64,000 nt of DNA from an uncultured Bacilli bacterium (lineage in GTDB: Bacteria; Bacillota_I; Bacilli_A; RF39; UBA660). Of this stretch, positions 1-64,000 are shown in pieces (within the stretch, counting starts at the first letter, position 1; the number at the start of each line of letters is the position of its first letter). The notes beneath the pieces are model-generated. The model was not told the origin of the DNA. It was given only the letters and a program-made list of their open reading frames with translations, and did not search any database. The position numbers were made by a program, and so were the translations under genes. The stretch covers positions 2,406-66,405 of the forward strand of contig CAKOXL010000003.1 in NCBI GenBank assembly GCA_934130105.1. Direction: 5' to 3'.

Positions 1-1
1 A

Positions 2-316
2 AAAGTTCAAATATCACTTGCAGAACAAGCAATTCCTATTCCTAATGTTGATGTATTAATAGAAAAAAAGGTATCTAATTTAACACTTAATTTCTTTGAA
101 GGACTAACTGATGGAAGTGGTACTATTTCTAATATCGATTTACCTGCACCAGTCATTAAAGATAAAGATGAACCAGAATATGTAATGTATCAATTAATAG
201 TTAAACATCCTAATTACGTAGGACCTACTACTTTTCAAATACCAATATATAGTGGACAAAAAATGATTCAATATATAACGCTAGTACCTAAACGTAAGGA
301 GAATAATAATGGATAG
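2..316 (+). CDS. 3' end of a gene that starts outside the window (about 104 C-terminal aa). Product unknown, possibly a carboxypeptidase-regulatory-like beta-sandwich protein.
   Basis: My own translation of frame 2 is open from position 2 to TAG at 314-316 (...FEGLTDGSGTISNIDLPAP...HPNYVGPTTFQIPIYSGQKMIQYITLVPKRKENNNG*). It overlaps the next ATG by 8 nt, which suggests operon coupling. It is absent from the ORF track because it has no start codon. Confidence 0.5.
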   Translation, partial: KVQISLAEQAIPIPNVDVLIEKKVSNLTLNFFEGLTDGSGTISNIDLPAPVIKDKDEPEYVMYQLIVKHPNYVGPTTFQIPIYSGQKMIQYITLVPKRKENNNG

Positions 317-1661
317 AGCAACTGTTTTAGAACCATTTATACCTACTCAAATAATTGTTCACTTAGGAAAGCCAGATGAAAATGCAAGAAATGTTAGAAT
401 CCCCTTCATAAATTACATCAAAAATGTTGCTAGTAGTGAAATATATCCAACTTGGCCTGAAAATGCTTTAAGAGCTAATATTATAGCTATTATTACATTT
501 ACTTTAAATAGAATTTATAATGAATGGTATCCTAGTAAGGGTTATTCTTTTGATATAACAAGCTTACCTAGTTATGATCAAACATTCGTTGAAAATAGAA
601 CTTTATTTGAAACCATTACACAGATTGTGGATGAAATCTTTAATAATTATGTTGTAAAAGACGGCCAAATACAACCTTATTTTACTAAATATTGTGATGG
701 AAAAAATACTATTTGTGAAGGTTTATCCCAATGGGGTACTGTAACACTTGCTAAACAAGGAAAAACACCTCTTCAAATTTTAGAATATTATTATGGTGAT
801 GATATCAAAATTATTACTAATGCCAAAACACTAGAGCCTATTGCTTCATATCCAGGTGTTCCACTAAAATTAGGAGATGCTAGAGAAGAAATTAGAATAA
901 TACAACGTGAGTTAAATGCTATTCATCAAAATTATCCACTGCTCCCAATTATTGATCCTGTTAATTTATTTTTTACCGTAGAAACAGAAAATACAGTTCA
1001 AAAATTTCAAGAAATATTCAACTTACCAATAACAGGCATTATTGATAAAGCCACATGGTACAAAATAAAATATATCTATAATAGTGTTAAAAAAGTATAT
1101 GATTTATATACTGAAGGTATTAAATTAGACGAAGTACAAATTAAATATAGTACTGAATTAAAGCATGGTGATAACGGCCAAGAAGTACAGGTATTACATT
1201 ATTTTCTAGGTGTAATATCATACTTTGATGATGAATTACCACTTTTAAGTGTTGATTCTGTATATACAGATAATACTGAACAAATGGTTAAAAACTTTCA
1301 GAAAAAATATAATATAAATGAAACTGGAGTTACAAATCGTGAAACTTGGAATAAAATTTTAGAAGTTTATCAGGATACAATAGATAATATTCCAACATCA
1401 TATAGTGAAGTTGTTGATGAAATTTATCCAGGTAGATTTTTATCACGTGGTATGAGTGGTGATGATGTAAGGATACTACAAAATTATCTTTTAAAAATAT
1501 GTCAAAAATTTCATGATATTCCAGGAGTGCGTGTAACTGGTACATTTGACGAATTAACAGAAAGATCAGTTAAAGTTTTGCAGAAAAGATTCAATCAAGA
1601 AGTAAATGGTGTTGTTGGGCCCGTTACATGGCGTGATATTGTAGAAAGGTCAAAGGAATAA
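309..1661 (+). CDS. SleC-like spore cortex-lytic / peptidoglycan-binding enzyme (SpoIID/LytB-like N-domain plus three PG_binding_1 repeats)
   Basis: The N-terminal IPFINYIKNVASSEIYPTWPENALRANIIAIITFTLNR resembles the SpoIID/LytB domain. Three repeats look like PG_binding_1 (LKLGDAREEIRIIQRELN...TWYKI; LKHGDNGQEVQVLHYFL...TWNKI; LSRGMSGDDVRILQNYL...TWRDI). Confidence 0.65.
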   Translation: MDRATVLEPFIPTQIIVHLGKPDENARNVRIPFINYIKNVASSEIYPTWPENALRANIIAIITFTLNRIYNEWYPSKGYSFDITSLPSYDQTFVENRTLFETITQIVDEIFNNYVVKDGQIQPYFTKYCDGKNTICEGLSQWGTVTLAKQGKTPLQILEYYYGDDIKIITNAKTLEPIASYPGVPLKLGDAREEIRIIQRELNAIHQNYPLLPIIDPVNLFFTVETENTVQKFQEIFNLPITGIIDKATWYKIKYIYNSVKKVYDLYTEGIKLDEVQIKYSTELKHGDNGQEVQVLHYFLGVISYFDDELPLLSVDSVYTDNTEQMVKNFQKKYNINETGVTNRETWNKILEVYQDTIDNIPTSYSEVVDEIYPGRFLSRGMSGDDVRILQNYLLKICQKFHDIPGVRVTGTFDELTERSVKVLQKRFNQEVNGVVGPVTWRDIVERSKE

Positions 1662-1686
1662 TAAAATAAGGGATAACTATAATTAA

Positions 1687-1713
1687 ACACAACCATTAAA
1701 CAAACATATATTA
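1687..1713 (+). promoter_or_regulatory. Candidate mother-cell (sigma-K-type) promoter, AC-N16-CATATATTA
   Basis: AC at 1687-1688, a 16-nt spacer and CATATATTA at 1705-1713, lying 20 nt upstream of the ATG at 1734. This fits the B. subtilis sigma-K consensus AC-N16/17-CATA-N3-TA. The identical 9-mer and spacing recur at 2649-2675. Confidence 0.35.
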
Positions 1714-1733
1714 AAATAGAAAGGAATGATTAT

Positions 1734-2588
1734 ATGTTTGAAGATAATAATAACTGCAAAAAAGATAAATACTGTAAATTACCAAATGGTTGTTATTTAA
1801 TGGGTCCAACTGGTCCTAGAGGACCTAGGGGTCCTGTTACAATTACTGTTAGAAATACAACAACAGGTTTACCTGACACTCAAGCTACTGTTGTAAATAG
1901 TGGTACTAGTGATGATATTATTCTAGATTTCATGATTCCAAGAGGAAGCACTGGACCAACTGGACCAACAGGAAAAACAGGGCCAACAGGCCCTAAGGGT
2001 GATACTGGAGAAAGAGGTATAGCTGGACCAATGGGACCAACTGGTGCTCAAGGAATCCAAGGGCCTCAAGGTTTAAAAGGCGATCAAGGTCCACAAGGAA
2101 TCCCAGGAACACCAGGTGCACCAGGCGCACAAGGGCCAACTGGACCTACTGGACCTAGAGGACCTGCTGGATTTGAATCTATGTTTGGACGTAAATATGA
2201 TAATGCTACTAATACTATTACATTAGAAGCAAATATTGCTCAAACAATCCCACTAGGTAGTACAGGACCAAATTCAGGAATCACAACTGGTACTCAAAAT
2301 GCATTAACTATCACTCAAAGTGGTACTTATCAAATAGATTATTACTTTTCAGGATCAACCAATGTTAATGCTAACGTTACTGTTGAAATAAGTCAAAATC
2401 AAACACCAATTGGTAGTACTACTATCATAAAAGATGTAGAAGCAAACAAAGATACTGACTTCATTGGTAGTTCAATTAATTCTTTTGCAAATGGTGATAA
2501 TATCAGTATGTCAATAGAATCAACATCAGCAGTAACAATATCCCCAACTTCAGGAACAAATGCATATTTAAACATCCACAAATTATAA
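1734..2588 (+). CDS. Collagen-like triple-helix repeat protein, BclA-type exosporium/spore-surface glycoprotein candidate
   Basis: Long uninterrupted G-X-Y run ([76 protein letters not shown]). It is followed by a Thr/Ser/Asn-rich beta-type C-terminal domain of about 125 aa ending YLNIHKL. RBS GAAAGGA. Confidence 0.85.
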   Translation: MFEDNNNCKKDKYCKLPNGCYLMGPTGPRGPRGPVTITVRNTTTGLPDTQATVVNSGTSDDIILDFMIPRGSTGPTGPTGKTGPTGPKGDTGERGIAGPMGPTGAQGIQGPQGLKGDQGPQGIPGTPGAPGAQGPTGPTGPRGPAGFESMFGRKYDNATNTITLEANIAQTIPLGSTGPNSGITTGTQNALTITQSGTYQIDYYFSGSTNVNANVTVEISQNQTPIGSTTIIKDVEANKDTDFIGSSINSFANGDNISMSIESTSAVTISPTSGTNAYLNIHKL

Positions 2589-2601
2589 TATTTTAAAAAA
2601 G

Positions 2602-2633
2602 TAAACGTTTTATAAATAGACGTTTATTTTTTT
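2602..2633 (+). terminator. Rho-independent terminator after the first collagen-like gene
   Basis: Stem TAAACG (2602-2607) pairs with CGTTTA (2621-2626), followed by T7 at 2627-2633. Confidence 0.6.
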
Positions 2634-2648
2634 ATGACATAAAAACAG

Positions 2649-2675
2649 ACGTGATAATAAAAACATCATATATTA
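2649..2675 (+). promoter_or_regulatory. Second candidate sigma-K-type promoter (paralogue of 1687-1713)
   Basis: AC at 2649-2650, a 16-nt spacer and CATATATTA at 2667-2675. The downstream ATAGAAAGGA RBS context is also shared with the first collagen-like gene. Confidence 0.35.
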
Positions 2676-2695
2676 CCATAGAAAGGAGAAAAAGT

Positions 2696-3655
2696 ATGTT
2701 TGAAGGAAAAAATAATTGTTGTAAAAAATGGGAACTTTTAAATTCATGTTACCTACTAGGGCCAACTGGGCCAAGAGGAACATCTGATACTCTAGAAATA
2801 AGAAACACAATAACAGGAGATGTTGGTACAGAAGCTAAAGTAATTGATACTACTGGTGCCCCTCATCATGTATTAGATTTCATAATTCCACAAGGAAAAG
2901 AAGGAACACCTGGTGCTAACTTAAATATTTTAGGCCATTATGATACACTAGATGATTTGAAAAAAGATCACCCTACCGGTCAAAAATATGATGCTTACCT
3001 TGTAGGAAAAGATTTATATATTTGGACAGATACTGGTACTAGTTGGGAAGATGTAGGTCCAATAGAAGGACCACAAGGTGAAAAAGGAGATAAAGGCGAC
3101 AAAGGTGATAAGGGTGATATTGGCCCAACTGGTCCTAAAGGAGATACTAGTTACCCTATCGTTAGTTACCTAGTTACTTTTAATCCAGGCACTAGTGAAG
3201 ATGGTGTTGAAATATTATCAGGTGATAAATTACCAATTGATAGAAAAGAAATAGATATTACGAATTTAGTAACATTAGATAAAGAAAATAAAACTATCAA
3301 ATTTAATAGAATCGGGTATTATAAAGTCGTTTTTGTTGCTTCTGCTTACACTCAAGCAACTGATATTGAATTTAACCCCCACCGTGACTTTGTATCTTTA
3401 GGCTTTGGTACTAGTAGCGATATTATCTATATTGGTGCTAGTGAATGGGTGTATGATGAAACAGCTACTCAAATAATAGGTCAAGGGGTTATAGCTGTTG
3501 ATAACACAGATAATGTTTATTCTTTAATGAATGTTGGAAAATACACCATTTACTTAAATACTCCTGATATTTTAGATATTAATTCTCACTCTTATTTTAC
3601 CAATTCCCTACTCACTATTACGGTAGAATATTTAGGAAAACAAACTAGTGAATAA
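2696..3655 (+). CDS. Collagen-like repeat protein (short G-X-Y tracts) with a large non-collagen C-terminal domain
   Basis: I chose the ATG at 2696 (RBS GAAAGGAG, N-terminus MFEGKNNCC... parallel to MFEDNNNCK... of the first gene) rather than the track's GTG at 2651, which lies in the putative promoter. G-X-Y tracts are GPTGPRG and GPQGEKGDKGDKGDKGDIGPTGPKGD. Confidence 0.8.
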   Translation: MFEGKNNCCKKWELLNSCYLLGPTGPRGTSDTLEIRNTITGDVGTEAKVIDTTGAPHHVLDFIIPQGKEGTPGANLNILGHYDTLDDLKKDHPTGQKYDAYLVGKDLYIWTDTGTSWEDVGPIEGPQGEKGDKGDKGDKGDIGPTGPKGDTSYPIVSYLVTFNPGTSEDGVEILSGDKLPIDRKEIDITNLVTLDKENKTIKFNRIGYYKVVFVASAYTQATDIEFNPHRDFVSLGFGTSSDIIYIGASEWVYDETATQIIGQGVIAVDNTDNVYSLMNVGKYTIYLNTPDILDINSHSYFTNSLLTITVEYLGKQTSE

Positions 3656-3696
3656 TATATAACAGCAAACTAACATAGAATAAACTGAGGTGAAAA

Positions 3697-4791
3697 ATGA
3701 AAAAATATAAAGTATGCGTATATGCTATCTGTAAAAACGAAGAAAAATTTATAGAACGTTGGGTAGAATCAATGAAGGAAGCTGATGAAATATACGTTTT
3801 AGATACTGGTTCAACTGATAATAGTATAAAATTATTAAAAAAATTAGGCGTAAATGTCAAAAAGAAAACATTTAAGCAATGGCGATTTGATAAAGCTAGA
3901 AATTTATCTTTAAAAATGGTACCTAAAGATACTGATATTTGTGTATGCACTGATATTGATGAAACGTTTGACAGTGGTTGGCGTGAAAAATTAGAAAATG
4001 CCTGGGAAAAAGGAAAAACCAATAGACTCTTATACACTTATAATTGGAGTCTTGATAAAAACAACAATCCACTAGTAACATTTTATACAGAAAAAATTCA
4101 TAGTAGAAATGATTATATATGGACACATCCAGTTCATGAGGTATTAACATACATTGGTAAAAATCAAGAAGAAACAAAGACCGTAGATGAAATAGTACTT
4201 AATCATTATCCTGACTTGAAAAAATCAAGAAGCAATTATTTAGAATTATTAGAGCTATCAGTCAAAGAAGATCCAAATGATGATAGAAATACGCATTACC
4301 TAGGTCGAGAATATATGTATCATGAAAAATGGAATGAGGCAATTGATACATTAATAAAACATTTATCATTAAAAAAAGCCACATGGAAGGATGAAAGATG
4401 TGCATCAATGAGATTTATTGCAAGATGTTATGAAAAATTAAAAAGATATGATGAAGCTAAAATGTGGCTAGATAAAGCAATATTAGAATCACCATACTTA
4501 AGAGATCCATACATGGAAAGAGCCATTCTAGAATATAATTTAGGAAACTATGAAGAAGTAGAAAAATATTGTTTAATGGCATTAAAAATAAATACCCATG
4601 AAAAAACTTATATAAATGAAGTTTTTAGTTGGAATAATACCGTTTATGACCTACTATCTTTGTGTTATTTTTACAAAAACGATCTAGAAAAAGCTATTTT
4701 TTATTTAAATATAGCGCTAGAAATGGAGCCAAATAATAAAAGGCTTAAAAATAACCTAAAAATAATGAAAAATATGATTAAAAATAATTAA
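3697..4791 (+). CDS. Family-2-like glycosyltransferase with C-terminal TPR repeats
   Basis: N-terminal VYAICKNEEKFIERWVESMKEADEIYVLDTGSTDNS...CTDIDE is a GT-A/GT2-type motif with a DxD-like element. The C-terminal half has TPR-like repeats (YLGREYMYHEKWNEAIDTLIKHL, ARCYEKLKRYDEAKMWLDKAI, EYNLGNYEEVEKYCLMAL, CYFYKNDLEKAIFYLNIALEMEPNN). It is embedded between collagen-like genes. Confidence 0.7.
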   Translation: MKKYKVCVYAICKNEEKFIERWVESMKEADEIYVLDTGSTDNSIKLLKKLGVNVKKKTFKQWRFDKARNLSLKMVPKDTDICVCTDIDETFDSGWREKLENAWEKGKTNRLLYTYNWSLDKNNNPLVTFYTEKIHSRNDYIWTHPVHEVLTYIGKNQEETKTVDEIVLNHYPDLKKSRSNYLELLELSVKEDPNDDRNTHYLGREYMYHEKWNEAIDTLIKHLSLKKATWKDERCASMRFIARCYEKLKRYDEAKMWLDKAILESPYLRDPYMERAILEYNLGNYEEVEKYCLMALKINTHEKTYINEVFSWNNTVYDLLSLCYFYKNDLEKAIFYLNIALEMEPNNKRLKNNLKIMKNMIKNN

Positions 4792-4845
4792 TACCATGTT
4801 GAATGTTAATTACCAAAATATATATTTATAAAGGAGAATCAAACC

Positions 4846-5433
4846 ATGAATAGATATCCAAGTTCAAACTGTTACCATATTATTAATGGAGCAACAGGTC
4901 CAATAGGGCCAACCGGACCAACTGGGCCTATTGGGCCAACAGGTATAACTGGGCCAACTGGACCTATCGGCCCTACCGGTGTAACAGGCCCTACTGGCCC
5001 TAGCGGTGAAGCATTTACTAAGGAATTCGCACATAAATATAACGATGAAGGCGATACCTTAGAACTAACAGCTAACATACCACATCAAGTTAGTTTAAAT
5101 ATTTCGGGTGAAGCATCAGGGATAACTGTAAATCTAGAAAACAGTATGATTATTAATTCATTTGGAACCTATAAAATTGAATATTTTTTCTCTGGATCTA
5201 TTTCTGATAATGCTGCATTAGTAGTTGAAGTAGATAATAATGATGTATCAATAAATGGAACTGAAATAAGTAAAGATGTAATTGTAAACACTGATACTGA
5301 TTTTCAAGGCGCCGTTATTGTTGTTGCTAATCCAAAGGATATTATAGATATGAAAGTTAGAGCTAATAAAAATGTAACTTTAACCCCTGCCCCAGACCTA
5401 AATGCATATTTAATAATAACAAAGTTGATATAA
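4846..5433 (+). CDS. Short collagen-like BclA-type protein (GPT/GPI repeats plus beta-type C-terminal domain)
   Basis: [41 protein letters not shown] is followed by a C-terminal domain alignable to that of 1734-2588 ([13 protein letters not shown] vs SGTYQIDYYFSGS; NAYLIITKL vs NAYLNIHKL). RBS AAGGAG. Confidence 0.85.
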
Positions 5434-5484
5434 ATATTAAAAATTTAGGTTTAAATAAAATCTCTCAAAACAAAATTATAAACA

Positions 5485-5516
5485 AAAAAGATTCGTGTTT
5501 TTATTACGAATCTTTT
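5485..5516. terminator. Bidirectional rho-independent terminator between the plus-strand collagen cluster and minus-strand tRNA-His
   Basis: Stem AAAAGATTCGT (5485-5495) pairs with ACGAATCTTTT (5505-5515). A/T runs lie on both sides. Confidence 0.7.
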
Positions 5517-5528
5517 TATTAACAAATA

Positions 5529-5605
5529 TGGGGCGGAATATGGGGATCGAACCCATGCATACCGGAGCCACAATCCGGCGTGTTAACCACTTCACCAATA
5601 CCGCC
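5529..5605 (-). tRNA. tRNA-His: tRNA-His (anticodon GTG)
   Basis: The reverse complement is GGCGGTATTGGTGAAGTGGTTAACACGCCGGATTGTGGCTCCGGTATGCATGGGTTCGATCCCCATATTCCGCCCCA. It has the extra 5' G typical of tRNA-His, anticodon loop TTGTGGC, T-loop GGTTCGATCC and an encoded CCA. Confidence 0.9.
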
Positions 5606-5714
5606 ATCAATGTATTAATTATTTAACTAAAAAATACATTCTTATTTTACCAACAAAATTTTCTTTTTGCAATACCTTTTTACTTATTTTAAATAAATAT
5701 CACACAATAAACAT

Positions 5715-6812
5715 TTATTTTACAACATAAGGATCATTTTCTGTACCAGTACCCTTTGAATATAAAACATCACTTGCTAAATGAACAACAGGTCTAATGT
5801 ATCCAGTAGAACTTGCTCTTGTAATAGTTACAGTACCATCTAGAGAAACTTTAAATACCTTATAAGTATTACTAGCATCACCAGTTAACAACCACCAATT
5901 AAAATTATAAACATCTAAATAATTATAATTAGAACAACTATCCGTCATAGCTGAATTACAGTTCTCATCAATACTTGCATTAATATAATCATATAAAGGC
6001 AATAAACCAATATATTGACTTTCTAAAAGTTGACTTTTTTCTATAGAACCATCATTATAAACATCTGCTTCATTACGTTTTCCAATACTTAAATCATATA
6101 AAGATAACATCTTTTTAGCACTATCACTAAGTAATGTGTTTTTACTATAAATATCATCAATAGAATCTCTAATTCTACTAACAGAATAATCATTAATACC
6201 ATCATTTCTATCACGATCAGCATTAAAACGATCATCCCAAGTAACAGAAGTTAATTTTTCATTTAATATTAAAACTACTTGATCACCACTAATTTTAACT
6301 ATTCTCCACATCTTTCCGCTAAAGTTAACATAGTTATTAGGATCTTGACCCTTAAACACTAATTCACCATTTTCTTCATATAACCCTTGTCCTGTATAAA
6401 CTATATTTTCATGATCTTTAATATATGAAGACAATGTCTTTGTAACATAACTACTACCACAATCTAATATTGGAGTATAACGATATTCTCCACCAACATA
6501 ACTTACTATAACAGTAGCACTACAACTAGCACCTTTCATGCTCTTAGTAAGTTCACTCATACTTTTTAAATATCCAGCTTGAGTCAAAGAAACATCTGTA
6601 GTTGAAACTTGTTCATTACCATCTTTAGGAAGAAGTTCAGTATGGTCAGAATAATATGCTTTTGCAGCATTTAATACTTTATTCTCTATACTCTTATAAC
6701 TAGTTTTTCCAAAAATAGAATTATAAATTAACAATATAATTATAATTAGTAAAACAACAACTACACAACCGCAAGATATCATTATTAATTTCTTTTTACC
6801 TAAATTTTTCAT
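5715..6812 (-). CDS. Hypothetical membrane-anchored extracytoplasmic protein
   Basis: ATG at 6812 preceded by AAGGAG. There is a single N-terminal TM segment (LIMISCGCVVVVLLIIIILLIY) and then a soluble domain of about 330 aa. I recognise no catalytic motif. Confidence 0.55.
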   Translation of the reverse strand: MKNLGKKKLIMISCGCVVVVLLIIIILLIYNSIFGKTSYKSIENKVLNAAKAYYSDHTELLPKDGNEQVSTTDVSLTQAGYLKSMSELTKSMKGASCSATVIVSYVGGEYRYTPILDCGSSYVTKTLSSYIKDHENIVYTGQGLYEENGELVFKGQDPNNYVNFSGKMWRIVKISGDQVVLILNEKLTSVTWDDRFNADRDRNDGINDYSVSRIRDSIDDIYSKNTLLSDSAKKMLSLYDLSIGKRNEADVYNDGSIEKSQLLESQYIGLLPLYDYINASIDENCNSAMTDSCSNYNYLDVYNFNWWLLTGDASNTYKVFKVSLDGTVTITRASSTGYIRPVVHLASDVLYSKGTGTENDPYVVK

Positions 6813-6935
6813 ACATATCTCCTTCATAAATCATACACCAATTATAACAAACTATTTTTTTTAATTCAATACTTTTACCCCTATAAAAATAGACATTTTA
6901 ACCATCATACATAAAAAAAGAAGCATAAATACTTC

Positions 6936-7502
6936 TTATCTAGCTTGTGGTAAATTTTCTTTATAATAATCATATAATTCTTTAAATCTAGCAAAATGTA
7001 CTATCTCACGTTGTCTTAGCCATAATAATGGTCCAATTATATCAGGATCATCAGTTAAATCAATCAAACTTTCATATACAGCACGTGCTTTTTCTTCTGC
7101 TGCCATATCTTCACTTAAATCGGCAAGTGCATCACCAGTTGTTGCAAAATATGTTACTGTAAATGGTACTCCACTTGCATCTACTGGATAAACAGCATTT
7201 TTATGTTCAGCATAGTGACTAGCTAAACCAGCTTCCTTCATCTCTTCAGGTGTTGCACCTTTCATTAATTGATATAACATTGCACAAATTATTTCAATAT
7301 GAGCTAACTCTTCTGTGCCTATATCAGTTAAAAGAGCTTTTCCTCTATTATCTGGCATTGTATATCTTTGATTTAAATAACGAAGAGCTGCACCCAATTC
7401 ACCACCAAAGCCACCATACTGAGTTACTAACTGTTTAGCAAAGGCTAAATTCTTTTTCTTAATTGAAACAGGATACTGTAATCTTTTTTCATATGCCCAC
7501 AT
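6936..7502 (-). CDS. cotJC: Spore coat protein CotJC (manganese-catalase/ferritin-like family)
   Basis: MWAYEKRLQYPVSIKKKNLAFAKQLVTQYGGFGGELGAALRYLNQRYTMP...TEELAHIEII is the characteristic CotJC N-terminus. I chose the start at 7502, which directly abuts the cotJB stop at 7504. Confidence 0.85.
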   Translation of the reverse strand: MWAYEKRLQYPVSIKKKNLAFAKQLVTQYGGFGGELGAALRYLNQRYTMPDNRGKALLTDIGTEELAHIEIICAMLYQLMKGATPEEMKEAGLASHYAEHKNAVYPVDASGVPFTVTYFATTGDALADLSEDMAAEEKARAVYESLIDLTDDPDIIGPLLWLRQREIVHFARFKELYDYYKENLPQAR

Positions 7503-7503
7503 C

Positions 7504-7950
7504 TTACATTTCCTCCATTTCCCATGGCCAAGCATACGCTTCCCAACTAAAGTCATTAGTATTAGATGGACTATCCGCTAAAATAGGCCCATACTTTCTT
7601 TCATATGCTTTTATAGCATCACTTGCCTTCTTCTGATAATCATTATATAAATTAATCATTCCCGTATCATTAGGATAAATATCTAAATAAAGTTTTACCT
7701 CATGAGCTGCAAAAGTTGTTTGATTAACATTTAATAATAATTCTGCTTGCTCATTATTAGGAATTAGTTTAGATGGTTGATAATTTAAATATTGATCATA
7801 TAAATTATTAAATAAATTACCTTTTATATATCCTTCATACATAGGCATTATGTTGCTATCAGATATACCTGTCTGATTTGGCATCATCATATTATTAAAT
7901 ATATTCATATCAGGATAGCCAAAATCATTAAAATTCATATTATTATTCAT
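7504..7950 (-). CDS. cotJB: CotJB spore coat protein with an N-terminal CotJA-like segment (apparent CotJA-CotJB fusion)
   Basis: The C-terminal half (HEVKLYLDIYPNDTGMINLYNDYQKKASDAIKAYERKYGPI...WEAYAWPWEME) matches my recollection of the CotJB pattern (LYLD.HP.D...YGPL...PWPWE). The N-terminal EGYIKGNLFNNLYDQY resembles the CotJA EAL..GTLWP.LY.PY motif. RBS GAGGAGAG. Confidence 0.7.
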   Translation of the reverse strand: MNNNMNFNDFGYPDMNIFNNMMMPNQTGISDSNIMPMYEGYIKGNLFNNLYDQYLNYQPSKLIPNNEQAELLLNVNQTTFAAHEVKLYLDIYPNDTGMINLYNDYQKKASDAIKAYERKYGPILADSPSNTNDFSWEAYAWPWEMEEM

Positions 7951-8009
7951 AAAATCTCTCCTCTAGTTTAGTTTATGACTTACTAACTATAAGGACTGGG
8001 CAAAAGCAC

Positions 8010-8033
8010 AAAAAAACTACCTTTAAGAGGTAG
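8010..8033 (-). terminator. Rho-independent terminator overlapping the AAA+ gene stop codon
   Basis: Minus strand reads CTACCT-CTTAA-AGGTAG followed by T7. The stop codon sits in the loop. Confidence 0.6.
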
Positions 8034-9699
8034 CTGTTTCTTCCATAATCAGTTTTTTAAACTTAATATCAAAGTTTTTTAATTCTTTATCAATAACATC
8101 TTGATAAATATTTTTTGAATTTTTAATAGCATTTCTAATATCCAAAATATTAACTTCATTTCTATTATTAAATACCGCTTGAGAAAAAGCTTGTGATAAT
8201 AAAGTTAAACAAATATCGGGATATCTAGAACCAATACCATATACTCTTTTATATTCACTGGTAATATCAACAATAAATGTCATAATTTCTACTTTAATAA
8301 AATCACTATATTTTAATTTAGCTCCAGTATTTTTCTCTATTTTAGGAAGGGTTCCTATTAATATTCTAACCGTATGCTCTTTATCAGGCTCCATAACATC
8401 AACTCTTTGAAAACGTCTTACAAAAGCCTTATCTCTTAAAACGTATCTTTCATATTCATCAGTAGTTGTTGCACCTATCATTTTGATACTACCACGACCT
8501 AAACTCTCTTTAAACATGTTAGCAAAATCTAAACTAGAATCACTAGTAGCACCCATTAACATATGAATTTCATCAATAAATAAAATCACTTTATCTAAAT
8601 CTTTCAATTCATCAATTAAAGTTTGAAGTCTAGTATCACCAGTTGGTAAAGTACCAAGTAACGATGTTGTTTTAACACTTATTATTCTATACCCCTTAAG
8701 CGCATCAGGAACTTTATTTCGCTGCAAAAGATATGCTAATCCTTCAACAATACTTGTTTTACCAATACCAGGTTTACCAACTAAAATACCTGATTTTTCC
8801 TGCGTTAGTAAAATTAAAATTAATTGTTTAATCTCTTCACTTCTACCAATTGCTGGATTAGTAACATAATCTCTACTGCAAAAATCATCACCATATCGCG
8901 CAAGAATACTGATTTTGTTAGTTTGCTGCTCTTTTAATGCTAATTCATTCAATAAATTTGATTTAGTAACAGGAAGCATAGATAAATCTTCTTCATCGGC
9001 ATAAGTTTTGGTATAAACTTCTGAACTAACTAAAGATTTATCTTTTTTTAGTTCTTCATCTATATTAATAATTTTAGGTATTACTTCTTCTACATATACA
9101 GGAGGTGTTTTTTCTTTTACTACTTCATCATCATCGAAATTTCTAATATTGGTTGGATTATTTCTCGTTGCCCTATATACTGTTTTTTCACTTTTATTAT
9201 CAAGCCAAACATTATTTTGAACTATTGGTATTTGATGGTTAGCTTGAATAGTTGATTTTAAAACCTCATTTTCTAAATCTTTATTAACACCAGTTGTAAC
9301 ATTAAATTCATCCTCTACTTTATTATTGGATTCAGTAGTTAAGATATAATCACGATTAGTTGGTTCTAAAAACTTTTCTTTATCATCGTTAACATTTCTA
9401 TTATCATTGCTAGGCTGATTATTAAGAAAATCAAAACTTTCCTGAGTTGATTTCTCGTTAGTGTTAGAAACATTATTAAAACTAGTAATATTAGTGTTAC
9501 CAAAATTATCAACATTAGCAGCATTATTAACACTACTAACATTATCACTTTTATTATTAATATTACTATAACTATTGAAATGGAAATTTTCTTGCTCATT
9601 TGGTAAAGCATTTTCATCTTGATTTAATGATTTATTATCTAATTGTTTGTAATAATCATCGGAAAAAATAAACAAACTATCTTTTCTTTCTTGATTCAT
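8023..9699 (-). CDS. Single-domain Clp/Hsp100 D1-like AAA+ ATPase with a long Asn/Ser-rich low-complexity N-terminal region
   Basis: GRSEEIKQLILILLTQEKSGILVGKPGIGKTSIVEGLA (Walker A), ILFIDEIHMLMGA (Walker B) and MIGATTTDEYERYVLRDKAFVRRFQRVDVMEP follow the ClpA/B/C first-AAA-domain pattern. No second AAA module is present. ATG at 9699 follows GAGGTGG. Confidence 0.7.
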   Translation of the reverse strand: MNQERKDSLFIFSDDYYKQLDNKSLNQDENALPNEQENFHFNSYSNINNKSDNVSSVNNAANVDNFGNTNITSFNNVSNTNEKSTQESFDFLNNQPSNDNRNVNDDKEKFLEPTNRDYILTTESNNKVEDEFNVTTGVNKDLENEVLKSTIQANHQIPIVQNNVWLDNKSEKTVYRATRNNPTNIRNFDDDEVVKEKTPPVYVEEVIPKIINIDEELKKDKSLVSSEVYTKTYADEEDLSMLPVTKSNLLNELALKEQQTNKISILARYGDDFCSRDYVTNPAIGRSEEIKQLILILLTQEKSGILVGKPGIGKTSIVEGLAYLLQRNKVPDALKGYRIISVKTTSLLGTLPTGDTRLQTLIDELKDLDKVILFIDEIHMLMGATSDSSLDFANMFKESLGRGSIKMIGATTTDEYERYVLRDKAFVRRFQRVDVMEPDKEHTVRILIGTLPKIEKNTGAKLKYSDFIKVEIMTFIVDITSEYKRVYGIGSRYPDICLTLLSQAFSQAVFNNRNEVNILDIRNAIKNSKNIYQDVIDKELKNFDIKFKKLIMEETATS

Positions 9700-9777
9700 A
9701 AAAATTTCCACCTCTTATTCTTTTGTTATTATTATAACATTTTTATATAAACTTTAAAACAAATTTAAAATAATTTT

Positions 9778-9827
9778 AATAAAAATAGTAGCTACATAAA
9801 TAAAATAAATTTATTCATTAGCTACTA
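9778..9827 (-). terminator. Rho-independent terminator downstream of the fourth collagen-like gene
   Basis: 9-bp stem TAGTAGCTA (9786-9794) pairs with TAGCTACTA (9819-9827). On the minus strand it is followed by a U-rich tract. Confidence 0.55.
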
Positions 9828-9933
9828 ATAAACATTTTATAAAAATACTAAGCCAAATAACACTAATTAAAAAATTAAATCTATCTAATAAAACAAGTTA
9901 TTAACATAAGTTATTAAATAGTAATTAAATGAT

Positions 9934-11112
9934 CTAATCTAATTTCATGACAGTTAATTTAGCAGTAGTAGTACCATCAAAAATTAATTCTGTATTTTGA
10001 TCAGTTGTAATATTAAGAGTAATCTCATCATCTTCTCTTAATCCAGCTAATATATGCCCATTTACAGCTGTTATAGTATTAGCTTTAGCTTGACCTTTTA
10101 TATCACTTGCTAACATTTTAGTACCTGAAACCTTTAAAGTAACTGTATAATTCGTATCAACAGAACTAGTAATATTTAAGAAATAGTCTATTCTATAAGT
10201 ACCATATCTTATTATCCCAATTGCATAAGAACTGTTATAAATAGCAAAAACAGCTGGTCCTGTTTCTTCAAGTGGTATGATAGTATCTGTATTGGCAGTA
10301 ACAGTAAAACGCTGGGTTGAGTTAGAATATCTTGTACCATAAGCTTCTATCCCGTTAGGATCACCTTTTGGTCCACGAAGACCTTGTTCTCCCTTTTCCC
10401 CTTTTGGAATATAAAATGTCAAATGATGAACTAAATTTTCAAAATCATCTAGTACTTGGGCATCATCTCCCGGTGAGATAGTTTCAGTACCATCTATCGA
10501 TATACCCTCACTTCTACCAATTTCTCCTGGTAGCCCTCTTGGACCTTGTTCGCCTTTTTCGCCAGGAGTACCTTGTTCTCCTTTTTCTCCCTTCGGAATA
10601 TAAAAAGTTAAGTGGTGAATTAATCCTTCTTGATCATCTTGAACTGAAGCCTCCTCATCTGGATTAATAGTTTCGGTACCATTAATCGTAATAACTTCAC
10701 TTCTTCCTATTTCACCAGGAAGTCCCCTTGGACCTATTGGTCCTTGTTCTCCTTGCTCTCCCTTTTCACCAGGTGTACCACGTGGTATTTTAAAATCTAA
10801 TATTACATCTTTATTCGTTCCAACATTGGTAACCACTGCCTCAGTACCAAAATCTCCTGTTTCAGTCTTTCCTACCGTGATTGTAGTTGGACCATTTTCA
10901 CCTCTTGGCCCCTGTGGCCCGGTTGGTCCCTGATTACCAGTATCTCCCTTTTCACCCTGCTCACCACGTAATCCCTGAATGCCTTGTGGACCAATAGGAC
11001 CAGTTGGCCCCTGAAGATAGCAATACCTAATATTATTACATGTCTTATCTAGGTAATTACTTCTTTTTTTGTTGCTTTTATTAAAAGAGTTATCCTGTAA
11101 ATTATTATCCAT
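9934..11112 (-). CDS. Collagen-like BclA-type protein with three embedded non-collagen modules and a beta-type C-terminal domain
   Basis: G-X-Y tracts ([41 protein letters not shown] etc.) are interrupted by modules of about 36 aa ending ...LDFKIPRG or ...LTFYIPKG. The C-terminal domain is YGTYRIDYFLNITS...KLTVMKLD. ATG at 11112 has better spacing from GGGAG than the one at 11118. Confidence 0.85.
   Translation of the reverse strand: MDNNLQDNSFNKSNKKRSNYLDKTCNNIRYCYLQGPTGPIGPQGIQGLRGEQGEKGDTGNQGPTGPQGPRGENGPTTITVGKTETGDFGTEAVVTNVGTNKDVILDFKIPRGTPGEKGEQGEQGPIGPRGLPGEIGRSEVITINGTETINPDEEASVQDDQEGLIHHLTFYIPKGEKGEQGTPGEKGEQGPRGLPGEIGRSEGISIDGTETISPGDDAQVLDDFENLVHHLTFYIPKGEKGEQGLRGPKGDPNGIEAYGTRYSNSTQRFTVTANTDTIIPLEETGPAVFAIYNSSYAIGIIRYGTYRIDYFLNITSSVDTNYTVTLKVSGTKMLASDIKGQAKANTITAVNGHILAGLREDDEITLNITTDQNTELIFDGTTTAKLTVMKLD
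10371..10728 (-). repeat. Tandem duplication of about 189 bp (63 aa) inside the collagen-like gene
   Basis: Protein units RGLPGEIGRSEVITINGTETINPDEEASVQDDQEGLIHHLTFYIPKGEKGEQGTPGEKGEQGP and RGLPGEIGRSEGISIDGTETISPGDDAQVLDDFENLVHHLTFYIPKGEKGEQG are adjacent. Confidence 0.8.
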
Positions 11113-11161
11113 ATACATTCTCCCTTCTTTTTATTCTATGCATATTGGTTAAAACAGGCCA

Positions 11162-11199
11162 TATAAAAAGTAATTATACATAGACGTACAATTACTTTT
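11162..11199 (-). terminator. Probable terminator after the histidine kinase gene
   Basis: Stem AAAAGTAATT (11166-11175) pairs with AATTACTTTT (11190-11199). The trailing U-tract is weak. Confidence 0.4.
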
Positions 11200-11209
11200 A
11201 TACCAAATA

Positions 11210-12430
11210 TTAATACTTAAAATATTTAATAGTAAAAACCGTATTACCATTATCTAGTGAATCAACATTAATTAAACCATTATCATTCTCAACTATAACC
11301 TTAGAAAGTGATAAACCAATACCAACACTATCAATACTAGCATTTTTTCCTTTATAAAATCTTTCAAAAATATGTGGTAAATCTTGATTTGAAATAGCAC
11401 TGCCATCATTTTCAATAGTTATTTTTAAATATGCATTATTTTCTTCAACATAAATTTTAACATAACTCTTAGCATGTTCTATTGCATTTTTTATAACATT
11501 AGTTATTGCTTCTATTTGCCAGTATTTATCACAATATATAAAGTAATCATCACTATCCAAAACAGAAACTTTAATATTTTTTAAATCACATAAATTATTA
11601 GTATTACTTATTGCCTCATTTATAATTTCATTAACACTTACATTATTCCTCATAAAATCAATAGTATTAGTATCAAATTTAGAAAGTTTTAATAATGATT
11701 GAATCAAAAAGTTAATATGGATAGTATTTTTTCTAGCTGTTTTAATAAACTTTTCACGCGTTTTAAGATCTAAATCAGGATTATCATCAAGATTATCAAG
11801 AGCAATCATTATAGAGGTTAGCGGTGTTTTAATCTGATGTGAAATATCTTCTAGTGAAGATTTTAAACTAAGTTTATCATTTAAAGAATTATTAGCACTT
11901 TCCTTTAACATAATCATCGTTTTATAGACTTCATTTTTTAAAATAGATAACTCATCTTCCGTATTATTATCAATACTAAATTTATAGTTTCCCATATTTA
12001 TATTTTTAATATAATTTTCTATTTCTTTAATATCATCATCTTTTTTCTTATTATATCTTAAATAAATTAATATAAGTATTATAGAAAATAATAACATTAA
12101 AAAGCCATTTATAAATATAAACACTTTTAATATATTGACATTTTCATTAATTACCGATTCACTTTCTAAATTTATTCCATATTTAGAAAAAAAGTTACTA
12201 GTATCATTATCAGTATTATTAAAAATAGTAATAATTTCATTATCGCTAATATCTGGATATTTTTCTTTTATAAAAACAACAAAAGAATTAATTTTATTAT
12301 TAAAGTTAACTGTATAAATATGATACTGAATAATAGTTAAAAAGAAAGAAAATAATATAAAGAACAAAATAAAAATAAAAGATAATTTTATATATTTTTT
12401 TAACTCAACTTTATTTTTCATAACTGTCAA
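11210..12430 (-). CDS. Sensor histidine kinase (two TM segments, HisKA + HATPase_c)
   Basis: H-box SHQIKTPLTSI, N-box NVIKNAIEHA, and G-boxes FERFYKG and GIGLSLSK. Two N-terminal hydrophobic segments flank a loop of about 55 aa. It overlaps the upstream response-regulator gene. Confidence 0.85.
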   Translation of the reverse strand: MTVMKNKVELKKYIKLSFIFILFFILFSFFLTIIQYHIYTVNFNNKINSFVVFIKEKYPDISDNEIITIFNNTDNDTSNFFSKYGINLESESVINENVNILKVFIFINGFLMLLFSIILILIYLRYNKKKDDDIKEIENYIKNINMGNYKFSIDNNTEDELSILKNEVYKTMIMLKESANNSLNDKLSLKSSLEDISHQIKTPLTSIMIALDNLDDNPDLDLKTREKFIKTARKNTIHINFLIQSLLKLSKFDTNTIDFMRNNVSVNEIINEAISNTNNLCDLKNIKVSVLDSDDYFIYCDKYWQIEAITNVIKNAIEHAKSYVKIYVEENNAYLKITIENDGSAISNQDLPHIFERFYKGKNASIDSVGIGLSLSKVIVENDNGLINVDSLDNGNTVFTIKYFKY

Positions 12431-13070
12431 TCCTATATCCTATACTCTTTATTGTAGTAATAATATCAGTTCCAACTTTTTCTCTAATTCTTTTAAGATA
12501 AACCGTAACAGTATGATCATCAACATCATTACCAGTTGCTTCAAAAATTAAATCTAATATAGTACCTCTTCTTACTACTTTACCCATATTTAAAAATAAA
12601 AGATTAAGAATTTTTATTTCTAAACTAGTTAAATTTATAACAGCATCATCTTTATAAACAATCATTTTATCCATATCAAAAGTTATATTTTTTACTTTAA
12701 TTATAGTCTTCTTTTTCATTCTAGTTATAATTTTAGCAACCCTTGCTAACAACTCATTCGTTGAAAATGGTTTAGTTACATAATCATCAGCACCAATTTC
12801 TAATCCTCTAACTACATCAAATTCACTATCTTTAGCAGTTAAAAATATAGTAGGAATATGTTTCTCATTTATATAATTTTGATACAAATCAAAGCCATTA
12901 CCATCTGGAAGCGTAACATCTAAAATAATTAAATCAAAACTATTTTTACTTAAACAAGAAATAGCATCACATATATTAGTACAAGAATCAATTAAATAGC
13001 CTTTATTTTTAAAAGCAAACTCTAATCCCTCAATAATTGATAAATTATCTTCAACTAACAAAATATTCAT
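12411..13070 (-). CDS. OmpR/PhoB-family response regulator
   Basis: Receiver motifs LLVEDN, DLIILDVTLPDGNG and LTAK, plus a C-terminal winged-helix region (LTSLEIKILNLLFLN...YLKRIREKV...IKSIGYRI). Confidence 0.9.
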   Translation of the reverse strand: MNILLVEDNLSIIEGLEFAFKNKGYLIDSCTNICDAISCLSKNSFDLIILDVTLPDGNGFDLYQNYINEKHIPTIFLTAKDSEFDVVRGLEIGADDYVTKPFSTNELLARVAKIITRMKKKTIIKVKNITFDMDKMIVYKDDAVINLTSLEIKILNLLFLNMGKVVRRGTILDLIFEATGNDVDDHTVTVYLKRIREKVGTDIITTIKSIGYRIDSYEK

Positions 13071-13090
13071 AAAATCATTCCTCTAATACC

Positions 13091-13124
13091 ATTATACAAC
13101 ATAAAAGAGCAAAAACTGCTCTTT
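13091..13124 (-). promoter_or_regulatory. Attenuating hairpin after the permease gene, followed by an extended -10 promoter (TGTATAAT) for the two-component genes
   Basis: Minus strand reads AAAGAGC-AGTTTTT-GCTCTTT-TATGTTGTATAATGG. The hairpin at 13104-13124 includes the permease stop codon, and TGnTATAAT lies at 13091-13098. Confidence 0.45.
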
Positions 13125-15738
13125 ATATGTTTTCATTTCTAATTGTTTCAATAGTATTTTGTTTATTTATCTTATTAATAGAGTATTTCATAATACAAGA
13201 AATTAAAACAAATACCGCAAGTATAACAATTACATATGCAACTATTGGTAAGCTATAATCAATTCCCATATCTTTTCCTAAAGCAATATATATTATATAA
13301 GATAAAACTGTGCCAATTACTGTACCAAATACAAGTGATTTACCACCAATAAATAAACTTTCTAGTCTTATCATTCTATTGAACTCATATTTAGTCATAC
13401 CAATACTTTTAAGCATAGCAAACTCTTGTCTTCTTAATTGCATATTAGTCGTTATTGTATTAAATATATTAGTTGCACCGATTAAAGATATTACTATAAT
13501 AAAGCCATACAAGAAAATACCAATTAAAGTATATAAATTTCTTATTACTCTAACATTTTCATCATAATTATCAACATAATAAGAATTATTATCTTTTAAC
13601 ATGCTATCAATATCATCCTGAAGTTTATTAGCATTACCTGATTTATATAATATTGAAACATAATAAGTGTTAAACAAATAGTCAAAATATTCATCACTTA
13701 TAACTAAAAATTCACCACTATAACGTTTATAACCAAAAGGCTTTTCTTTAACAACATTACTAATTTCTATACTAAAATCATTAAATTTGCAGATATCTGA
13801 ATCACATTTAACATTCAAAGTATCATTTTTATTATAATCAAGAACCCTTAAAGTTCTAGAAATATTTTTACCATGATCAGACTTACTAATATTAACATAA
13901 TCATTCAATATTGCCTTATTCTTAACATCATCATAATTAAGACCTAATGATTTAATATACTTTCTATATTGATTATCTCCTAACGCAATTATAGTTAAAT
14001 TGCTAACATCTAAATCATCTGGTATATTTAAAAATGATTTATATTCTTTACTATACTTAATATTTGAAATATCTAAATTAGCAATTCTACTAACTGTATA
14101 ATCACTAACATTATCTAGTTTGGTTGTTGCTAAAAGTTTATTATATTCATCATCACTAAAGCCCTCTACTACATCATATGAAGTTAATAAAAGATTTCCC
14201 TCTTTATCTTTAACTTCTAATCTAATCGTTTTAGTTGCCAAATCCATAAAGCTATAAAGAGCAATAAATACTGCTACTGATACTATAATAGAAATAACAG
14301 TCGTTCTATATTTCTTTTTATTTCTCTTGAAATTTTTGTAAGATATTTCTCCACCAACGCCAAAGATTTTCTTAACTATTTTAGGTGATTTTATTTTTTT
14401 AGGATTAATCTTAATACTAGCACTATTTCTAATTGAATCTATTGGTGAAACTTTAGATGCTTTAATACTACTTCTAAGTGCCGAAAAATATATTGTAATA
14501 ATTCCTAGAATAATAGATGCAATAATAGCTATATATGAAAATGAAAAGACAAGTTCAAATCCCAAAGCAAATGATTTTGCTAAAAAATAATTACTAACAA
14601 CTATTAAAATTGCTGATGCTAATAGTCCAAAGAAAATACCAAGTGGAATTCCAATTAAACCAAGTACAAATGCTTCATAAAAAACATTTTTTCTAATTTG
14701 TCTTTTTGTTGCTCCTATACTTCTTAACATTCCATATTGTTTAATTTTTTCAGTTATTGAGATATCAAAACTATTCTTAATACAAAATATTGATGTAAAA
14801 ACAATAATCATAATAACTATCAAAACAACTATTTCAAGTCCATCAATACCACTTTCTTCTATTGGATTAGTCTCTAAAGAAACCAAATATTGATTTATGC
14901 TAATTTTATATTTTGCTTTATTTAACTGATCATAATATGTCTTTGATTCATCTTCTGTTAAATTACTTTTATTATATTTTTCAAATAAATTTTCATCAAC
15001 ACCAATTATGTTGGCTGTTGTTTTATAAATTGATTTAAGTCCATCTTTAGTATATCTAGCATACACATTAACATTTTCAGTTAATTTACTATCATCTTGA
15101 TAAGTTACAAATGTATAACCAGGTGCTATATAACTTTCAACATTATTAGCTGGTCTTTCAATAATACCAACCACTTTATATGTCATTCTACTAGTATTAA
15201 TAATATCTTCATTACCAGTATAGGCATTATTTTGATTAAGTAAACTACCATCATCACTTACTCTACTACCAACATCTAAAGTAATTACATCACCTATATT
15301 TATTGTAACTCTACCATTAGTTTTTAAATGAGTAGGAATAAGTATTTCTGAATCATTATTAGGAAGTCTTCCTTCTACTAATTTTATAGATAATTTTTCA
15401 AGTGAATCTTTTGTAAAACCATTAATATAAACGTAAGGTTTATATTCATTTTTAGAATCTATTTTTGCATATCCAATACTATTAGTTAAATAAATAGCTT
15501 CTATCTTTCTATTATTTTTAAATGTATCGATATCAGATATTGGAACATCCATATATTCTACATGAAAATTACCCGTATTTTTAATATCATAAGCTATTAA
15601 AGATTTAAGTAAACTAGAATAAATTGAAGCAACTGCTGTTATAAGTGCTACTGATAACATTATCCCAACAATAGTAACTATTGTTCTTCTTTTGTTTAAC
15701 TTAAGATTTTTAATAGTTAACTTATTAAGTAAATTCAT
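13123..15738 (-). CDS. ABC transporter permease, FtsX/MacB-type with two FtsX modules and large extracytoplasmic domains
   Basis: 871 aa. There are two blocks of four hydrophobic helices, each preceded by a large soluble domain. FtsX-like motifs: LRSIGATKRQIRKNVFYEAFVLGLIG and LKSIGMTKYEFNRMIRLESLFIGG. Confidence 0.8.
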   Translation of the reverse strand: MNLLNKLTIKNLKLNKRRTIVTIVGIMLSVALITAVASIYSSLLKSLIAYDIKNTGNFHVEYMDVPISDIDTFKNNRKIEAIYLTNSIGYAKIDSKNEYKPYVYINGFTKDSLEKLSIKLVEGRLPNNDSEILIPTHLKTNGRVTINIGDVITLDVGSRVSDDGSLLNQNNAYTGNEDIINTSRMTYKVVGIIERPANNVESYIAPGYTFVTYQDDSKLTENVNVYARYTKDGLKSIYKTTANIIGVDENLFEKYNKSNLTEDESKTYYDQLNKAKYKISINQYLVSLETNPIEESGIDGLEIVVLIVIMIIVFTSIFCIKNSFDISITEKIKQYGMLRSIGATKRQIRKNVFYEAFVLGLIGIPLGIFFGLLASAILIVVSNYFLAKSFALGFELVFSFSYIAIIASIILGIITIYFSALRSSIKASKVSPIDSIRNSASIKINPKKIKSPKIVKKIFGVGGEISYKNFKRNKKKYRTTVISIIVSVAVFIALYSFMDLATKTIRLEVKDKEGNLLLTSYDVVEGFSDDEYNKLLATTKLDNVSDYTVSRIANLDISNIKYSKEYKSFLNIPDDLDVSNLTIIALGDNQYRKYIKSLGLNYDDVKNKAILNDYVNISKSDHGKNISRTLRVLDYNKNDTLNVKCDSDICKFNDFSIEISNVVKEKPFGYKRYSGEFLVISDEYFDYLFNTYYVSILYKSGNANKLQDDIDSMLKDNNSYYVDNYDENVRVIRNLYTLIGIFLYGFIIVISLIGATNIFNTITTNMQLRRQEFAMLKSIGMTKYEFNRMIRLESLFIGGKSLVFGTVIGTVLSYIIYIALGKDMGIDYSLPIVAYVIVILAVFVLISCIMKYSINKINKQNTIETIRNENI

Positions 15739-15740
15739 AA

Positions 15741-16412
15741 TTAAGCCTCCCTAACTATTTTTCCATCTTCAATTTCAATAATTCTATCAGCACACTTAGC
15801 AATTTCCATATTATGAGTAATCATAATAATCGTTTGTTTATATTCTTTATTTGATTTTCTTAATAGTTCAACTATTTCATCACTAGATTTTGAATCAAGA
15901 TTACCAGTTGGTTCATCAGCAAGTATTATAGAAGGTCTAGTAATTAAAGCTCTACCAATAGATGTTCTTTGTTGTTGACCACCAGAAAGTTCATTTGGCA
16001 AATGATTTTTTCTTTTTTCAAGTCCTAACAACTTAACCAAATCATCTAATTCTTTTTTATCAACATTTCTGTTATCTAAATCAAGTGGTAATGTTATATT
16101 TTCTAAAACATTAAGAATAGGAATTAAATTATAAAACTGATAGATTAATCCAATTTGTCTTCGTCTAAATATTGCTAATTTATCATCATCAAAGCTATAA
16201 ATGTCCTTATCTCCTATATATACTTTACCACTAGTAGGACGATCAACACCTCCAATTAAATGAAGTAATGTTGATTTACCAGAACCACTAGCACCAACAA
16301 TAGCAACAAATTCACCCTTTTCTACTGAAAAAGATACATTATCAAGTGCCACAACTTTGGTACTATCTTTCCCATATACTTTAGTTAAATTTTCAACTTT
16401 TAATATTTCCAT
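15741..16412 (-). CDS. ABC transporter ATP-binding protein (MacB/LolD/BceA-like)
   Basis: Walker A GASGSGKST, Q-loop, signature LSGGQQQR, Walker B ILADEPTGNLD, H-loop ITHN. Confidence 0.9.
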   Translation of the reverse strand: MEILKVENLTKVYGKDSTKVVALDNVSFSVEKGEFVAIVGASGSGKSTLLHLIGGVDRPTSGKVYIGDKDIYSFDDDKLAIFRRRQIGLIYQFYNLIPILNVLENITLPLDLDNRNVDKKELDDLVKLLGLEKRKNHLPNELSGGQQQRTSIGRALITRPSIILADEPTGNLDSKSSDEIVELLRKSNKEYKQTIIMITHNMEIAKCADRIIEIEDGKIVREA

Positions 16413-16440
16413 AAAAGTTACTCCTTTCTTTTACATTTTA

Positions 16441-16474
16441 ATTATACTATAGTAAAAGTTACAAATAGGTTACA
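16441..16474 (-). promoter_or_regulatory. ABC-operon promoter with an 11-bp-phased direct repeat (TGTAAC-N5-TGTAAC), a candidate OmpR-family response-regulator site
   Basis: Minus strand reads TGTAAC-CTATT-TGTAAC-TTTTACTATAG-TATAAT. On the plus strand the repeats are GTTACA at 16458-16463 and 16469-16474, and the -10 is at 16441-16446. The promoter-proximal repeat lies about 11 nt upstream of the -10, immediately upstream of where a -35 hexamer would sit. Confidence 0.45.
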
Positions 16475-16491
16475 TTTAGAAATTTATATAT

Positions 16492-16518
16492 AAAAAAACT
16501 AAACATTTTTCTGTTTAG
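16492..16518 (-). terminator. Rho-independent terminator upstream of the ABC promoter
   Basis: Minus strand reads CTAAACA-GAAAAA-TGTTTAG followed by T7. Confidence 0.6.
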
Positions 16519-16684
16519 TAAAATATAAAAGAAAGTTAGTTTTTTCATTTTATTATAATTAACAACATTAAATTTTTAAGTCAAATCTTGATTAATTAAA
16601 TAGATTTATATTCACAAATTCCAAGTTAAACTTTCTAGTATTTAATATTTTATTGTTAATAGACTCATTTGAAAATAGTTTTTA

Positions 16685-16790
16685 TAAAATAAAATATCCC
16701 GCCATATAGACGGGATTTCAGGGGGTTTGGTTGAATTGCTCTCACACTTTAGTCCGTAAGAGCCACCATGCGTAAGGATACCCTCACGCA
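16685..16790 (-). ncRNA. Candidate small RNA of about 105 nt (own promoter, three hairpins, C-rich single-stranded tract, intrinsic terminator). Class unknown.
   Basis: Predicted transcript is UGCGUGAGG-GUAU-CCUUACGCA, then UGGUG, then GCUCU-N16-AGAGC, then AAUUCAACCAAACCCCCUGAAAU, then CCCGUC-UAUAU-GGCGGG and AUAUUUUAUUUU. No ORF. It sits between the recG stop and the ABC operon. Confidence 0.45.
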
Positions 16791-16795
16791 TTTTA

Positions 16796-16824
16796 ATAAT
16801 ATAATATTATTCAAAATAAGTCAA
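16796..16824 (-). promoter_or_regulatory. Sigma-A-type promoter for the small-RNA candidate (TTGACT-17-TATTAT)
   Basis: The -35 TTGACT is at plus 16819-16824, the spacer is 17 nt, and the -10 TATTAT is at plus 16796-16801. It lies immediately after the recG stop codon. Confidence 0.5.
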
Positions 16825-16840
16825 CAATATTTTTCTAAAT

Positions 16841-18862
16841 TTAAGAGTTATGATTAATAGACTCAATTAATCTTTTTTTTAAGTCATCACTATCAAAATT
16901 TTTATCATTTAAATACTCAAAAGAGTCATTTTTTGCTTGTATCAAAATTTTGTAATCATTTTTAATATTGGCTATTTTAAACGACATATCTCCACTTTGT
17001 TTAGTACCAAATAAGTCACCATGACCTCTTAATTTAAAATCTTCTTCACTTATTTCAAAACCATCACTTGTTTTAGCCATTATTTCTAATCGCTTAGTAT
17101 CGCTGTTACTAATTAAAACACATTTAGAAGCAATACTACCACGACCAACTCTTCCTCTTAATTGATGTAGAGTAGATAAACCAAATCTATTAGCATCAAA
17201 AATAACTATCATTGAAGCATTAGGAACATCAACACCTACTTCTATTACCGTTGTACTAATAAGTATCTGTATTTTATTTTGCTTAAATTCGCTCATAATT
17301 AAATCTTTAGCCATAGTTGCCATTTTGCCATGAACTATATCAATCCTATACCTACTACCAAAAGCCAAATTCATCTTATCCTTAAGTTCAACGACATTAG
17401 TTAAATCCGAATTATCACTTTCTTCAATTAGAGGAGCAATAACATAAATTTGATGATTTTGTTTAAGTTCTTCATACATCAATTCTAAAACATCTTTAAT
17501 TTCAGAATTATTTTTGACATATGTCTTAACTGGGATCCTGCCCTTAGGCATTTGTTTAATAATAGATACATCCATATCGCCATAAATAGTTAAAGCATAA
17601 GTTCTAGGAATTGGTGTTGCACTCATATATAAAACATCAGGCATGATACCTTTATTATTTAGAAGAGCTCTTTGGTTAACACCAAAACGATGCTGCTCAT
17701 CAGTAATAACTAAGCCCAAATTTTTATATTTAACCTCTTCTTGAATTAAAGCATGTGTACCTATAACTATATTAATATTTCCATTTTCTAATTCTTTATA
17801 AATTGACTGTTTTTCTTTCTTTGTCTGTGAACCAACAAGTAATTCAACATTAATACCAGTATCTTTAAATAAATCTTTAACATTGTTGTAATGCTGAATA
17901 GCTAATATTTCAGTTGGTGCCATTAAAGCACTTTGATATCCACTAAGATAATTAAGATACATTGATGCAATAGCTACTATTGTTTTACCACTACCAACAT
18001 CACCCTGAATAATTCTATTCATTCTAGAAGAAGAATTAAAATCATTTTTAATTTCATTAATAGTATTTATCTGATCAGAAGTTAACTCAAAAGGTACCAT
18101 ATTTAAAAATTTATTAACATCATCTTCTGTTATATTTCTTTTAATACCAGTCTTCTCATTTTTATGTTGTTCTCTTAAATAATTAATTTTAAACATAAAT
18201 TCAAATAATTCTTCATATTTTAATCTAATTTCAGCTTCTTTTAATTTTTCTATACTAGGTGGGTTATGAACGATATTTAGTGATGTTCTTTTATTTAAAA
18301 AATGATACCTTTCTTGGAAGATTAAGGGAATATTATCAGTAATATCTTTACCATTCATAAGTAAAGCTGTATTAATATACGTTAACATATTCTTATTAGT
18401 TAAACCAGTAGTACAGTGGTAAACCGATTCGATTTTAGTCTGATTATTTAATAGACCGAATTTAATATCAGATGCAGTTATAACATTTTTATTTTTATCA
18501 TATTTACCAATTACTATAACATTAGTACCAATATCTAAATCTTTCTTCATAAAAGCACGATTAAAAATGGAAACACCAACAACACCATTAGTTGTAACAA
18601 GTCGAAAATTTAGCTTATTAAGACCAGCCTTAAATCTTAACAATATAGGTACACTTTCTACCTTTCCATCTACTGTAACTTTTTCATCATCATTTACTTC
18701 TTTTAAATTACATCTTTTTAAAACGTCATAACGAAACGGATAGTGTGTTACTAAATCATCAACAGTATAAATACCAATTTTATTTAATAATGCCAATGAT
18801 TTAGGTCCTATACCTTTAACCTGTGAGACATTTACCATCCTATCACGCCCATTTCTAGGCAT
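16841..18862 (-). CDS. recG: ATP-dependent DNA helicase RecG
   Basis: Wedge/OB N-terminal region, helicase motif I GDVGSGKT, DEQHRFG, SATPIPRT, and HQLRGRVGRG with the C-terminal TRG-like region. An alternative start at M9 (18838) is possible. Confidence 0.9.
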   Translation of the reverse strand: MPRNGRDRMVNVSQVKGIGPKSLALLNKIGIYTVDDLVTHYPFRYDVLKRCNLKEVNDDEKVTVDGKVESVPILLRFKAGLNKLNFRLVTTNGVVGVSIFNRAFMKKDLDIGTNVIVIGKYDKNKNVITASDIKFGLLNNQTKIESVYHCTTGLTNKNMLTYINTALLMNGKDITDNIPLIFQERYHFLNKRTSLNIVHNPPSIEKLKEAEIRLKYEELFEFMFKINYLREQHKNEKTGIKRNITEDDVNKFLNMVPFELTSDQINTINEIKNDFNSSSRMNRIIQGDVGSGKTIVAIASMYLNYLSGYQSALMAPTEILAIQHYNNVKDLFKDTGINVELLVGSQTKKEKQSIYKELENGNINIVIGTHALIQEEVKYKNLGLVITDEQHRFGVNQRALLNNKGIMPDVLYMSATPIPRTYALTIYGDMDVSIIKQMPKGRIPVKTYVKNNSEIKDVLELMYEELKQNHQIYVIAPLIEESDNSDLTNVVELKDKMNLAFGSRYRIDIVHGKMATMAKDLIMSEFKQNKIQILISTTVIEVGVDVPNASMIVIFDANRFGLSTLHQLRGRVGRGSIASKCVLISNSDTKRLEIMAKTSDGFEISEEDFKLRGHGDLFGTKQSGDMSFKIANIKNDYKILIQAKNDSFEYLNDKNFDSDDLKKRLIESINHNS

Positions 18863-19081
18863 ATTATAACATATTTTTTAAATTTCTTAAAGAAACAAAG
18901 TAATAAATTTCCAAATTTATCTACACAACTAACTCTTAAAAAAGCTAATATTATTAAAATATTATCCTTATAGATTACTATATATTTTTTAAATTTACCA
19001 CTATAATCTTAAAAATATACACCATTTTATTACATTTATATAATCAATTTAGACTTTTAATTTAATTTTTTTCAAAAATAG

Positions 19082-19110
19082 TTGACAAATTAATACTTTT
19101 AGATTAGTAT
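19082..19110 (+). promoter_or_regulatory. Sigma-A-type promoter (TTGACA-17-TAGTAT) on the plus strand in the recG/PFOR spacer
   Basis: TTGACA at 19082-19087, a 17-nt spacer, TAGTAT at 19105-19110. There is no plus-strand ORF downstream. Confidence 0.45.
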
Positions 19111-19116
19111 ATTTAT

Positions 19117-19261
19117 CACCAATTCGGTTATGGCGAATTGGTCGCTAGTATCACACTAGCCAACCCCTTTTTATTCTTTTTATGAGGTTGTCCTTCAGGG
19201 GGTACAACCTCAAATTATGGAATTTAAAAGAAGAAACTATTCACTAGTTTCTTCTTTTTTT
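19117..19261 (+). ncRNA. Candidate small RNA of about 145 nt, convergent with the PFOR gene and overlapping its last 25 nt (19237-19261) in antisense via the shared terminator. Class unknown.
   Basis: Hairpins: CAAUUCG-GUUAUGG-CGAAUUG; GCUAGU-AUCAC-ACUAGC; a single-stranded CCAACCCCUUUUUAUUCUUUUUA tract; GAGGUUGU-CCUUCAGGGGGU-ACAACCUC. It ends at the terminator GAAGAAACU-AUUCACU-AGUUUCUUC plus U7. Loop GGGGGU can pair with the upstream ACCCC. Confidence 0.4.
19230..19261. terminator. Bidirectional terminator overlapping the last codons of the PFOR gene
   Basis: 9-bp stem at 19230-19238 / 19246-19254. T7 follows on the plus strand, and a UUUUAAAUU tract follows on the minus strand. The PFOR stop codon (19237-19239) lies within the hairpin, spanning the 5' arm/loop junction. 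Confidence 0.65.
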
Positions 19262-22200
19262 CTTTGTTCTGATAATTCCTGCAATGATACATAATAATTA
19301 TATCTTTCAATTGCATTAATTCTATTCTGTTCTAATAACTCATGATACTTATCAGGGTTTATTTTTTTAAGCATACGGTAACGATCCTCTCCAGCAATAA
19401 ATTCAAAGTATCTACTAAAATCAGGTTTAGAATCAAGTTTAAATTCATTAGTATCCGGATTATAGTGGAAAAGTGGATAGTAGCCAGTTTCCACTGCCTT
19501 TTTTTCTTCCTGGATAGTAGATTCCATACCAGATAAAATACCTTGAGCTATACAAGGAGCATAAGCAATAACTATTGAAGGGCCATCATAACTTTCTGCT
19601 TCTTTCAAAACATTAACAGTATGTTGCATATTAGCTCCAAGTGCAATACTTCCAACATAAGCATGAGGATAAGTTAAAGCGATTTTAGCTAAATCCTTTT
19701 TAGCAACTTCCTTACCCTTAGCAGTAAACTTGGCAATACTTCCAACTTTACTAGATTTAGATGATTGACCACCAGTATTAGAATATACCTCAGTATCAAG
19801 TACTAAAATATTAACATTTTCATGATTTGCTAATACATGATCGATACCTGAAAAACCAATATCATAGGCCCAACCATCACCACCAATAATCCAAATAGAT
19901 TTAGGTTTAATATATTCTTTTAATTCCAGTAATCCTGAAATTGGTGTGTTATCAATAATATCATATAAATTATTAGCACTATCAATATTGATATCATCTA
20001 AATATGCATTATAAATATCTTTTTCTGAATCATTAACTTTATCAATATTATCAGAAATAATACTACATATCCTATTTTTAATAGTTTTATCAGCAATTTT
20101 CATACCAAAACCATACTCAGCATTATCCTCAAATAAAGAATTTGCCCAAGGTACTGAATAAGCCGTAGTTGGAAGACTAGCTGCATAAATAGAAGAACAA
20201 CCAGTTGCATTACTAATCATTAAATTATCACCAAAAAGTTGCGTTAATAATTTTAAATATGGTGTCTCACCACAACCACCACAAGCGCCACTAAATTCAA
20301 ACTTAGGTTTTACAAACTGGCTTCCTTTAACCGTTGAAGTAGGCATTACTCTCTTTTCAGTAACATGATTAAATAAGTAGGAATAACTATCTCCCATAGT
20401 CTCCTTTAATTTTTCCATTTTCTCCATCGTCAAAGCTTTTTCACCTTTACGTCCAGGACAAATATTTACACATAACTTACATCCAGTACAATCAGGTAAA
20501 CTAATACCAATAGCGAATTTTAAATTTTGACCCTTTATATTAGCATCAACAAGTTCAGCTTTTAGTGAATCTGGAGCATTTTTAACTTCATCCTCATCTA
20601 GCAAAAATGGTCTAATTACAGCATGAGGACAAACAAATGAACACATATTACATTGGATACAATTTTCCTTATTAAAACAAGGTCCAATATCAGATATATT
20701 TCTCTTCTCTAATTTAGATAATCCTGGATCATATGTACCATCTTCATACTTTAAAAAATCACTAACTTTTAAGCTGTCACCTCTGCCACTAGAAATAACT
20801 CCAAAAATATTATCATCAGTTTCATTATTTTCTTCTTTCTTAATATCACCAGGTATATCTACCAGTTTTAAATACTCAAATACACGAGAAACTGCTTCCT
20901 TATTTTTATTAACCAAATCATTACCTTTATTAGCAAATTTCTTTTCTATATCCTCAATAATCTTTGTTTTAGCAAATTCAAAGTCCATAATATGTCCAAT
21001 TTTAAATAAAACTGTCTCCATAATTGAACTAATCTTATTACCTAAACCAACTTCCTTAGATAATTTAAGAGCATCTATTATATAAAATTTAACATTCCTA
21101 TCAACTAAAATATTATAATCATAATTAGATAACATCTTTAGTGCATCTTCTTCACTTTTACTAGTATTTAAAATAAAGATACCATTATGTTTAATTCCAT
21201 CTAACATCTTAAAATTCTTTAAATAAGACTCTTTAGTACACATAACTAAACTAGGTCTTTCAACATAATAAGTAGAACGTATTTGTTCTTTACTAAATCT
21301 TAAATGTGATTTAGTAACGCCACCAGATTTTTTAGAGTCATATTGAAAATATCCTTGTACAAAAGCATTAGTATAATTACCAGTAATTTTAATAATATCC
21401 TTACATGCACTAACCATACCATCAGAACCATATCCATAAATTAGAAATTCTATAGCTTTATTATTAGTTTTAATACAAGCTTTCTCTAAACTCTTATTAG
21501 TTACATCATCTACTATACCTATGGTAAAATCATGCTTAATATTTTTACTAGATAAGTAATCAAATACTGCCTTAATATCTCCTGGTGTTGTATTTTTGCT
21601 AGATAAACCATATCTACCACCAATTACCTTAATATTACGATTACTTTCATTAATGACACCAACAACATCTAAATATAATGGTTCACCTAAACTACCAGGT
21701 TCTTTCGTTCTATCAAGAACAGCTATACTTTCTGCCGTTATCGGTAAAACATTAAGTAAATATTTTGCAGAAAATGGACGATATAAATGTACTTCTATTA
21801 GACCAACTTCTTCACCATTTTCTATCAAAGTATCAACCGTTTCTTTAATTGTTTCACAAACAGAACCCATAGCTACAATAATTCTAGTAGCTGTTTTACT
21901 ACCATAATAATTAAATGGCTTATAATCTTCTCCTGTCATATTATTAATTTCTTTCATATAATCATTAACAATATCTGGTAAAGCTTCATAATAACGATTT
22001 CTTACTTCCATCATTTGAAAGTAAATATCATCATTTTGAGTAGTTCCACGTGTTACTGGATTACTAGGATTCAATGCTTTTTTTCTAAATTCATCCAAAG
22101 CCTCTTGATCAATTAGCTGTTTTAACTTATCAGTATCAATTAATCTTACTTTTTGTAGTTCATGACTGGTTCTAAAACCATCAAAAAAGTTAACAAAAGG

Positions 22201-22689
22201 AACTTTTCCTTTAATAGCAGCTAAATGAGCAACACCAGTTAAATCCATAACTTGTTGAACAGAAGATGATGCAAGTAAAGCAAAACCAGTCATACGAGTT
22301 GCATAAATATCCTGATGATCCCCTAAAATTGATAAAGCATGTGTAGCTATACTTCTAGCAGCAACATTAATAACACATGGTAGTTGTTCACCAGCAATTT
22401 TATACATATTTGGTATCATCAACAATAACCCTTGACTAGCAGTATAAGTAGTAGTTAAACATCCTGCTTGTAAAGAACCATGTATCATTCCAGCTGCACC
22501 TGCTTCTGATTGCATCTCAACAACTTTAACTGGACTACCAAAATAGTTAAGTTTACCACTTGAAGACCAAGTATCAGTTAATTCTGCCATAGGAGAAGAT
22601 GGCGTAATTGGATATATTCCAGCTACCTCTGTAAAGTTATAAGATACATAACTACAAGCTTCATTACCATCCATAATTTTATATTCCAT
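19237..22689 (-). CDS. nifJ: Pyruvate:ferredoxin (flavodoxin) oxidoreductase, single-polypeptide NifJ/PFOR type
   Basis: 1150 aa. N-terminal DGNEA...IYPITPSS, two 4Fe-4S ferredoxin motifs (CIQCNMCSFVCPH, CTGCKLCVNICP), and TPP-binding GGDGWAYDIG. Confidence 0.92.
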   Translation of the reverse strand: MEYKIMDGNEACSYVSYNFTEVAGIYPITPSSPMAELTDTWSSSGKLNYFGSPVKVVEMQSEAGAAGMIHGSLQAGCLTTTYTASQGLLLMIPNMYKIAGEQLPCVINVAARSIATHALSILGDHQDIYATRMTGFALLASSSVQQVMDLTGVAHLAAIKGKVPFVNFFDGFRTSHELQKVRLIDTDKLKQLIDQEALDEFRKKALNPSNPVTRGTTQNDDIYFQMMEVRNRYYEALPDIVNDYMKEINNMTGEDYKPFNYYGSKTATRIIVAMGSVCETIKETVDTLIENGEEVGLIEVHLYRPFSAKYLLNVLPITAESIAVLDRTKEPGSLGEPLYLDVVGVINESNRNIKVIGGRYGLSSKNTTPGDIKAVFDYLSSKNIKHDFTIGIVDDVTNKSLEKACIKTNNKAIEFLIYGYGSDGMVSACKDIIKITGNYTNAFVQGYFQYDSKKSGGVTKSHLRFSKEQIRSTYYVERPSLVMCTKESYLKNFKMLDGIKHNGIFILNTSKSEEDALKMLSNYDYNILVDRNVKFYIIDALKLSKEVGLGNKISSIMETVLFKIGHIMDFEFAKTKIIEDIEKKFANKGNDLVNKNKEAVSRVFEYLKLVDIPGDIKKEENNETDDNIFGVISSGRGDSLKVSDFLKYEDGTYDPGLSKLEKRNISDIGPCFNKENCIQCNMCSFVCPHAVIRPFLLDEDEVKNAPDSLKAELVDANIKGQNLKFAIGISLPDCTGCKLCVNICPGRKGEKALTMEKMEKLKETMGDSYSYLFNHVTEKRVMPTSTVKGSQFVKPKFEFSGACGGCGETPYLKLLTQLFGDNLMISNATGCSSIYAASLPTTAYSVPWANSLFEDNAEYGFGMKIADKTIKNRICSIISDNIDKVNDSEKDIYNAYLDDINIDSANNLYDIIDNTPISGLLELKEYIKPKSIWIIGGDGWAYDIGFSGIDHVLANHENVNILVLDTEVYSNTGGQSSKSSKVGSIAKFTAKGKEVAKKDLAKIALTYPHAYVGSIALGANMQHTVNVLKEAESYDGPSIVIAYAPCIAQGILSGMESTIQEEKKAVETGYYPLFHYNPDTNEFKLDSKPDFSRYFEFIAGEDRYRMLKKINPDKYHELLEQNRINAIERYNYYVSLQELSEQRKKEETSE

Positions 22690-22770
22690 AATATCAACTC
22701 TTTCTATCTACTTTCTATATTATATTTTAATTATATACCATTTCATGCAAAAAAAAAAGAAGAAAACATT

Positions 22771-23835
22771 CTACTCGGTAACAATCCAAGCAGTTGGAAT
22801 TCTTCTTAAAACACCTTGTGCACCAGTTGATGAAATTGGATTATTTAATAATTCTTGTCCTTCTAATAAAGCAGATGATGTACCACCGTCAAGGTTAGCA
22901 GCATTAACAGCTCCATAATTTTGCATTAATTCAGTTAAACCAACCATATCAATACCCAAGATACCACTAGTATAATTTCTACCATTAATAACAGCAAAAA
23001 GCACTATTCCATCAGCACGTTGTCCTATTGCACTACGAGGAGCAATTCCCCAACCACCATTTCCTTTTACAAATGAAGCTTTACCATTAACAATCAAGAA
23101 AGGTCCAAACTCAATAGCATCACGCATACCTTTAGCAAGTGCTTGACTGATAGACATTTTACCAAGAATTAGCTTGTTGTCTTTATCAAATCCAATAAAG
23201 CCACCACCTACCTGAGCATCATCATAATCATAAATAACTCTACCATCTTTTATAACAGTACCATGTGGAATCGCACCATTACCACTCCAAGTAGGATCAT
23301 AAAAGCCACTAGCATTCATACTAATTAAAGCATTATTATTTTTAGCAATTGTTTTTAAAGTTTGACCCTCTGTTCCTAATTTAGAACTAACAGCAAGTTT
23401 TACTTTTTCAGGTTTATAAACCGCTATAATATATCCATCATAGCCACTACCCTTAACTTTAATTTTTTTATAGATTGTATTTTCATCTACACCTTCGAAT
23501 AAATCTTTCTCATACTTGGAATTATATTTTCCATTATTATTAAAATCATCTATATCAATTAAATCAGGATTAGTATCTTCATCAACTTCAATCAAATAAT
23601 TATCAGCTAAAACTTTATTAATATATTCATCTGTATAAAACCAACGTGCTAAATATTGATGACTCATTGTAGTCATAGCTGTTGTAATTAGAAAATTTCT
23701 GAATTTAGCATATGGACCATATAATAAAAACAAACCACTTGATAGACCAATAATTCCAATTGAAAATAATAATAAAAATGCTCGTTTTACTTTAAGACTT
23801 ATTTTAAGTTTTGTCTTTTTATTACTCTTAGTCAT
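22771..23835 (-). CDS. Membrane-anchored phosphodiester glycosidase family protein (NAGPA/DUF2233-like)
   Basis: N-terminal TM segment. The C-terminal domain carries ISMNASGFYD, FGPFLIVNG, PRSAIGQRADG and NLDGGTSS, characteristic of the phosphodiester glycosidase domain as I recall it. Confidence 0.55.
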   Translation of the reverse strand: MTKSNKKTKLKISLKVKRAFLLLFSIGIIGLSSGLFLLYGPYAKFRNFLITTAMTTMSHQYLARWFYTDEYINKVLADNYLIEVDEDTNPDLIDIDDFNNNGKYNSKYEKDLFEGVDENTIYKKIKVKGSGYDGYIIAVYKPEKVKLAVSSKLGTEGQTLKTIAKNNNALISMNASGFYDPTWSGNGAIPHGTVIKDGRVIYDYDDAQVGGGFIGFDKDNKLILGKMSISQALAKGMRDAIEFGPFLIVNGKASFVKGNGGWGIAPRSAIGQRADGIVLFAVINGRNYTSGILGIDMVGLTELMQNYGAVNAANLDGGTSSALLEGQELLNNPISSTGAQGVLRRIPTAWIVTE

Positions 23836-23850
23836 AACTACCCTCCAATA

Positions 23851-24420
23851 CTAATTACTACTTTTTCCAATAAATTCTCCATCAGAATTAATATCAACAT
23901 ATTGATACTTAGAAACATAGTTTTTAAAATTAGTATCATTATCATTTAAATCTTTTTCTCTACGAAACTCTTCAATTACATCATTAAAAGATAAAATATC
24001 TTTCGTATAATAATTTATAACTGTTTCATAAGCAATTATAAAAGCATCACATTTATTCATAATATCACTATTAGAATAATGTTTATTAACACAATTTTCT
24101 TTTAAAAATGAAGACGAATCATTAACTGCATCAACACTTTCAGTATATTTATCTAATATTAAAATCCAATCATCATAGTTATCTTCAACTGTTTCAGTAA
24201 AAAGATTACTAACAACTTCACTATAGTAAGAACTTCTTCTTTCATTAAATGATTCAACTTTTTTTCTAAAATTATCATCCTGTTCTACTATATCGAATTC
24301 TAATTTATTTTGTTTATATTTACTGCTACTAACTCTTTCATAAACAATAATAGCAATACCGGAACCAATAAGTAACAAACCAAAAACTAATATTAAAAAT
24401 ATTATTTTTCTTCTTTTCAT
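23851..24420 (-). CDS. Hypothetical membrane-anchored protein
   Basis: RBS GGGAGG. There is one N-terminal TM segment (IIFLILVFGLLLIGSGIAIIVY) and then an acidic soluble region. No recognisable motifs. Confidence 0.5.
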   Translation of the reverse strand: MKRRKIIFLILVFGLLLIGSGIAIIVYERVSSSKYKQNKLEFDIVEQDDNFRKKVESFNERRSSYYSEVVSNLFTETVEDNYDDWILILDKYTESVDAVNDSSSFLKENCVNKHYSNSDIMNKCDAFIIAYETVINYYTKDILSFNDVIEEFRREKDLNDNDTNFKNYVSKYQYVDINSDGEFIGKSSN

Positions 24421-24488
24421 TTATTCCTCCCTTTATTCTTAAAACAGTATATCAAAAAAAATACAATTTGTCTAATAAAAAGTGGAAG

Positions 24489-25076
24489 TTATCCCTTATA
24501 AAAATAAGATATAAATTTAGAAAAATAAAATAATATCTGTGAACTTTTATTAATTGCAAATGCTTTACCAATTGCTTTACCGCCTATTGTTAATGAAGCA
24601 ACAATAGCAGTTACCAAAAGACTAACACTAAATAAATTAAGATTTAGACTATTAGCTATCGCACTAGATAATAAAGCACTAGCCGATCCACTGACAATTC
24701 CACATATATCACCAATAACATCGTTACAAAAGCTAGAGGCTTTTTCACTATTCTTAATTAATTTTACTCCTATTTTAGCACCTCTTACTTGTTTTGATGC
24801 CATCGAATTAAATACTTTAAGATCTGCAACAGTTATAGCTACACCTACCATATCAAATAAAATACCAATACCAATAAATAATAGTATAACAACAACAGCT
24901 AAAATACTACCAGCATTGGGAATAGCTGTTTCTGAAAAAAAAGAAAAAGCAAGAGAAATAAAAAAGGCCAATAAAGTTACTTTACTAATCCACTTATAAT
25001 CAACTAATTTTTTATTTTTTACCGTTTTCTTAAGAACTTTTGTCTCATATTTATCTTTACATTTTTTATATTTCAT
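24489..25076 (-). CDS. oapA: Four-TM membrane protein with a Lys-rich N-terminus and a DxxxD motif; OapA-like (OLE-associated protein A) candidate
   Basis: 195 aa. N-terminus MKYKKCKDKYETKVLKKTVKNKKL, four hydrophobic segments, and motif CNDVIGDICG (D-x3-D). A GAGG RBS starts about 2 nt after the U-tract of the upstream structured RNA, and the ATG follows about 10 nt after it. The symbol is tentative. Confidence 0.5.
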   Translation of the reverse strand: MKYKKCKDKYETKVLKKTVKNKKLVDYKWISKVTLLAFFISLAFSFFSETAIPNAGSILAVVVILLFIGIGILFDMVGVAITVADLKVFNSMASKQVRGAKIGVKLIKNSEKASSFCNDVIGDICGIVSGSASALLSSAIANSLNLNLFSVSLLVTAIVASLTIGGKAIGKAFAINKSSQILFYFSKFISYFYKG

Positions 25077-25085
25077 TTCAACCTC

Positions 25086-25660
25086 AAAAAAAATAAGAAA
25101 TGGTCGTTAATAAAGTAAACCTTGTATCTTAGGTCAAGTTGGATTTCCCTACTTTCAACTTATCGTTACCAATAAGCGGTTCCCCATTAAAGAAAGCAAT
25201 AGATTGTCACCAATTCTATGACTTGATTACCACTTAGCATACACTGCAATCCAATATTAATACTACACCCTAGGAGTTTTCCTCAAACACTTTAAATTTA
25301 TTATTATGCTTTTTTGCAATAATTGTTTCAAGTAGCAATACTTAATAAAAGATGTACACCTTATATTAAGCTGTCTCTATCCCCAACTATCACGCAAGCC
25401 AAGCTACGCTACCCATAGATTTCTCCACATGATAGGTTTAATCCTAAGTCGTAAAATATTATTTCACAAGATTAGGTCTCCGCAAGAAAATGGGTCGTTC
25501 CTCATATGCCATTATAAGCGCCCACAATCTCTTCCAACCAGCACCTACCCAATACTGGGCGTATTAAGCAAGCACCAGATGTTTCATAGATGTGCTCTTT
25601 AACGAATTTTTAGGCTCGTCTTCATAATAACTAAAGTGACTAGAATAATGCACCACTTCT
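25086..25660 (-). ncRNA. Large structured non-coding RNA of about 575 nt; OLE-like (ornate large extremophilic RNA) candidate
   Basis: The spacer 25077-25709 (633 nt) has no ORF in any frame of the track and is visibly more G+C-rich than neighbouring spacers. The predicted 5' AAGAAGUGGU pairs with the 3' ACCAUUUCUU (10 bp, one G-U) immediately before U8. Internal hairpins include CCCA-GUAU-UGGG, CUUAAUA-N16-UAUUAAG, CUUAU-N8-AUAAG and AAGUUG-N13-CAACUU. Confidence 0.55.
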
Positions 25661-25666
25661 TATATT

Positions 25667-25695
25667 ATTATATTATATTCAATGAAAAATTTCAA
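25667..25695 (-). promoter_or_regulatory. Sigma-A promoter for the large ncRNA (TTGAAA-17-TATAAT)
   Basis: The -35 TTGAAA is at plus 25690-25695, the spacer is 17 nt, and the -10 TATAAT is at plus 25667-25672. Confidence 0.55.
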
Positions 25696-25709
25696 ATGAT
25701 TAATATTAC

Positions 25710-26270
25710 TTAAATAACTTCCAAATTTCTATCAGCTAAAAGGGCAAATAATTTTTTATGTTCTTCAGTATAAGGAACATAGTCCTTATCCCCTTCTTTA
25801 AATATATCTTCCAAATATTCATAATATACATACTTAATATCTGTTAACTCTTCAACTTGAAGTTTCGTCTTTTCAACATTTAAATCCCTATGCAATAAAT
25901 ATACATCATCAAAAACACGTATATATGAATCTTTATAAGGTTGAACACGCTTTATAGTAAATAAGAATTCTAATTCACTAGCATCAGCATCAATATCTAA
26001 TTCTTCCTTAAGTTCACGTAAACCAGACTGAACACTATCCTCACCAGCTATAACATGTCCAGCAGATGAAATTGCCCATAAATTAGGAAAAGTCTTTTTT
26101 AAAGGATTTCTCTTTTGAACTAATAATTCTTGGTTACAATTCATTATCCAAATATGAACAGAACGATGCCAAAGTCCTTTATTATATACTTCTTCTTTCG
26201 TTTCAACTATTCCTGTTTTATTACCATTTTCATCTAACACATCTAATAATTCTGTCATAACATCACTCAT
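25710..26270 (-). CDS. NUDIX hydrolase (isopentenyl-diphosphate isomerase-like subfamily)
   Basis: Nudix box GHVIAGEDSVQSGLRELKEELDI, preceded by GLWHRSVHIWI...LLVQKRNPLKKTFPNLW. I chose the start at M10 (26270) because a TATAAT element lies inside the longer track ORF. Confidence 0.7.
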   Translation of the reverse strand: MSDVMTELLDVLDENGNKTGIVETKEEVYNKGLWHRSVHIWIMNCNQELLVQKRNPLKKTFPNLWAISSAGHVIAGEDSVQSGLRELKEELDIDADASELEFLFTIKRVQPYKDSYIRVFDDVYLLHRDLNVEKTKLQVEELTDIKYVYYEYLEDIFKEGDKDYVPYTEEHKKLFALLADRNLEVI

Positions 26271-26436
26271 ACTATCACCTATTATAGAATAACACATTAA
26301 AAATTTTTTTCTATATTTTTTTTAGCTACTTTACATAATTAGATATAATAATTAAGTTAACTTGTTGATAATTTATTGATACTTGCTACAAACAGCATTC
26401 ATAATTGGAAGATTTCAATATTAAGTGTAAATTACA

Positions 26437-26470
26437 TAAAAAAATAAAAGATACCTAAATCTAGGTATCT
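26437..26470 (-). terminator. Terminator downstream of tRNA-Ile
   Basis: Minus strand reads AGATACCTA-GATT-TAGGTATCT followed by TTTTATTTTTTT. Confidence 0.7.
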
Positions 26471-26510
26471 CATGTTCACAAACCTTATAAAATAAGGATC
26501 AATTCTAAAT

Positions 26511-26586
<76 letters not shown>

Positions 26587-26659
26587 ATTTAATCAGTGAA
26601 CATTTACATTTTACTATATTTTTCTACTGTTGGCAAGTATTTTTTTTAAATTTATCTTT

Positions 26660-26701
26660 TTTTATGAAAAAAACAAATAAATAGGAGAGAACAAACAACA
26701 A
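26660..26701 (-). terminator. Terminator after the 26723-27253 gene
   Basis: Stem AGGAGAGAA (26674-26682) pairs with TTCTCTCCT (26693-26701). A U-rich tail follows on the minus strand. Confidence 0.65.
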
Positions 26702-26722
26702 TTCTCTCCTAAAACCAACCTA

Positions 26723-27253
26723 TTAATTTTTTTCAAAGAATTTTAAAATATTATCTCTACCAGTAATTCTTTCTACAATTTTCTTATCTTTAATTCTTAC
26801 AAGAGTAGGATTAGAAGCTTTAAAATCAACTAATCTAACTGGTTTTTCAATTAAATATTCTCCATCTTCCAAAACATATTGCTTATTTACTTGCTTTTCT
26901 AAATCAATTATATGAAAAGGTAAACTTTTATCCTTACTAGTGTAAGTATCAATTAAACTAATATAATAGCTTGCAAAAGTATCTGTAAAATTAAATAGTA
27001 ATACATAATATTCACTGTCACTACGATTTAACATTTGGCCAACTATAATTTCCTCATATTGAATGCTAGTAGCTACTTCTTCACTCTCTTCTTTTTTATT
27101 AAATTTTATCTCGCCACTTACAATAGCTGTTATAAAATATGTAAGTGCTAACACTAAAACAACACAAATCGCAATCTTAACAAATTTAGAATATTCTATT
27201 TCGCTATTACTACTACTTTTATATAAATTTCTTTTTTGTTTCTTATTTTTCAT
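26723..27253 (-). CDS. Hypothetical membrane-anchored protein (possibly thioredoxin-fold-like)
   Basis: One TM segment (FVKIAICVVLVLALTYFITAIV) followed by a soluble domain of about 120 aa. The function is not recognisable, and the fold guess is weak. Confidence 0.45.
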   Translation of the reverse strand: MKNKKQKRNLYKSSSNSEIEYSKFVKIAICVVLVLALTYFITAIVSGEIKFNKKEESEEVATSIQYEEIIVGQMLNRSDSEYYVLLFNFTDTFASYYISLIDTYTSKDKSLPFHIIDLEKQVNKQYVLEDGEYLIEKPVRLVDFKASNPTLVRIKDKKIVERITGRDNILKFFEKN

Positions 27254-27353
27254 GTAAATCACCACACATAGATTGTAACACGGTTATAGAATAAATGTCA
27301 AAATAATTAAAACCAAATTAAAAAATAGATAAAATTTTATCTATTTTTATACT

Positions 27354-28361
27354 CTATTTCATTGTTGGTATAACATTAACACTTCTAGCAATATCAAGTA
27401 ACTCATCCTGACTTATTACATCACTTACTAAATAATAGTCAATTCCATTACTACTCCAACTAATCGAACTATCAGTTAAAGAACCAACTGTATCAATAAG
27501 TAAGTAAGGTTCACCATAAGTTGGAATAATAGAAAATTCATTTTCAATACTTGATGTTTCTTCAACTAAAAGGAATGGTTTTTCGCCTTCAAATGTCATA
27601 ATAATTCTTTCACCATCAGTTTTAGTAATCTTTTCTTCACTTGCTAAAACTGTTCCAGTAGGAATATATAATGGATAGATAGAATCCTCGATTTTACTAG
27701 TAGTATTAGTATTAGCATCAGCATTATTATCTTGTTCAGTATTCATAATTTTGTTTAAATCAAACGTATCATTATTAATATCAGGATTAAGATCAATTGT
27801 TAAAAAAGTCATAGTCATTTGACTAATATCATTCTCATCCAATACACTTACCTTTTTTAAATTTAAATTTTTGTCAAATGTAACTGTTTGTTTAACTAGT
27901 TTTCTATTATTTGGATAATTAACACTAGTTGTAAAAATATGCTCATTTTCGCTACTAACTAAACTTTTCTCATCATCAGAATTAATATCATCCAAAATAG
28001 ATTGTATTAAATATACTTGTGAATTATTGTATGGCCAATCACTTTGAAATTTAAAACTTTTATTAAGTGTCGGTGTTAATACATATACTCCATCTTCATT
28101 TTTTAAAATTATCTGTTCATGATTATTATTGCGATTCTTTAAACTAACATAATATTTATCCTTTTTTTGATAGATAACTTTAACATCGTAATTATACACA
28201 TCATCATTATTAACAATCTCTAAATTTCCAGTCAATTGATATGCTTTTAAATTACCATATTTCTTAGAAACATCTTTTAAAACATCATTTTTAGTATTTC
28301 CAAAACATCCAGTTGTAAACATACAACTTACAACTAGCAAAAATAAAAATATTTTTTTCAT
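27354..28361 (-). CDS. Lipoprotein, LolA-like/DUF4367-like
   Basis: Lipobox LVVSCMFTTG-C. The following domain resembles lipoprotein-carrier-like beta-barrel proteins (LKAYQLTGNLEIVNNDDVYNYDVKVIYQKKDKYYVSL). ATG at 28361 follows AGAGGAG. Confidence 0.45.
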   Translation of the reverse strand: MKKIFLFLLVVSCMFTTGCFGNTKNDVLKDVSKKYGNLKAYQLTGNLEIVNNDDVYNYDVKVIYQKKDKYYVSLKNRNNNHEQIILKNEDGVYVLTPTLNKSFKFQSDWPYNNSQVYLIQSILDDINSDDEKSLVSSENEHIFTTSVNYPNNRKLVKQTVTFDKNLNLKKVSVLDENDISQMTMTFLTIDLNPDINNDTFDLNKIMNTEQDNNADANTNTTSKIEDSIYPLYIPTGTVLASEEKITKTDGERIIMTFEGEKPFLLVEETSSIENEFSIIPTYGEPYLLIDTVGSLTDSSISWSSNGIDYYLVSDVISQDELLDIARSVNVIPTMK

Positions 28362-28473
28362 GTTCACTCCTCTTTTCTTTCATTTAATACTATGAGTAAA
28401 AAAATACATTATTCACGAATATTTTTAAAATAAATGCTTATCATAATACTGAAACAAGAAAAAGGAGGATTTT

Positions 28474-28668
28474 ATGCAAGCATTACAAAAAGTAGCATTA
28501 GTTTTCATAATAATAGGCGCTATTAACTGGGGATTAATTGGACTATTCGATTTTAACCTAGTTGAATCATTATTTGGAGCAGATAATGTGATAACTAAAA
28601 TTGTGTATGTTTTGGTCGGCATATCAGGTATTATTGATATAAGTTTATTATTTAACGACTATGAATAA
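28474..28668 (+). CDS. DUF378-family small membrane protein
   Basis: ALVFIIIGAINWGLIGLFDFNLVESLFG...IVYVLVGISG matches the conserved DUF378 pattern. RBS AAGGAGG. The overlapping minus-strand ORF 28425-28622 is rejected. Confidence 0.75.
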   Translation: MQALQKVALVFIIIGAINWGLIGLFDFNLVESLFGADNVITKIVYVLVGISGIIDISLLFNDYE

Positions 28669-28698
28669 AAGATACTGAAAACATTCAGTATCTTTTAT
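28668..28698. terminator. Bidirectional terminator between the DUF378 gene (+) and cdaR (-)
   Basis: Perfect stem AAGATACTGAA / TTCAGTATCTT with A/T runs on both sides. Confidence 0.7.
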
Positions 28699-28701
28699 CT
28701 T

Positions 28702-30048
28702 TTACTTTTCTTCAATTATAATTTTTATTTTTGTTGTTTTTGATTCATAGGTTAATTTCAAATCATCACCGCTTGCTTTAACTTCGACTTCATATTCACC
28801 AGGTGTGTAACCATTTAAATCAACTGTTACCTTTAAGGAACTTTTATCAAGCTTATTAACAACATCACTACTACCTTTAACAACAACTGTTACTTCACTA
28901 TTTTCTTTTCCTATTGTATATGCTTTATATTTTGTAGTATCTAAATTAATTGGTGTAATCGTAATAGCATCAAATTCTTTAGTAATTACATCATCAAGTA
29001 CTACTTTTACAGTAACAGTTTTACTGCTGATTGATCTAACGCCTGATGGTTTATCAATATTAATATTAAATGTTTTACTACTTGCTAAATTACTAACATC
29101 AATTTCAACAGGAATAGAATCAATTCCATTAATTACTGATTCTTCACCATAAATAGTAACCTTAGAAATAGAAGTTGTGAATTCTTTTATTGATTTTCCA
29201 AAAGCTAAATCTCCCTTAGGAACAACTTGTAATGAAACTTCTTTACTAGGAGAAGTTATTTTAACTGTTGCATCAATACTAGATGGCACAATCTCAACAT
29301 CAACAGGCTGACCATCACTATCATAAGCAATAAGCGGAACATCTTTTAATGTGAAAGTACCAACTTTAGGATTACCAATATTATCAATATCTACTAATGC
29401 CTTAACTGTTGCAACCTGTTTTAATTTATAACTAGCGCCTTTAATAATAACATCATTTCTACTTAAATCAACATTATCCAAAATTAAAGTTGCATCCAAA
29501 TTATCCTTATGTAAAATATCATAATCTAATTCTCTAGTCTCAGATACTTTTTCATAAACAACTATATTTGCAGTAGATGGATCAAGCTTATAATCTATCG
29601 TTTTAAGCGCTTGAGACTGATTGTAATTTAATTTAACTTTATGACTACCAGGAGTTAATCCTCTTAAATCAACAGAAATACTTAAACTTGAAGTATACTG
29701 CTTAGCTAAATATAAATCGGATGTTCTACCAATCAAAGTAACATCAACTGTCGTTGGAAGACCTTCTATAACATAAGCTTCTTCATTATATTCAGCTTGA
29801 ACTGGTTGATTATATAAAATCTCAGCATTCTTATTTATTAATGTATCCGAGTTTTGATCGACTATAAAAAATACAGCAAAAGCAAAAATTAAAGATAATA
29901 TAATCAAAGTTTGTTTCTTATTAATAAATTTTTCTATTTCTTTACCATTTTTCTTAATAAAATCTGAAATAAATAAAATAAATTTCGTAATTGGAGTAAT
30001 TAACCATTTATCAAAAAATAAAACTATTTTTTTACCTATTTTCTTCAT
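28702..30048 (-). CDS. cdaR: CdaR (YbbR-domain regulator of diadenylate cyclase)
   Basis: N-terminal TM segment, then repeated YbbR-like beta domains. It overlaps the 3' end of cdaA. ATG at 30048 follows GAGGAAG. Confidence 0.75.
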   Translation of the reverse strand: MKKIGKKIVLFFDKWLITPITKFILFISDFIKKNGKEIEKFINKKQTLIILSLIFAFAVFFIVDQNSDTLINKNAEILYNQPVQAEYNEEAYVIEGLPTTVDVTLIGRTSDLYLAKQYTSSLSISVDLRGLTPGSHKVKLNYNQSQALKTIDYKLDPSTANIVVYEKVSETRELDYDILHKDNLDATLILDNVDLSRNDVIIKGASYKLKQVATVKALVDIDNIGNPKVGTFTLKDVPLIAYDSDGQPVDVEIVPSSIDATVKITSPSKEVSLQVVPKGDLAFGKSIKEFTTSISKVTIYGEESVINGIDSIPVEIDVSNLASSKTFNINIDKPSGVRSISSKTVTVKVVLDDVITKEFDAITITPINLDTTKYKAYTIGKENSEVTVVVKGSSDVVNKLDKSSLKVTVDLNGYTPGEYEVEVKASGDDLKLTYESKTTKIKIIIEEK

Positions 30049-30856
30049 AAATATCTTCCTCATCTAACTCATCTAAATAATCTTCTTCTTGTTTAGGTCT
30101 TAACTCATCAATTAACATCATTCTAACATCATCAACAGATAAGTTATAAAATAATTCACCTTTTACAGCTACACTTACTCTACCTGTTTCTTCTGATACA
30201 ACAACACTAATTGCATCACTTTCTTCAGTAATACCTAAAGCAGCACGGTGACGAGTACCAAATTTTTTATTAACTTTTGAACTGTTACTTGTTGGAAAAA
30301 CAGCGCCAGCACAACTTATTCTATTACCTTGAATAATTACTCCACCATCATGAAGTGGATTGTTTGGAAAGAATATTGATATTAACAAGTCGCTAGATAA
30401 ATCTGCATATATTTTTTTACTTTTTTCAATATAATTAGCTAAACTAATATCTCTTTCTAGAACAATTAAAGCACCTATTCTAGCTTTTCTCAAATATTCA
30501 ACTGCTGAAACAATTTCATATACTAATCGCTCGCGTTCATCAACTGTTAAAACTTTATGGCGACCTAATAATTGGGTTTTCCCTATTTGTTCTAACACAT
30601 TCCTTATTTCTGGTTGGAAAATTATAATTAAAGCAAGTGGTCCCCACATGATTACATATTCAAGTAATAAACCAATAGTAGTTAAACCTAACAGATCGCT
30701 AATTATTTTAAGTGCTAAAATAATAGCTACTCCTTTAAATAATAAAGTTAATTTTACGTTATTTCTAATATTTTTTAAAATATAATAAATTGCTAACCAA
30801 ACTAATGAAATATCAAGAATTTTCTTAGCAATCGTAATAATACTATCTAATGTCAT
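30032..30856 (-). CDS. cdaA: Diadenylate cyclase CdaA (c-di-AMP synthase)
   Basis: Three N-terminal TM segments plus a DAC domain with GALIVLERD, HDGGVII and GTRHRAALGITEESDAISVVVSEETG. Confidence 0.9.
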   Translation of the reverse strand: MTLDSIITIAKKILDISLVWLAIYYILKNIRNNVKLTLLFKGVAIILALKIISDLLGLTTIGLLLEYVIMWGPLALIIIFQPEIRNVLEQIGKTQLLGRHKVLTVDERERLVYEIVSAVEYLRKARIGALIVLERDISLANYIEKSKKIYADLSSDLLISIFFPNNPLHDGGVIIQGNRISCAGAVFPTSNSSKVNKKFGTRHRAALGITEESDAISVVVSEETGRVSVAVKGELFYNLSVDDVRMMLIDELRPKQEEDYLDELDEEDIYEENR

Positions 30857-30907
30857 AATTATTCCTTTCATAAAAACTATTTTAAACTATTTATTAAATA
30901 CAAATTA

Positions 30908-31171
30908 CTAATTAGAATGAAAGTCGTTAAAATCATTAACACTAACACTGCTACTAGGTGTATTAATAACATTACTATCTTTAATAGTAACGGGTTCAAT
31001 TGGTGGAACTAAATTATCATTTTTAACAATAGCAACCCTAGCTTTTTCTTCATCTGAAATTTTCTTTTTTTCCATTAAGTAACCTATTATTGCCATAATA
31101 AAAATAACTGATAATATAGCAACAACAACGTACAACGGACCATCAAGAATATCTCTAAAAAATTTAATCAT
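30908..31171 (-). CDS. Small hypothetical single-TM protein
   Basis: RBS AGAGGGA. TM segment LYVVVAILSVIFIMAIIGYL. Lies upstream of cdaA. Confidence 0.45.
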   Translation of the reverse strand: MIKFFRDILDGPLYVVVAILSVIFIMAIIGYLMEKKKISDEEKARVAIVKNDNLVPPIEPVTIKDSNVINTPSSSVSVNDFNDFHSN

Positions 31172-31540
31172 TTTAAATCCCTCTTATTCTAAAGAAATTA
31201 TAACACGAATTAATAAATATGTAAATTATGAATGTTTAAGCCCAATTTTTCCTTATAGATTATAGCTAATAAAAGGTAAATAATATTATTAAGTATTTTT
31301 AAATAAAGGACTAATTACTTAATCAACTATTCTTATTAAATAATCATTATTTTTTCTATTACCATTATTAGTTAAAACTAATCAAGTACAATTAACACAG
31401 TAAATATATTTTTAAATGCATTCTTAAATTTTAAAACCCAAACGTTTATCGTTTGAGCTTATTATCAAAATAGCAAACAGTATAATCTACAACTTTTTCT
31501 TCAATAGTAATTCGTATAAGTCAATCTATATAAAATGGCA

Positions 31541-31572
31541 ACAAAAAGAAAAAGAAATGGAAACACCATTTC
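31541..31572 (-). terminator. Terminator after the 31592 gene
   Basis: Minus strand reads GAAATGG-TGTTT-CCATTTC followed by TTTTTCTTTTT. Confidence 0.65.
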
Positions 31573-31591
31573 AAAACTTTATGATACTAAA

Positions 31592-32056
31592 TTAATAATG
31601 AATTGCCTGATGTTTTATTTTAACTCCATCTACATCTATATAATCAGAACAATCATATTTATATAAAGTAGTACCATTTGTATCTATTTCCTTTAACACA
31701 TCTCTATCATCTACTACATTAGTATCAACATTTTTATGACTCATAATAGATGATACTAAATCTATAAATTTTGCATATGCCTTAATCTCTCCAGCTATTA
31801 AATCAATAGATTCTTTACTATATTCTTTTGTTGTGTCATATAACTTAGAAGAAGCTAATGTAATGTTAACAACTAATCTAGATTGTAAATCAAATAATTC
31901 ATTTAAAGAAAGTGAATCCATTAAATTACTTATCTTTTTGCTAGAGTCTTTCAATTTTTCTTCTAAAGAATTTCCTGATTAAAAATTTTGAACATTAATA
32001 CCTAATTCTTTTACATACTCTTCTATACTTTCAACTATTATTTCTACCAAACACAT
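31592..32056 (-). pseudogene. Hypothetical gene interrupted by a single in-frame TAA (or a 25-aa ORF plus a 120-aa ORF)
   Basis: A good RBS (GGGAGGG) precedes the ATG at 32054-32056 (MCLVEIIVESIEEYVKELGINVQNF). TAA lies at 31979-31981. The same frame then continues ...SGNSLEEKLKDSSKKISNL... into the track ORF 31592-31954, whose only start is a TTG with no RBS. Confidence 0.45.
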
Positions 32057-32076
32057 AATTTTATCCCTCCCAAATA

Positions 32077-33141
32077 TCAATTGCAATTATATTTTTTTTG
32101 CTTTGTTTTATTTTTAAAATCAAATAATTGATTATCTAAATATGCAATTTCAATTTCTCTACTAGAAATTGTTTTCATACTTTCAATTGTGCTAGCAATT
32201 TTTTCAATAACTTCTTTTGAATTAGATAAAGACATCTTTTTTACTTCTTCTATAATTGTCTTTCTTTCTTCATTAGAATTTAATAAATATACTTTTTTTG
32301 CATTTTCGTCATCAATTTTAAAAAAACTGCAATCAGAGCTTAATATTAAAGGACATTCAGCAATTCGTTCAATACAGCTTTGTAATAATAATGAGTATTC
32401 AAACTTTCCTAAGTTTTCTTTGTTACCATAAAGATCTGAAGAATCTTCAACGCTTGCGTCTACATTCGTATAACAAAAATTCAAATAATCTTTATAGTTA
32501 AGAATCACTTGATTTTTCAAAGTTATATCTGGTAATTTGGTATTACCTAAATAAGTACAACTAGCCATTATTTTCTCACCAGTCGTCATTTCTTCAAAAA
32601 TTCCATTTCCTAAATATTTAATTGCTAATAATGTGGTTGATGTTGATGATTTACAATATTTTTCAACACTAAGGTCTTTTCTCCAACTAATAGTATCAAA
32701 GTCATCATAATCGTATTCATCATAAGTAAAAGAATTTTCTAAACATACACCACATAGATACATAACATCAGTAAAATATATTTCCCCAATTTTTACTTCT
32801 TCATCCATTGGTTTAAAACAAAAATACCAATTATCCTCAGAAGGACCACTCAAATCATCACCGGAAGTCTCATCTAAATCTTCACCCAAACGTTCATCGG
32901 AAGTTTCAACCAAATCTTCACCCAAATATTCATCAGAAGTTTCATCCAAATCTTCACCCAAACGTTCATCGGAAGTTTCAACCAAATCTTCACCCAAATA
33001 TTCATCAGAAGTTTCATCCCAATCTTCACATAAACGTTCATCAGAAGTTTCATCCAAATCTTCGCCCAAATACTCATCAAAAGTTTCGTCCAAATCTTCA
33101 CTTAAACCTTCATAGTAAGTTCTATTATTAATTCGTTCCAT
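32077..33141 (-). CDS. Hypothetical protein with an N-terminal array of acidic 12-aa tandem repeats (DETSDE[YR]LGEDL) and a C-terminal domain of about 250 aa with unknown function
   Basis: RBS GGAGGA. About 7 repeat units, then an unrelated Cys/aromatic-rich domain. I recognise no motifs. Confidence 0.6.
   Translation of the reverse strand: MERINNRTYYEGLSEDLDETFDEYLGEDLDETSDERLCEDWDETSDEYLGEDLVETSDERLGEDLDETSDEYLGEDLVETSDERLGEDLDETSGDDLSGPSEDNWYFCFKPMDEEVKIGEIYFTDVMYLCGVCLENSFTYDEYDYDDFDTISWRKDLSVEKYCKSSTSTTLLAIKYLGNGIFEEMTTGEKIMASCTYLGNTKLPDITLKNQVILNYKDYLNFCYTNVDASVEDSSDLYGNKENLGKFEYSLLLQSCIERIAECPLILSSDCSFFKIDDENAKKVYLLNSNEERKTIIEEVKKMSLSNSKEVIEKIASTIESMKTISSREIEIAYLDNQLFDFKNKTKQKKYNCN
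32845..33110 (-). repeat. 36-bp tandem repeat array (with near-exact 72-bp higher-order units) encoding the acidic repeats
   Basis: Plus-strand units such as TCATCGGAAGTTTCAACCAAATCTTCACCCAAATAT / TCATCAGAAGTTTCATCCAAATCTTCACCCAAACGT repeat almost exactly. Confidence 0.85.
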
Positions 33142-33304
33142 TTTTCTCCTCCAATCTACCCATATTATAGCATAATTATTGATTTTTAAATATATTTATA
33201 CATTTATTTACGTTTGCGCAGTATTAAAATTATCATTTTTCAATTTATCTTCCCTATATTTTTTACAATAGATAAAAATAATTATAATTAATACTTCCTT
33301 ATAT

Positions 33305-33333
33305 ATAAAAAAGCTAACTACTTACTAGTTAGC
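33305..33333 (-). terminator. Terminator downstream of tRNA-Thr
   Basis: Stem GCTAACT / AGTTAGC (33313-33319 / 33327-33333). On the minus strand it is followed by TTTTTTAT. Confidence 0.65.
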
Positions 33334-33381
33334 AATCTATTAATTAAACAATGCTGGAACATATCCAAGTATTAATCAATC

Positions 33382-33457
33382 TGGTGCCGACTGCCGGATT
33401 TGAACCAGCGACCTACGCGTTACGAGTGCGTTGCACTACCAACTGTGCTAAGTCGGC
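33382..33457 (-). tRNA. tRNA-Thr: tRNA-Thr (anticodon CGT)
   Basis: The reverse complement is GCCGACTTAGCACAGTTGGTAGTGCAACGCACTCGTAACGCGTAGGTCGCTGGTTCAAATCCGGCAGTCGGCACCA. Anticodon loop CTCGTAA. Confidence 0.85.
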
Positions 33458-33490
33458 AATAAAAAGAAAAGAGCTTTGATATCAAAGCTC
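33458..33490 (-). terminator. Palindromic hairpin with a U-tract between tRNA-Lys and tRNA-Thr
   Basis: GAGCTTTGATATCAAAGCTC (33471-33490), followed on the minus strand by TTTTCTTTTTATT. Confidence 0.55.
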
Positions 33491-33513
33491 ATTGTAATCA
33501 ACTTGGTGGGCTG

Positions 33514-33589
33514 TTAGGGATTCGAACCCTAGACCCACTGATTAAGAGTCAGTTGCTCTACCAACTGAGCTAACAGCCCAAAATTTAAA
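33514..33589 (-). tRNA. tRNA-Lys: tRNA-Lys (anticodon CTT)
   Basis: The reverse complement is GGGCTGTTAGCTCAGTTGGTAGAGCAACTGACTCTTAATCAGTGGGTCTAGGGTTCGAATCCCTAACAGCCCACCA. Confidence 0.92.
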
Positions 33590-33661
33590 TTACTACTATA
33601 GTATATCACAAAAATTGAAAATGAAAATATTTTTTTAGCATTTTTTTGATTTTTTTAACAT

Positions 33662-34567
33662 TTAATGCTTAAATCTTTTCATAATTTTTGCAAACGCATA
33701 CTTTGTAGAACGAATAGGGCCATTTGTAAATATACCTTTTATTGTTTGCTCAGTACTTTCTTTTTTATTTAGTTTCGTAAAATATTCTAATATTTTTGAT
33801 TTAATAGAAGCTAAATCGTAACAATTACTACTATTTAAATAATTAGCTAATTCTGGTGGTAATAAATCAACACTTTTTATTAACTCTTGGTAATCAACAA
33901 TTAAACTAGTATCATCATTAACATTAACATAATTATTTTTACCATAAATTTTATTTAAATCCTCATAGCCGCCTTCAACAATATTAATTACTTTACGAGG
34001 ATTTTCAGCAAATTTCATTCTAGTATCACCTAAATAAGATAAAGAACAAATCTGAACATATAAATCAAATAATTTATTGTTATTATTATCAGGCAAAGTA
34101 AGTAAAGCCGTCAAAACAGCAGAATTCCTATTTTCCTCATTAGCTTCATCAATTAATTTAGAATTAGTAATAGCAAGTATATTTTTTTGAAATCTACCAG
34201 GTAAATAAAAACTCTTCCAACTTCGTAAATACAAAATTAAATCTTTTTCTTCAATTGTACCATATTTGTAGGTGCTATTTTTATAATTTATATTACTCAA
34301 ATAAGTAATACCAGTACTACCCTTTAGTTTTTTTAAGCTAGCATGCTTAAAATACAATTTTCCGGTAAACGAATAATCACTTGGATTAATCATCATATTT
34401 TTTAAATGCCATTCTTTTAAATTTTCAACAACAAAAATCAAATCTATTTGTGGTTTATCGTTCGTTGTATAACTACTTTGTTTAAATATACCCGAACCAT
34501 AACCATAAACCGCTATTACTTTTGGCCTTTTTTTAACAAATTCCTTTATTTCTTTTACATCAACCAC
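33662..34567 (-). CDS. Tam41/Mmp37-like nucleotidyltransferase (homologue of mitochondrial phosphatidate cytidylyltransferase)
   Basis: AVYGYGSGIFKQ...QIDLIFVVENLKEWHLKNMMINPSDYS...KYGTIEEKDLILYLRSWKSFYLPGRFQKNI parallels the Tam41 signature as I recall it (YGSGVF.Q, iDfIf.V, WH..N...N..HYS, KYGV, DL..W..LYlaGRlqKP). Apparent GTG start. Confidence 0.6.
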   Translation of the reverse strand: MVDVKEIKEFVKKRPKVIAVYGYGSGIFKQSSYTTNDKPQIDLIFVVENLKEWHLKNMMINPSDYSFTGKLYFKHASLKKLKGSTGITYLSNINYKNSTYKYGTIEEKDLILYLRSWKSFYLPGRFQKNILAITNSKLIDEANEENRNSAVLTALLTLPDNNNNKLFDLYVQICSLSYLGDTRMKFAENPRKVINIVEGGYEDLNKIYGKNNYVNVNDDTSLIVDYQELIKSVDLLPPELANYLNSSNCYDLASIKSKILEYFTKLNKKESTEQTIKGIFTNGPIRSTKYAFAKIMKRFKH

Positions 34568-34596
34568 AATATCAACTCACTTATAAAAAGAAGAAA

Positions 34597-35817
34597 TTAT
34601 TTGCTAATCTTAGCTTTAGAACCTTTCATTCCTTTTAAGCCACCAAGCTCAGTAAAGCCTTTTAATATATTAGTGTCAAATGAATGTGTTTTTGCCACTC
34701 TCTTTTTATAATCACGGATACCAATATTTATCATATCATCTAAAAGCTCTGTATATTCTTTACCAGTTGGTTCCCATAAATAAAATGATAATGAACCAGG
34801 AATATTATTAACTTCATTTATATAAACTTTCTTTGACTTAGTATCAATTAAAAAGTCAATTCTAACTACCCCACTAGAGCCTAGTGCTTTAAAGGCATCA
34901 ATCGCAACTTTTTCCACTTCTTCTTTCATCTTGTCATCAAGTGGTGCTGGTATTATACGATTTGCTGATACCATTCCCTTAGAAGTCTTAAACTTGCCAC
35001 CAAGCTTACCTTTTGATTTACTACTTCCAATATATTTATCTTCATATGTTAAAAATTTATTAGAAGAAATTACTTGCTCAATAGCACTTACTTGTTGATT
35101 TTCATAGTTTCCTAAAACGCTAATATTTACTTCCATTAAATTTTCTACTAATTTTTCTACTACTATTTTATGATCATATTTAATAGCATCTTCAACTGCC
35201 ACTTTGGCTTCTTCCTGATTAGCAGCCGTTTTAATTCCAACACTACTACCTAGTGTAGCTGGCTTTACAATAACTGGATAACCCAATTTTTTAATATTAG
35301 ATAAAATGCTATCTGAATCTTCTTCATATTCATTATCATAGAACCAAATATATTTACATACAGGAATATTTTGAGATTCAAAAATCTCTTTCATGAACAA
35401 TTTATCCTGACCAACAACAGATGAATATACATCACCACCAACAAATGGTATACCTATTGACTCTAAATATCCTTGAAGAACACCATCTTCTACATTAGTT
35501 CCATGAACTATTGGAAATGCCATGTCAATTTCTTTTACTGTTTGCTTAAATCCTCTTTTATTTTGTAAAACAAAGTGACCATTTTTTTCATATAAAACTA
35601 CATTTTTAGCATATCTTTTAATTAATGATAAGTCACTATATGTCTCTATTTCCTTTAACATTTCCCCTGTATACCACTGTCTATCCTTAGTAATATATAT
35701 TGGAATAATTTCATACTTTTCACTATCCATTTTATTCATAGCCTGAATAGCTGAAATAATACTTACTTCATGTTCAACACTTTCTCCACCAAAAATAACA
35801 CCTAATCTAATTTTCAT
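34597..35817 (-). CDS. ddl: D-alanine--D-alanine ligase (long form)
   Basis: N-terminal VIFGGESVEHEVSIISA, then an ATP-grasp domain (PVIVKPATLGSSVGI, INEVNNIPGSLSFYLWE). An alternative start at 35826 is possible. Confidence 0.85.
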   Translation of the reverse strand: MKIRLGVIFGGESVEHEVSIISAIQAMNKMDSEKYEIIPIYITKDRQWYTGEMLKEIETYSDLSLIKRYAKNVVLYEKNGHFVLQNKRGFKQTVKEIDMAFPIVHGTNVEDGVLQGYLESIGIPFVGGDVYSSVVGQDKLFMKEIFESQNIPVCKYIWFYDNEYEEDSDSILSNIKKLGYPVIVKPATLGSSVGIKTAANQEEAKVAVEDAIKYDHKIVVEKLVENLMEVNISVLGNYENQQVSAIEQVISSNKFLTYEDKYIGSSKSKGKLGGKFKTSKGMVSANRIIPAPLDDKMKEEVEKVAIDAFKALGSSGVVRIDFLIDTKSKKVYINEVNNIPGSLSFYLWEPTGKEYTELLDDMINIGIRDYKKRVAKTHSFDTNILKGFTELGGLKGMKGSKAKISK

Positions 35818-35829
35818 TACATTCAACTC

Positions 35830-37425
35830 CTATTCATTATAACTATCCGGTAAATCATTTTCAAATAAAACATACATGTCTTCTTTTTTCTTTAACGTTT
35901 GTAATAGATTATATGCATCATAAACACTGTTTACAATAAATAATTTATCTTTATTATAACCACTTTCATTAATTCCTTCAAATATTGGTCGTGTTTTCTT
36001 TTCACCAACTAAAATAATATAATCACTAACAGCTGCAATTTGGGTTCCAAAAATATGATTAAGTTCATCTTCTTTTTCTCCAAGCTCTGTCATACCAGGC
36101 GTAACTACCACTTTAACACCAGGCATCATATTTAAAACATCAAGTGCAGATTTTGCACCAACTGGATTTGAATTATAAGCATCATCTATCATGTACATAT
36201 ATCCAAGATCTCTTAATTCAAGTCTATGTTCAATCGTTCTAACCTTTCTAACTCCCTGCTGTAATTCCTTAATACTGATTCCAAATTCACGTCCTAAAGC
36301 TATACCAGCTAATATATTGTAAATGTTGTGATTACCTAATAATTTAGTTTCAAACAAATATTCATTACTATCACCTTTAAATGAAACACTAAATTTACTA
36401 CCCTTATTATCACATTTAATATTATACGCTCTAACATCAGCATTTTTATCTTCGATACCAATCCATATTTTTTTACATTTACTCTTTATATTATAAGAAA
36501 CTTGTTTAGGATCATCAATATTTAAAACAGCTACACCATCATCAGGTAAACTTTCAATAAGTTCAAATTTAGTTTTAACTATATTTTCAGTACTACCAAA
36601 AGTTTCTAAATGGGCAAGTCCAATTCTAGTTAAAATTCCATACTTAGGATGTACCATATCACATAAGGCTTTGATTTCACCTTTTTTATAAGCACCCATT
36701 TCTGCGATAAAAACATCATCGAATTTATCTAAATAGTTATTGATTGTAATCATAAGACCATATTCAGTATTTAAATTTTTAGGTGTAGGTCTAGAAATAT
36801 ATTTAACATTCAAAATATCATTTAATATATTTTTACTACTTGTCTTACCATAACTACCTGTAATACCAACAACCTTTAAATTATTCATGCTTTTTAATTT
36901 ATTTTTTGCCTTTACTTCATAATATTTATAAACCAATTTTTCAATCGGAGTATTACATACCTTTGCAATTAATATAACTATATAACTAAAATAAGTAATA
37001 ACTGATTCCACTAAAATAAACAGCTTACCATTTTGACTATCTAGTAAATAAATAATAGCTGGTAAAGTAAATAAAATAACGATAGTAAATATCAATCTTT
37101 TTATACGCTTAGTTATTACTAATGGTTTTTTTACTCTTTCACATTTACGATTATTTACAATGCGAACTGTTTCTAAAGCATAAAATACCAATGCAATTAC
37201 AAGTAAGACATTATATAAACTATTATCCAATACATATGCTATTATAATTATCAATGTAGCCAATAAATCAAGTGTCAAAAAAATACTCTTAAAATTTTTG
37301 ATAATCCATTTAACATAACGATTATTTTCATTATATAAATTTTGTTGTAACATATGTAAAGCTTTTTTATTCTTAAAAATATTAAATATTAATATAAGTA
37401 AAAAACTAATGGTGTATATATTCAT
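35830..37425 (-). CDS. murF: MurF-like Mur ligase with an N-terminal polytopic membrane domain
   Basis: Mur ligase P-loop GITGSYGKTS at about residue 190, central and C-terminal domains (DDAYNSNP, VVTPGMTELG). The first 165 or so residues form 4-5 hydrophobic helices where the usual soluble MurF N-domain would be. The symbol is tentative. Confidence 0.65.
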   Translation of the reverse strand: MNIYTISFLLILIFNIFKNKKALHMLQQNLYNENNRYVKWIIKNFKSIFLTLDLLATLIIIIAYVLDNSLYNVLLVIALVFYALETVRIVNNRKCERVKKPLVITKRIKRLIFTIVILFTLPAIIYLLDSQNGKLFILVESVITYFSYIVILIAKVCNTPIEKLVYKYYEVKAKNKLKSMNNLKVVGITGSYGKTSSKNILNDILNVKYISRPTPKNLNTEYGLMITINNYLDKFDDVFIAEMGAYKKGEIKALCDMVHPKYGILTRIGLAHLETFGSTENIVKTKFELIESLPDDGVAVLNIDDPKQVSYNIKSKCKKIWIGIEDKNADVRAYNIKCDNKGSKFSVSFKGDSNEYLFETKLLGNHNIYNILAGIALGREFGISIKELQQGVRKVRTIEHRLELRDLGYMYMIDDAYNSNPVGAKSALDVLNMMPGVKVVVTPGMTELGEKEDELNHIFGTQIAAVSDYIILVGEKKTRPIFEGINESGYNKDKLFIVNSVYDAYNLLQTLKKKEDMYVLFENDLPDSYNE

Positions 37426-37434
37426 AAATACCTC

Positions 37435-38157
37435 CTACAAAAAATTATATAGTATATTAATAACTTGTGGTAAAGCTTCTAAATAAGCATAGTGAGTGCA
37501 ACCAGGTAGTTCAACAAGGCCACCATCAATTAAAAGACTCTCAAGTTTTCTTGCATCACTTATTGGTGCTTCAGTATCCAGTGTACCCCATATTAACAAA
37601 GTAGGACATTTTATTTTTTTTGCATATTCACTTAAATCTTCATTAATTACATTTACCAACGTTTCCCTCATAATAGGTGATGCTTTTCGATAATCGTAAG
37701 AACCAACATATTTTTTGGCATATTCACCGACTTTATTTAAACCAGGAATCTTTTTAGCCGTTTTAAAGATACATTCCTTGATTGATCTCTTCTTATTTCT
37801 AACACAGGGACTGCCAAATAAAACTAACTTTTCAACACTATTTCTTGATGCATAAACTATGGCAACACGACCACCAAACGAATGGCCCATCACAATAGGT
37901 CTATTAATATTAAGTTGACTTAATAATTCTTCTAATATTTCTACATAATCATATATTGTTAAACTAGTCTTTGGTTCATCACTTTCACCAAAACCAGGAA
38001 AATCAAGAATTGTTATATGATAATTTAATAATTTATCACCAAGTGGCATCATCATCTCAATGTTTTGACCCCAACCATGTAAAAGAACAATATCTCTACC
38101 ATCTTCCTTACCATATTGTATGTAATTAACTTCTATATTTCTAATGATTTTTTTCAT
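37435..38157 (-). CDS. Alpha/beta-fold hydrolase
   Basis: HG oxyanion motif VLLHGWG, nucleophile elbow GHSFGG, and C-terminal CTHYAYLE (His). Confidence 0.7.
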   Translation of the reverse strand: MKKIIRNIEVNYIQYGKEDGRDIVLLHGWGQNIEMMMPLGDKLLNYHITILDFPGFGESDEPKTSLTIYDYVEILEELLSQLNINRPIVMGHSFGGRVAIVYASRNSVEKLVLFGSPCVRNKKRSIKECIFKTAKKIPGLNKVGEYAKKYVGSYDYRKASPIMRETLVNVINEDLSEYAKKIKCPTLLIWGTLDTEAPISDARKLESLLIDGGLVELPGCTHYAYLEALPQVINILYNFL

Positions 38158-38238
38158 TGTACCACCAAAAAAAGTATATCACCAAATAAAGCATCATACA
38201 ATTAAAATAAACGTTTTCATGTCAAATATAGTAAAAAT

Positions 38239-38979
38239 TTATTTTAACAATTTATAAAACCTTTCCTCATTTAACTTACTATTTTGTGAATCGTAAAATT
38301 CTACGTTACCATTACTAGAAGAAGATAAAAGTTTTTTTTCGTTAAGTAAATTCATTAACCTCTTAGCAACACCATAACCACCATCAAAAAATACAACATT
38401 TCCTAATATATTAGTAATTTCCTTTTTTATAAGTGGATAATGTGTACATCCAAGTACAACTACGTCTATATCATGATAATCTTTTAAAAGTAAATCTAAA
38501 TATTCACCTATATTCTTACTATTTCCTTGTTCAATAAGATAAGCTAACTTAGGACAGGCAAGAAGTGTTGTATTATCATTATTATAACGATTATAAAGAG
38601 CTAAAAATTTATCACTGTTAATCGTTGCAGGTGTTGCCATAACCAATATTTTTTTATTTTTTTGATAATCATAAGCCATTTTATAAGCTGGCTCTATTCC
38701 AATAATAATTAAATTACTATATTTTTTTCTAACATCTTCTATTACTAATGCAGTAGCAGTATTACATGCAAAAACAACAGCCTTACAATTTCTAGAAACA
38801 AAATATTTTATAATTTCTAAAACGTACGACAACACTTCTTCCTTAGACTTTTCACCATATGGATTATGTAAAGAATCACTATAATAAATATAATTTTCAT
38901 TAGGTAAAATTTTTAATATTTCCTTTAAAACGGTAACTCCACCAATTCCAGAATCAAAAATACCAATTGGATAATTCAT
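38239..38979 (-). CDS. murI: Glutamate racemase
   Basis: IGIFDSGIGG, FACNTA, LGCTHYP. The start at 38979 is preceded by AGGGGTGA. Confidence 0.9.
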   Translation of the reverse strand: MNYPIGIFDSGIGGVTVLKEILKILPNENYIYYSDSLHNPYGEKSKEEVLSYVLEIIKYFVSRNCKAVVFACNTATALVIEDVRKKYSNLIIIGIEPAYKMAYDYQKNKKILVMATPATINSDKFLALYNRYNNDNTTLLACPKLAYLIEQGNSKNIGEYLDLLLKDYHDIDVVVLGCTHYPLIKKEITNILGNVVFFDGGYGVAKRLMNLLNEKKLLSSSSNGNVEFYDSQNSKLNEERFYKLLK

Positions 38980-39212
38980 ACCATCACCCCTATTCATATA
39001 CAATAATTTATGCAAATAAAACTAAAGCTTTCACTTTAGTTTTTACAAAATTATTTATAATTTTTCTAACTTTCATACCTTTTCTTACTTAAATACATTG
39101 AATAAGAAATTGCGTGATTTTATAATCAACATTACTTTTTAAGTTTGTTCTAAAACCATTTTAATTTGTAAAGCTACTAACATCATGATCAATGGAATTT
39201 GCTTAATTAAAA

Positions 39213-39944
39213 TTAGGCATTAACTAATTGAAAAATGATAATCAAAATAGAAACTATTGAAAGTACAATTGTTGCTTGCGCTTTTCCTCTTTTACGAGTT
39301 TTTAAACCTTGTGAAGCAAAATAGAAATTTAAAATATATATAATTATTCCATAAGTCACTCCAACAAAAGAACATATCAACCCAAATAATGATAACCAAA
39401 AACCAACTTCACACATTTTTTCTTGTTTCTTTGTAGTCTCATTTTGAAATGTTTGTGTGAACTGATTTACATTTTGAACTGGTTGTGCTTGCTGAGTGAA
39501 TTGTTGATTTACTGGTTGTTGATAATTATTTTGAACTGGCTGTTGATAATTATTTTGATTTAATGGCTGACCTGTGGTGGGGTCAAAATTCATTTGATTA
39601 TTGTTCATATTTACTCCTCCATTATTTAATTTATCAATTTCTTGAAACAGTGTATTTAAAGAATTTCTATAATTCATAGCCGTCATATTAAGACTATTTT
39701 GTTCTATTGGAGCTTCGCCAAACACTCCTTTAAACCATGCATAAATGGTAAGTACTTGTCCTGATATTGAATAATTAAAATATCTATATCCTTGTACCAT
39801 TGCATCACCTGCTCTATAAAATTGTTCTCCATCTTTTTGCTGTAATTCATATTGATTACCTTGAATATAGCTTTGAATTAAACTATTTACTAAATTTGGA
39901 TCACAACTTAATTGAAAAGTATATGTACTTCTTCCTTTTTTCAT
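39213..39944 (-). CDS. Hypothetical protein: soluble N-domain, Gln/Asn-rich linker with QQPVQNNYQQPV repeats, and two C-terminal TM helices
   Basis: RBS AGGAGGTG. The domain layout was read from the translation. No recognisable family. Confidence 0.5.
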   Translation of the reverse strand: MKKGRSTYTFQLSCDPNLVNSLIQSYIQGNQYELQQKDGEQFYRAGDAMVQGYRYFNYSISGQVLTIYAWFKGVFGEAPIEQNSLNMTAMNYRNSLNTLFQEIDKLNNGGVNMNNNQMNFDPTTGQPLNQNNYQQPVQNNYQQPVNQQFTQQAQPVQNVNQFTQTFQNETTKKQEKMCEVGFWLSLFGLICSFVGVTYGIIIYILNFYFASQGLKTRKRGKAQATIVLSIVSILIIIFQLVNA

Positions 39945-40395
39945 CTCGCACCTCCTAATAGATATAAAAAGTCTTACTAATATACCCTATGATATCATTA
40001 TAACACATCTTGCTCAAATATACCGAAGAAAATTAAATATAACGAATGTAGAGTTACAATTAATATAAGACCCTTTATATACAGAAATAGCGATCGGTCT
40101 TATCAATCAAACATTTTAATAAGAAATAACGTATCATTTTGACTAATATATCACATTATCCTATAGTTTAAATATCAAATATAAATGAAATCTTACTTAA
40201 AACTATCTATAACATTCCAACACAATCATTAAACTTGCCTTCTCCCTTAGAAATGAGACAAAAAATTATAGAAAAAAACAATATTCAATAATTACATAAT
40301 AACTATATCATATTGCATTTACTTTTTTATAAATTTTGTTTCACATCATTTACAATTATACATTATATTTACTTTACGTAAATAAAGTGGTTGAA

Positions 40396-41034
40396 TTAAC
40401 TTAAAAAATCATCTACACTCTTTTTAATTTTGTCTAATTCATAGCCAAAAGCAAGACAAGTATTCCATCCACATTTCTTTGCAGCCAAAATATTTTGATA
40501 ATCATCATCTATAAATAAAATATCTTCTGGCTTTACTTTTAAATCGTCTAAAACATATTTATATATTTTTTCATCTGGTTTTCTCATACCAATTTCAAAC
40601 GATAAATAAACATAATCAAATTTACTTAAATCATACTGATCATTTATCCTTTTCTTATCAAAATACATCAAATTAGACAAAATAGCAATTTTGCATCTAC
40701 TTTTTAAAGAATGTGCATAATCAACAACATCTTTATAATATTTAACTGCTTTAAATTCTTCCTCATATAAATTGATAAAATCTTCATAGGCAATATTAAT
40801 TCCTAAACTTTTTTGTAAAAAATCAACATACCTTTTTACTTCTTTTAAATCAGATACAGTGCCAATATTAACTCCATCAGGTGTTTTATTTACCCATTTA
40901 CTTAGGATTTCTTCATCAGACAAACTACTGTCAATTCTTTTAATCATTCTAATTTTAGCATCATTTAAATCTTTCATGTCACATTCATGACTTTCTACGA
41001 TTCCGCCCCAATCAAATATTACAACTTTATTCAT
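40396..41034 (-). CDS. HAD-superfamily hydrolase (subfamily IA, YihX-like)
   Basis: Motif I VVIFDWGGIV (DxG variant as in YihX-type phosphatases), motif III K in MRKPD, motif IV LFIDDD. Confidence 0.65.
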   Translation of the reverse strand: MNKVVIFDWGGIVESHECDMKDLNDAKIRMIKRIDSSLSDEEILSKWVNKTPDGVNIGTVSDLKEVKRYVDFLQKSLGINIAYEDFINLYEEEFKAVKYYKDVVDYAHSLKSRCKIAILSNLMYFDKKRINDQYDLSKFDYVYLSFEIGMRKPDEKIYKYVLDDLKVKPEDILFIDDDYQNILAAKKCGWNTCLAFGYELDKIKKSVDDFLS

Positions 41035-41107
41035 CAATAATTCCTCCACCCTTAATTACTTTTTAAACTAATACTATAATAACACAAAGATATTAAAGAA
41101 ATACAAT

Positions 41108-44100
41108 TTAGAATAAAGTCATCTGACTAGATTCTGGTAAATCTTTTAAAATACCCATAATACGCATTTTATCAATTAACGTCTGCGATATCTTAGCACG
41201 TTTTTGTAAATCTTCAACACTTAAAAATTCTTTATTTTGTCTTTCAGCTACAATGTTTTGAGCAACAGTATCACCAAGTCCATCAATTGAATTAAATGGT
41301 GGATATATTTCTGTATCACTTGCTGCCTTCCAAACAGTAGCCTCACTTTTATATAAATCTACATTCAAGAATTTAATACCACGAGCACTAGCTTCTAACG
41401 CAATCTTTAAACTTTCAAGTTGGCCATTTTCCTTATTAGTTGCTTCATAACCTTTTTCTTTGATATCCATAATACGATTTTTAATTGGAGTATAACCACC
41501 TATCATAGCTTCGATATCAACATCTGTTGCTTTAGAAGAATACCATGAAGCATAAAAATATACTGGCATATGAACCTTATACCATGCAATTCTAAAAGCA
41601 CTAATAACATAAGCTGCGGCATGCGCTTTTGGGAACATATATTTAATCTTACGACAAGATTCAATGAACCACTCTGGAATATCTGCTTCTCTCATTGTTT
41701 CTACATGACTTTTCCAAGTTTCTGGATCTTTACTAGCTTTTCCTTTACGAACAAACTCCATAATTTTGAAAGCTTTAATAGGTTTTACGCCATGATACAT
41801 TAAATAAACCATAATATCATCACGACAGCCAATTGTTTCTTTAAATGGTACTTGAATATTACCATTCTCATCTGGAGTACATAAATCTTTAGCATTACCA
41901 AGCCATACATCAGTACCATGTGACAAACCTGATATTTTAATAAGTTCGGCAAAGGTTGTTGGCTTAGTATCTTCAACTAACTGAATCGTAAATGGTGTAC
42001 CAAATTCAGGGATACCTAAAGTACCCGTATTACACATAATTTCTTCTTTTGTAACTCCAAGAGCTTTAGTTGATGTAAAAATACTCATAGTTTCCTTATC
42101 ATCAAGTGGAACCTTCATAATATCAGTACCAGACTGTAGTTGAATCAAACGAAGTTGTGTAGGATCAGAATGACCTAAAATATCTAGTTTTAACACACAC
42201 TCTTCAATAGAGTGATAATCAAAATGGGTTGTTCTCCAAGCTGATGTTGGATCTTCTGCTGGAAATTGGAATGGCGTAAAGTCAAAACAATCTTTATAAT
42301 CCGGAATAACGACAATACCACCAGGATGTTGGCCGGTTGTTCTTTTAACACCTGTACAGCCAATAGCTAAACGCTCAACTTCAGCAGTACGCATATTCAT
42401 AATACCCTTATCCTCTAAATAACCCTTTACAAAACCAAAAGCTGTTTTATCAGCAACAGTACCAATAGTACCAGCACGATAAACATTATCTTTACCAAAT
42501 AGTACCTTTGTATAAGCATGGGTAGAAGCTTGATTTAAATCGGAAAAGTTTAAGTCAATATCAGGTACTTTATCTGCATTGAATCCTAAGAAAGTAGCGA
42601 ATGGCATATCTTGTCCATCTTTTAAAAGTGGAATATGACAATTAGGACACTCTTTATCTGGTAAATCAAAACCTGAAGAATAAGTAGCACCAAGTGAATT
42701 ACCATCTTCATCTTCAAAAATACTAAGTTTACACTTACTACAACGGTAGTGAGCTGATAACGGATTAACTTCTGTAATTCCCATCATGGTAGCTACGAAA
42801 CTAGATCCAACGGAACCACGGGAACCAACTAGATACCCTTCATCATTAGAGTGCTTAACAAGTCTTTGGGCAATTAAGTAAATAGGGTCAAATCCAGCAC
42901 CAATAACGCCACCTAAAGAAGCCTTTAGTTTTTTCTCTAAGCTATCATCATCTAACTCTTCTTCACTTGTTTCTTTTAAATACTTTCTAACCTGATTAAA
43001 AACACTATCCCTACCATTTACGATTACCTCATGAAGCCTTTTAAAAGATTCTACTTTTAATTCTTCACCTTCTAAATCTTTTAAATCATATTTAATAGAA
43101 GTTAAAACAATATCACCATAAAGCTCAGTTCCTAATCTTTCTTCAATTGAATAAGGTAAAGGATCTCCATACCAATCATTAGCCTTAGTATAAACTAAGT
43201 CTGTAACTACTCTAGGACAATCCAAATAACTCTTTTCATCATCACTTTTAACACGTGGTGAAAATGGCGTTCCACCAGTATCAGGAATAACCTCTATTTC
43301 ATCTACCATATCTAAAACCTTATTGGTGTTTTCTACAACTATTTTGTAAGCTAAATCTTTATCAAGGAAAGAAAAGTCATTTAACATTTCTTCTGTTGTT
43401 CTAAAATGCTGTGATGGAATAGAAGTAATATCCTTTTTCGCTAAAGGGTGTCTTCCACCACCTGGCACTTTTTGATTTACGATAATTTCACGATAAATCT
43501 TATCTCCTCTTTCAAAATGATGAACATCACCTGTTGCAACAATAATTTTACCAGCATCCATTGTGGCATTAATAATTTTTATTAAATGATTTTTTAATTC
43601 CTTATCGTCTTTAAAATCACCCATTTGTAGTAAATGATCATATACTTCAGGAGGTTGTACTTCTACATAATCATAAAAGTTAATAACATTGGTTAATTCT
43701 TCCCCCTCTTTACTTCTAGCTTCTGTAAATACTTCTGATTCATAACAACCACTACCAATTAAAAGTCCTTCTCTTAATTCGTTCAATTTACTTCTTAAAA
43801 TACGTGGCGTTTTATATAAATAAGTAGTATTAGCAAGTGAAATAATCTTAAATAAATTTTTAAGTCCTACTTGGTTTAAGGCAATTGCATTAAAGTGGAA
43901 AGTTCGACCAAATTTATAAATTTCATCTTTAGAAACTAGTTTCTCTAAATCACTAATTTTTTCAAACTTTTGCATCTCTAGTTTCTTTAACATTTTACTA
44001 AATACATAGGCAGTTCCCTCAGCATCATAATCTGCTCTATGGTGGGCATCCTCTTCCCAAGGTACATCATATCTTTTAACAAGAGCTGATAAAGAATGTC

Positions 44101-45895
44101 TACTAAACCCTTGATCTAGGGTACGAGAAAGTTCTAAGGTATCAATAACTGTATTTTGAAACTCTCCTAAATTATACTTTTTCATAGCCATCTCAATAAA
44201 TGAAATATCAAACTTTGCATTATGAGCAACCATTGGTAAATTACCAGTCCACTCTAAGAACATTTTTGTAACTTCTTCTTCTGATTTTTTTCCTCTTACC
44301 ATATCATCTGTAATACAAGTAAGTTCAGTAATTTTATCTGGAATGTGTCTTTTTGGATCTATCAATTCATCAAAACGATCAATAATTTCGCCATCTTTAA
44401 TCTTAACGGCACCAATTTCAATCATCTGGTCAGCGCCACCTGCATTAAAACCGGTTGTTTCTGTATCGAAAACTACATAAGTATTATGAAGTAAATCATC
44501 ATCAGTTGGTCTTACTACAATATTAACGACATCATCTACTAGTGTTAATTCAGTACCATAAAGTCCTTTAAAAATAGGAGGATTTTTTAACTCTTCTTTT
44601 TTCTGTTCTAATTCGTTCGAAAGTTCTAATTTAACATTTTCATCTGTTTCTTCACTAATTTTTGTCTCTAACTCTTCTATCTTTTCCTTTATCTTTTTAC
44701 GAACACCTTTATTATGACCTTTAATAATACCAAAGGAAATAGGAAATGCTTGACAGCCATTATGATCTGTAATTGCAACTCCTCTATATCCCATTTGAAT
44801 GGTGCGTTCTACTAATTCACAAGTATGTTTTCCCAAATCAAGTTTGGTAACGCCATCCATTTGACTCATCATAGTATGGGCATGAAGTTCAACTCTTTTA
44901 ACTGGTGCATTATCTTCTATCTTGTTTGTCTCTTTATTTACAATATTAATATCTCTAGCATTTAATACTAATTCTTTAGAAAATTGATCATTTTTAGTAT
45001 ATCCGCGTATAATAAACCATTTTCCATCTTTTAAAGTTTTTTTCTTAGTATTAAAATCCTCTTCACCACGGCAAAAAACTTTACAGTAAATACTATCAGA
45101 ATAATCTGTAATTTTTAAAGTAATAATTTTAAAATCCGTTTTACTAGATTCAAAATAATCTACTCCAAAAACATAACCCTCAACAGTAATAGGATCCATC
45201 TCACCTACTATATTCTTAATTTGGGTAGGAGTATCATTAATTGTTCTACCAACAATAGCATTTGGATTATCATCTTTCTTTTCTTTATGAAAATTGTTAT
45301 TATAATTACCATTATTACTACGATAATTACTTTTTTCTGTATCAGTTGAAGTATTAGTATCAATGGTAATATCCTTTTTTATATCATTTAAATCAGAAAG
45401 AATCGCATTTTTTATAGAATTATCTTTTTCTGGATTTAAAAATATATCAAGTGGTGTATCAAATCCTGCTAAAAATAAAATATAATTTAACTTAGGTAAT
45501 ATTTGCTGTAACTGTTTTTCTTCTTCATTATTACTTACTTCTATTTTAAAGTCATCAATTATTAAATTATCATTAAAAATACTAGAAAAAAGTAAAATAT
45601 CTCTACATTTTTCTAAAGCATATAAATAATAATCATTCAACTTACTTAAATCTTTATTACTAGCTACTACTTGAATATAAACACTCTTTACATTACGAAA
45701 AGCATTATCAGATAACTCAACTAAAGTCTTATAGTCATCAACATCAAGCGTACTTTCACTGTTAAGTACAAACGTCCAACTTCCATTTTTTTCGTTAACT
45801 TTAACTTTCTCAAGTGTAATTCCACTTAATTTATTTCTAGTATTACTATCTAAATTAATCTGATCAAATAAGATATTTATTTTATTTTCTTTCAT
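41108..45895 (-). CDS. polC: DNA polymerase III alpha subunit PolC (Gram-positive type, with 3'-5' exonuclease)
   Basis: PHP VELHAHTMMSQMDG, exonuclease VVFDTETTG...HNAKFDISF, and a polymerase core. The low-complexity insert near the N-terminus makes it longer than typical PolC. The start at 45895 follows GGGGGTAG. Confidence 0.92.
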   Translation of the reverse strand: MKENKINILFDQINLDSNTRNKLSGITLEKVKVNEKNGSWTFVLNSESTLDVDDYKTLVELSDNAFRNVKSVYIQVVASNKDLSKLNDYYLYALEKCRDILLFSSIFNDNLIIDDFKIEVSNNEEEKQLQQILPKLNYILFLAGFDTPLDIFLNPEKDNSIKNAILSDLNDIKKDITIDTNTSTDTEKSNYRSNNGNYNNNFHKEKKDDNPNAIVGRTINDTPTQIKNIVGEMDPITVEGYVFGVDYFESSKTDFKIITLKITDYSDSIYCKVFCRGEEDFNTKKKTLKDGKWFIIRGYTKNDQFSKELVLNARDINIVNKETNKIEDNAPVKRVELHAHTMMSQMDGVTKLDLGKHTCELVERTIQMGYRGVAITDHNGCQAFPISFGIIKGHNKGVRKKIKEKIEELETKISEETDENVKLELSNELEQKKEELKNPPIFKGLYGTELTLVDDVVNIVVRPTDDDLLHNTYVVFDTETTGFNAGGADQMIEIGAVKIKDGEIIDRFDELIDPKRHIPDKITELTCITDDMVRGKKSEEEVTKMFLEWTGNLPMVAHNAKFDISFIEMAMKKYNLGEFQNTVIDTLELSRTLDQGFSRHSLSALVKRYDVPWEEDAHHRADYDAEGTAYVFSKMLKKLEMQKFEKISDLEKLVSKDEIYKFGRTFHFNAIALNQVGLKNLFKIISLANTTYLYKTPRILRSKLNELREGLLIGSGCYESEVFTEARSKEGEELTNVINFYDYVEVQPPEVYDHLLQMGDFKDDKELKNHLIKIINATMDAGKIIVATGDVHHFERGDKIYREIIVNQKVPGGGRHPLAKKDITSIPSQHFRTTEEMLNDFSFLDKDLAYKIVVENTNKVLDMVDEIEVIPDTGGTPFSPRVKSDDEKSYLDCPRVVTDLVYTKANDWYGDPLPYSIEERLGTELYGDIVLTSIKYDLKDLEGEELKVESFKRLHEVIVNGRDSVFNQVRKYLKETSEEELDDDSLEKKLKASLGGVIGAGFDPIYLIAQRLVKHSNDEGYLVGSRGSVGSSFVATMMGITEVNPLSAHYRCSKCKLSIFEDEDGNSLGATYSSGFDLPDKECPNCHIPLLKDGQDMPFATFLGFNADKVPDIDLNFSDLNQASTHAYTKVLFGKDNVYRAGTIGTVADKTAFGFVKGYLEDKGIMNMRTAEVERLAIGCTGVKRTTGQHPGGIVVIPDYKDCFDFTPFQFPAEDPTSAWRTTHFDYHSIEECVLKLDILGHSDPTQLRLIQLQSGTDIMKVPLDDKETMSIFTSTKALGVTKEEIMCNTGTLGIPEFGTPFTIQLVEDTKPTTFAELIKISGLSHGTDVWLGNAKDLCTPDENGNIQVPFKETIGCRDDIMVYLMYHGVKPIKAFKIMEFVRKGKASKDPETWKSHVETMREADIPEWFIESCRKIKYMFPKAHAAAYVISAFRIAWYKVHMPVYFYASWYSSKATDVDIEAMIGGYTPIKNRIMDIKEKGYEATNKENGQLESLKIALEASARGIKFLNVDLYKSEATVWKAASDTEIYPPFNSIDGLGDTVAQNIVAERQNKEFLSVEDLQKRAKISQTLIDKMRIMGILKDLPESSQMTLF

Positions 45896-45949
45896 TTGTA
45901 CACTACCCCCAGCAAGTAAATACACCTTTTAAATCTAGCAACTATAATA

Positions 45950-46777
45950 TCATAATATTTCTAATTGGTTAATCCTAATAATTCTTTTTTGATTATTAAT
46001 ACAAAATTCTATAAATTCAAATAAGTTCATATTCTTCAAATTATAATCAATAACATATCTATCTATTTCAAAAACTATACCATCGCGCATCATATAGCTT
46101 GGAAAATCTTCTTTATCAGCCCCTAAATACATTAACCAATATGGATAAATTTGTCTTTTTAAGAACGTTAATGTTTTATCACCTTGTTGATAAGTACTAA
46201 CACCACTAAGTCTTGTATAAAGTTCACTAGTAGCAAATTCCAAAATGACATCAACAAATTCTTTATATTTTTTCTCAAACTTACCAAGCTCATTTTTTAT
46301 TATATAATAAAATATACTACTAAGTACTAATGGCCCATTCTTTAAATCTTTTTTATTACCCCAACCAATCGTTGTACATCCTTCTTTAACTAAAACCGAA
46401 TCCATAATGGGATGAAGAACAACTATATCATAGTTTTCTTTTAATGGAAACTTCAAAATATCTTTAATATTTTTATTTAAATCTTTTTTATATTGATCCC
46501 AAATTTTCAATAATCCCAATCTATGTTTTTCAGTATCATCTTTCAAAGTAATAAATAAATCAGTCTCAAAAACTAAATTATATAAAGTATCATCATCCGG
46601 AATAAAGTTTTTAATATCAGAAAGCATTTCATCTTTATCTTTGGAAATACTATTATACTGTTTACGATAAGTTGTATATAACTTTTGTTTAAAGGTATGA
46701 ACAACCTCAGAAAAAGAACTTCCAAATAATAGATTCCATGTTAATAAATAGTCACTCAATAAAAAATGAAGTCTCAT
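45950..46777 (-). CDS. Hypothetical protein (about 275 aa) between polC and dnaE
   Basis: Clean ORF with the start at M13 following AAAGGTAG. No recognisable motif or TM segment. Confidence 0.5.
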   Translation of the reverse strand: MRLHFLLSDYLLTWNLLFGSSFSEVVHTFKQKLYTTYRKQYNSISKDKDEMLSDIKNFIPDDDTLYNLVFETDLFITLKDDTEKHRLGLLKIWDQYKKDLNKNIKDILKFPLKENYDIVVLHPIMDSVLVKEGCTTIGWGNKKDLKNGPLVLSSIFYYIIKNELGKFEKKYKEFVDVILEFATSELYTRLSGVSTYQQGDKTLTFLKRQIYPYWLMYLGADKEDFPSYMMRDGIVFEIDRYVIDYNLKNMNLFEFIEFCINNQKRIIRINQLEIL

Positions 46778-46967
46778 TCTATCACTACCTTTTCTATAAA
46801 TACAATATATCATAAAATTATATGAGATGAAACTATTTTTCCTAGTTTTAACGACTTTTTAATGCAAGTTAACTAATACTTAACCTATTTATTATTTACT
46901 TGCATTAATTTACATTTATATATATTCAAGACTAAAATCTGTAATAAAATAAAGGCTAATATTTACA

Positions 46968-49904
46968 TTAATTAAGCTTCTTAATTTTACTAACAACAAT
47001 TTGATAACTATCAAATCTTTTTTCAACTTTACCATTTATACTTAAAACATCACCAATTTTAATATCAGAATAACTTTGATATATTTTAGGAAATAGGATA
47101 AAATTAGCCATAGAATATTCATCACTTCCATCAAAAAACATCATATCATCACCGTTTTTTGTCCTAGTTGTTTTTATTCTTTCAACAAGTACTACAACAT
47201 TTATATTTTTATCAAAATAATTAGAAATCAAATTAAGAGAAATATCATGATTAACATCATTTTTGTAGAATGAAACCGGATGGTTACTTAAATAAATTCC
47301 AAATAACTCTTTTTCCATACGAATCAAATCATAATTAGAATATTCTTCCTTAACTTCAAGTTCTGGTTTTAAAACATATTGAGGATCAAGAGTATCAATC
47401 AATTCACTATAATTAATAATAGCATCAAGATTATCTATATATGTTTTTCTATTAATATTAAAGCAATCAAAGCACCCAGCTAATATAAGTGATTCTAATA
47501 CATTACGATTAAGTCCCTTAACTTTTGTTAAAAAATCAAAAATATCACTGTAACCATCCCCACGTTTTGATACAATTTGATTACAAATAACACTACCAAT
47601 TCCATGAATACCAGAAAATGGATAATAAATTCCATCAGGAAAAACCGTAAAACTGCAATCACTATGATTAATACATGGTTTTAAGACACTTATTTTTAAG
47701 TTTTTTACCTCCATAATATATTCTTTTAGTTTCTCATCACTTCCAATAACAGAAGTAAGTAAGCTGCTATAAAAATATTTTGGATAATAATATTTTAAAT
47801 ATGCCATTTTATAAGCAATCATAGAATAAGCAACTGAATGGCTACGATTAAACCCATAATTAGCAAAACTCAAAATTAAATCAAAAATCTGTTTACTCGT
47901 TTCGCTAGAATGTCCATTTTGAACACATTTTGAAATAAATCTTTCTTCTTCCGCTTTCAAAACATCCATCTTTTTCTTGCTCATAGCACGCCTTAAGATA
48001 TCAGCTTCGCCTAATGTATAACCTGCTAAAGAATTAGCTATTTGCATAATTTGTTCCTGGTAAATAATAATGCCATATGTACTTTTTAAAATTGGTTCTA
48101 ATGCATAATCTAAATAAGTAATTTCTTCTAAACCATGTTTTCTTCTAATATAAGAGTCAATATTTTGAGCTGGACCAGGTCTAAATAAAGCAATTGCAGC
48201 AAAAATATCCTCAAATGAATTAGGTTTTAGTTTCTTAAGAAAATTTTTCATCCCTTCACTTTCAAATTGAAAAATACCAGTTGTATCTGCTCTAGCAAAT
48301 AAATTAAGTACATTTTTATCATCAAGCAAAATACTATTAAAATCAATTTTTATTTTTTCAACTTTAAAAATATCATCTATTATATTCATAATAGTAGTTA
48401 ACGTTTTAAGTCCCAAGAAGTCCATCTTTAATAATCCTAATTCCTCAAGATACTCCATTGTATAGCCTGTCAAATACATACCATCAGATACAGTTAATGG
48501 AATAACATCATCTAAATCCTTCTTACACATAACTATACCAGCAGCATGACTAGAGATATGCCTTGGAAATCCTTCAATAAAAGATGCTACTTTAAATAAT
48601 TTTATTAACCTTTCATCACTATCTATCATTCTTTTAAACTCAGGATCTTTTGCATAAAAATCTTTTAATTTAAGTTTAGTAAAATTAGGAATTTTCTTAG
48701 TAATCAAATCAACTTGATAAGTAGCTACATTTAAAACTCTGCTAACATCTCTAAGTGATTGTTTAGCTGCCAAAGTACCAAAAGTAACAATTCCACTAAC
48801 TCGTTTACTACCGTATTTATTAACAACATAATTAATCACCTGATCACGATATATATCAGGAAAATCAGTATCAATATCAGGCATAGTAACTCTTTCTGGA
48901 TTTAAAAATCTTTCAAATAATAAATCATATTTTATAGGGTCTATATCAGTAATACCAAGTGAATAACATACAAGCGAACCAGCACCACTACCACGACCAG
49001 GTCCTACTAGTATTTTATTTTTCTTAGCATATTTGATAAAATCATAGACAACTAAGAAATAATTTGAAAAGCCCATTTTTAGAATAATATCTAACTCATA
49101 ATTAAGCCTATTAGCATAACTTTCTCTAACTTTTCCTTGAAATCTCTTATTTAAACCAAAGCTAGATAATTTTACCAAATATTCATGACTACTTAAGCCA
49201 TTTGTCTCACTGTAAATAGGTAATAATAATTCTGATTTTGGAAATTCTAAATTACATAAATCAGCTATTTTATTTGTTGTAAATAAACCTTCATTACTAG
49301 TTAGTTCATAAATATTAGGAATATCTAACGAAAAATTATCAACTTCATAATTAACATTATCAGCTATCGTTTTTCCATCTCTTATCATGTATAAGTATTT
49401 TAAATACTCACTATCATTCTCATTAATATATAAATTTTTTCTTAAAAATACTATATTATTAGTAATAGACTTAGCATCATTTTCCTCTTTATTATTAGAA
49501 TATCCTAAATATAACTCATCAATAATACTAGTAAGCAACTTATAGGTATTTAAAAACTGTACAGGAACAATTACGATAACTGAATTATGATACTTTAAAA
49601 TATCATCAATTTCTACTTTTCTTTCAGACTGAATAGTAGAAAGTTTTATTAATGTTTTATAACCAACATAGTCTTTAGCATACATTAAAATAGTATCATT
49701 TTCTAATGATATTTCAAGTCCTATAATTGGCTTAATATTTAGACCTTTACACTTTTTATAAAACTCCATTACACCAAACATATTATTGTCAGTAATAGCT
49801 ACTTGAGAATAATTATGATTCTTTAAAAAATGTAATAAATTATCAATACTAATTAAACTAGATAATAATGAATAGTTAGTTTTTACATAAAGCGGTGTGT
49901 ACAT
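46968..49904 (-). CDS. dnaE: DNA polymerase III alpha subunit DnaE (short Firmicutes type)
   Basis: N-terminal PHP (LYVKTNYSLLSS), GPGRGSGAGSLVCYSLGITDIDP, MPDIDTDF, and a C-terminal OB region. RBS AGGAGG. Confidence 0.92.
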   Translation of the reverse strand: MYTPLYVKTNYSLLSSLISIDNLLHFLKNHNYSQVAITDNNMFGVMEFYKKCKGLNIKPIIGLEISLENDTILMYAKDYVGYKTLIKLSTIQSERKVEIDDILKYHNSVIVIVPVQFLNTYKLLTSIIDELYLGYSNNKEENDAKSITNNIVFLRKNLYINENDSEYLKYLYMIRDGKTIADNVNYEVDNFSLDIPNIYELTSNEGLFTTNKIADLCNLEFPKSELLLPIYSETNGLSSHEYLVKLSSFGLNKRFQGKVRESYANRLNYELDIILKMGFSNYFLVVYDFIKYAKKNKILVGPGRGSGAGSLVCYSLGITDIDPIKYDLLFERFLNPERVTMPDIDTDFPDIYRDQVINYVVNKYGSKRVSGIVTFGTLAAKQSLRDVSRVLNVATYQVDLITKKIPNFTKLKLKDFYAKDPEFKRMIDSDERLIKLFKVASFIEGFPRHISSHAAGIVMCKKDLDDVIPLTVSDGMYLTGYTMEYLEELGLLKMDFLGLKTLTTIMNIIDDIFKVEKIKIDFNSILLDDKNVLNLFARADTTGIFQFESEGMKNFLKKLKPNSFEDIFAAIALFRPGPAQNIDSYIRRKHGLEEITYLDYALEPILKSTYGIIIYQEQIMQIANSLAGYTLGEADILRRAMSKKKMDVLKAEEERFISKCVQNGHSSETSKQIFDLILSFANYGFNRSHSVAYSMIAYKMAYLKYYYPKYFYSSLLTSVIGSDEKLKEYIMEVKNLKISVLKPCINHSDCSFTVFPDGIYYPFSGIHGIGSVICNQIVSKRGDGYSDIFDFLTKVKGLNRNVLESLILAGCFDCFNINRKTYIDNLDAIINYSELIDTLDPQYVLKPELEVKEEYSNYDLIRMEKELFGIYLSNHPVSFYKNDVNHDISLNLISNYFDKNINVVVLVERIKTTRTKNGDDMMFFDGSDEYSMANFILFPKIYQSYSDIKIGDVLSINGKVEKRFDSYQIVVSKIKKLN

Positions 49905-50058
49905 AATTATTCCTCCTGTTAATATCTTACCACAAATTACTATGATTTACTTAAAAATAAAATTAAAAACTGCCTAATAATAGGTAATAATATAGAATTA
50001 ATTAAAAGCAAGATAAAAAATAAATATAGATAAAAACTAACAAAATAAGGTAAAATAT

Positions 50059-50087
50059 TTGACTAAAATTAAAATATATGATAAAGT
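50059..50087 (+). promoter_or_regulatory. Sigma-A promoter for rpmB (TTGACT-17-TAAAGT)
   Basis: TTGACT at 50059-50064, a 17-nt spacer, TAAAGT at 50082-50087. Confidence 0.45.
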
Positions 50088-50130
50088 TATAAGCGCAAGT
50101 TAATTTATGTATCAAAAGGAGGAAGTTGAA

Positions 50131-50322
50131 ATGGCAGTTAAAGTTACCAATAAAAAACCTTTATTCGGAAATAAACGTTCTCATGCTTTAAACGCAACTC
50201 GTAAAAAACAAGGTGTTAATCTTCAAGTTGTTAGATTAGAAGATGGAACAAGAGTTAGAGTAAGCGCTAGAGAATTAAGAACAGCAAGAAAAGATGTAAA
50301 AGTTGAAGAAGTTACTGAATAG
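50131..50322 (+). CDS. rpmB: 50S ribosomal protein L28
   Basis: MAVKVTNKKPLFGNKRSHALNATRKKQGVNLQVV. ATG at 50131 follows AAAGGAGG. The track's upstream start at 50107 has no RBS. Confidence 0.9.
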   Translation: MAVKVTNKKPLFGNKRSHALNATRKKQGVNLQVVRLEDGTRVRVSARELRTARKDVKVEEVTE

Positions 50323-50350
50323 TACTTCTTTTTATTTTTAATAACAACCA

Positions 50351-50384
50351 AAAAAGCACCCTAAATAAAATAGGATGCTTTTTT
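50351..50384. terminator. Bidirectional terminator between rpmB (+) and valS (-)
   Basis: Stem GCACCCTA (50356-50363) pairs with TAGGATGC (50371-50378) with one mismatch. It is flanked by A5 and T6. Confidence 0.6.
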
Positions 50385-50391
50385 ATATAAA

Positions 50392-52926
50392 TTATTTATT
50401 TTCTAAGATTGCTAGTTTTTCTTTTTCTTCTAATAGTTTCTTTCTATCAGCTTCAACTATATTAGCTGGTGCTTTATTTACATAATTACTATTAGCAAGT
50501 AAGTTTTCACGTCTTTCAATAGAAGCTTTTAATTTATTAATTTCTTCTAATTTTTTAGATTCATCTTCCTTATTTCCTTGATAGTAGTAAGTAATATCAA
50601 TATTTTTTGACTGATAATTACTACTTAACATATCAGTAATTTCACTATCTACTAAGTTTTCTTCTTTTATTTTAAGTTGTGAATAATAAATAGATTTAAG
50701 TAATTGATCAACTGTTACTTTTACCTTAGCATCTTTAGTTATATTATTAGATTGTTTTAAGTTACGAATAGAAACAATATCTTCTAATACCTTATCAATA
50801 GTTTCTAATTCACTTGTATAATTATAATCTTCCGCAACAGGATACTTAGAAATCATAATTGATTTTGCATCCTTTATTGGTAACATCTGATAAATTTCTT
50901 CCGTTACATAAGGCATAAATGGATGAAGCATTTTAAGAATAGATGTTAATACCTTTAACAGTACACTCTTCGTTGTATCATTCATATTAGCTTTAGAAAG
51001 TTCAATATACCAGTCACAGAAATCTTCCCAAATAAAGCTATAAAGTTCATTTCCAACATTATGATATTCATATTTTTCCATGCTTTCTCTAACACTTTTA
51101 ATAAGTCTATTTAACTTTTCTAAAATCCATTTATCTGTTAATGATAAGCCTTCTAAAGTATAATTTTCTTCTTTAAAATCTTCCATATTCATTAATACAT
51201 AACGAGAAGCATTCCATAATTTATTAACAAAATTCCAAGTAGATTTTACTTTTTCCTCATCATATCTTAAATCCATACCAGGTGCACTATTTGTAGTTAA
51301 GAAAAATCTTAAGGAGTCTGCTCCATATTCTTCAATAACATCCATAGGGTCAACACCATTACCAAGTGATTTAGACATTTTTCTACCAATTTTATCACGA
51401 ATAAGGCCATGAATTAGGCAATCCTTAAATGGTCTAGAATTAGTAAAGTGAAGTCCTTGGAAAGTCATACGATTTACCCAGAATGGAATAATATCATATC
51501 CTGTTACTAAACAGTTATTAGGATAATATCTTTCTAAATCTTCTGTCTTATCTGGCCAACCTAATGTTGAGAATGGCCATAAAGCACTACTAAACCAAGT
51601 ATCTAAAACATCACTATCTTGTACCCAACCATCTTCCTTAGGTGCTTCCATTCCTACATATACTTGATCACCCTTATACCAAGCAGGGATTCTATGACCC
51701 CACCATAATTGACGAGAAATACACCAATCATAAGTAATTTCCATCCAGTGATTCATCGTTTTTTCATATCTTTCTGGCACAAAGTTTACTTTGGTATCTT
51801 TATTTTTTTGATTTTCTAAAACTCTATCTGCTAAAGGTCTCATCTTTACAAACCATTGTTTAGATAAATATGGCTCAACTACTGCATCACTTCTCTCACT
51901 ATGACCAACACTATGAGTCATTGGTTCAATAGAAATTAGTAAATCCTCTTTCTTTAAATCTTCTAATAATTTTTCTCTACATTCTTCTCTAGTTAAACCA
52001 CAGTATTTTCCGGCATTTTCATTCATAGTAGCATCTGGATTCATGACCACAATTCTTTCTAAATTATGACGATTACCTACTTCAAAATCGTTAGGATCAT
52101 GGGCAGGCGTAATTTTAACTACACCAGTTCCAAATTCAGGATCAGCATGCATATCCACGACAATAGGAATTAATTTACCAACAATAGGTAAGATTACCTT
52201 TTTACCAATTAAATCTTTATATCTAGTATCATCTGGATTAACAGCAACAGCAGTATCTCCAAATAATGTTTCAGGACGAGTTGTCGCAACATCTAGATAC
52301 ATACTCTTATCTTCTAAATAATATTTTAAATGATAGAAAGCTCCCTCATCATCTTTATAAATAACCTCTTCATTTGATAAAGCTGTCATCTGAACAGGAT
52401 CCCAGTTAATAATTCTTTCTCCCCTATAAATTAAACCTTGATTATATAAATCAACAAATACACGTCTTACTGCTTTTGATAATCCTTCATCTAAAGTAAA
52501 TCTTTCTCTAGAATAATCTAATGATAACCCTAAAGTCTTCCACTGTCTATGAATATTTTCTGCATATTCCTTTTTCCAGTCCCAAGCAACTTTTAACCAC
52601 TCTTCTCTATCCATATCACGTGGTTTAATTCCTTGTTCCTTTAATTTTTTATCAACTTTAGCTTGGGTTGCGATACCAGCATGATCCATTCCAGGAAGCC
52701 ACAAAGCATCATACCCGTCCATTCTTTTATAACGAACCATAATATCTTGTAGTGTTGTATCCCAAGCATGTCCCAAATGAAGTTTACCAGTTACATTAGG
52801 TGGTGGTATTACGACACAAAAAGGCACCTTACTCTTATCTTTTCCTGCTTCAAAGAAACCATTATCTTTCCAAAAATCATACTTATTTTCTTCTACTATT
52901 TTATGATCATATTTTTTATCTAACAT
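50392..52926 (-). CDS. valS: Valine--tRNA ligase
   Basis: HIGH motif [20 protein letters not shown] motif KMSKSLGN, and a C-terminal coiled coil. It overlaps the upstream HD-domain gene by about 11-20 nt depending on the start (ATG at 52926 or GTG at 52935). Confidence 0.93.
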
Positions 52927-53674
52927 CTTCTTCACCTACTCCGCTATTAATCTTATCGAAACAAACCTCTCTTAATTTCTTCCATAATTTTTCACTATCA
53001 CTAGCTACATCAACCATTGATAAATAAAAATCAAAATTATCAGTTTGAACTAAAATATCAAAACTCTCATTAAAGTTAATATCAAACACAAATGCTAAAC
53101 GAGAAACTGTTTTATCTGTTTCTGACTTTATCAAATGATTATTAATTTCATGATTTAAACTAAATTCCTTTAAAACTTCACTAGATACCTCATCAGCTTT
53201 AAAAACTTCATGGTTTTTTAGTGCAAGTACCCTAAATATATCAACCTTATCCATATCTCTAATCATTTTTGAAAATAATAATTCTTCATCATTCATATCA
53301 TCGTCGATCAAATATTTATTATGATTTTTAATAGCCTTTCTTATTATATTATCATACTTATCATCTACCACAAAATCCCTTATATGCCCCTCATCAAATA
53401 AGTAGTAACATGCTGCATCAGCATGATCCATATTAGTCTTTATATCAGAAAGATCATTAAATATCTTTATTTGTTCAAATCTACCTATATCATGTAAAAG
53501 TCCAATAACTTGAGCAAGTTCTAATTCCTGTTCATTAAGATTAAGCCTAAAAGCAAGTTCTGCCATTAAAGAAACGACCTTATAAGTGTGCTTGTACTTA
53601 AAATTAATTAAATCACTAGTTAAATCATAGTTTTCCATATACCTTTCAAAGGCTAATTTTGCATATTCATACAT
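52916..53674 (-). CDS. HD-domain phosphohydrolase
   Basis: HD motif [10 protein letters not shown]...HADAACYYL. The start at MYEYAKL (53674) follows AAGGAGG. The longer track ORF would run into the T-box terminator. Confidence 0.7.
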
Positions 53675-53902
53675 AAAAAAATTCCTCCTTATCACAATAA
53701 GGACGAATTAAATCCGCGGTACCACCTTAATTTATTCTAAAAGAATACTCTTCATTTCTTATTAACGGTAAGACCGTAATTAGCTACTAAAATCACTAAT
53801 TCAACTCAATCGCTACAAATTTATAATCATTTATCTATTTTCACCAACCATAGACTCTCTACTAAACTAGTATAAATTCCTCGACTTCAAAGTATTTAAC
53901 TA
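53675..53902 (-). promoter_or_regulatory. T-box leader (tRNA-sensing riboswitch), presumably Val-specific, controlling the HD gene and valS
   Basis: The minus strand contains AGAGAG (AG box), GGUGAAAA (distal loop), ACCGUUAA (F-box) and the T-box sequence AAUUAAGGUGGUACCGCGG. A terminator follows (GUCCUUAU-UGUG-AUAAGGAG plus U7) that overlaps the RBS. Val codons GUA and GUU lie on the 3' side of stem I. Confidence 0.85.
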
Positions 53903-53908
53903 GTATTT

Positions 53909-53937
53909 ATTATATATTTTTTTCTAAAACTTGTAAA
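53909..53937 (-). promoter_or_regulatory. Sigma-A promoter for the T-box leader (TTTACA-17-TATAAT)
   Basis: The -35 TTTACA is at plus 53932-53937, the spacer is 17 nt, and the -10 TATAAT is at plus 53909-53914. Confidence 0.6.
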
Positions 53938-54089
53938 TAATTAATAAGTATTTTCTTATAAAGAAAAAAGCATAAACCATATAATATTATTATAATCCAT
54001 ATTTTATAAGCGCTAATTATACTTTTTTTTACTTAATTATTTTTACACCAAAAATGTCAATATAATTACTTTAGCATATATTAAAGTGG

Positions 54090-54317
54090 GTGAAAATTAT
54101 GTTTAAACAAAAAGGACATGGTTTTTTTTGCAGGTGTGAAGCATGTAAAGTAAAAAGAAGAAGCAGTCTATGGTACATGGGATGTTTATTTTCTCTACTA
54201 ATTATTTTAATGTGGCAAGTACTATTTACAATTTTTATTACTACTAGACTAAATGCTTTTTTAATATTTTTACTAATGCTACTAGTTATTATTGGCTTTA
54301 TTAGAATTATTTTTTAA
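54090..54317 (+). CDS. Possible small membrane protein with an N-terminal CxC...CxxC-like motif
   Basis: GTG at 54090 or ATG at 54099 follows GTGGGTGA. FFCRCEACKVKRR is followed by two hydrophobic helices. The 3' end overlaps the convergent ysxE-like gene by 36 nt. It could be spurious. Confidence 0.3.
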   Translation: MKIMFKQKGHGFFCRCEACKVKRRSSLWYMGCLFSLLIILMWQVLFTIFITTRLNAFLIFLLMLLVIIGFIRIIF

Positions 54318-55172
54318 ATAGGTTAAAACTTTATTCATATAAAAAATCAGATTACTAACTTGTTTGGTTTTAGCATATTCATTAGAACTTAGATCTATCT
54401 TATCAGGTATTAGAAGAATAGACATAAGTAAATAATATTCTTCTTTTTTTAATGGATATTTTGACTCATATATTTCTAAGATACTTTCCAAATTAACATG
54501 AAAATAATTATTTCGATACAATGTTTCTAAATCATAAATAGGTAAATCAACTCTTGATTTATCCCAACTAATTAAATATAAATCATCACCCTCTATTAAG
54601 TGATCATAATTCAAGTTACCATGAATATAAGCAAGTCTTATTTTTTTTACTTCTTTAATAACATCATACCATTTTTCAATATATTCTCTACTTTTATTAA
54701 TAGCTAAATAAAGTATTGATACATTTCTTACAAGCAAATAATTAGCAGGTGACATATATACTTCAAGTTCAATCATATTTTGTAGTTCATTATAGTAATT
54801 AATCATCTTTTCTTGTTTATTTATTATACTTTCATAAATGTTTTTTAAATAATCTTCATCAACATCCTTATAAAATGTAGTTTTAATATGAAGGATGCTT
54901 GCTAGATACACTAAATCTTCTATCTTCTGCTCTAGTGGTGTATCCTTTTCTTCTATATAATCAGTTAATTCTATTTCATCATTCATACTAGAATAAACTT
55001 TAGGAAAGTTATTAAAATGTCTAGTTATTAAATAACTAAACGGATCAACTTTCCTATTTATTTTTTTTATAACATATTTTTTATCGCCAGCTGTAATTAT
55101 AGATGCTAAACCTTTTTTACTAATAGCATCAGGTTTAATACCATAGTAATCTAATACTTCTTTCTTATTCAT
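54282..55172 (-). CDS. ysxE: CotS/YsxE-family spore coat kinase-like protein
   Basis: Aminoglycoside-phosphotransferase-like catalytic region AYIHGNLNYDHLI...LISWDKSRVDLPIYDL. Its position immediately after the spoVID-like gene and before valS mirrors B. subtilis spoVID-ysxE-valS. Confidence 0.55.
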   Translation of the reverse strand: MNKKEVLDYYGIKPDAISKKGLASIITAGDKKYVIKKINRKVDPFSYLITRHFNNFPKVYSSMNDEIELTDYIEEKDTPLEQKIEDLVYLASILHIKTTFYKDVDEDYLKNIYESIINKQEKMINYYNELQNMIELEVYMSPANYLLVRNVSILYLAINKSREYIEKWYDVIKEVKKIRLAYIHGNLNYDHLIEGDDLYLISWDKSRVDLPIYDLETLYRNNYFHVNLESILEIYESKYPLKKEEYYLLMSILLIPDKIDLSSNEYAKTKQVSNLIFYMNKVLTYLKNNSNKANNN

Positions 55173-56028
55173 TATTACAGCAAGGTATAATTAGTTTGCT
55201 TCCTGCTTTTACTTCATCTAAATTATTATAATTCTGTAATTCTTCACGTGTTGTTTTATATTTGTCTATAATTGATTCAATAGTATCCATATCTCTTACT
55301 ATATAAACATAATAAGTTGAGAATGTTTCTTCACTTGATGAAAGTGATGAAAAAATAGAACCAACATTAGTTGACTGTTTAACATTATCTACTGCTAAAT
55401 TATTATTGTTATTATTACCGTTATTGTTATTATCATTAACTTTAGAATTAATTGACTCAACAGCATCTGTTTTTATATCTTCTTCTATTTGTTTATTCAA
55501 TTTATCAAGTGGATCATCATTTGTCTTAATTTCAAGTTTTTCTTTTACCTCATCAACTTCAACCGGAATAGGAATAACATCATCATTATCATTTGCACGC
55601 ACTAATTTACTATTATAAAGTTCTAATTCCTCTATATCATCATTTTTATCATCAACATTATCAAGTACTAACTTAGAAGGAGATTGTTGTACTAATTCTT
55701 CTTTTTCTTCCAAACCATTAATATCTATTTCGACATTTATTTTTAAATCCTCTTCATTTATTATTTCGAAATAAAAGTCTCCAATAGCTATTTCCATATT
55801 TTTAGTATCATAATTTGAACCAAGCTCAATCATAAAAGGTAATTTATAGTGAAACTCTTCCTCTATTTGGCTTGCATCAGTCATTTTATAAGTACCATCT
55901 ACTAAAATATCACCTTCTATTTCATCATCGTTTGTAAGTTTTAGTGAATGTTTTACTTCTATATCAGTAATTTCAGCAATCATAGTTCTAAAAGTAATCG
56001 TCTTTGTAAAAGGTATAGTCCTTTTCAT
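55165..56028 (-). CDS. spoVID: SpoVID-like spore morphogenetic protein (N-terminal SpoVID-type domain, acidic/Asn-rich middle, C-terminal LysM)
   Basis: C-terminal LysM YYVYIVRDMDTIESIIDKYKTTREELQNYNNLDEVKAGSKLIIP, an acidic low-complexity centre, and synteny with lon and ysxE/valS. Confidence 0.55.
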   Translation of the reverse strand: MKRTIPFTKTITFRTMIAEITDIEVKHSLKLTNDDEIEGDILVDGTYKMTDASQIEEEFHYKLPFMIELGSNYDTKNMEIAIGDFYFEIINEEDLKINVEIDINGLEEKEELVQQSPSKLVLDNVDDKNDDIEELELYNSKLVRANDNDDVIPIPVEVDEVKEKLEIKTNDDPLDKLNKQIEEDIKTDAVESINSKVNDNNNNGNNNNNNLAVDNVKQSTNVGSIFSSLSSSEETFSTYYVYIVRDMDTIESIIDKYKTTREELQNYNNLDEVKAGSKLIIPCCNNE

Positions 56029-56170
56029 AATATCCCTCTTTTCTATTAAATACTATGCTATTAAAAAAACAAAAGAACAGAAATTAAAATTTTTATTTAA
56101 GTAAATTGTTCTAGATATTTACGTCAAAATAAATAAAGCTGCAATATAAAAAGTGTAAACTATTTACACA

Positions 56171-56202
56171 TTAAAAAAGACTAAAAAATAGCCTTTTTAG
56201 TC
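56171..56202 (-). terminator. Terminator overlapping the lon stop codon
   Basis: Stem GACTAAAAA (56179-56187) pairs with TTTTTAGTC (56194-56202). On the minus strand it is followed by TTTTTTAA. Confidence 0.65.
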
Positions 56203-58554
56203 AACTAATAACCTAATATTTCTAGGATCCTTCTTGGTTCTTTTCTTTTTAAATAATTTTTGATATATATCTGTATAACGATCAACTAAAATAAAATTAA
56301 TTTCCTTTTTAATATCATTTGGAACTTCATCTAAATCTTTTTCATTACTACTTGGAATAAAAATAGTACGAATTCCATTACGATGTGCACCAATAACCTT
56401 TTCCTTTAATCCACCAATAGCTAACACCTTTCCACGCAAAGTCATTTCACCAGTCATAGCAATATTAGTATGAATGCTAGTATTTGTAAGTAATGAAATA
56501 AGGGTAGTTGTTAAAGTAACACCTGCACTAGGACCATCTTTTGGAACAGCACCCTCAGGAACATGAATATGAATATCTCGATTTTCAAACAGTGAATAAT
56601 CAATATTAAACTTTTCATAATTAGCCTTAATATAATCAAGTGCCAAATTAGCTGATTCTCTCATGACATCACCTAAACTACCAGTCATAACAATACCACC
56701 TTTTCCAGGAAACATGACTGCTTCAATAGGCAAAGTATCACCGCCATAAGGAGTATATGCAAGTCCATTAACTACACCTACATGTTCAATAATATCAACA
56801 TCAGTCCATAAATACTTTTTCTTACCGAGGTATTTTTCAATGTTATAATCAGTAATAAAATAAAAATTATTTTTACCATCTATTATTTTTTCTTTAACAA
56901 TTTTTCTAAATACAGTAGCTAGATTTCTAGTTAATTCACGAACACCAGCTTCTTTTGTATAAGATCTTATCATTGTCAAAATAACTTCATCACTAAAATT
57001 TACTTCTTCTTTAGTTAAGCCATGTTCTTTAAGCTCTCTTGGAATTAAATAATTTCTTGCAATATCTAATTTTTCATACTCAGTATAAGAAGAAAGTTCA
57101 ATAATTTCCAAACGGTCCCTAAGCTCATTAGGAATCTGATCATAATAATTAGCTGTCGTAATAAACATTACCTGGCTTAAGTCGAACTCTTCCTCAATAT
57201 AGTGATCTGAAAAATTTTTATTTTGTTCAGGATCCAAAATTTCAAGCAAACTACTAGCTGGATCACCTTTGATATCCTTTGTCATTTTATCTATTTCATC
57301 TATAACAAATACTGGATTGGAGCTACCTGCTTTTTTCATACCTTGAATAATAAGTCCTGGAGCTGCACCAACATAAGTTCTTCTATGTCCAACTATTTCA
57401 GCCTCATCATTTATACCACCAACAGAAATTTTTGTACATTTTCTATTTAAACTATCGGCAATACTTTTAGCTAATGTTGTTTTTCCTACACCCGGAGGTC
57501 CAACCAAACAAATAATTGGGCTCTTCAAACTATTAGTATTTTTCTTAACAGCAAGATATTCAACAATTCTCTCTTTAACCTGTTCAAGTCCAAAATGTGA
57601 AGAATCTAGAACTTCTTTTACTTTTTTTAAATCGTTATTATCCTTTGTGTAAATATTCCACGGTAAATCAAGTAACCAATCAATATAATTTCTTATCATT
57701 CCTATTTCTGGAGAATTTGGTGTCATTGCTTCGTATCTATTTAATTCAATTCTTAATCTATCTTTAATCTTATTATTACATTTAAGTTTTTCTATTTTTT
57801 CTCTTATTTTACTAATTTCATCATCTTTATCGTTAATATCACCGAGTTCTTCTTTAATTATTCTAATTCGCTCTCTTAAAATATACTCTTTCTGACTTTT
57901 TTCTATTTCAAATGATAACTTTTCATCTATTTCTTTTTCTATTTTAGCTATCTGCATATCATTATTAATATCAGAAATAAGCATTTCAGCTCTCTTAATA
58001 ACAGAAGTTTCTTTGATATAATCTAATTTTCTAGATCCTGATAAAGGCATATTAATTACAACAAAATCTACCAAATTACTAAGATCATCTATTTTATAAA
58101 CCGCCTGAAAAAATTCTTCATTCATATTACTAACTTCTTGGTACTTTTCAACTACATCATATATACTTCTTAAGTAAGCTGAATGCTTATTGAAATCAAC
58201 TATATCATCTATTTCTTCTATATCAGCTTCAAGTACTTTATCATCATTTTTATATTTTAAAATATTTACTCTTCTATCTCCATAAACAACAAGCTTTGTT
58301 TTCCCATTAGGTAAATCAATGTGAAGTTTTATAATGCCAACTACTCCAACTTTTGCTAAATTATCATTTTCTAAATCACCACTGTTAGAGTTGCCATGTC
58401 CTTGTACAATTAATAAATTACTATTATAATACCCCTCTGATAGTGAAAATAATTGTTTATCTATTACTGTATCAAAATTCATTCTTAGCTCACTAAATGG
58501 CAAAAGAATGGCATCATCTAAAATTAGGACAGGAAGACTATTTTGCACATTCAT
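56197..58554 (-). CDS. lon: ATP-dependent protease LonA
   Basis: LON N-domain (LPVLILDDAILLPF), Walker A GPPGVGKTT, Walker B FVIDEIDK, and protease motif PKDGPSAGVT with K in GGLKEK. Confidence 0.93.
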   Translation of the reverse strand: MNVQNSLPVLILDDAILLPFSELRMNFDTVIDKQLFSLSEGYYNSNLLIVQGHGNSNSGDLENDNLAKVGVVGIIKLHIDLPNGKTKLVVYGDRRVNILKYKNDDKVLEADIEEIDDIVDFNKHSAYLRSIYDVVEKYQEVSNMNEEFFQAVYKIDDLSNLVDFVVINMPLSGSRKLDYIKETSVIKRAEMLISDINNDMQIAKIEKEIDEKLSFEIEKSQKEYILRERIRIIKEELGDINDKDDEISKIREKIEKLKCNNKIKDRLRIELNRYEAMTPNSPEIGMIRNYIDWLLDLPWNIYTKDNNDLKKVKEVLDSSHFGLEQVKERIVEYLAVKKNTNSLKSPIICLVGPPGVGKTTLAKSIADSLNRKCTKISVGGINDEAEIVGHRRTYVGAAPGLIIQGMKKAGSSNPVFVIDEIDKMTKDIKGDPASSLLEILDPEQNKNFSDHYIEEEFDLSQVMFITTANYYDQIPNELRDRLEIIELSSYTEYEKLDIARNYLIPRELKEHGLTKEEVNFSDEVILTMIRSYTKEAGVRELTRNLATVFRKIVKEKIIDGKNNFYFITDYNIEKYLGKKKYLWTDVDIIEHVGVVNGLAYTPYGGDTLPIEAVMFPGKGGIVMTGSLGDVMRESANLALDYIKANYEKFNIDYSLFENRDIHIHVPEGAVPKDGPSAGVTLTTTLISLLTNTSIHTNIAMTGEMTLRGKVLAIGGLKEKVIGAHRNGIRTIFIPSSNEKDLDEVPNDIKKEINFILVDRYTDIYQKLFKKKRTKKDPRNIRLLVD

Positions 58555-58688
58555 CCACCTCCTTAAACTTGATACTTATTATAACATCGACACAAAAAAA
58601 AGCAACACAATTATACAACTTTTTACATTGGATAATGTTGCCATTTTTAATAGTTAACATTAATATAATTTACTTTCCAATTTTAGTA

Positions 58689-59279
58689 TTAATTATTACC
58701 TACTTCGCTAACATACTCTTCACCAGTAATAATTAATTTACCATAAAAATACTTGTTCATAATTTCATTGCCAGCACTACTATCAATCCACAAAATAATA
58801 GAAGATGTAACCGTATCTTTTGAATATATAACATCACTAGTAATAATATTATCACTACTAGCTAAATTAGCTGGATCAGTATAACTACCATCATTTTTCT
58901 TATAAACAAATTTTATATAGTCAGTTGATATGGATGAACAACTACTACCATCGCTTAATGTACAATCGTTTAATTTATCAGAATCAATCTCAATTTTCAT
59001 AGTATACGATAAATTCTTACTAGAATTATTAGTCATATTAAATACAAATGGTGTAAGTTTAACACCTTCTTCATCGCTAATCGGATATGAATTTTCTAAA
59101 TTTAAAGCATTATTATCGCTTAATATTTCTGTATCAATCCCACCTATTGAAATAATATTAACACTTTCACCTTTTTTTAAATACTGAAAAAAGCCAAAAC
59201 TTTTACCAACTAAAAAAACTAAAACAACAGTTAAAAGTATAAAAGCTAATACTACTAACACTTTCTTACTCCTTGTCAT
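58689..59279 (-). CDS. Hypothetical secreted or membrane-anchored protein
   Basis: RBS AGGAG. The N-terminal hydrophobic segment ends GKSFGFFQY. It is followed by a Ser/Thr/Asn-rich beta-type domain of about 160 aa. Confidence 0.5.
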   Translation of the reverse strand: MTRSKKVLVVLAFILLTVVLVFLVGKSFGFFQYLKKGESVNIISIGGIDTEILSDNNALNLENSYPISDEEGVKLTPFVFNMTNNSSKNLSYTMKIEIDSDKLNDCTLSDGSSCSSISTDYIKFVYKKNDGSYTDPANLASSDNIITSDVIYSKDTVTSSIILWIDSSAGNEIMNKYFYGKLIITGEEYVSEVGNN

Positions 59280-59327
59280 ATCACCAACTCCTATTTTGAG
59301 TATAACATCTATCCAAAAAAAAAGAAA

Positions 59328-60599
59328 CTATTTATTAGCTTCTTTTAAAAGTTCTATTACTTTTCTCATTTCAAGATCATACTTAATCATATCTTTAGAA
59401 CCAATTGCTTTTAATAGGTCTTCTTCTTTCATAGAATATTTTTCTGATAAAGATTTTATTTCATCTTCTACTTCTTTATCACTTACTTCAACCTTCTCAA
59501 GTTTCATAATTTCTTCTAAAGTTAAACGATAAAGAATATGTTGGTAAGCTTCTTTTTCCATTTGATTATGTAAATCTTCATGAGTAGTTTTTGTAAACTG
59601 ATAATACATATCTAGGCTTAAACCTTGCATTTTTAATTGTTCTTCAAATTTATGAATCATGTGATGAATTTCATCATCTACCATTTCTTCAGGAATATCT
59701 ACTTCAACATTTTTGCTGATTTCTGAAAGTAGAGAATCAATATATTTATTTTCAGCATCCATGTCTTTATTAGCTTTAATATTAGTTTCAATTTCTTTTT
59801 CTAATTTTTCTTTAGAATCAATTCCTTCCATACCTAAATCATCAAAGAAATCTTTGTCTAATTCTCTTACTTCTTTAACTTTAATTTCATTTACCTTAAC
59901 TTTAAAGATAACTTCACATCCAGCTAAATCACTAGCTGCATAATCTTCTGGGAAAGTAACATTAATTTCTTTTTCTTCACCAGTTTTCATACCAACTAAT
60001 TGTTCTTCAAAACCAGGAATGAAAGTATTTGAGCCAATTTCAAGAGAATAATTTTCCCCTTTTCCACCTTCAAAAGCTACTCCGTCTTTGAAACCTTCAA
60101 AATCAATAATAGCTACATCACCGTTTTCAACAGTTCCGTTTTCTTTTACTACTAATTCAGTATACTTTTCTAAAAGATGAGATAATTCATGTTCAATTTC
60201 TTCTTTTGTTACTTTTACTTCATCCTTTGATACCTTTAAACCTTTATATTTTTTTACAGTTACTGTTGGTGCTGTAATAATTGTAAAAGTAAATTCTACT
60301 CCAGTATCATCAATAGACTTAATATCTACACGTGGTTGAACAACTGGAACTATATCTTTATTTTCATCCATAACTTTTTCATAAGCTGTACCTAATAACT
60401 TTTCAGCAGCATCCATGTAAAGACTTTCTTTACCATACTTTTTCTCAAAAATATCTCTTGGACATTTACCTTTTCTAAAACCATCTACTGTAACAGTTTT
60501 AACTTTTTCTTTAAAAGCACTATCTAAAGCTGTAGTCCATTCTACACCTTCAATTTTTATATTAAGTTCTTTTTTATTTTGATTTTTTTCTTTTGCCAT
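59328..60599 (-). CDS. tig: Trigger factor
   Basis: Ribosome-binding N-domain (GFRKGKCPRDIFEKKYG) and FKBP-type PPIase (GDVAIIDFEGFKDGVAFEGGKGENYSLEIGSNTFIPGFEEQLVGMK). Confidence 0.93.
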   Translation of the reverse strand: MAKEKNQNKKELNIKIEGVEWTTALDSAFKEKVKTVTVDGFRKGKCPRDIFEKKYGKESLYMDAAEKLLGTAYEKVMDENKDIVPVVQPRVDIKSIDDTGVEFTFTIITAPTVTVKKYKGLKVSKDEVKVTKEEIEHELSHLLEKYTELVVKENGTVENGDVAIIDFEGFKDGVAFEGGKGENYSLEIGSNTFIPGFEEQLVGMKTGEEKEINVTFPEDYAASDLAGCEVIFKVKVNEIKVKEVRELDKDFFDDLGMEGIDSKEKLEKEIETNIKANKDMDAENKYIDSLLSEISKNVEVDIPEEMVDDEIHHMIHKFEEQLKMQGLSLDMYYQFTKTTHEDLHNQMEKEAYQHILYRLTLEEIMKLEKVEVSDKEVEDEIKSLSEKYSMKEEDLLKAIGSKDMIKYDLEMRKVIELLKEANK

Positions 60600-60654
60600 T
60601 TAAATTTCCTCCAATACGCTTTTATTATAACTTAATTTTTATTTTTGCACAATA

Positions 60655-61506
60655 TTATAAATATTTTTTATACTCATGATCCATTTTCTTTAAAATTTTT
60701 TCCCTTGTTTTTTCATAAGTACTTATTATTGCTTTAGTTTCTTGTTTAAAATTTTTAGCCAATCTACTTTGTGGTAGCAATAACTCTTCATCTCTTATTT
60801 GTTCCAAATTATTAGCTATACAATATTTATGGTATGGCGAAAATATATCCTCATTTATCATGATTCTATAATTTGCACCTTCTAAAAAAGGTAATTGCCC
60901 ACCTTTTGAATTTGCATATCCCCTTTGAGTTAAAATCCTCTTTATTCTTAGATAATTTATGTAATCACTATACTCTAACGTATGACTTTCATAAAGAAAA
61001 GTTAAGTTTAATAATAAATCTAGCCATGGTCCACAAACACCATAACCACCACCAAAAGTTCTTGGATCAGATCTTTCTGGGATTCTTTTTTCAGATAGGC
61101 TTTTTTTAGATACTCCTAAAGAATTATCTTCAATTGTTTCTCTAAATGTATATGGTAAATTTATTTTAATGCTTTTAAAATTACAACCATTATCAAAACC
61201 ATCTTGTATAACTAAATTTTTAATTTTATTATATGATTTATCATTTATAAAAACATTTTTACTCATTTTTAAACCGACTTTTTTAGCACATTCTTTTATA
61301 TAGTCATATAGTCTTTTCTCTGAAAAATAATCATGATGCCTTTGACTTATTGAAAAATAAGTATATAAATTACTATCTTGACAATATACAGTACCATCAT
61401 CAGCTATTTGCATATTTTGGTTACTTCTATTTGACTCCATCCTATATAATGTGTCTAAATAACCATTATCTTTAAATTCTTTTAATATTTTTTCTAATGA
61501 TGTCAA
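60655..61506 (-). CDS. Hypothetical protein (283 aa, TTG start)
   Basis: The TTG start lies 9 nt after AGGGGGA and directly downstream of the greA terminator. No TM segments or recognisable motifs. Confidence 0.5.
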   Translation of the reverse strand: MTSLEKILKEFKDNGYLDTLYRMESNRSNQNMQIADDGTVYCQDSNLYTYFSISQRHHDYFSEKRLYDYIKECAKKVGLKMSKNVFINDKSYNKIKNLVIQDGFDNGCNFKSIKINLPYTFRETIEDNSLGVSKKSLSEKRIPERSDPRTFGGGYGVCGPWLDLLLNLTFLYESHTLEYSDYINYLRIKRILTQRGYANSKGGQLPFLEGANYRIMINEDIFSPYHKYCIANNLEQIRDEELLLPQSRLAKNFKQETKAIISTYEKTREKILKKMDHEYKKYL

Positions 61507-61522
61507 TTTTAATTTCCCCCTA

Positions 61523-61549
61523 TAAAAAAAAGTTAGTTCAAACTAACTT
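61523..61549 (-). terminator. Terminator overlapping the greA stop codon
   Basis: Minus strand reads AAGTTAG-TTTGAA-CTAACTT followed by T8. Confidence 0.65.
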
Positions 61550-62027
61550 ATTTTATCTCTGTAACTTTTACTTGATAACTTCCATTAGGACTATCAACCG
61601 TTACAATATCGCCAACCTTATGTCCCATTAGGGCACGAGCAATAGGACTCTCATTAGAAATCTTACTAGCAAATGGATCTGCTTCTTGACTACCAACAAT
61701 CATATACTCATCGCTATCATCTTCATCATCATCTATATAACTAATAGAAACAGTACTACCAAGGCTTACTTTATCCTTTGAAGTTTCCTCGATAATCTCA
61801 TAGTTTTCTAACATCTGTTCTATCTTTTTAATTCTACCTTCTAAAACTGCTTGTTCATTTCTAGCAGCATCATAATCGGCATTTTCAGATAAATCTCCTA
61901 ATGCACGTGCTTCCTTAATTGATTGAATATTAGCTGGTCTTTTAACATTAATTAAGTCATCCAATTCTGCTTTTAACTCATCTAATCCTTTTTGTGTTAA
62001 ATAAACAGGACTCTTACCACTCATCAT
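61548..62027 (-). CDS. greA: Transcription elongation factor GreA
   Basis: LTQKGLDELKAELDDL...ARALGDLSENADYDAARNEQAVLEGRIKKIE plus the C-terminal globular domain. Confidence 0.93.
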   Translation of the reverse strand: MMSGKSPVYLTQKGLDELKAELDDLINVKRPANIQSIKEARALGDLSENADYDAARNEQAVLEGRIKKIEQMLENYEIIEETSKDKVSLGSTVSISYIDDDEDDSDEYMIVGSQEADPFASKISNESPIARALMGHKVGDIVTVDSPNGSYQVKVTEIK

Positions 62028-62081
62028 ATTCACCTCCACTTACGAATACTTCTAACATTTTAGCACAGCAAGCATAAAATG

Positions 62082-63236
62082 TCAATCATTTTTTGTTGAC
62101 ACCCCTTTGATTAAGCGTAAAAAATATTCATCTGTCATTCCGGCTATATAGTCTATAATAATCCTTTTAGGATCTGTATTTTTTAAATACTCAGGACTCA
62201 TATTGTTTAAAAAAACACTATATATATCACTATCAGTATTATGGTTTTTAATATCACATAAATACTTTTCAAATAAATAATTCATACCTTGCTTATAGGT
62301 ATTTAATTGCTCTGGAGTATTAACTTTACAGTAAATATTTTTATAGTTAAAATCTTTCAAATCATAAATAGCTTTAAATATATCATCGCTTAACTTAATA
62401 TATGGCTTATCAAGACTATTTGCTACTATATCTAGGATAATCGTATTTACAATTTCCTTATTTGTAGTACCAAGAACACTTTTAATATTTTCTGGAACAT
62501 CTTCTCTTTTTAATACTCCAATACGAATAGCATCTTCAATATCTCTACCAATATAACCTATAATATCACTAATACGAACAACACAACCTTCTAATGTCAT
62601 TGGTCTTATCTTTTTTAAAATTTCCTTATCTGTATAGCACATTTCATATTCCGTCAGAAATTCTTCTTTCGTCTTTTCCATAGGTGCATAAATATTTAAA
62701 GGCATTTCACCATTATGGCACATAATACCATCTAGTGTCTGAACAGTTAAATTATTACCATTACCATTTTCTTCTAGTACCACATAATTTCTAACACTTT
62801 GAATATTATGATTAAACATGGTACCTAATTCACGCATAGAAATTTCATTTAAAAGAGCTTCACCCGTATGTCCTAAAGGCGTATGACCAATATCATGCCC
62901 CAAAGCAATAGCTTCAATTAAATCTTCATTCAAATTTAAGCATCTTCCAATCGTACGAGCTATCTTACTAACTAACTGTACATGAATAATACGTGTACTA
63001 ACATGGTCATTAGAACTAAATGAAAATACTTGAGTTTTATTCATATATCTAGTATAAGACATAGAATGAATAATACGATCGGTATCATGATAAAAACTTG
63101 GTCTTACTTCGTTAGTAAAATCTTCTTCTTTTAAACGAATAGCATCACTACTTTTAGTAGCATATTTACTTAAATTTTCTTCTTTTAAAAGAAAATTACT
63201 TCTTGCCTTTTCTAATATTTCCTTATCCATATTCAT
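62082..63236 (-). CDS. dGTPase-like HD-domain dNTP triphosphohydrolase
   Basis: FYHDTDRIIHS...RIIHVQLVSKIARTIG...ALGHDIGHTPLGHTGE...DYIAGMTDEYF is the pattern of the dGTP triphosphohydrolase family. Confidence 0.75.
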   Translation of the reverse strand: MNMDKEILEKARSNFLLKEENLSKYATKSSDAIRLKEEDFTNEVRPSFYHDTDRIIHSMSYTRYMNKTQVFSFSSNDHVSTRIIHVQLVSKIARTIGRCLNLNEDLIEAIALGHDIGHTPLGHTGEALLNEISMRELGTMFNHNIQSVRNYVVLEENGNGNNLTVQTLDGIMCHNGEMPLNIYAPMEKTKEEFLTEYEMCYTDKEILKKIRPMTLEGCVVRISDIIGYIGRDIEDAIRIGVLKREDVPENIKSVLGTTNKEIVNTIILDIVANSLDKPYIKLSDDIFKAIYDLKDFNYKNIYCKVNTPEQLNTYKQGMNYLFEKYLCDIKNHNTDSDIYSVFLNNMSPEYLKNTDPKRIIIDYIAGMTDEYFLRLIKGVSTKND

Positions 63237-63264
63237 TATTCTCCATTTATATTATTTTAAGAAT

Positions 63265-64000
63265 TTATTTTGCTTCTTCTCTTAATTTTTTTACTTCTTT
63301 ATTTTCCAAATACTCATCATATGGTAATCTTCTATCTATTACCCCAGTTGGCAATATTTCAATGATACGATTAGCTATTGTTGATACAAATTGATGGTCA
63401 TGAGATGCAAATAATAATTCTGAATCATATTTTATTAATCCATTGTTTAAAGAAGTAATGCTTTCTAGATCAAGGTGAGCAGTAGGTTCATCTAATATTA
63501 ACATATTTCTTGCTTCTAACATACATTTTGATAACATACATCTAGCTTTCTCACCACCTGATAAAACTGGTACTTTTTTAAACACATCTTCACCAGAGAA
63601 TAACATTCTACCTAAAAATCCTCTTAATACAGTTTCATCGTCAACATGATAGTATCTACCAATCCACTCCATAATATTGATATCATCTTTAAAATATGCT
63701 GAATTATCTTGTGGAAAATAAGATTTTGTAACTGTTTTTCCCCAAATTACTTCGCCAGAATCAAATTTTTCTTCACCCATTAGTATTTTAAATAACATCG
63801 TTTTTGCCATATCATTATTTCCTACAAAAGCAATTTTATCTCCTTTTAATACCGAAAATGATATTTTATTTAATATTTTTTTACCATCTACTGTTTTACA
63901 CAAATTTTTAACTGTTAGAATTTCTTTTCCAGATGGTTTTTCCGGTTTAAAATCGATATATGGATATTTTCTTGATGATGGGATAATTTCATCTAATTCA
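63265..64000 (-). CDS. ABC-F family ATPase, C-terminal part (the gene continues beyond the window end)
   Basis: My own translation stays open upstream of the track start: ...ELDEIIPSSRKYPYIDFKPEKPSGKEILTVKNLCKTVDGKKIL. Also GNNDMAKT (degenerate Walker A), LSGGEKARC and LILDEPTAHLD. There are no TM segments. Confidence 0.75.
   Translation of the reverse strand, partial: ELDEIIPSSRKYPYIDFKPEKPSGKEILTVKNLCKTVDGKKILNKISFSVLKGDKIAFVGNNDMAKTMLFKILMGEEKFDSGEVIWGKTVTKSYFPQDNSAYFKDDINIMEWIGRYYHVDDETVLRGFLGRMLFSGEDVFKKVPVLSGGEKARCMLSKCMLEARNMLILDEPTAHLDLESITSLNNGLIKYDSELLFASHDHQFVSTIANRIIEILPTGVIDRRLPYDEYLENKEVKKLREEAK

Follow-up and report, generated by a model that had tools for sequence, protein, structure and literature searches.

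The locus on the minus strand of the 64-kb stretch of DNA analysed here (the window) is, with a probability of about 0.96, a genuine ole-oapA locus, in which the gene for an apparently full-length-type OLE RNA is followed 10 nt further on by oapA, which encodes its membrane anchor, OLE-associated protein A (OapA). An earlier note on this DNA had proposed an OLE/OapA ribonucleoprotein locus, and the proposal is borne out by the match to the Rfam OLE model, by covarying helices and by an OLE-adjoining protein family with an invariant DxxxD motif; the OLE locus was recognisable to that first-stage reader from raw sequence. OLE RNA and OapA have reportedly been under study since 2006, and a 2024 survey is said to have found 2,822 OLE hits across Bacillota, uncultured gut lineages included. 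The element is the already described OLE (ornate, large, extremophilic) RNA, a bacterial non-coding RNA of roughly 600 nt, and the locus has little weight beyond correct annotation. It is a compact, very AT-rich example, with promoter, RNA, U-tract, ribosome-binding site (RBS) and oapA inside 1.2 kb, and could be used in comparisons of the terminal P1 helix, of the dimer loop L9.3 and of the coupling of ole and oapA expression.

Table 1. Features of the ole-oapA locus, in window coordinates
Feature	Position	Strand	Remarks
ole promoter, sigma-70/SigA-type	25667..25695	-	-35 TTGAAA 25695-25690, 17 nt, -10 TATAAT 25672-25667
OLE RNA (ole gene)	25086..25661	-	~576 nt, predicted start to end of U-tract; RF01071 match, covariation, MFE z-score
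Terminal closing helix, 5′ strand (probable P1): AAGAAGUGGU	25652..25661	-	Pairs with 25104-25095
First Rfam hairpin, loop CUAAAAAU (GACGAGCCUAAAAAUUCGUU)	25601..25620	-	Rfam alignment
L9.3 loop UGUACA	25353..25358	-	Self-complementary GUAC at 25357-25354
P13-type hairpin, GUGA (GNRA) tetraloop, one-nucleotide bulge	25199..25219	-	AUAGA-A-UUG-GUGA-CAA-UCUAU
P14.1-type hairpin, GUAA (GNRA) tetraloop	25158..25177	-	Helix 19 of covariation analysis
Terminal closing helix, 3′ strand (probable P1): ACCAUUUCUU	25095..25104	-	Pairs with 25661-25652
U8 tract	25086..25093	-	One nt (A) after P1 3′ strand; sequence; layout kept in nearest relatives
oapA RBS GAGG	25082..25085	-	5 nt before ATG at 25076
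oapA	24489..25076	-	195-aa membrane protein; DVIGD (DxxxD) residues 119-123, nt 24722-24708

Identity and structure of the RNA

The Rfam OLE model RF01071, whose gathering score is 50 bits, matched window positions 25084-25672 of the minus strand with 387.6 bits (E = 2.4e-110), and the match runs from end to end of the model (1-616 of 616). Related OLE loci from genomes labelled Bacilli, Oscillibacter and Clostridia score similarly (360-410 bits). A search with the OLE model and several control families had been proposed in the earlier note; the Rfam library used here includes the ROOL, GOLLD, raiA, RNase P, tmRNA and group II intron models, and RF01071 was the sole family matching within 24400-26400 at E <= 1. 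The conserved OLE motifs are all found in the window RNA, among them GUGGUGCA, UUCUAGUCA, CUAAAAAU, AAUGGCAU, GGAGACC, UGAAAC, CUAAGUGGUAAUC, GGGAAAUCC and GACCUAAG. When the Rfam structure was projected onto the window sequence, 138 of 153 pairs were canonical; together with the invariant motifs this rules out a match driven by composition. No observation spoke against membership of the OLE family.

The RNA lies in a 633-nt spacer (25077-25709) with 33.8% GC, against 13.5-24.6% in the 18 other spacers of at least 100 nt and 27.7% in the whole window, so the spacer is indeed less AT-rich than the others, as had been noticed. It had also been described as having no ORF in any frame. That holds for gene-sized ORFs but is slightly overstated, since there are 10 ORFs of 20-57 aa, none longer than 30 aa on the minus strand; the longest (57 aa, ATG start, 25429-25602) is on the strand opposite to ole.

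Covariation in orthologous spacers, likewise called for earlier, supports the helices. Across an alignment of 45 related OLE sequences, 85.4% of the cells of the Rfam structure are paired; shuffles give 73.2%, and slid-partner controls drop to 38-45%. Compensatory changes, altering both partners, occur at 115 of the 163 pairs. The covariation score of 0.409 (0.179 in shuffles) was reached by none of 500 shuffles. Pairing in this alignment is weaker in the distal P9 region, at only 45-67% for helices 10-12, probably from misalignment by MAFFT. The single-sequence MFE fold (z = -3.48) includes the terminal helix, the 10-bp pairing of 5′ and 3′ ends that had been noticed earlier. This helix (helix 1) has one G-U pair, is paired in 76.8% of cells and shows changes on both sides at 7 of its 10 pairs; most likely it corresponds to P1 as published. 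P-numbers were assigned to the Rfam helices by inference from the published text, not from the published figure.

Several helices and loops resemble sites at which OLE meets its partners. The first Rfam hairpin (helix 2; 91.9% pairing, compensatory change at 5 of 6 pairs) may, as a guess, be P4a; the OapA-binding sites have been placed in two regions, 'in or near P2 and P4a' (PMC12265935). The P13-type hairpin (helix 17), with compensatory change at all 8 of its pairs, has as judged from its sequence the architecture of the primary OapB-binding site; OapB binding needs a GNRA loop and a bulge, and P14.1 is a weak secondary OapB site in B. halodurans (PMC7936274). The stretches AUCUAUGAAAC (25591-25581) and GCGGAGACC (25483-25475) are present, with most positions invariant or nearly so in relatives; the k-turn for OapC/bS21 binding combines J4a/5 with J6/7. 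At L9.3, 44 of the 45 aligned relatives have a self-complementary tetranucleotide (GGCC, AGCU, GUAC, GCGC or CUAG). The OLE dimer has a kissing-loop bridge, B3, with covarying palindromes (PMC12286853), and by analogy the L9.3 loop of the window RNA would be a homodimer kissing loop; its palindrome is GUAC, whereas the cryo-EM paper names GGCC, GAUC and AGCU.

The earlier note had kept in reserve the reading that this might be a new analogue, that is, an undescribed large structured RNA merely resembling OLE, with its own dedicated membrane partner. Its basis was only the chance that Rfam would give no match, and after testing nothing speaks for it. The OLE model instead matches end to end with a score like those of related loci, and the conserved OLE motifs are all there. 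The RF01071 match, the covarying helices and the OLE-adjoining protein with its DxxxD motif and CNNM-like fold thus exclude a new kind of element, and we give that reading practically no weight.

The RNA might also be a reduced 'variant' OLE of the kind seen in genome-reduced gut lineages, where P7/P8 or the OapB site is lost and protein partners are fewer: variant 1 of TANB77 often lacks the GNRA-capped, bulged P13, and variant 2 of RF39 lacks P7/P8 (PMC11332333, PMC7936274). The nearest relatives are indeed uncultured gut MAGs labelled Bacilli, Tenericutes, Mollicutes or Erysipelotrichaceae, labels often given to RF39-type organisms. Compared with characterised OLE, the P7-type hairpin falls about 10 nt short of the Rfam consensus and is without the ~40-nt insert of many relatives, and a small hairpin at model positions ~424-434 is missing; nor were genes for OapB, OapC/YbxF or bS21 found in the 64-kb window. 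However, the P7-type (25476-25443) and P8-type (25436-25409) hairpins are present and paired (helices 6 and 7), so that variant 2 of RF39 was rejected, and the GUGA-capped, bulged P13 whose loss is typical of variant 1 is intact. The RNA scores as many bits as full-length examples do, and the host differs from strongly reduced symbionts in having genes for peptidoglycan and the spore coat. We therefore consider a reduced variant very unlikely; with P7, P8 and both GNRA loops present, the window RNA is by these sequence features of the full-length type.

The OapA protein

The 195-aa membrane protein with Lys-rich N-terminus, hydrophobic helices and DVIGD motif that had been described downstream of the RNA was found as such. 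It has 12 Lys or Arg among its first 30 residues, hydropathy peaks at about residues 29-48, 55-85 and 145-165 plus an amphipathic DxxxD helix, and DVIGD as its single D...D motif match. We collected 6946 homologues (about 1130 clusters at 50% identity). In 59 diverse homologues, which share only 33-53% identity with the window protein, D75, D119, G122, D123, G130, K167 and K171 are invariant. The family adjoins OLE across Bacilli and Clostridia genomes: of 80 homologue loci, 76 have an upstream OLE RNA in the same orientation by nhmmer, and Rfam confirmed OLE in five homologue loci (L001, L007, L030, L068 and L075).

No named OapA model turned up for the protein in Pfam or NCBIfam; it gave only a sub-threshold Pfam match to CNNM (PF01595; 19.0 bits against a cutoff of 28.4, E = 1.2e-3) and no NCBIfam match, and when the family profile was searched against PDB sequences, no match and no OapA chain came up. 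The AF2 model (pLDDT 91.5) has helices at 27-83, 110-144 and 148-176. Its top four PDB fold matches by Foldseek are chains B and A of MtCorB (7M1T), 7M1U_A and the CorC transmembrane domain (7CFF), with probability 0.97-1.00, TMq 0.45-0.48 and TMt up to 0.59; all others have a probability of 0.14 or less. A similar transmembrane helical bundle is thus shared with the CNNM/CorB/CorC/MpfA Mg2+ transporters (PF01595, DUF21). The window protein differs from these in lacking CBS or CorC domains, in its sub-threshold Pfam score, in TM-scores of only 0.45-0.59 and in carrying DxxxD, which CNNM domains lack (PMC11332333). Membership in CNNM/DUF21 was rejected on the Pfam score and on the size of the protein, which at only 195 aa has no further domain; it is a distant relative of CNNM/CorB/CorC, not a member.

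The 195-aa product can be taken as OapA, an assignment of homology that draws on co-location with Rfam-confirmed OLE in distant Bacillota. It agrees with OapA in its position directly after ole, its size of ~21 kDa, its basic N-terminus followed by membrane helices, of which OapA has about four, its invariant DxxxD and a predicted fold nearest to CNNM/CorB transmembrane domains; for the OapA of H. halodurans the relation to the CNNM-like fold has also been published (PMC11332333).

By analogy with Halalkalibacterium halodurans and Clostridium acetobutylicum, ole would give an abundant, stable transcript of ~0.58 kb. The RNA would homodimerise, here via the GUAC kissing loop among other contacts, and OapA would bind it and tether it to, or insert it in, the cell membrane. 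On the same analogy the particle may help the cell with alcohols, cold, excess Mg2+ and poor carbon sources, and OapA could be a divalent-cation transporter under regulation by the RNA.

Transcription and the 3′ end of ole

The near-consensus minus-strand promoter reported earlier (TTGAAA-17-TATAAT) scores 11/12, and no other site in the region did better. Promoters scoring at least 10/12 are found at this position in 45 of 66 related loci, compared with 0 of 259 control positions. Transcription is predicted to start at about 25661-25659, and the promoter lies 5-6 nt upstream of the first paired nucleotide of the RNA. In B. halodurans, too, OLE is served by a proximal promoter of its own, whose activity has been demonstrated (PMC3413148). 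A promoter-like site (TTGAAA-17-CATAAT, 25331-25303) occurs inside ole, overlapping the invariant UGAAAC motif.

At the 3′ end, the U8 tract is present where it had been noted, yet follows the terminal helix after one intervening A rather than directly. The GAGG RBS is likewise present, though directly adjoining the U-tract and not ~2 nt away from it, and the ATG lies about 10 nt past the U-tract, as stated. No site in 24300-26400 was scored as a canonical intrinsic terminator: U8 follows a long-range A/U-rich helix enclosing a 'loop' of ~550 nt, not a short G+C-rich hairpin. The P1-to-U8 layout is kept in the nearest relatives, while other relatives have a separate hairpin-plus-U terminator there. 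Many relatives have such a clear terminator between ole and oapA, sometimes followed by an extended -10 box. We infer that U8 is a leaky, non-canonical termination point or 3′ end of OLE. P1 and U8 would then form a partial terminator or 3′-end determinant that yields more RNA than mRNA. Because there is no room for a promoter between U-tract and RBS, oapA would be translated from transcripts that read through P1 and U8 or that start inside ole.

This arrangement would also suit an element that is mainly a long, structured, cis-acting 5′ leader of the oapA mRNA and not a separately accumulating RNA. The 10 nt from U-tract to ATG are too few to hold a promoter for oapA alone, canonical terminators were not detected, and in H. 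halodurans some OLE at least is co-transcribed with neighbouring genes. Against this, the terminator that in many relatives parts ole from oapA, sometimes together with the extended -10 box, implies selection for a discrete OLE 3′ end; the window RNA keeps U8 at its closing helix, and in B. halodurans OLE runs as one stable band and has a half-life of ~3 h (PMC3413148). The leader and separate-RNA roles are not exclusive. As the main role of the element, we consider that of a leader unlikely, and prefer an OLE RNA that accumulates separately.

A wider proposal for such a separate OLE RNA is tentative, and we would sooner doubt it than rely on it. In this lineage P1 and U8 may serve as the OLE terminator or 3′-end determinant, in place of the stand-alone hairpin terminator and the separate promoter for oapA that many relatives have. 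OapA would then depend wholly on read-through, folding of the 550-nt domain would set the RNA-to-protein ratio, and the GUAC (GCGC, CUAG) alleles of L9.3 might mark lineage-specific dimerisation partners.

Host, neighbourhood and comparison with known OLE loci

Host markers in the window include PolC, DnaE, Ddl, MurF, CotJB/CotJC and BclA-like proteins, and a 1150-aa ORF is PFOR-like, a name taken from precomputed Pfam hits on the contig. The nearest related loci are in MAGs labelled Bacilli, and the organism is known from metagenomes only. The host is probably an uncultured, low-GC gut bacterium of the Bacilli class, walled, anaerobic and spore-forming. This type of host fits what is known of OLE, which occurs in Bacillota, typically in anaerobes or extremophiles, and whose distribution correlates with sporulation genes.

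The upstream gene (25710-26297) had been called an IDI-like Nudix hydrolase. It does encode a Nudix hydrolase, and its best NCBIfam matches are IPP isomerase models, but these fall far below cutoff (TIGR02150, 56.8 against 105.8 bits; NF002995, 53.7 against 127), so it is not a true IDI. Nor is it a conserved neighbour, as a Nudix gene upstream of ole was found in none of the fetched related loci, the closest ones included. A functional link to isoprenoid metabolism through this gene was rejected on both counts. Two further ORFs of 87 and 120 aa, candidates for partner genes, matched nothing in Pfam or PDB. Among the small intergenic ORFs just one could be recognised, by eye, as ribosomal protein bL28.

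Compared with the characterised OLE RNAs of Halalkalibacterium halodurans and Clostridium acetobutylicum, the window RNA differs in being very AT-rich (35% GC), with helices mostly of A-U or G-U pairs, and in its 3′ closing strand that leads through U8 straight to the oapA RBS, where many relatives have the separate terminator hairpin. The surroundings differ as well, since the classic ole-neighbour genes (isoprenoid, DNA repair, translation) are absent among the annotated genes around the locus. Shared with the characterised loci are the order of helices and the full-length model match, the invariant single-stranded motifs, the proximal promoter, the terminal stem at the mapped 5′ end, GNRA loops on both P13 and P14.1, an L9.3 loop that is self-complementary, oapA directly after ole, and a Bacillota host that is anaerobic and spore-forming in appearance.

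The OLE RNA, its promoter and its structure

Of the 4227 Rfam models, all of which were run over the entire window, OLE (RF01071) alone matched in the ole region (25084–25672, minus strand); it scores 387.6 bits (gathering score 50; E 2.4e-110), and the match is untruncated over model positions 1–616 of 616. A permissive rescan (E <= 1) gave no family besides OLE in 24400–26400; the control families proposed in the earlier note are all within the Rfam library, and none competes with OLE. The element belongs to a known and well-described family, one that standard annotation picks up. The proposal of an OLE/OapA locus is supported by this match, by the covarying structure and by the OapA-type partner.

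The spacer had been described as noncoding, less AT-rich than others and provided with a near-consensus minus-strand promoter, and it is all of these. Its 633 nt hold no gene-sized ORF (57 aa at most, on the opposite strand; every minus-strand ORF is 30 aa or shorter), and its G+C is 33.8%, compared with 27.7% for the window overall and 13.5–24.6% across the 18 other window spacers of at least 100 nt. TTGAAA-17-TATAAT, with 11 of 12 consensus bases, is the top-scoring promoter of the region. It is conserved among relatives: a promoter of at least 10/12 ends 3–12 nt ahead of the start of P1, the helix joining the RNA 5′ and 3′ ends, in 45 of 66 related loci (perfect TTGACA-17-TATAAT in 15 of the 45), and a score of 10 was reached at 0 of 259 control positions. 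Another promoter-like site, TTGAAA-17-CATAAT (10/12), lies inside ole and overlaps its invariant motif UGAAAC; this may be a chance match or an internal start of oapA mRNA.

The terminal strands AAGAAGUGGU and ACCAUUUCUU pair over 10 bp, including one G-U wobble. Helix and U8 are thus as first described, but the tract does not follow directly, one A intervening. This helix is very probably the published P1, because of a passage in Wallace et al. It is included in the single-sequence fold (z-score -3.48), and the Rfam consensus structure projected on the window RNA retains 153 of 159 pairs, 138 of the 153 being canonical. Covariation, which the earlier note had wished to see in orthologous spacers, was counted in 45 aligned full-length OLE copies, using the Rfam structure plus the terminal helix. 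Standard pairs fill 85.4% of cells (73.2% when shuffled, 38–45% with 3′ partners slid), 115 of 163 pairs are changed on both sides (88.8 and 50–68, respectively), and the covariation score is 0.409 (0.179 and 0.08–0.13); none of 500 shuffles reached even one of the observed values. Seven of the 10 terminal pairs show compensatory change, for example UGGU/ACCA of the window clade to UGGC/GCCA in other relatives.

Features of the ole–oapA locus and of its surroundings in the window
Feature	Position	Strand	Remark
SpoIID-like protein	309–1661		PG-binding repeats
BclA-like proteins	1734–2588, 4846–5433, 9934–11118		collagen repeats
Manganese catalase	6936–7556		CotJC type
CotJB	7504–7950		
Genes after oapA	22771–24420	−	189-aa membrane protein, NAGPA-domain protein, then PFOR
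oapA ORF	25076 (ATG)–24489	−	195 aa
GAGG RBS of oapA	25085–25082	−	
U8 tract	25093–25086	−	one A after helix
Terminal helix 3′ strand, ACCAUUUCUU	25104–25095	−	complementary to AAGAAGUGGU
P14.1-type hairpin	25177–25158	−	GUAA cap
P13-type hairpin	25219–25199	−	GUGA tetraloop, one-base bulge
Internal promoter-like site	25303–25331	−	
L9.3 loop UGUACA (same loop in L001–L065)	25353–25358	−	self-complementary tetranucleotide
P8-mapped hairpin	25436–25409	−	our mapping
P7-mapped hairpin	25476–25443	−	~10 nt shorter than consensus
Terminal helix 5′ strand, AAGAAGUGGU	25661–25652	−	predicted first transcribed bases
Promoter -10, TATAAT	25672–25667	−	11/12 with -35
Promoter -35, TTGAAA	25695–25690	−	17 nt to -10
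Tam41/Mmp37-family match	33662–34567	−	
PolC and DnaE	41108–49904	−	
ValS	50392–52935		
HD-domain ORF	52916–53695		
T-box leader	53696–53899	−	121.4 bits

The OapA-type protein and its expression

The GAGG and the ATG opening a 195-aa ORF are both present. The product is an OapA-type partner of OLE. Its N-terminus is Lys-rich as first noted (12 Lys/Arg among the first 30 residues), hydrophobic segments lie at ~29–48, 55–85 and 145–165, and the reported DVIGD motif, at 119–123, is its single D...D match; D119 and D123 are invariant in 59 homologues (33–53% identity to the window protein), as are D75, G122, G130, K167 and K171. The Pfam CNNM match is sub-threshold (19 bits, cutoff 28.4), and neither NCBIfam nor PDB sequences gave a match. 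A confident AlphaFold2 model on the alignment (pLDDT 91.5, pTM 0.79) has as its best four PDB fold matches 7M1T chains B and A, 7M1U (archaeal CNNM MtCorB) and 7CFF (CorC transmembrane domain), with probability 0.97–1.00 and query-/target-normalised TM-scores 0.30–0.59; the remaining matches have probability <= 0.14. OapA of H. halodurans has been overlaid on 7M1U, as a distant CNNM homologue set apart by DxxxD (PMC11332333), and the modelled window protein bears the same fold relation to CNNM.

Two 3′ layouts occur among ole loci. In one (the window, its nearest relatives L001–L004, and also L017, L036, L050, L064 and L065) the 3′ strand of P1 continues straight into the U-run, with the oapA RBS close behind; in the other, found in many relatives (including L007, L009, L012, L014, L028, L040, L041 and L045, at ~3900–4000 in locus coordinates), a separate hairpin-plus-U terminator follows P1, in some cases with an extended -10 box (TGnTATAAT) between it and oapA. 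There would thus be two modes by which expression of oapA is coupled to that of ole, and the layouts argue for selection on a defined 3′ end of OLE. Since a consensus terminator scan of the ole–oapA region found none, we can only infer that P1 and U8 may substitute for the absent terminator hairpin in the window. No promoter fits between the U-tract and oapA, so oapA would be translated from transcripts reading through P1 and U8. By analogy with work on H. halodurans and C. acetobutylicum, the RNA would accumulate as a stable species, dimerise, and be bound by OapA, which would keep it in the membrane or next to it. Through this particle the cell would better withstand alcohol, cold, Mg2+ and poor carbon sources; OapA may act as a cation transporter.

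Related loci, gene neighborhood and host

The protein has 6946 homologues in a large protein collection (~1130 clusters at 50% identity). A profile-guided scan, one genome per species, returned 80 related loci, the nearest (74% protein identity) from uncultured "Bacilli bacterium" MAGs of rabbit and other guts, and those farther away labelled Erysipelotrichaceae, Mollicutes, Oscillospiraceae and Clostridia. With the window RNA as nhmmer query, OLE-like sequence was found upstream on the same strand in 76 of 80; Rfam OLE scored 360–410 bits in the four spot-checked loci (L001, L007, L030, L068), and by Rfam L075 has a truncated copy. Neither method found OLE in the DNA fetched for L031 and L048 (4 kb each side; OapA identity 49–53%) or L071 (564 nt upstream; 43%), which are possibly orphan oapA genes or have ole elsewhere.

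Downstream of oapA, the 189-aa protein (an N-terminal membrane helix, no family match), the NAGPA protein (phosphodiester-glycosidase type domain) and PFOR are syntenic with ole–oapA in the nearest 5–9 loci, among them L001, L002, L004, L006, L036, L037 and L053. The upstream neighbor (25710–26297), earlier called an IDI-like Nudix hydrolase, does have type 1 IPP isomerase models as its best matches, but with scores near half of their trusted cutoff, and in none of the fetched related loci, the closest included, was it found upstream of ole; where E. coli IDI has its catalytic Cys, this protein probably has Ala. Genes for OapB, OapC and bS21 were not found within the 64-kb window.

The window encodes PolC, DnaE and RecG for replication and repair, Ddl, a Mur ligase and a racemase for the cell wall, CdaA/CdaR for signalling, the housekeeping proteins Lon, trigger factor and GreA, ValS behind a T-box for translation, and for energy metabolism a 1150-aa PFOR-like ORF (precomputed Pfam matches, identical contig), together with a spore/exosporium gene cluster at 309–11118 (SpoIID-like protein, CotJB, manganese catalase and three BclA-like proteins). 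Its gene content points to a walled, anaerobic Bacillota host, probably spore-forming, in keeping with where OLE is known to occur and with its reported correlation with sporulation genes. The T-box lies directly upstream of the HD-domain ORF and ValS; because the ORF call abuts it, the true HD start is probably further downstream. PolC (1605 aa) and DnaE (978 aa) are nearly adjacent; a single ORF, of 287 aa and unmatched in Pfam, lies between them. A gene strongly matching the Tam41/Mmp37 "mitochondrial" phosphatidate cytidylyltransferase family (E 1.9e-60) adjoins tRNA-Lys and tRNA-Thr genes.

OLE type and partner-binding features

Fernando and Breaker distinguish full-length OLE, variant 1 (P7–P9 short, OapB site on P13 often missing) and variant 2 (without P7 and P8, common in RF39) (PMC11332333). 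The window RNA is assigned by sequence to the full-length type, because the hairpins mapped to P7 and P8, the P13-type hairpin (GUGA, bulge) and the P14.1-type hairpin (GUAA) are present; the last two show features required by OapB (PMC7936274). In the P7-type hairpin, a conserved insert, GCCUAUACG ... CUGAYGGAC (columns ~227–268 of our alignment A2; ~3560–3600 in L007), is present in many relatives but missing from the window and from those nearest to it.

In 44 of 45 sequences the L9.3 loop contains four nucleotides that are self-complementary (GGCC 24, GUAC 8, AGCU 7, GCGC 3, CUAG 2), GUAC being the window-clade allele; the L046 loop reads GUAUAC. Such palindromes fit the symmetric kissing-loop bridge that a cryo-EM study described with the loop sequences GGCC, GAUC and AGCU (PMC12286853); GUAC, GCGC and CUAG are found here besides GGCC and AGCU.
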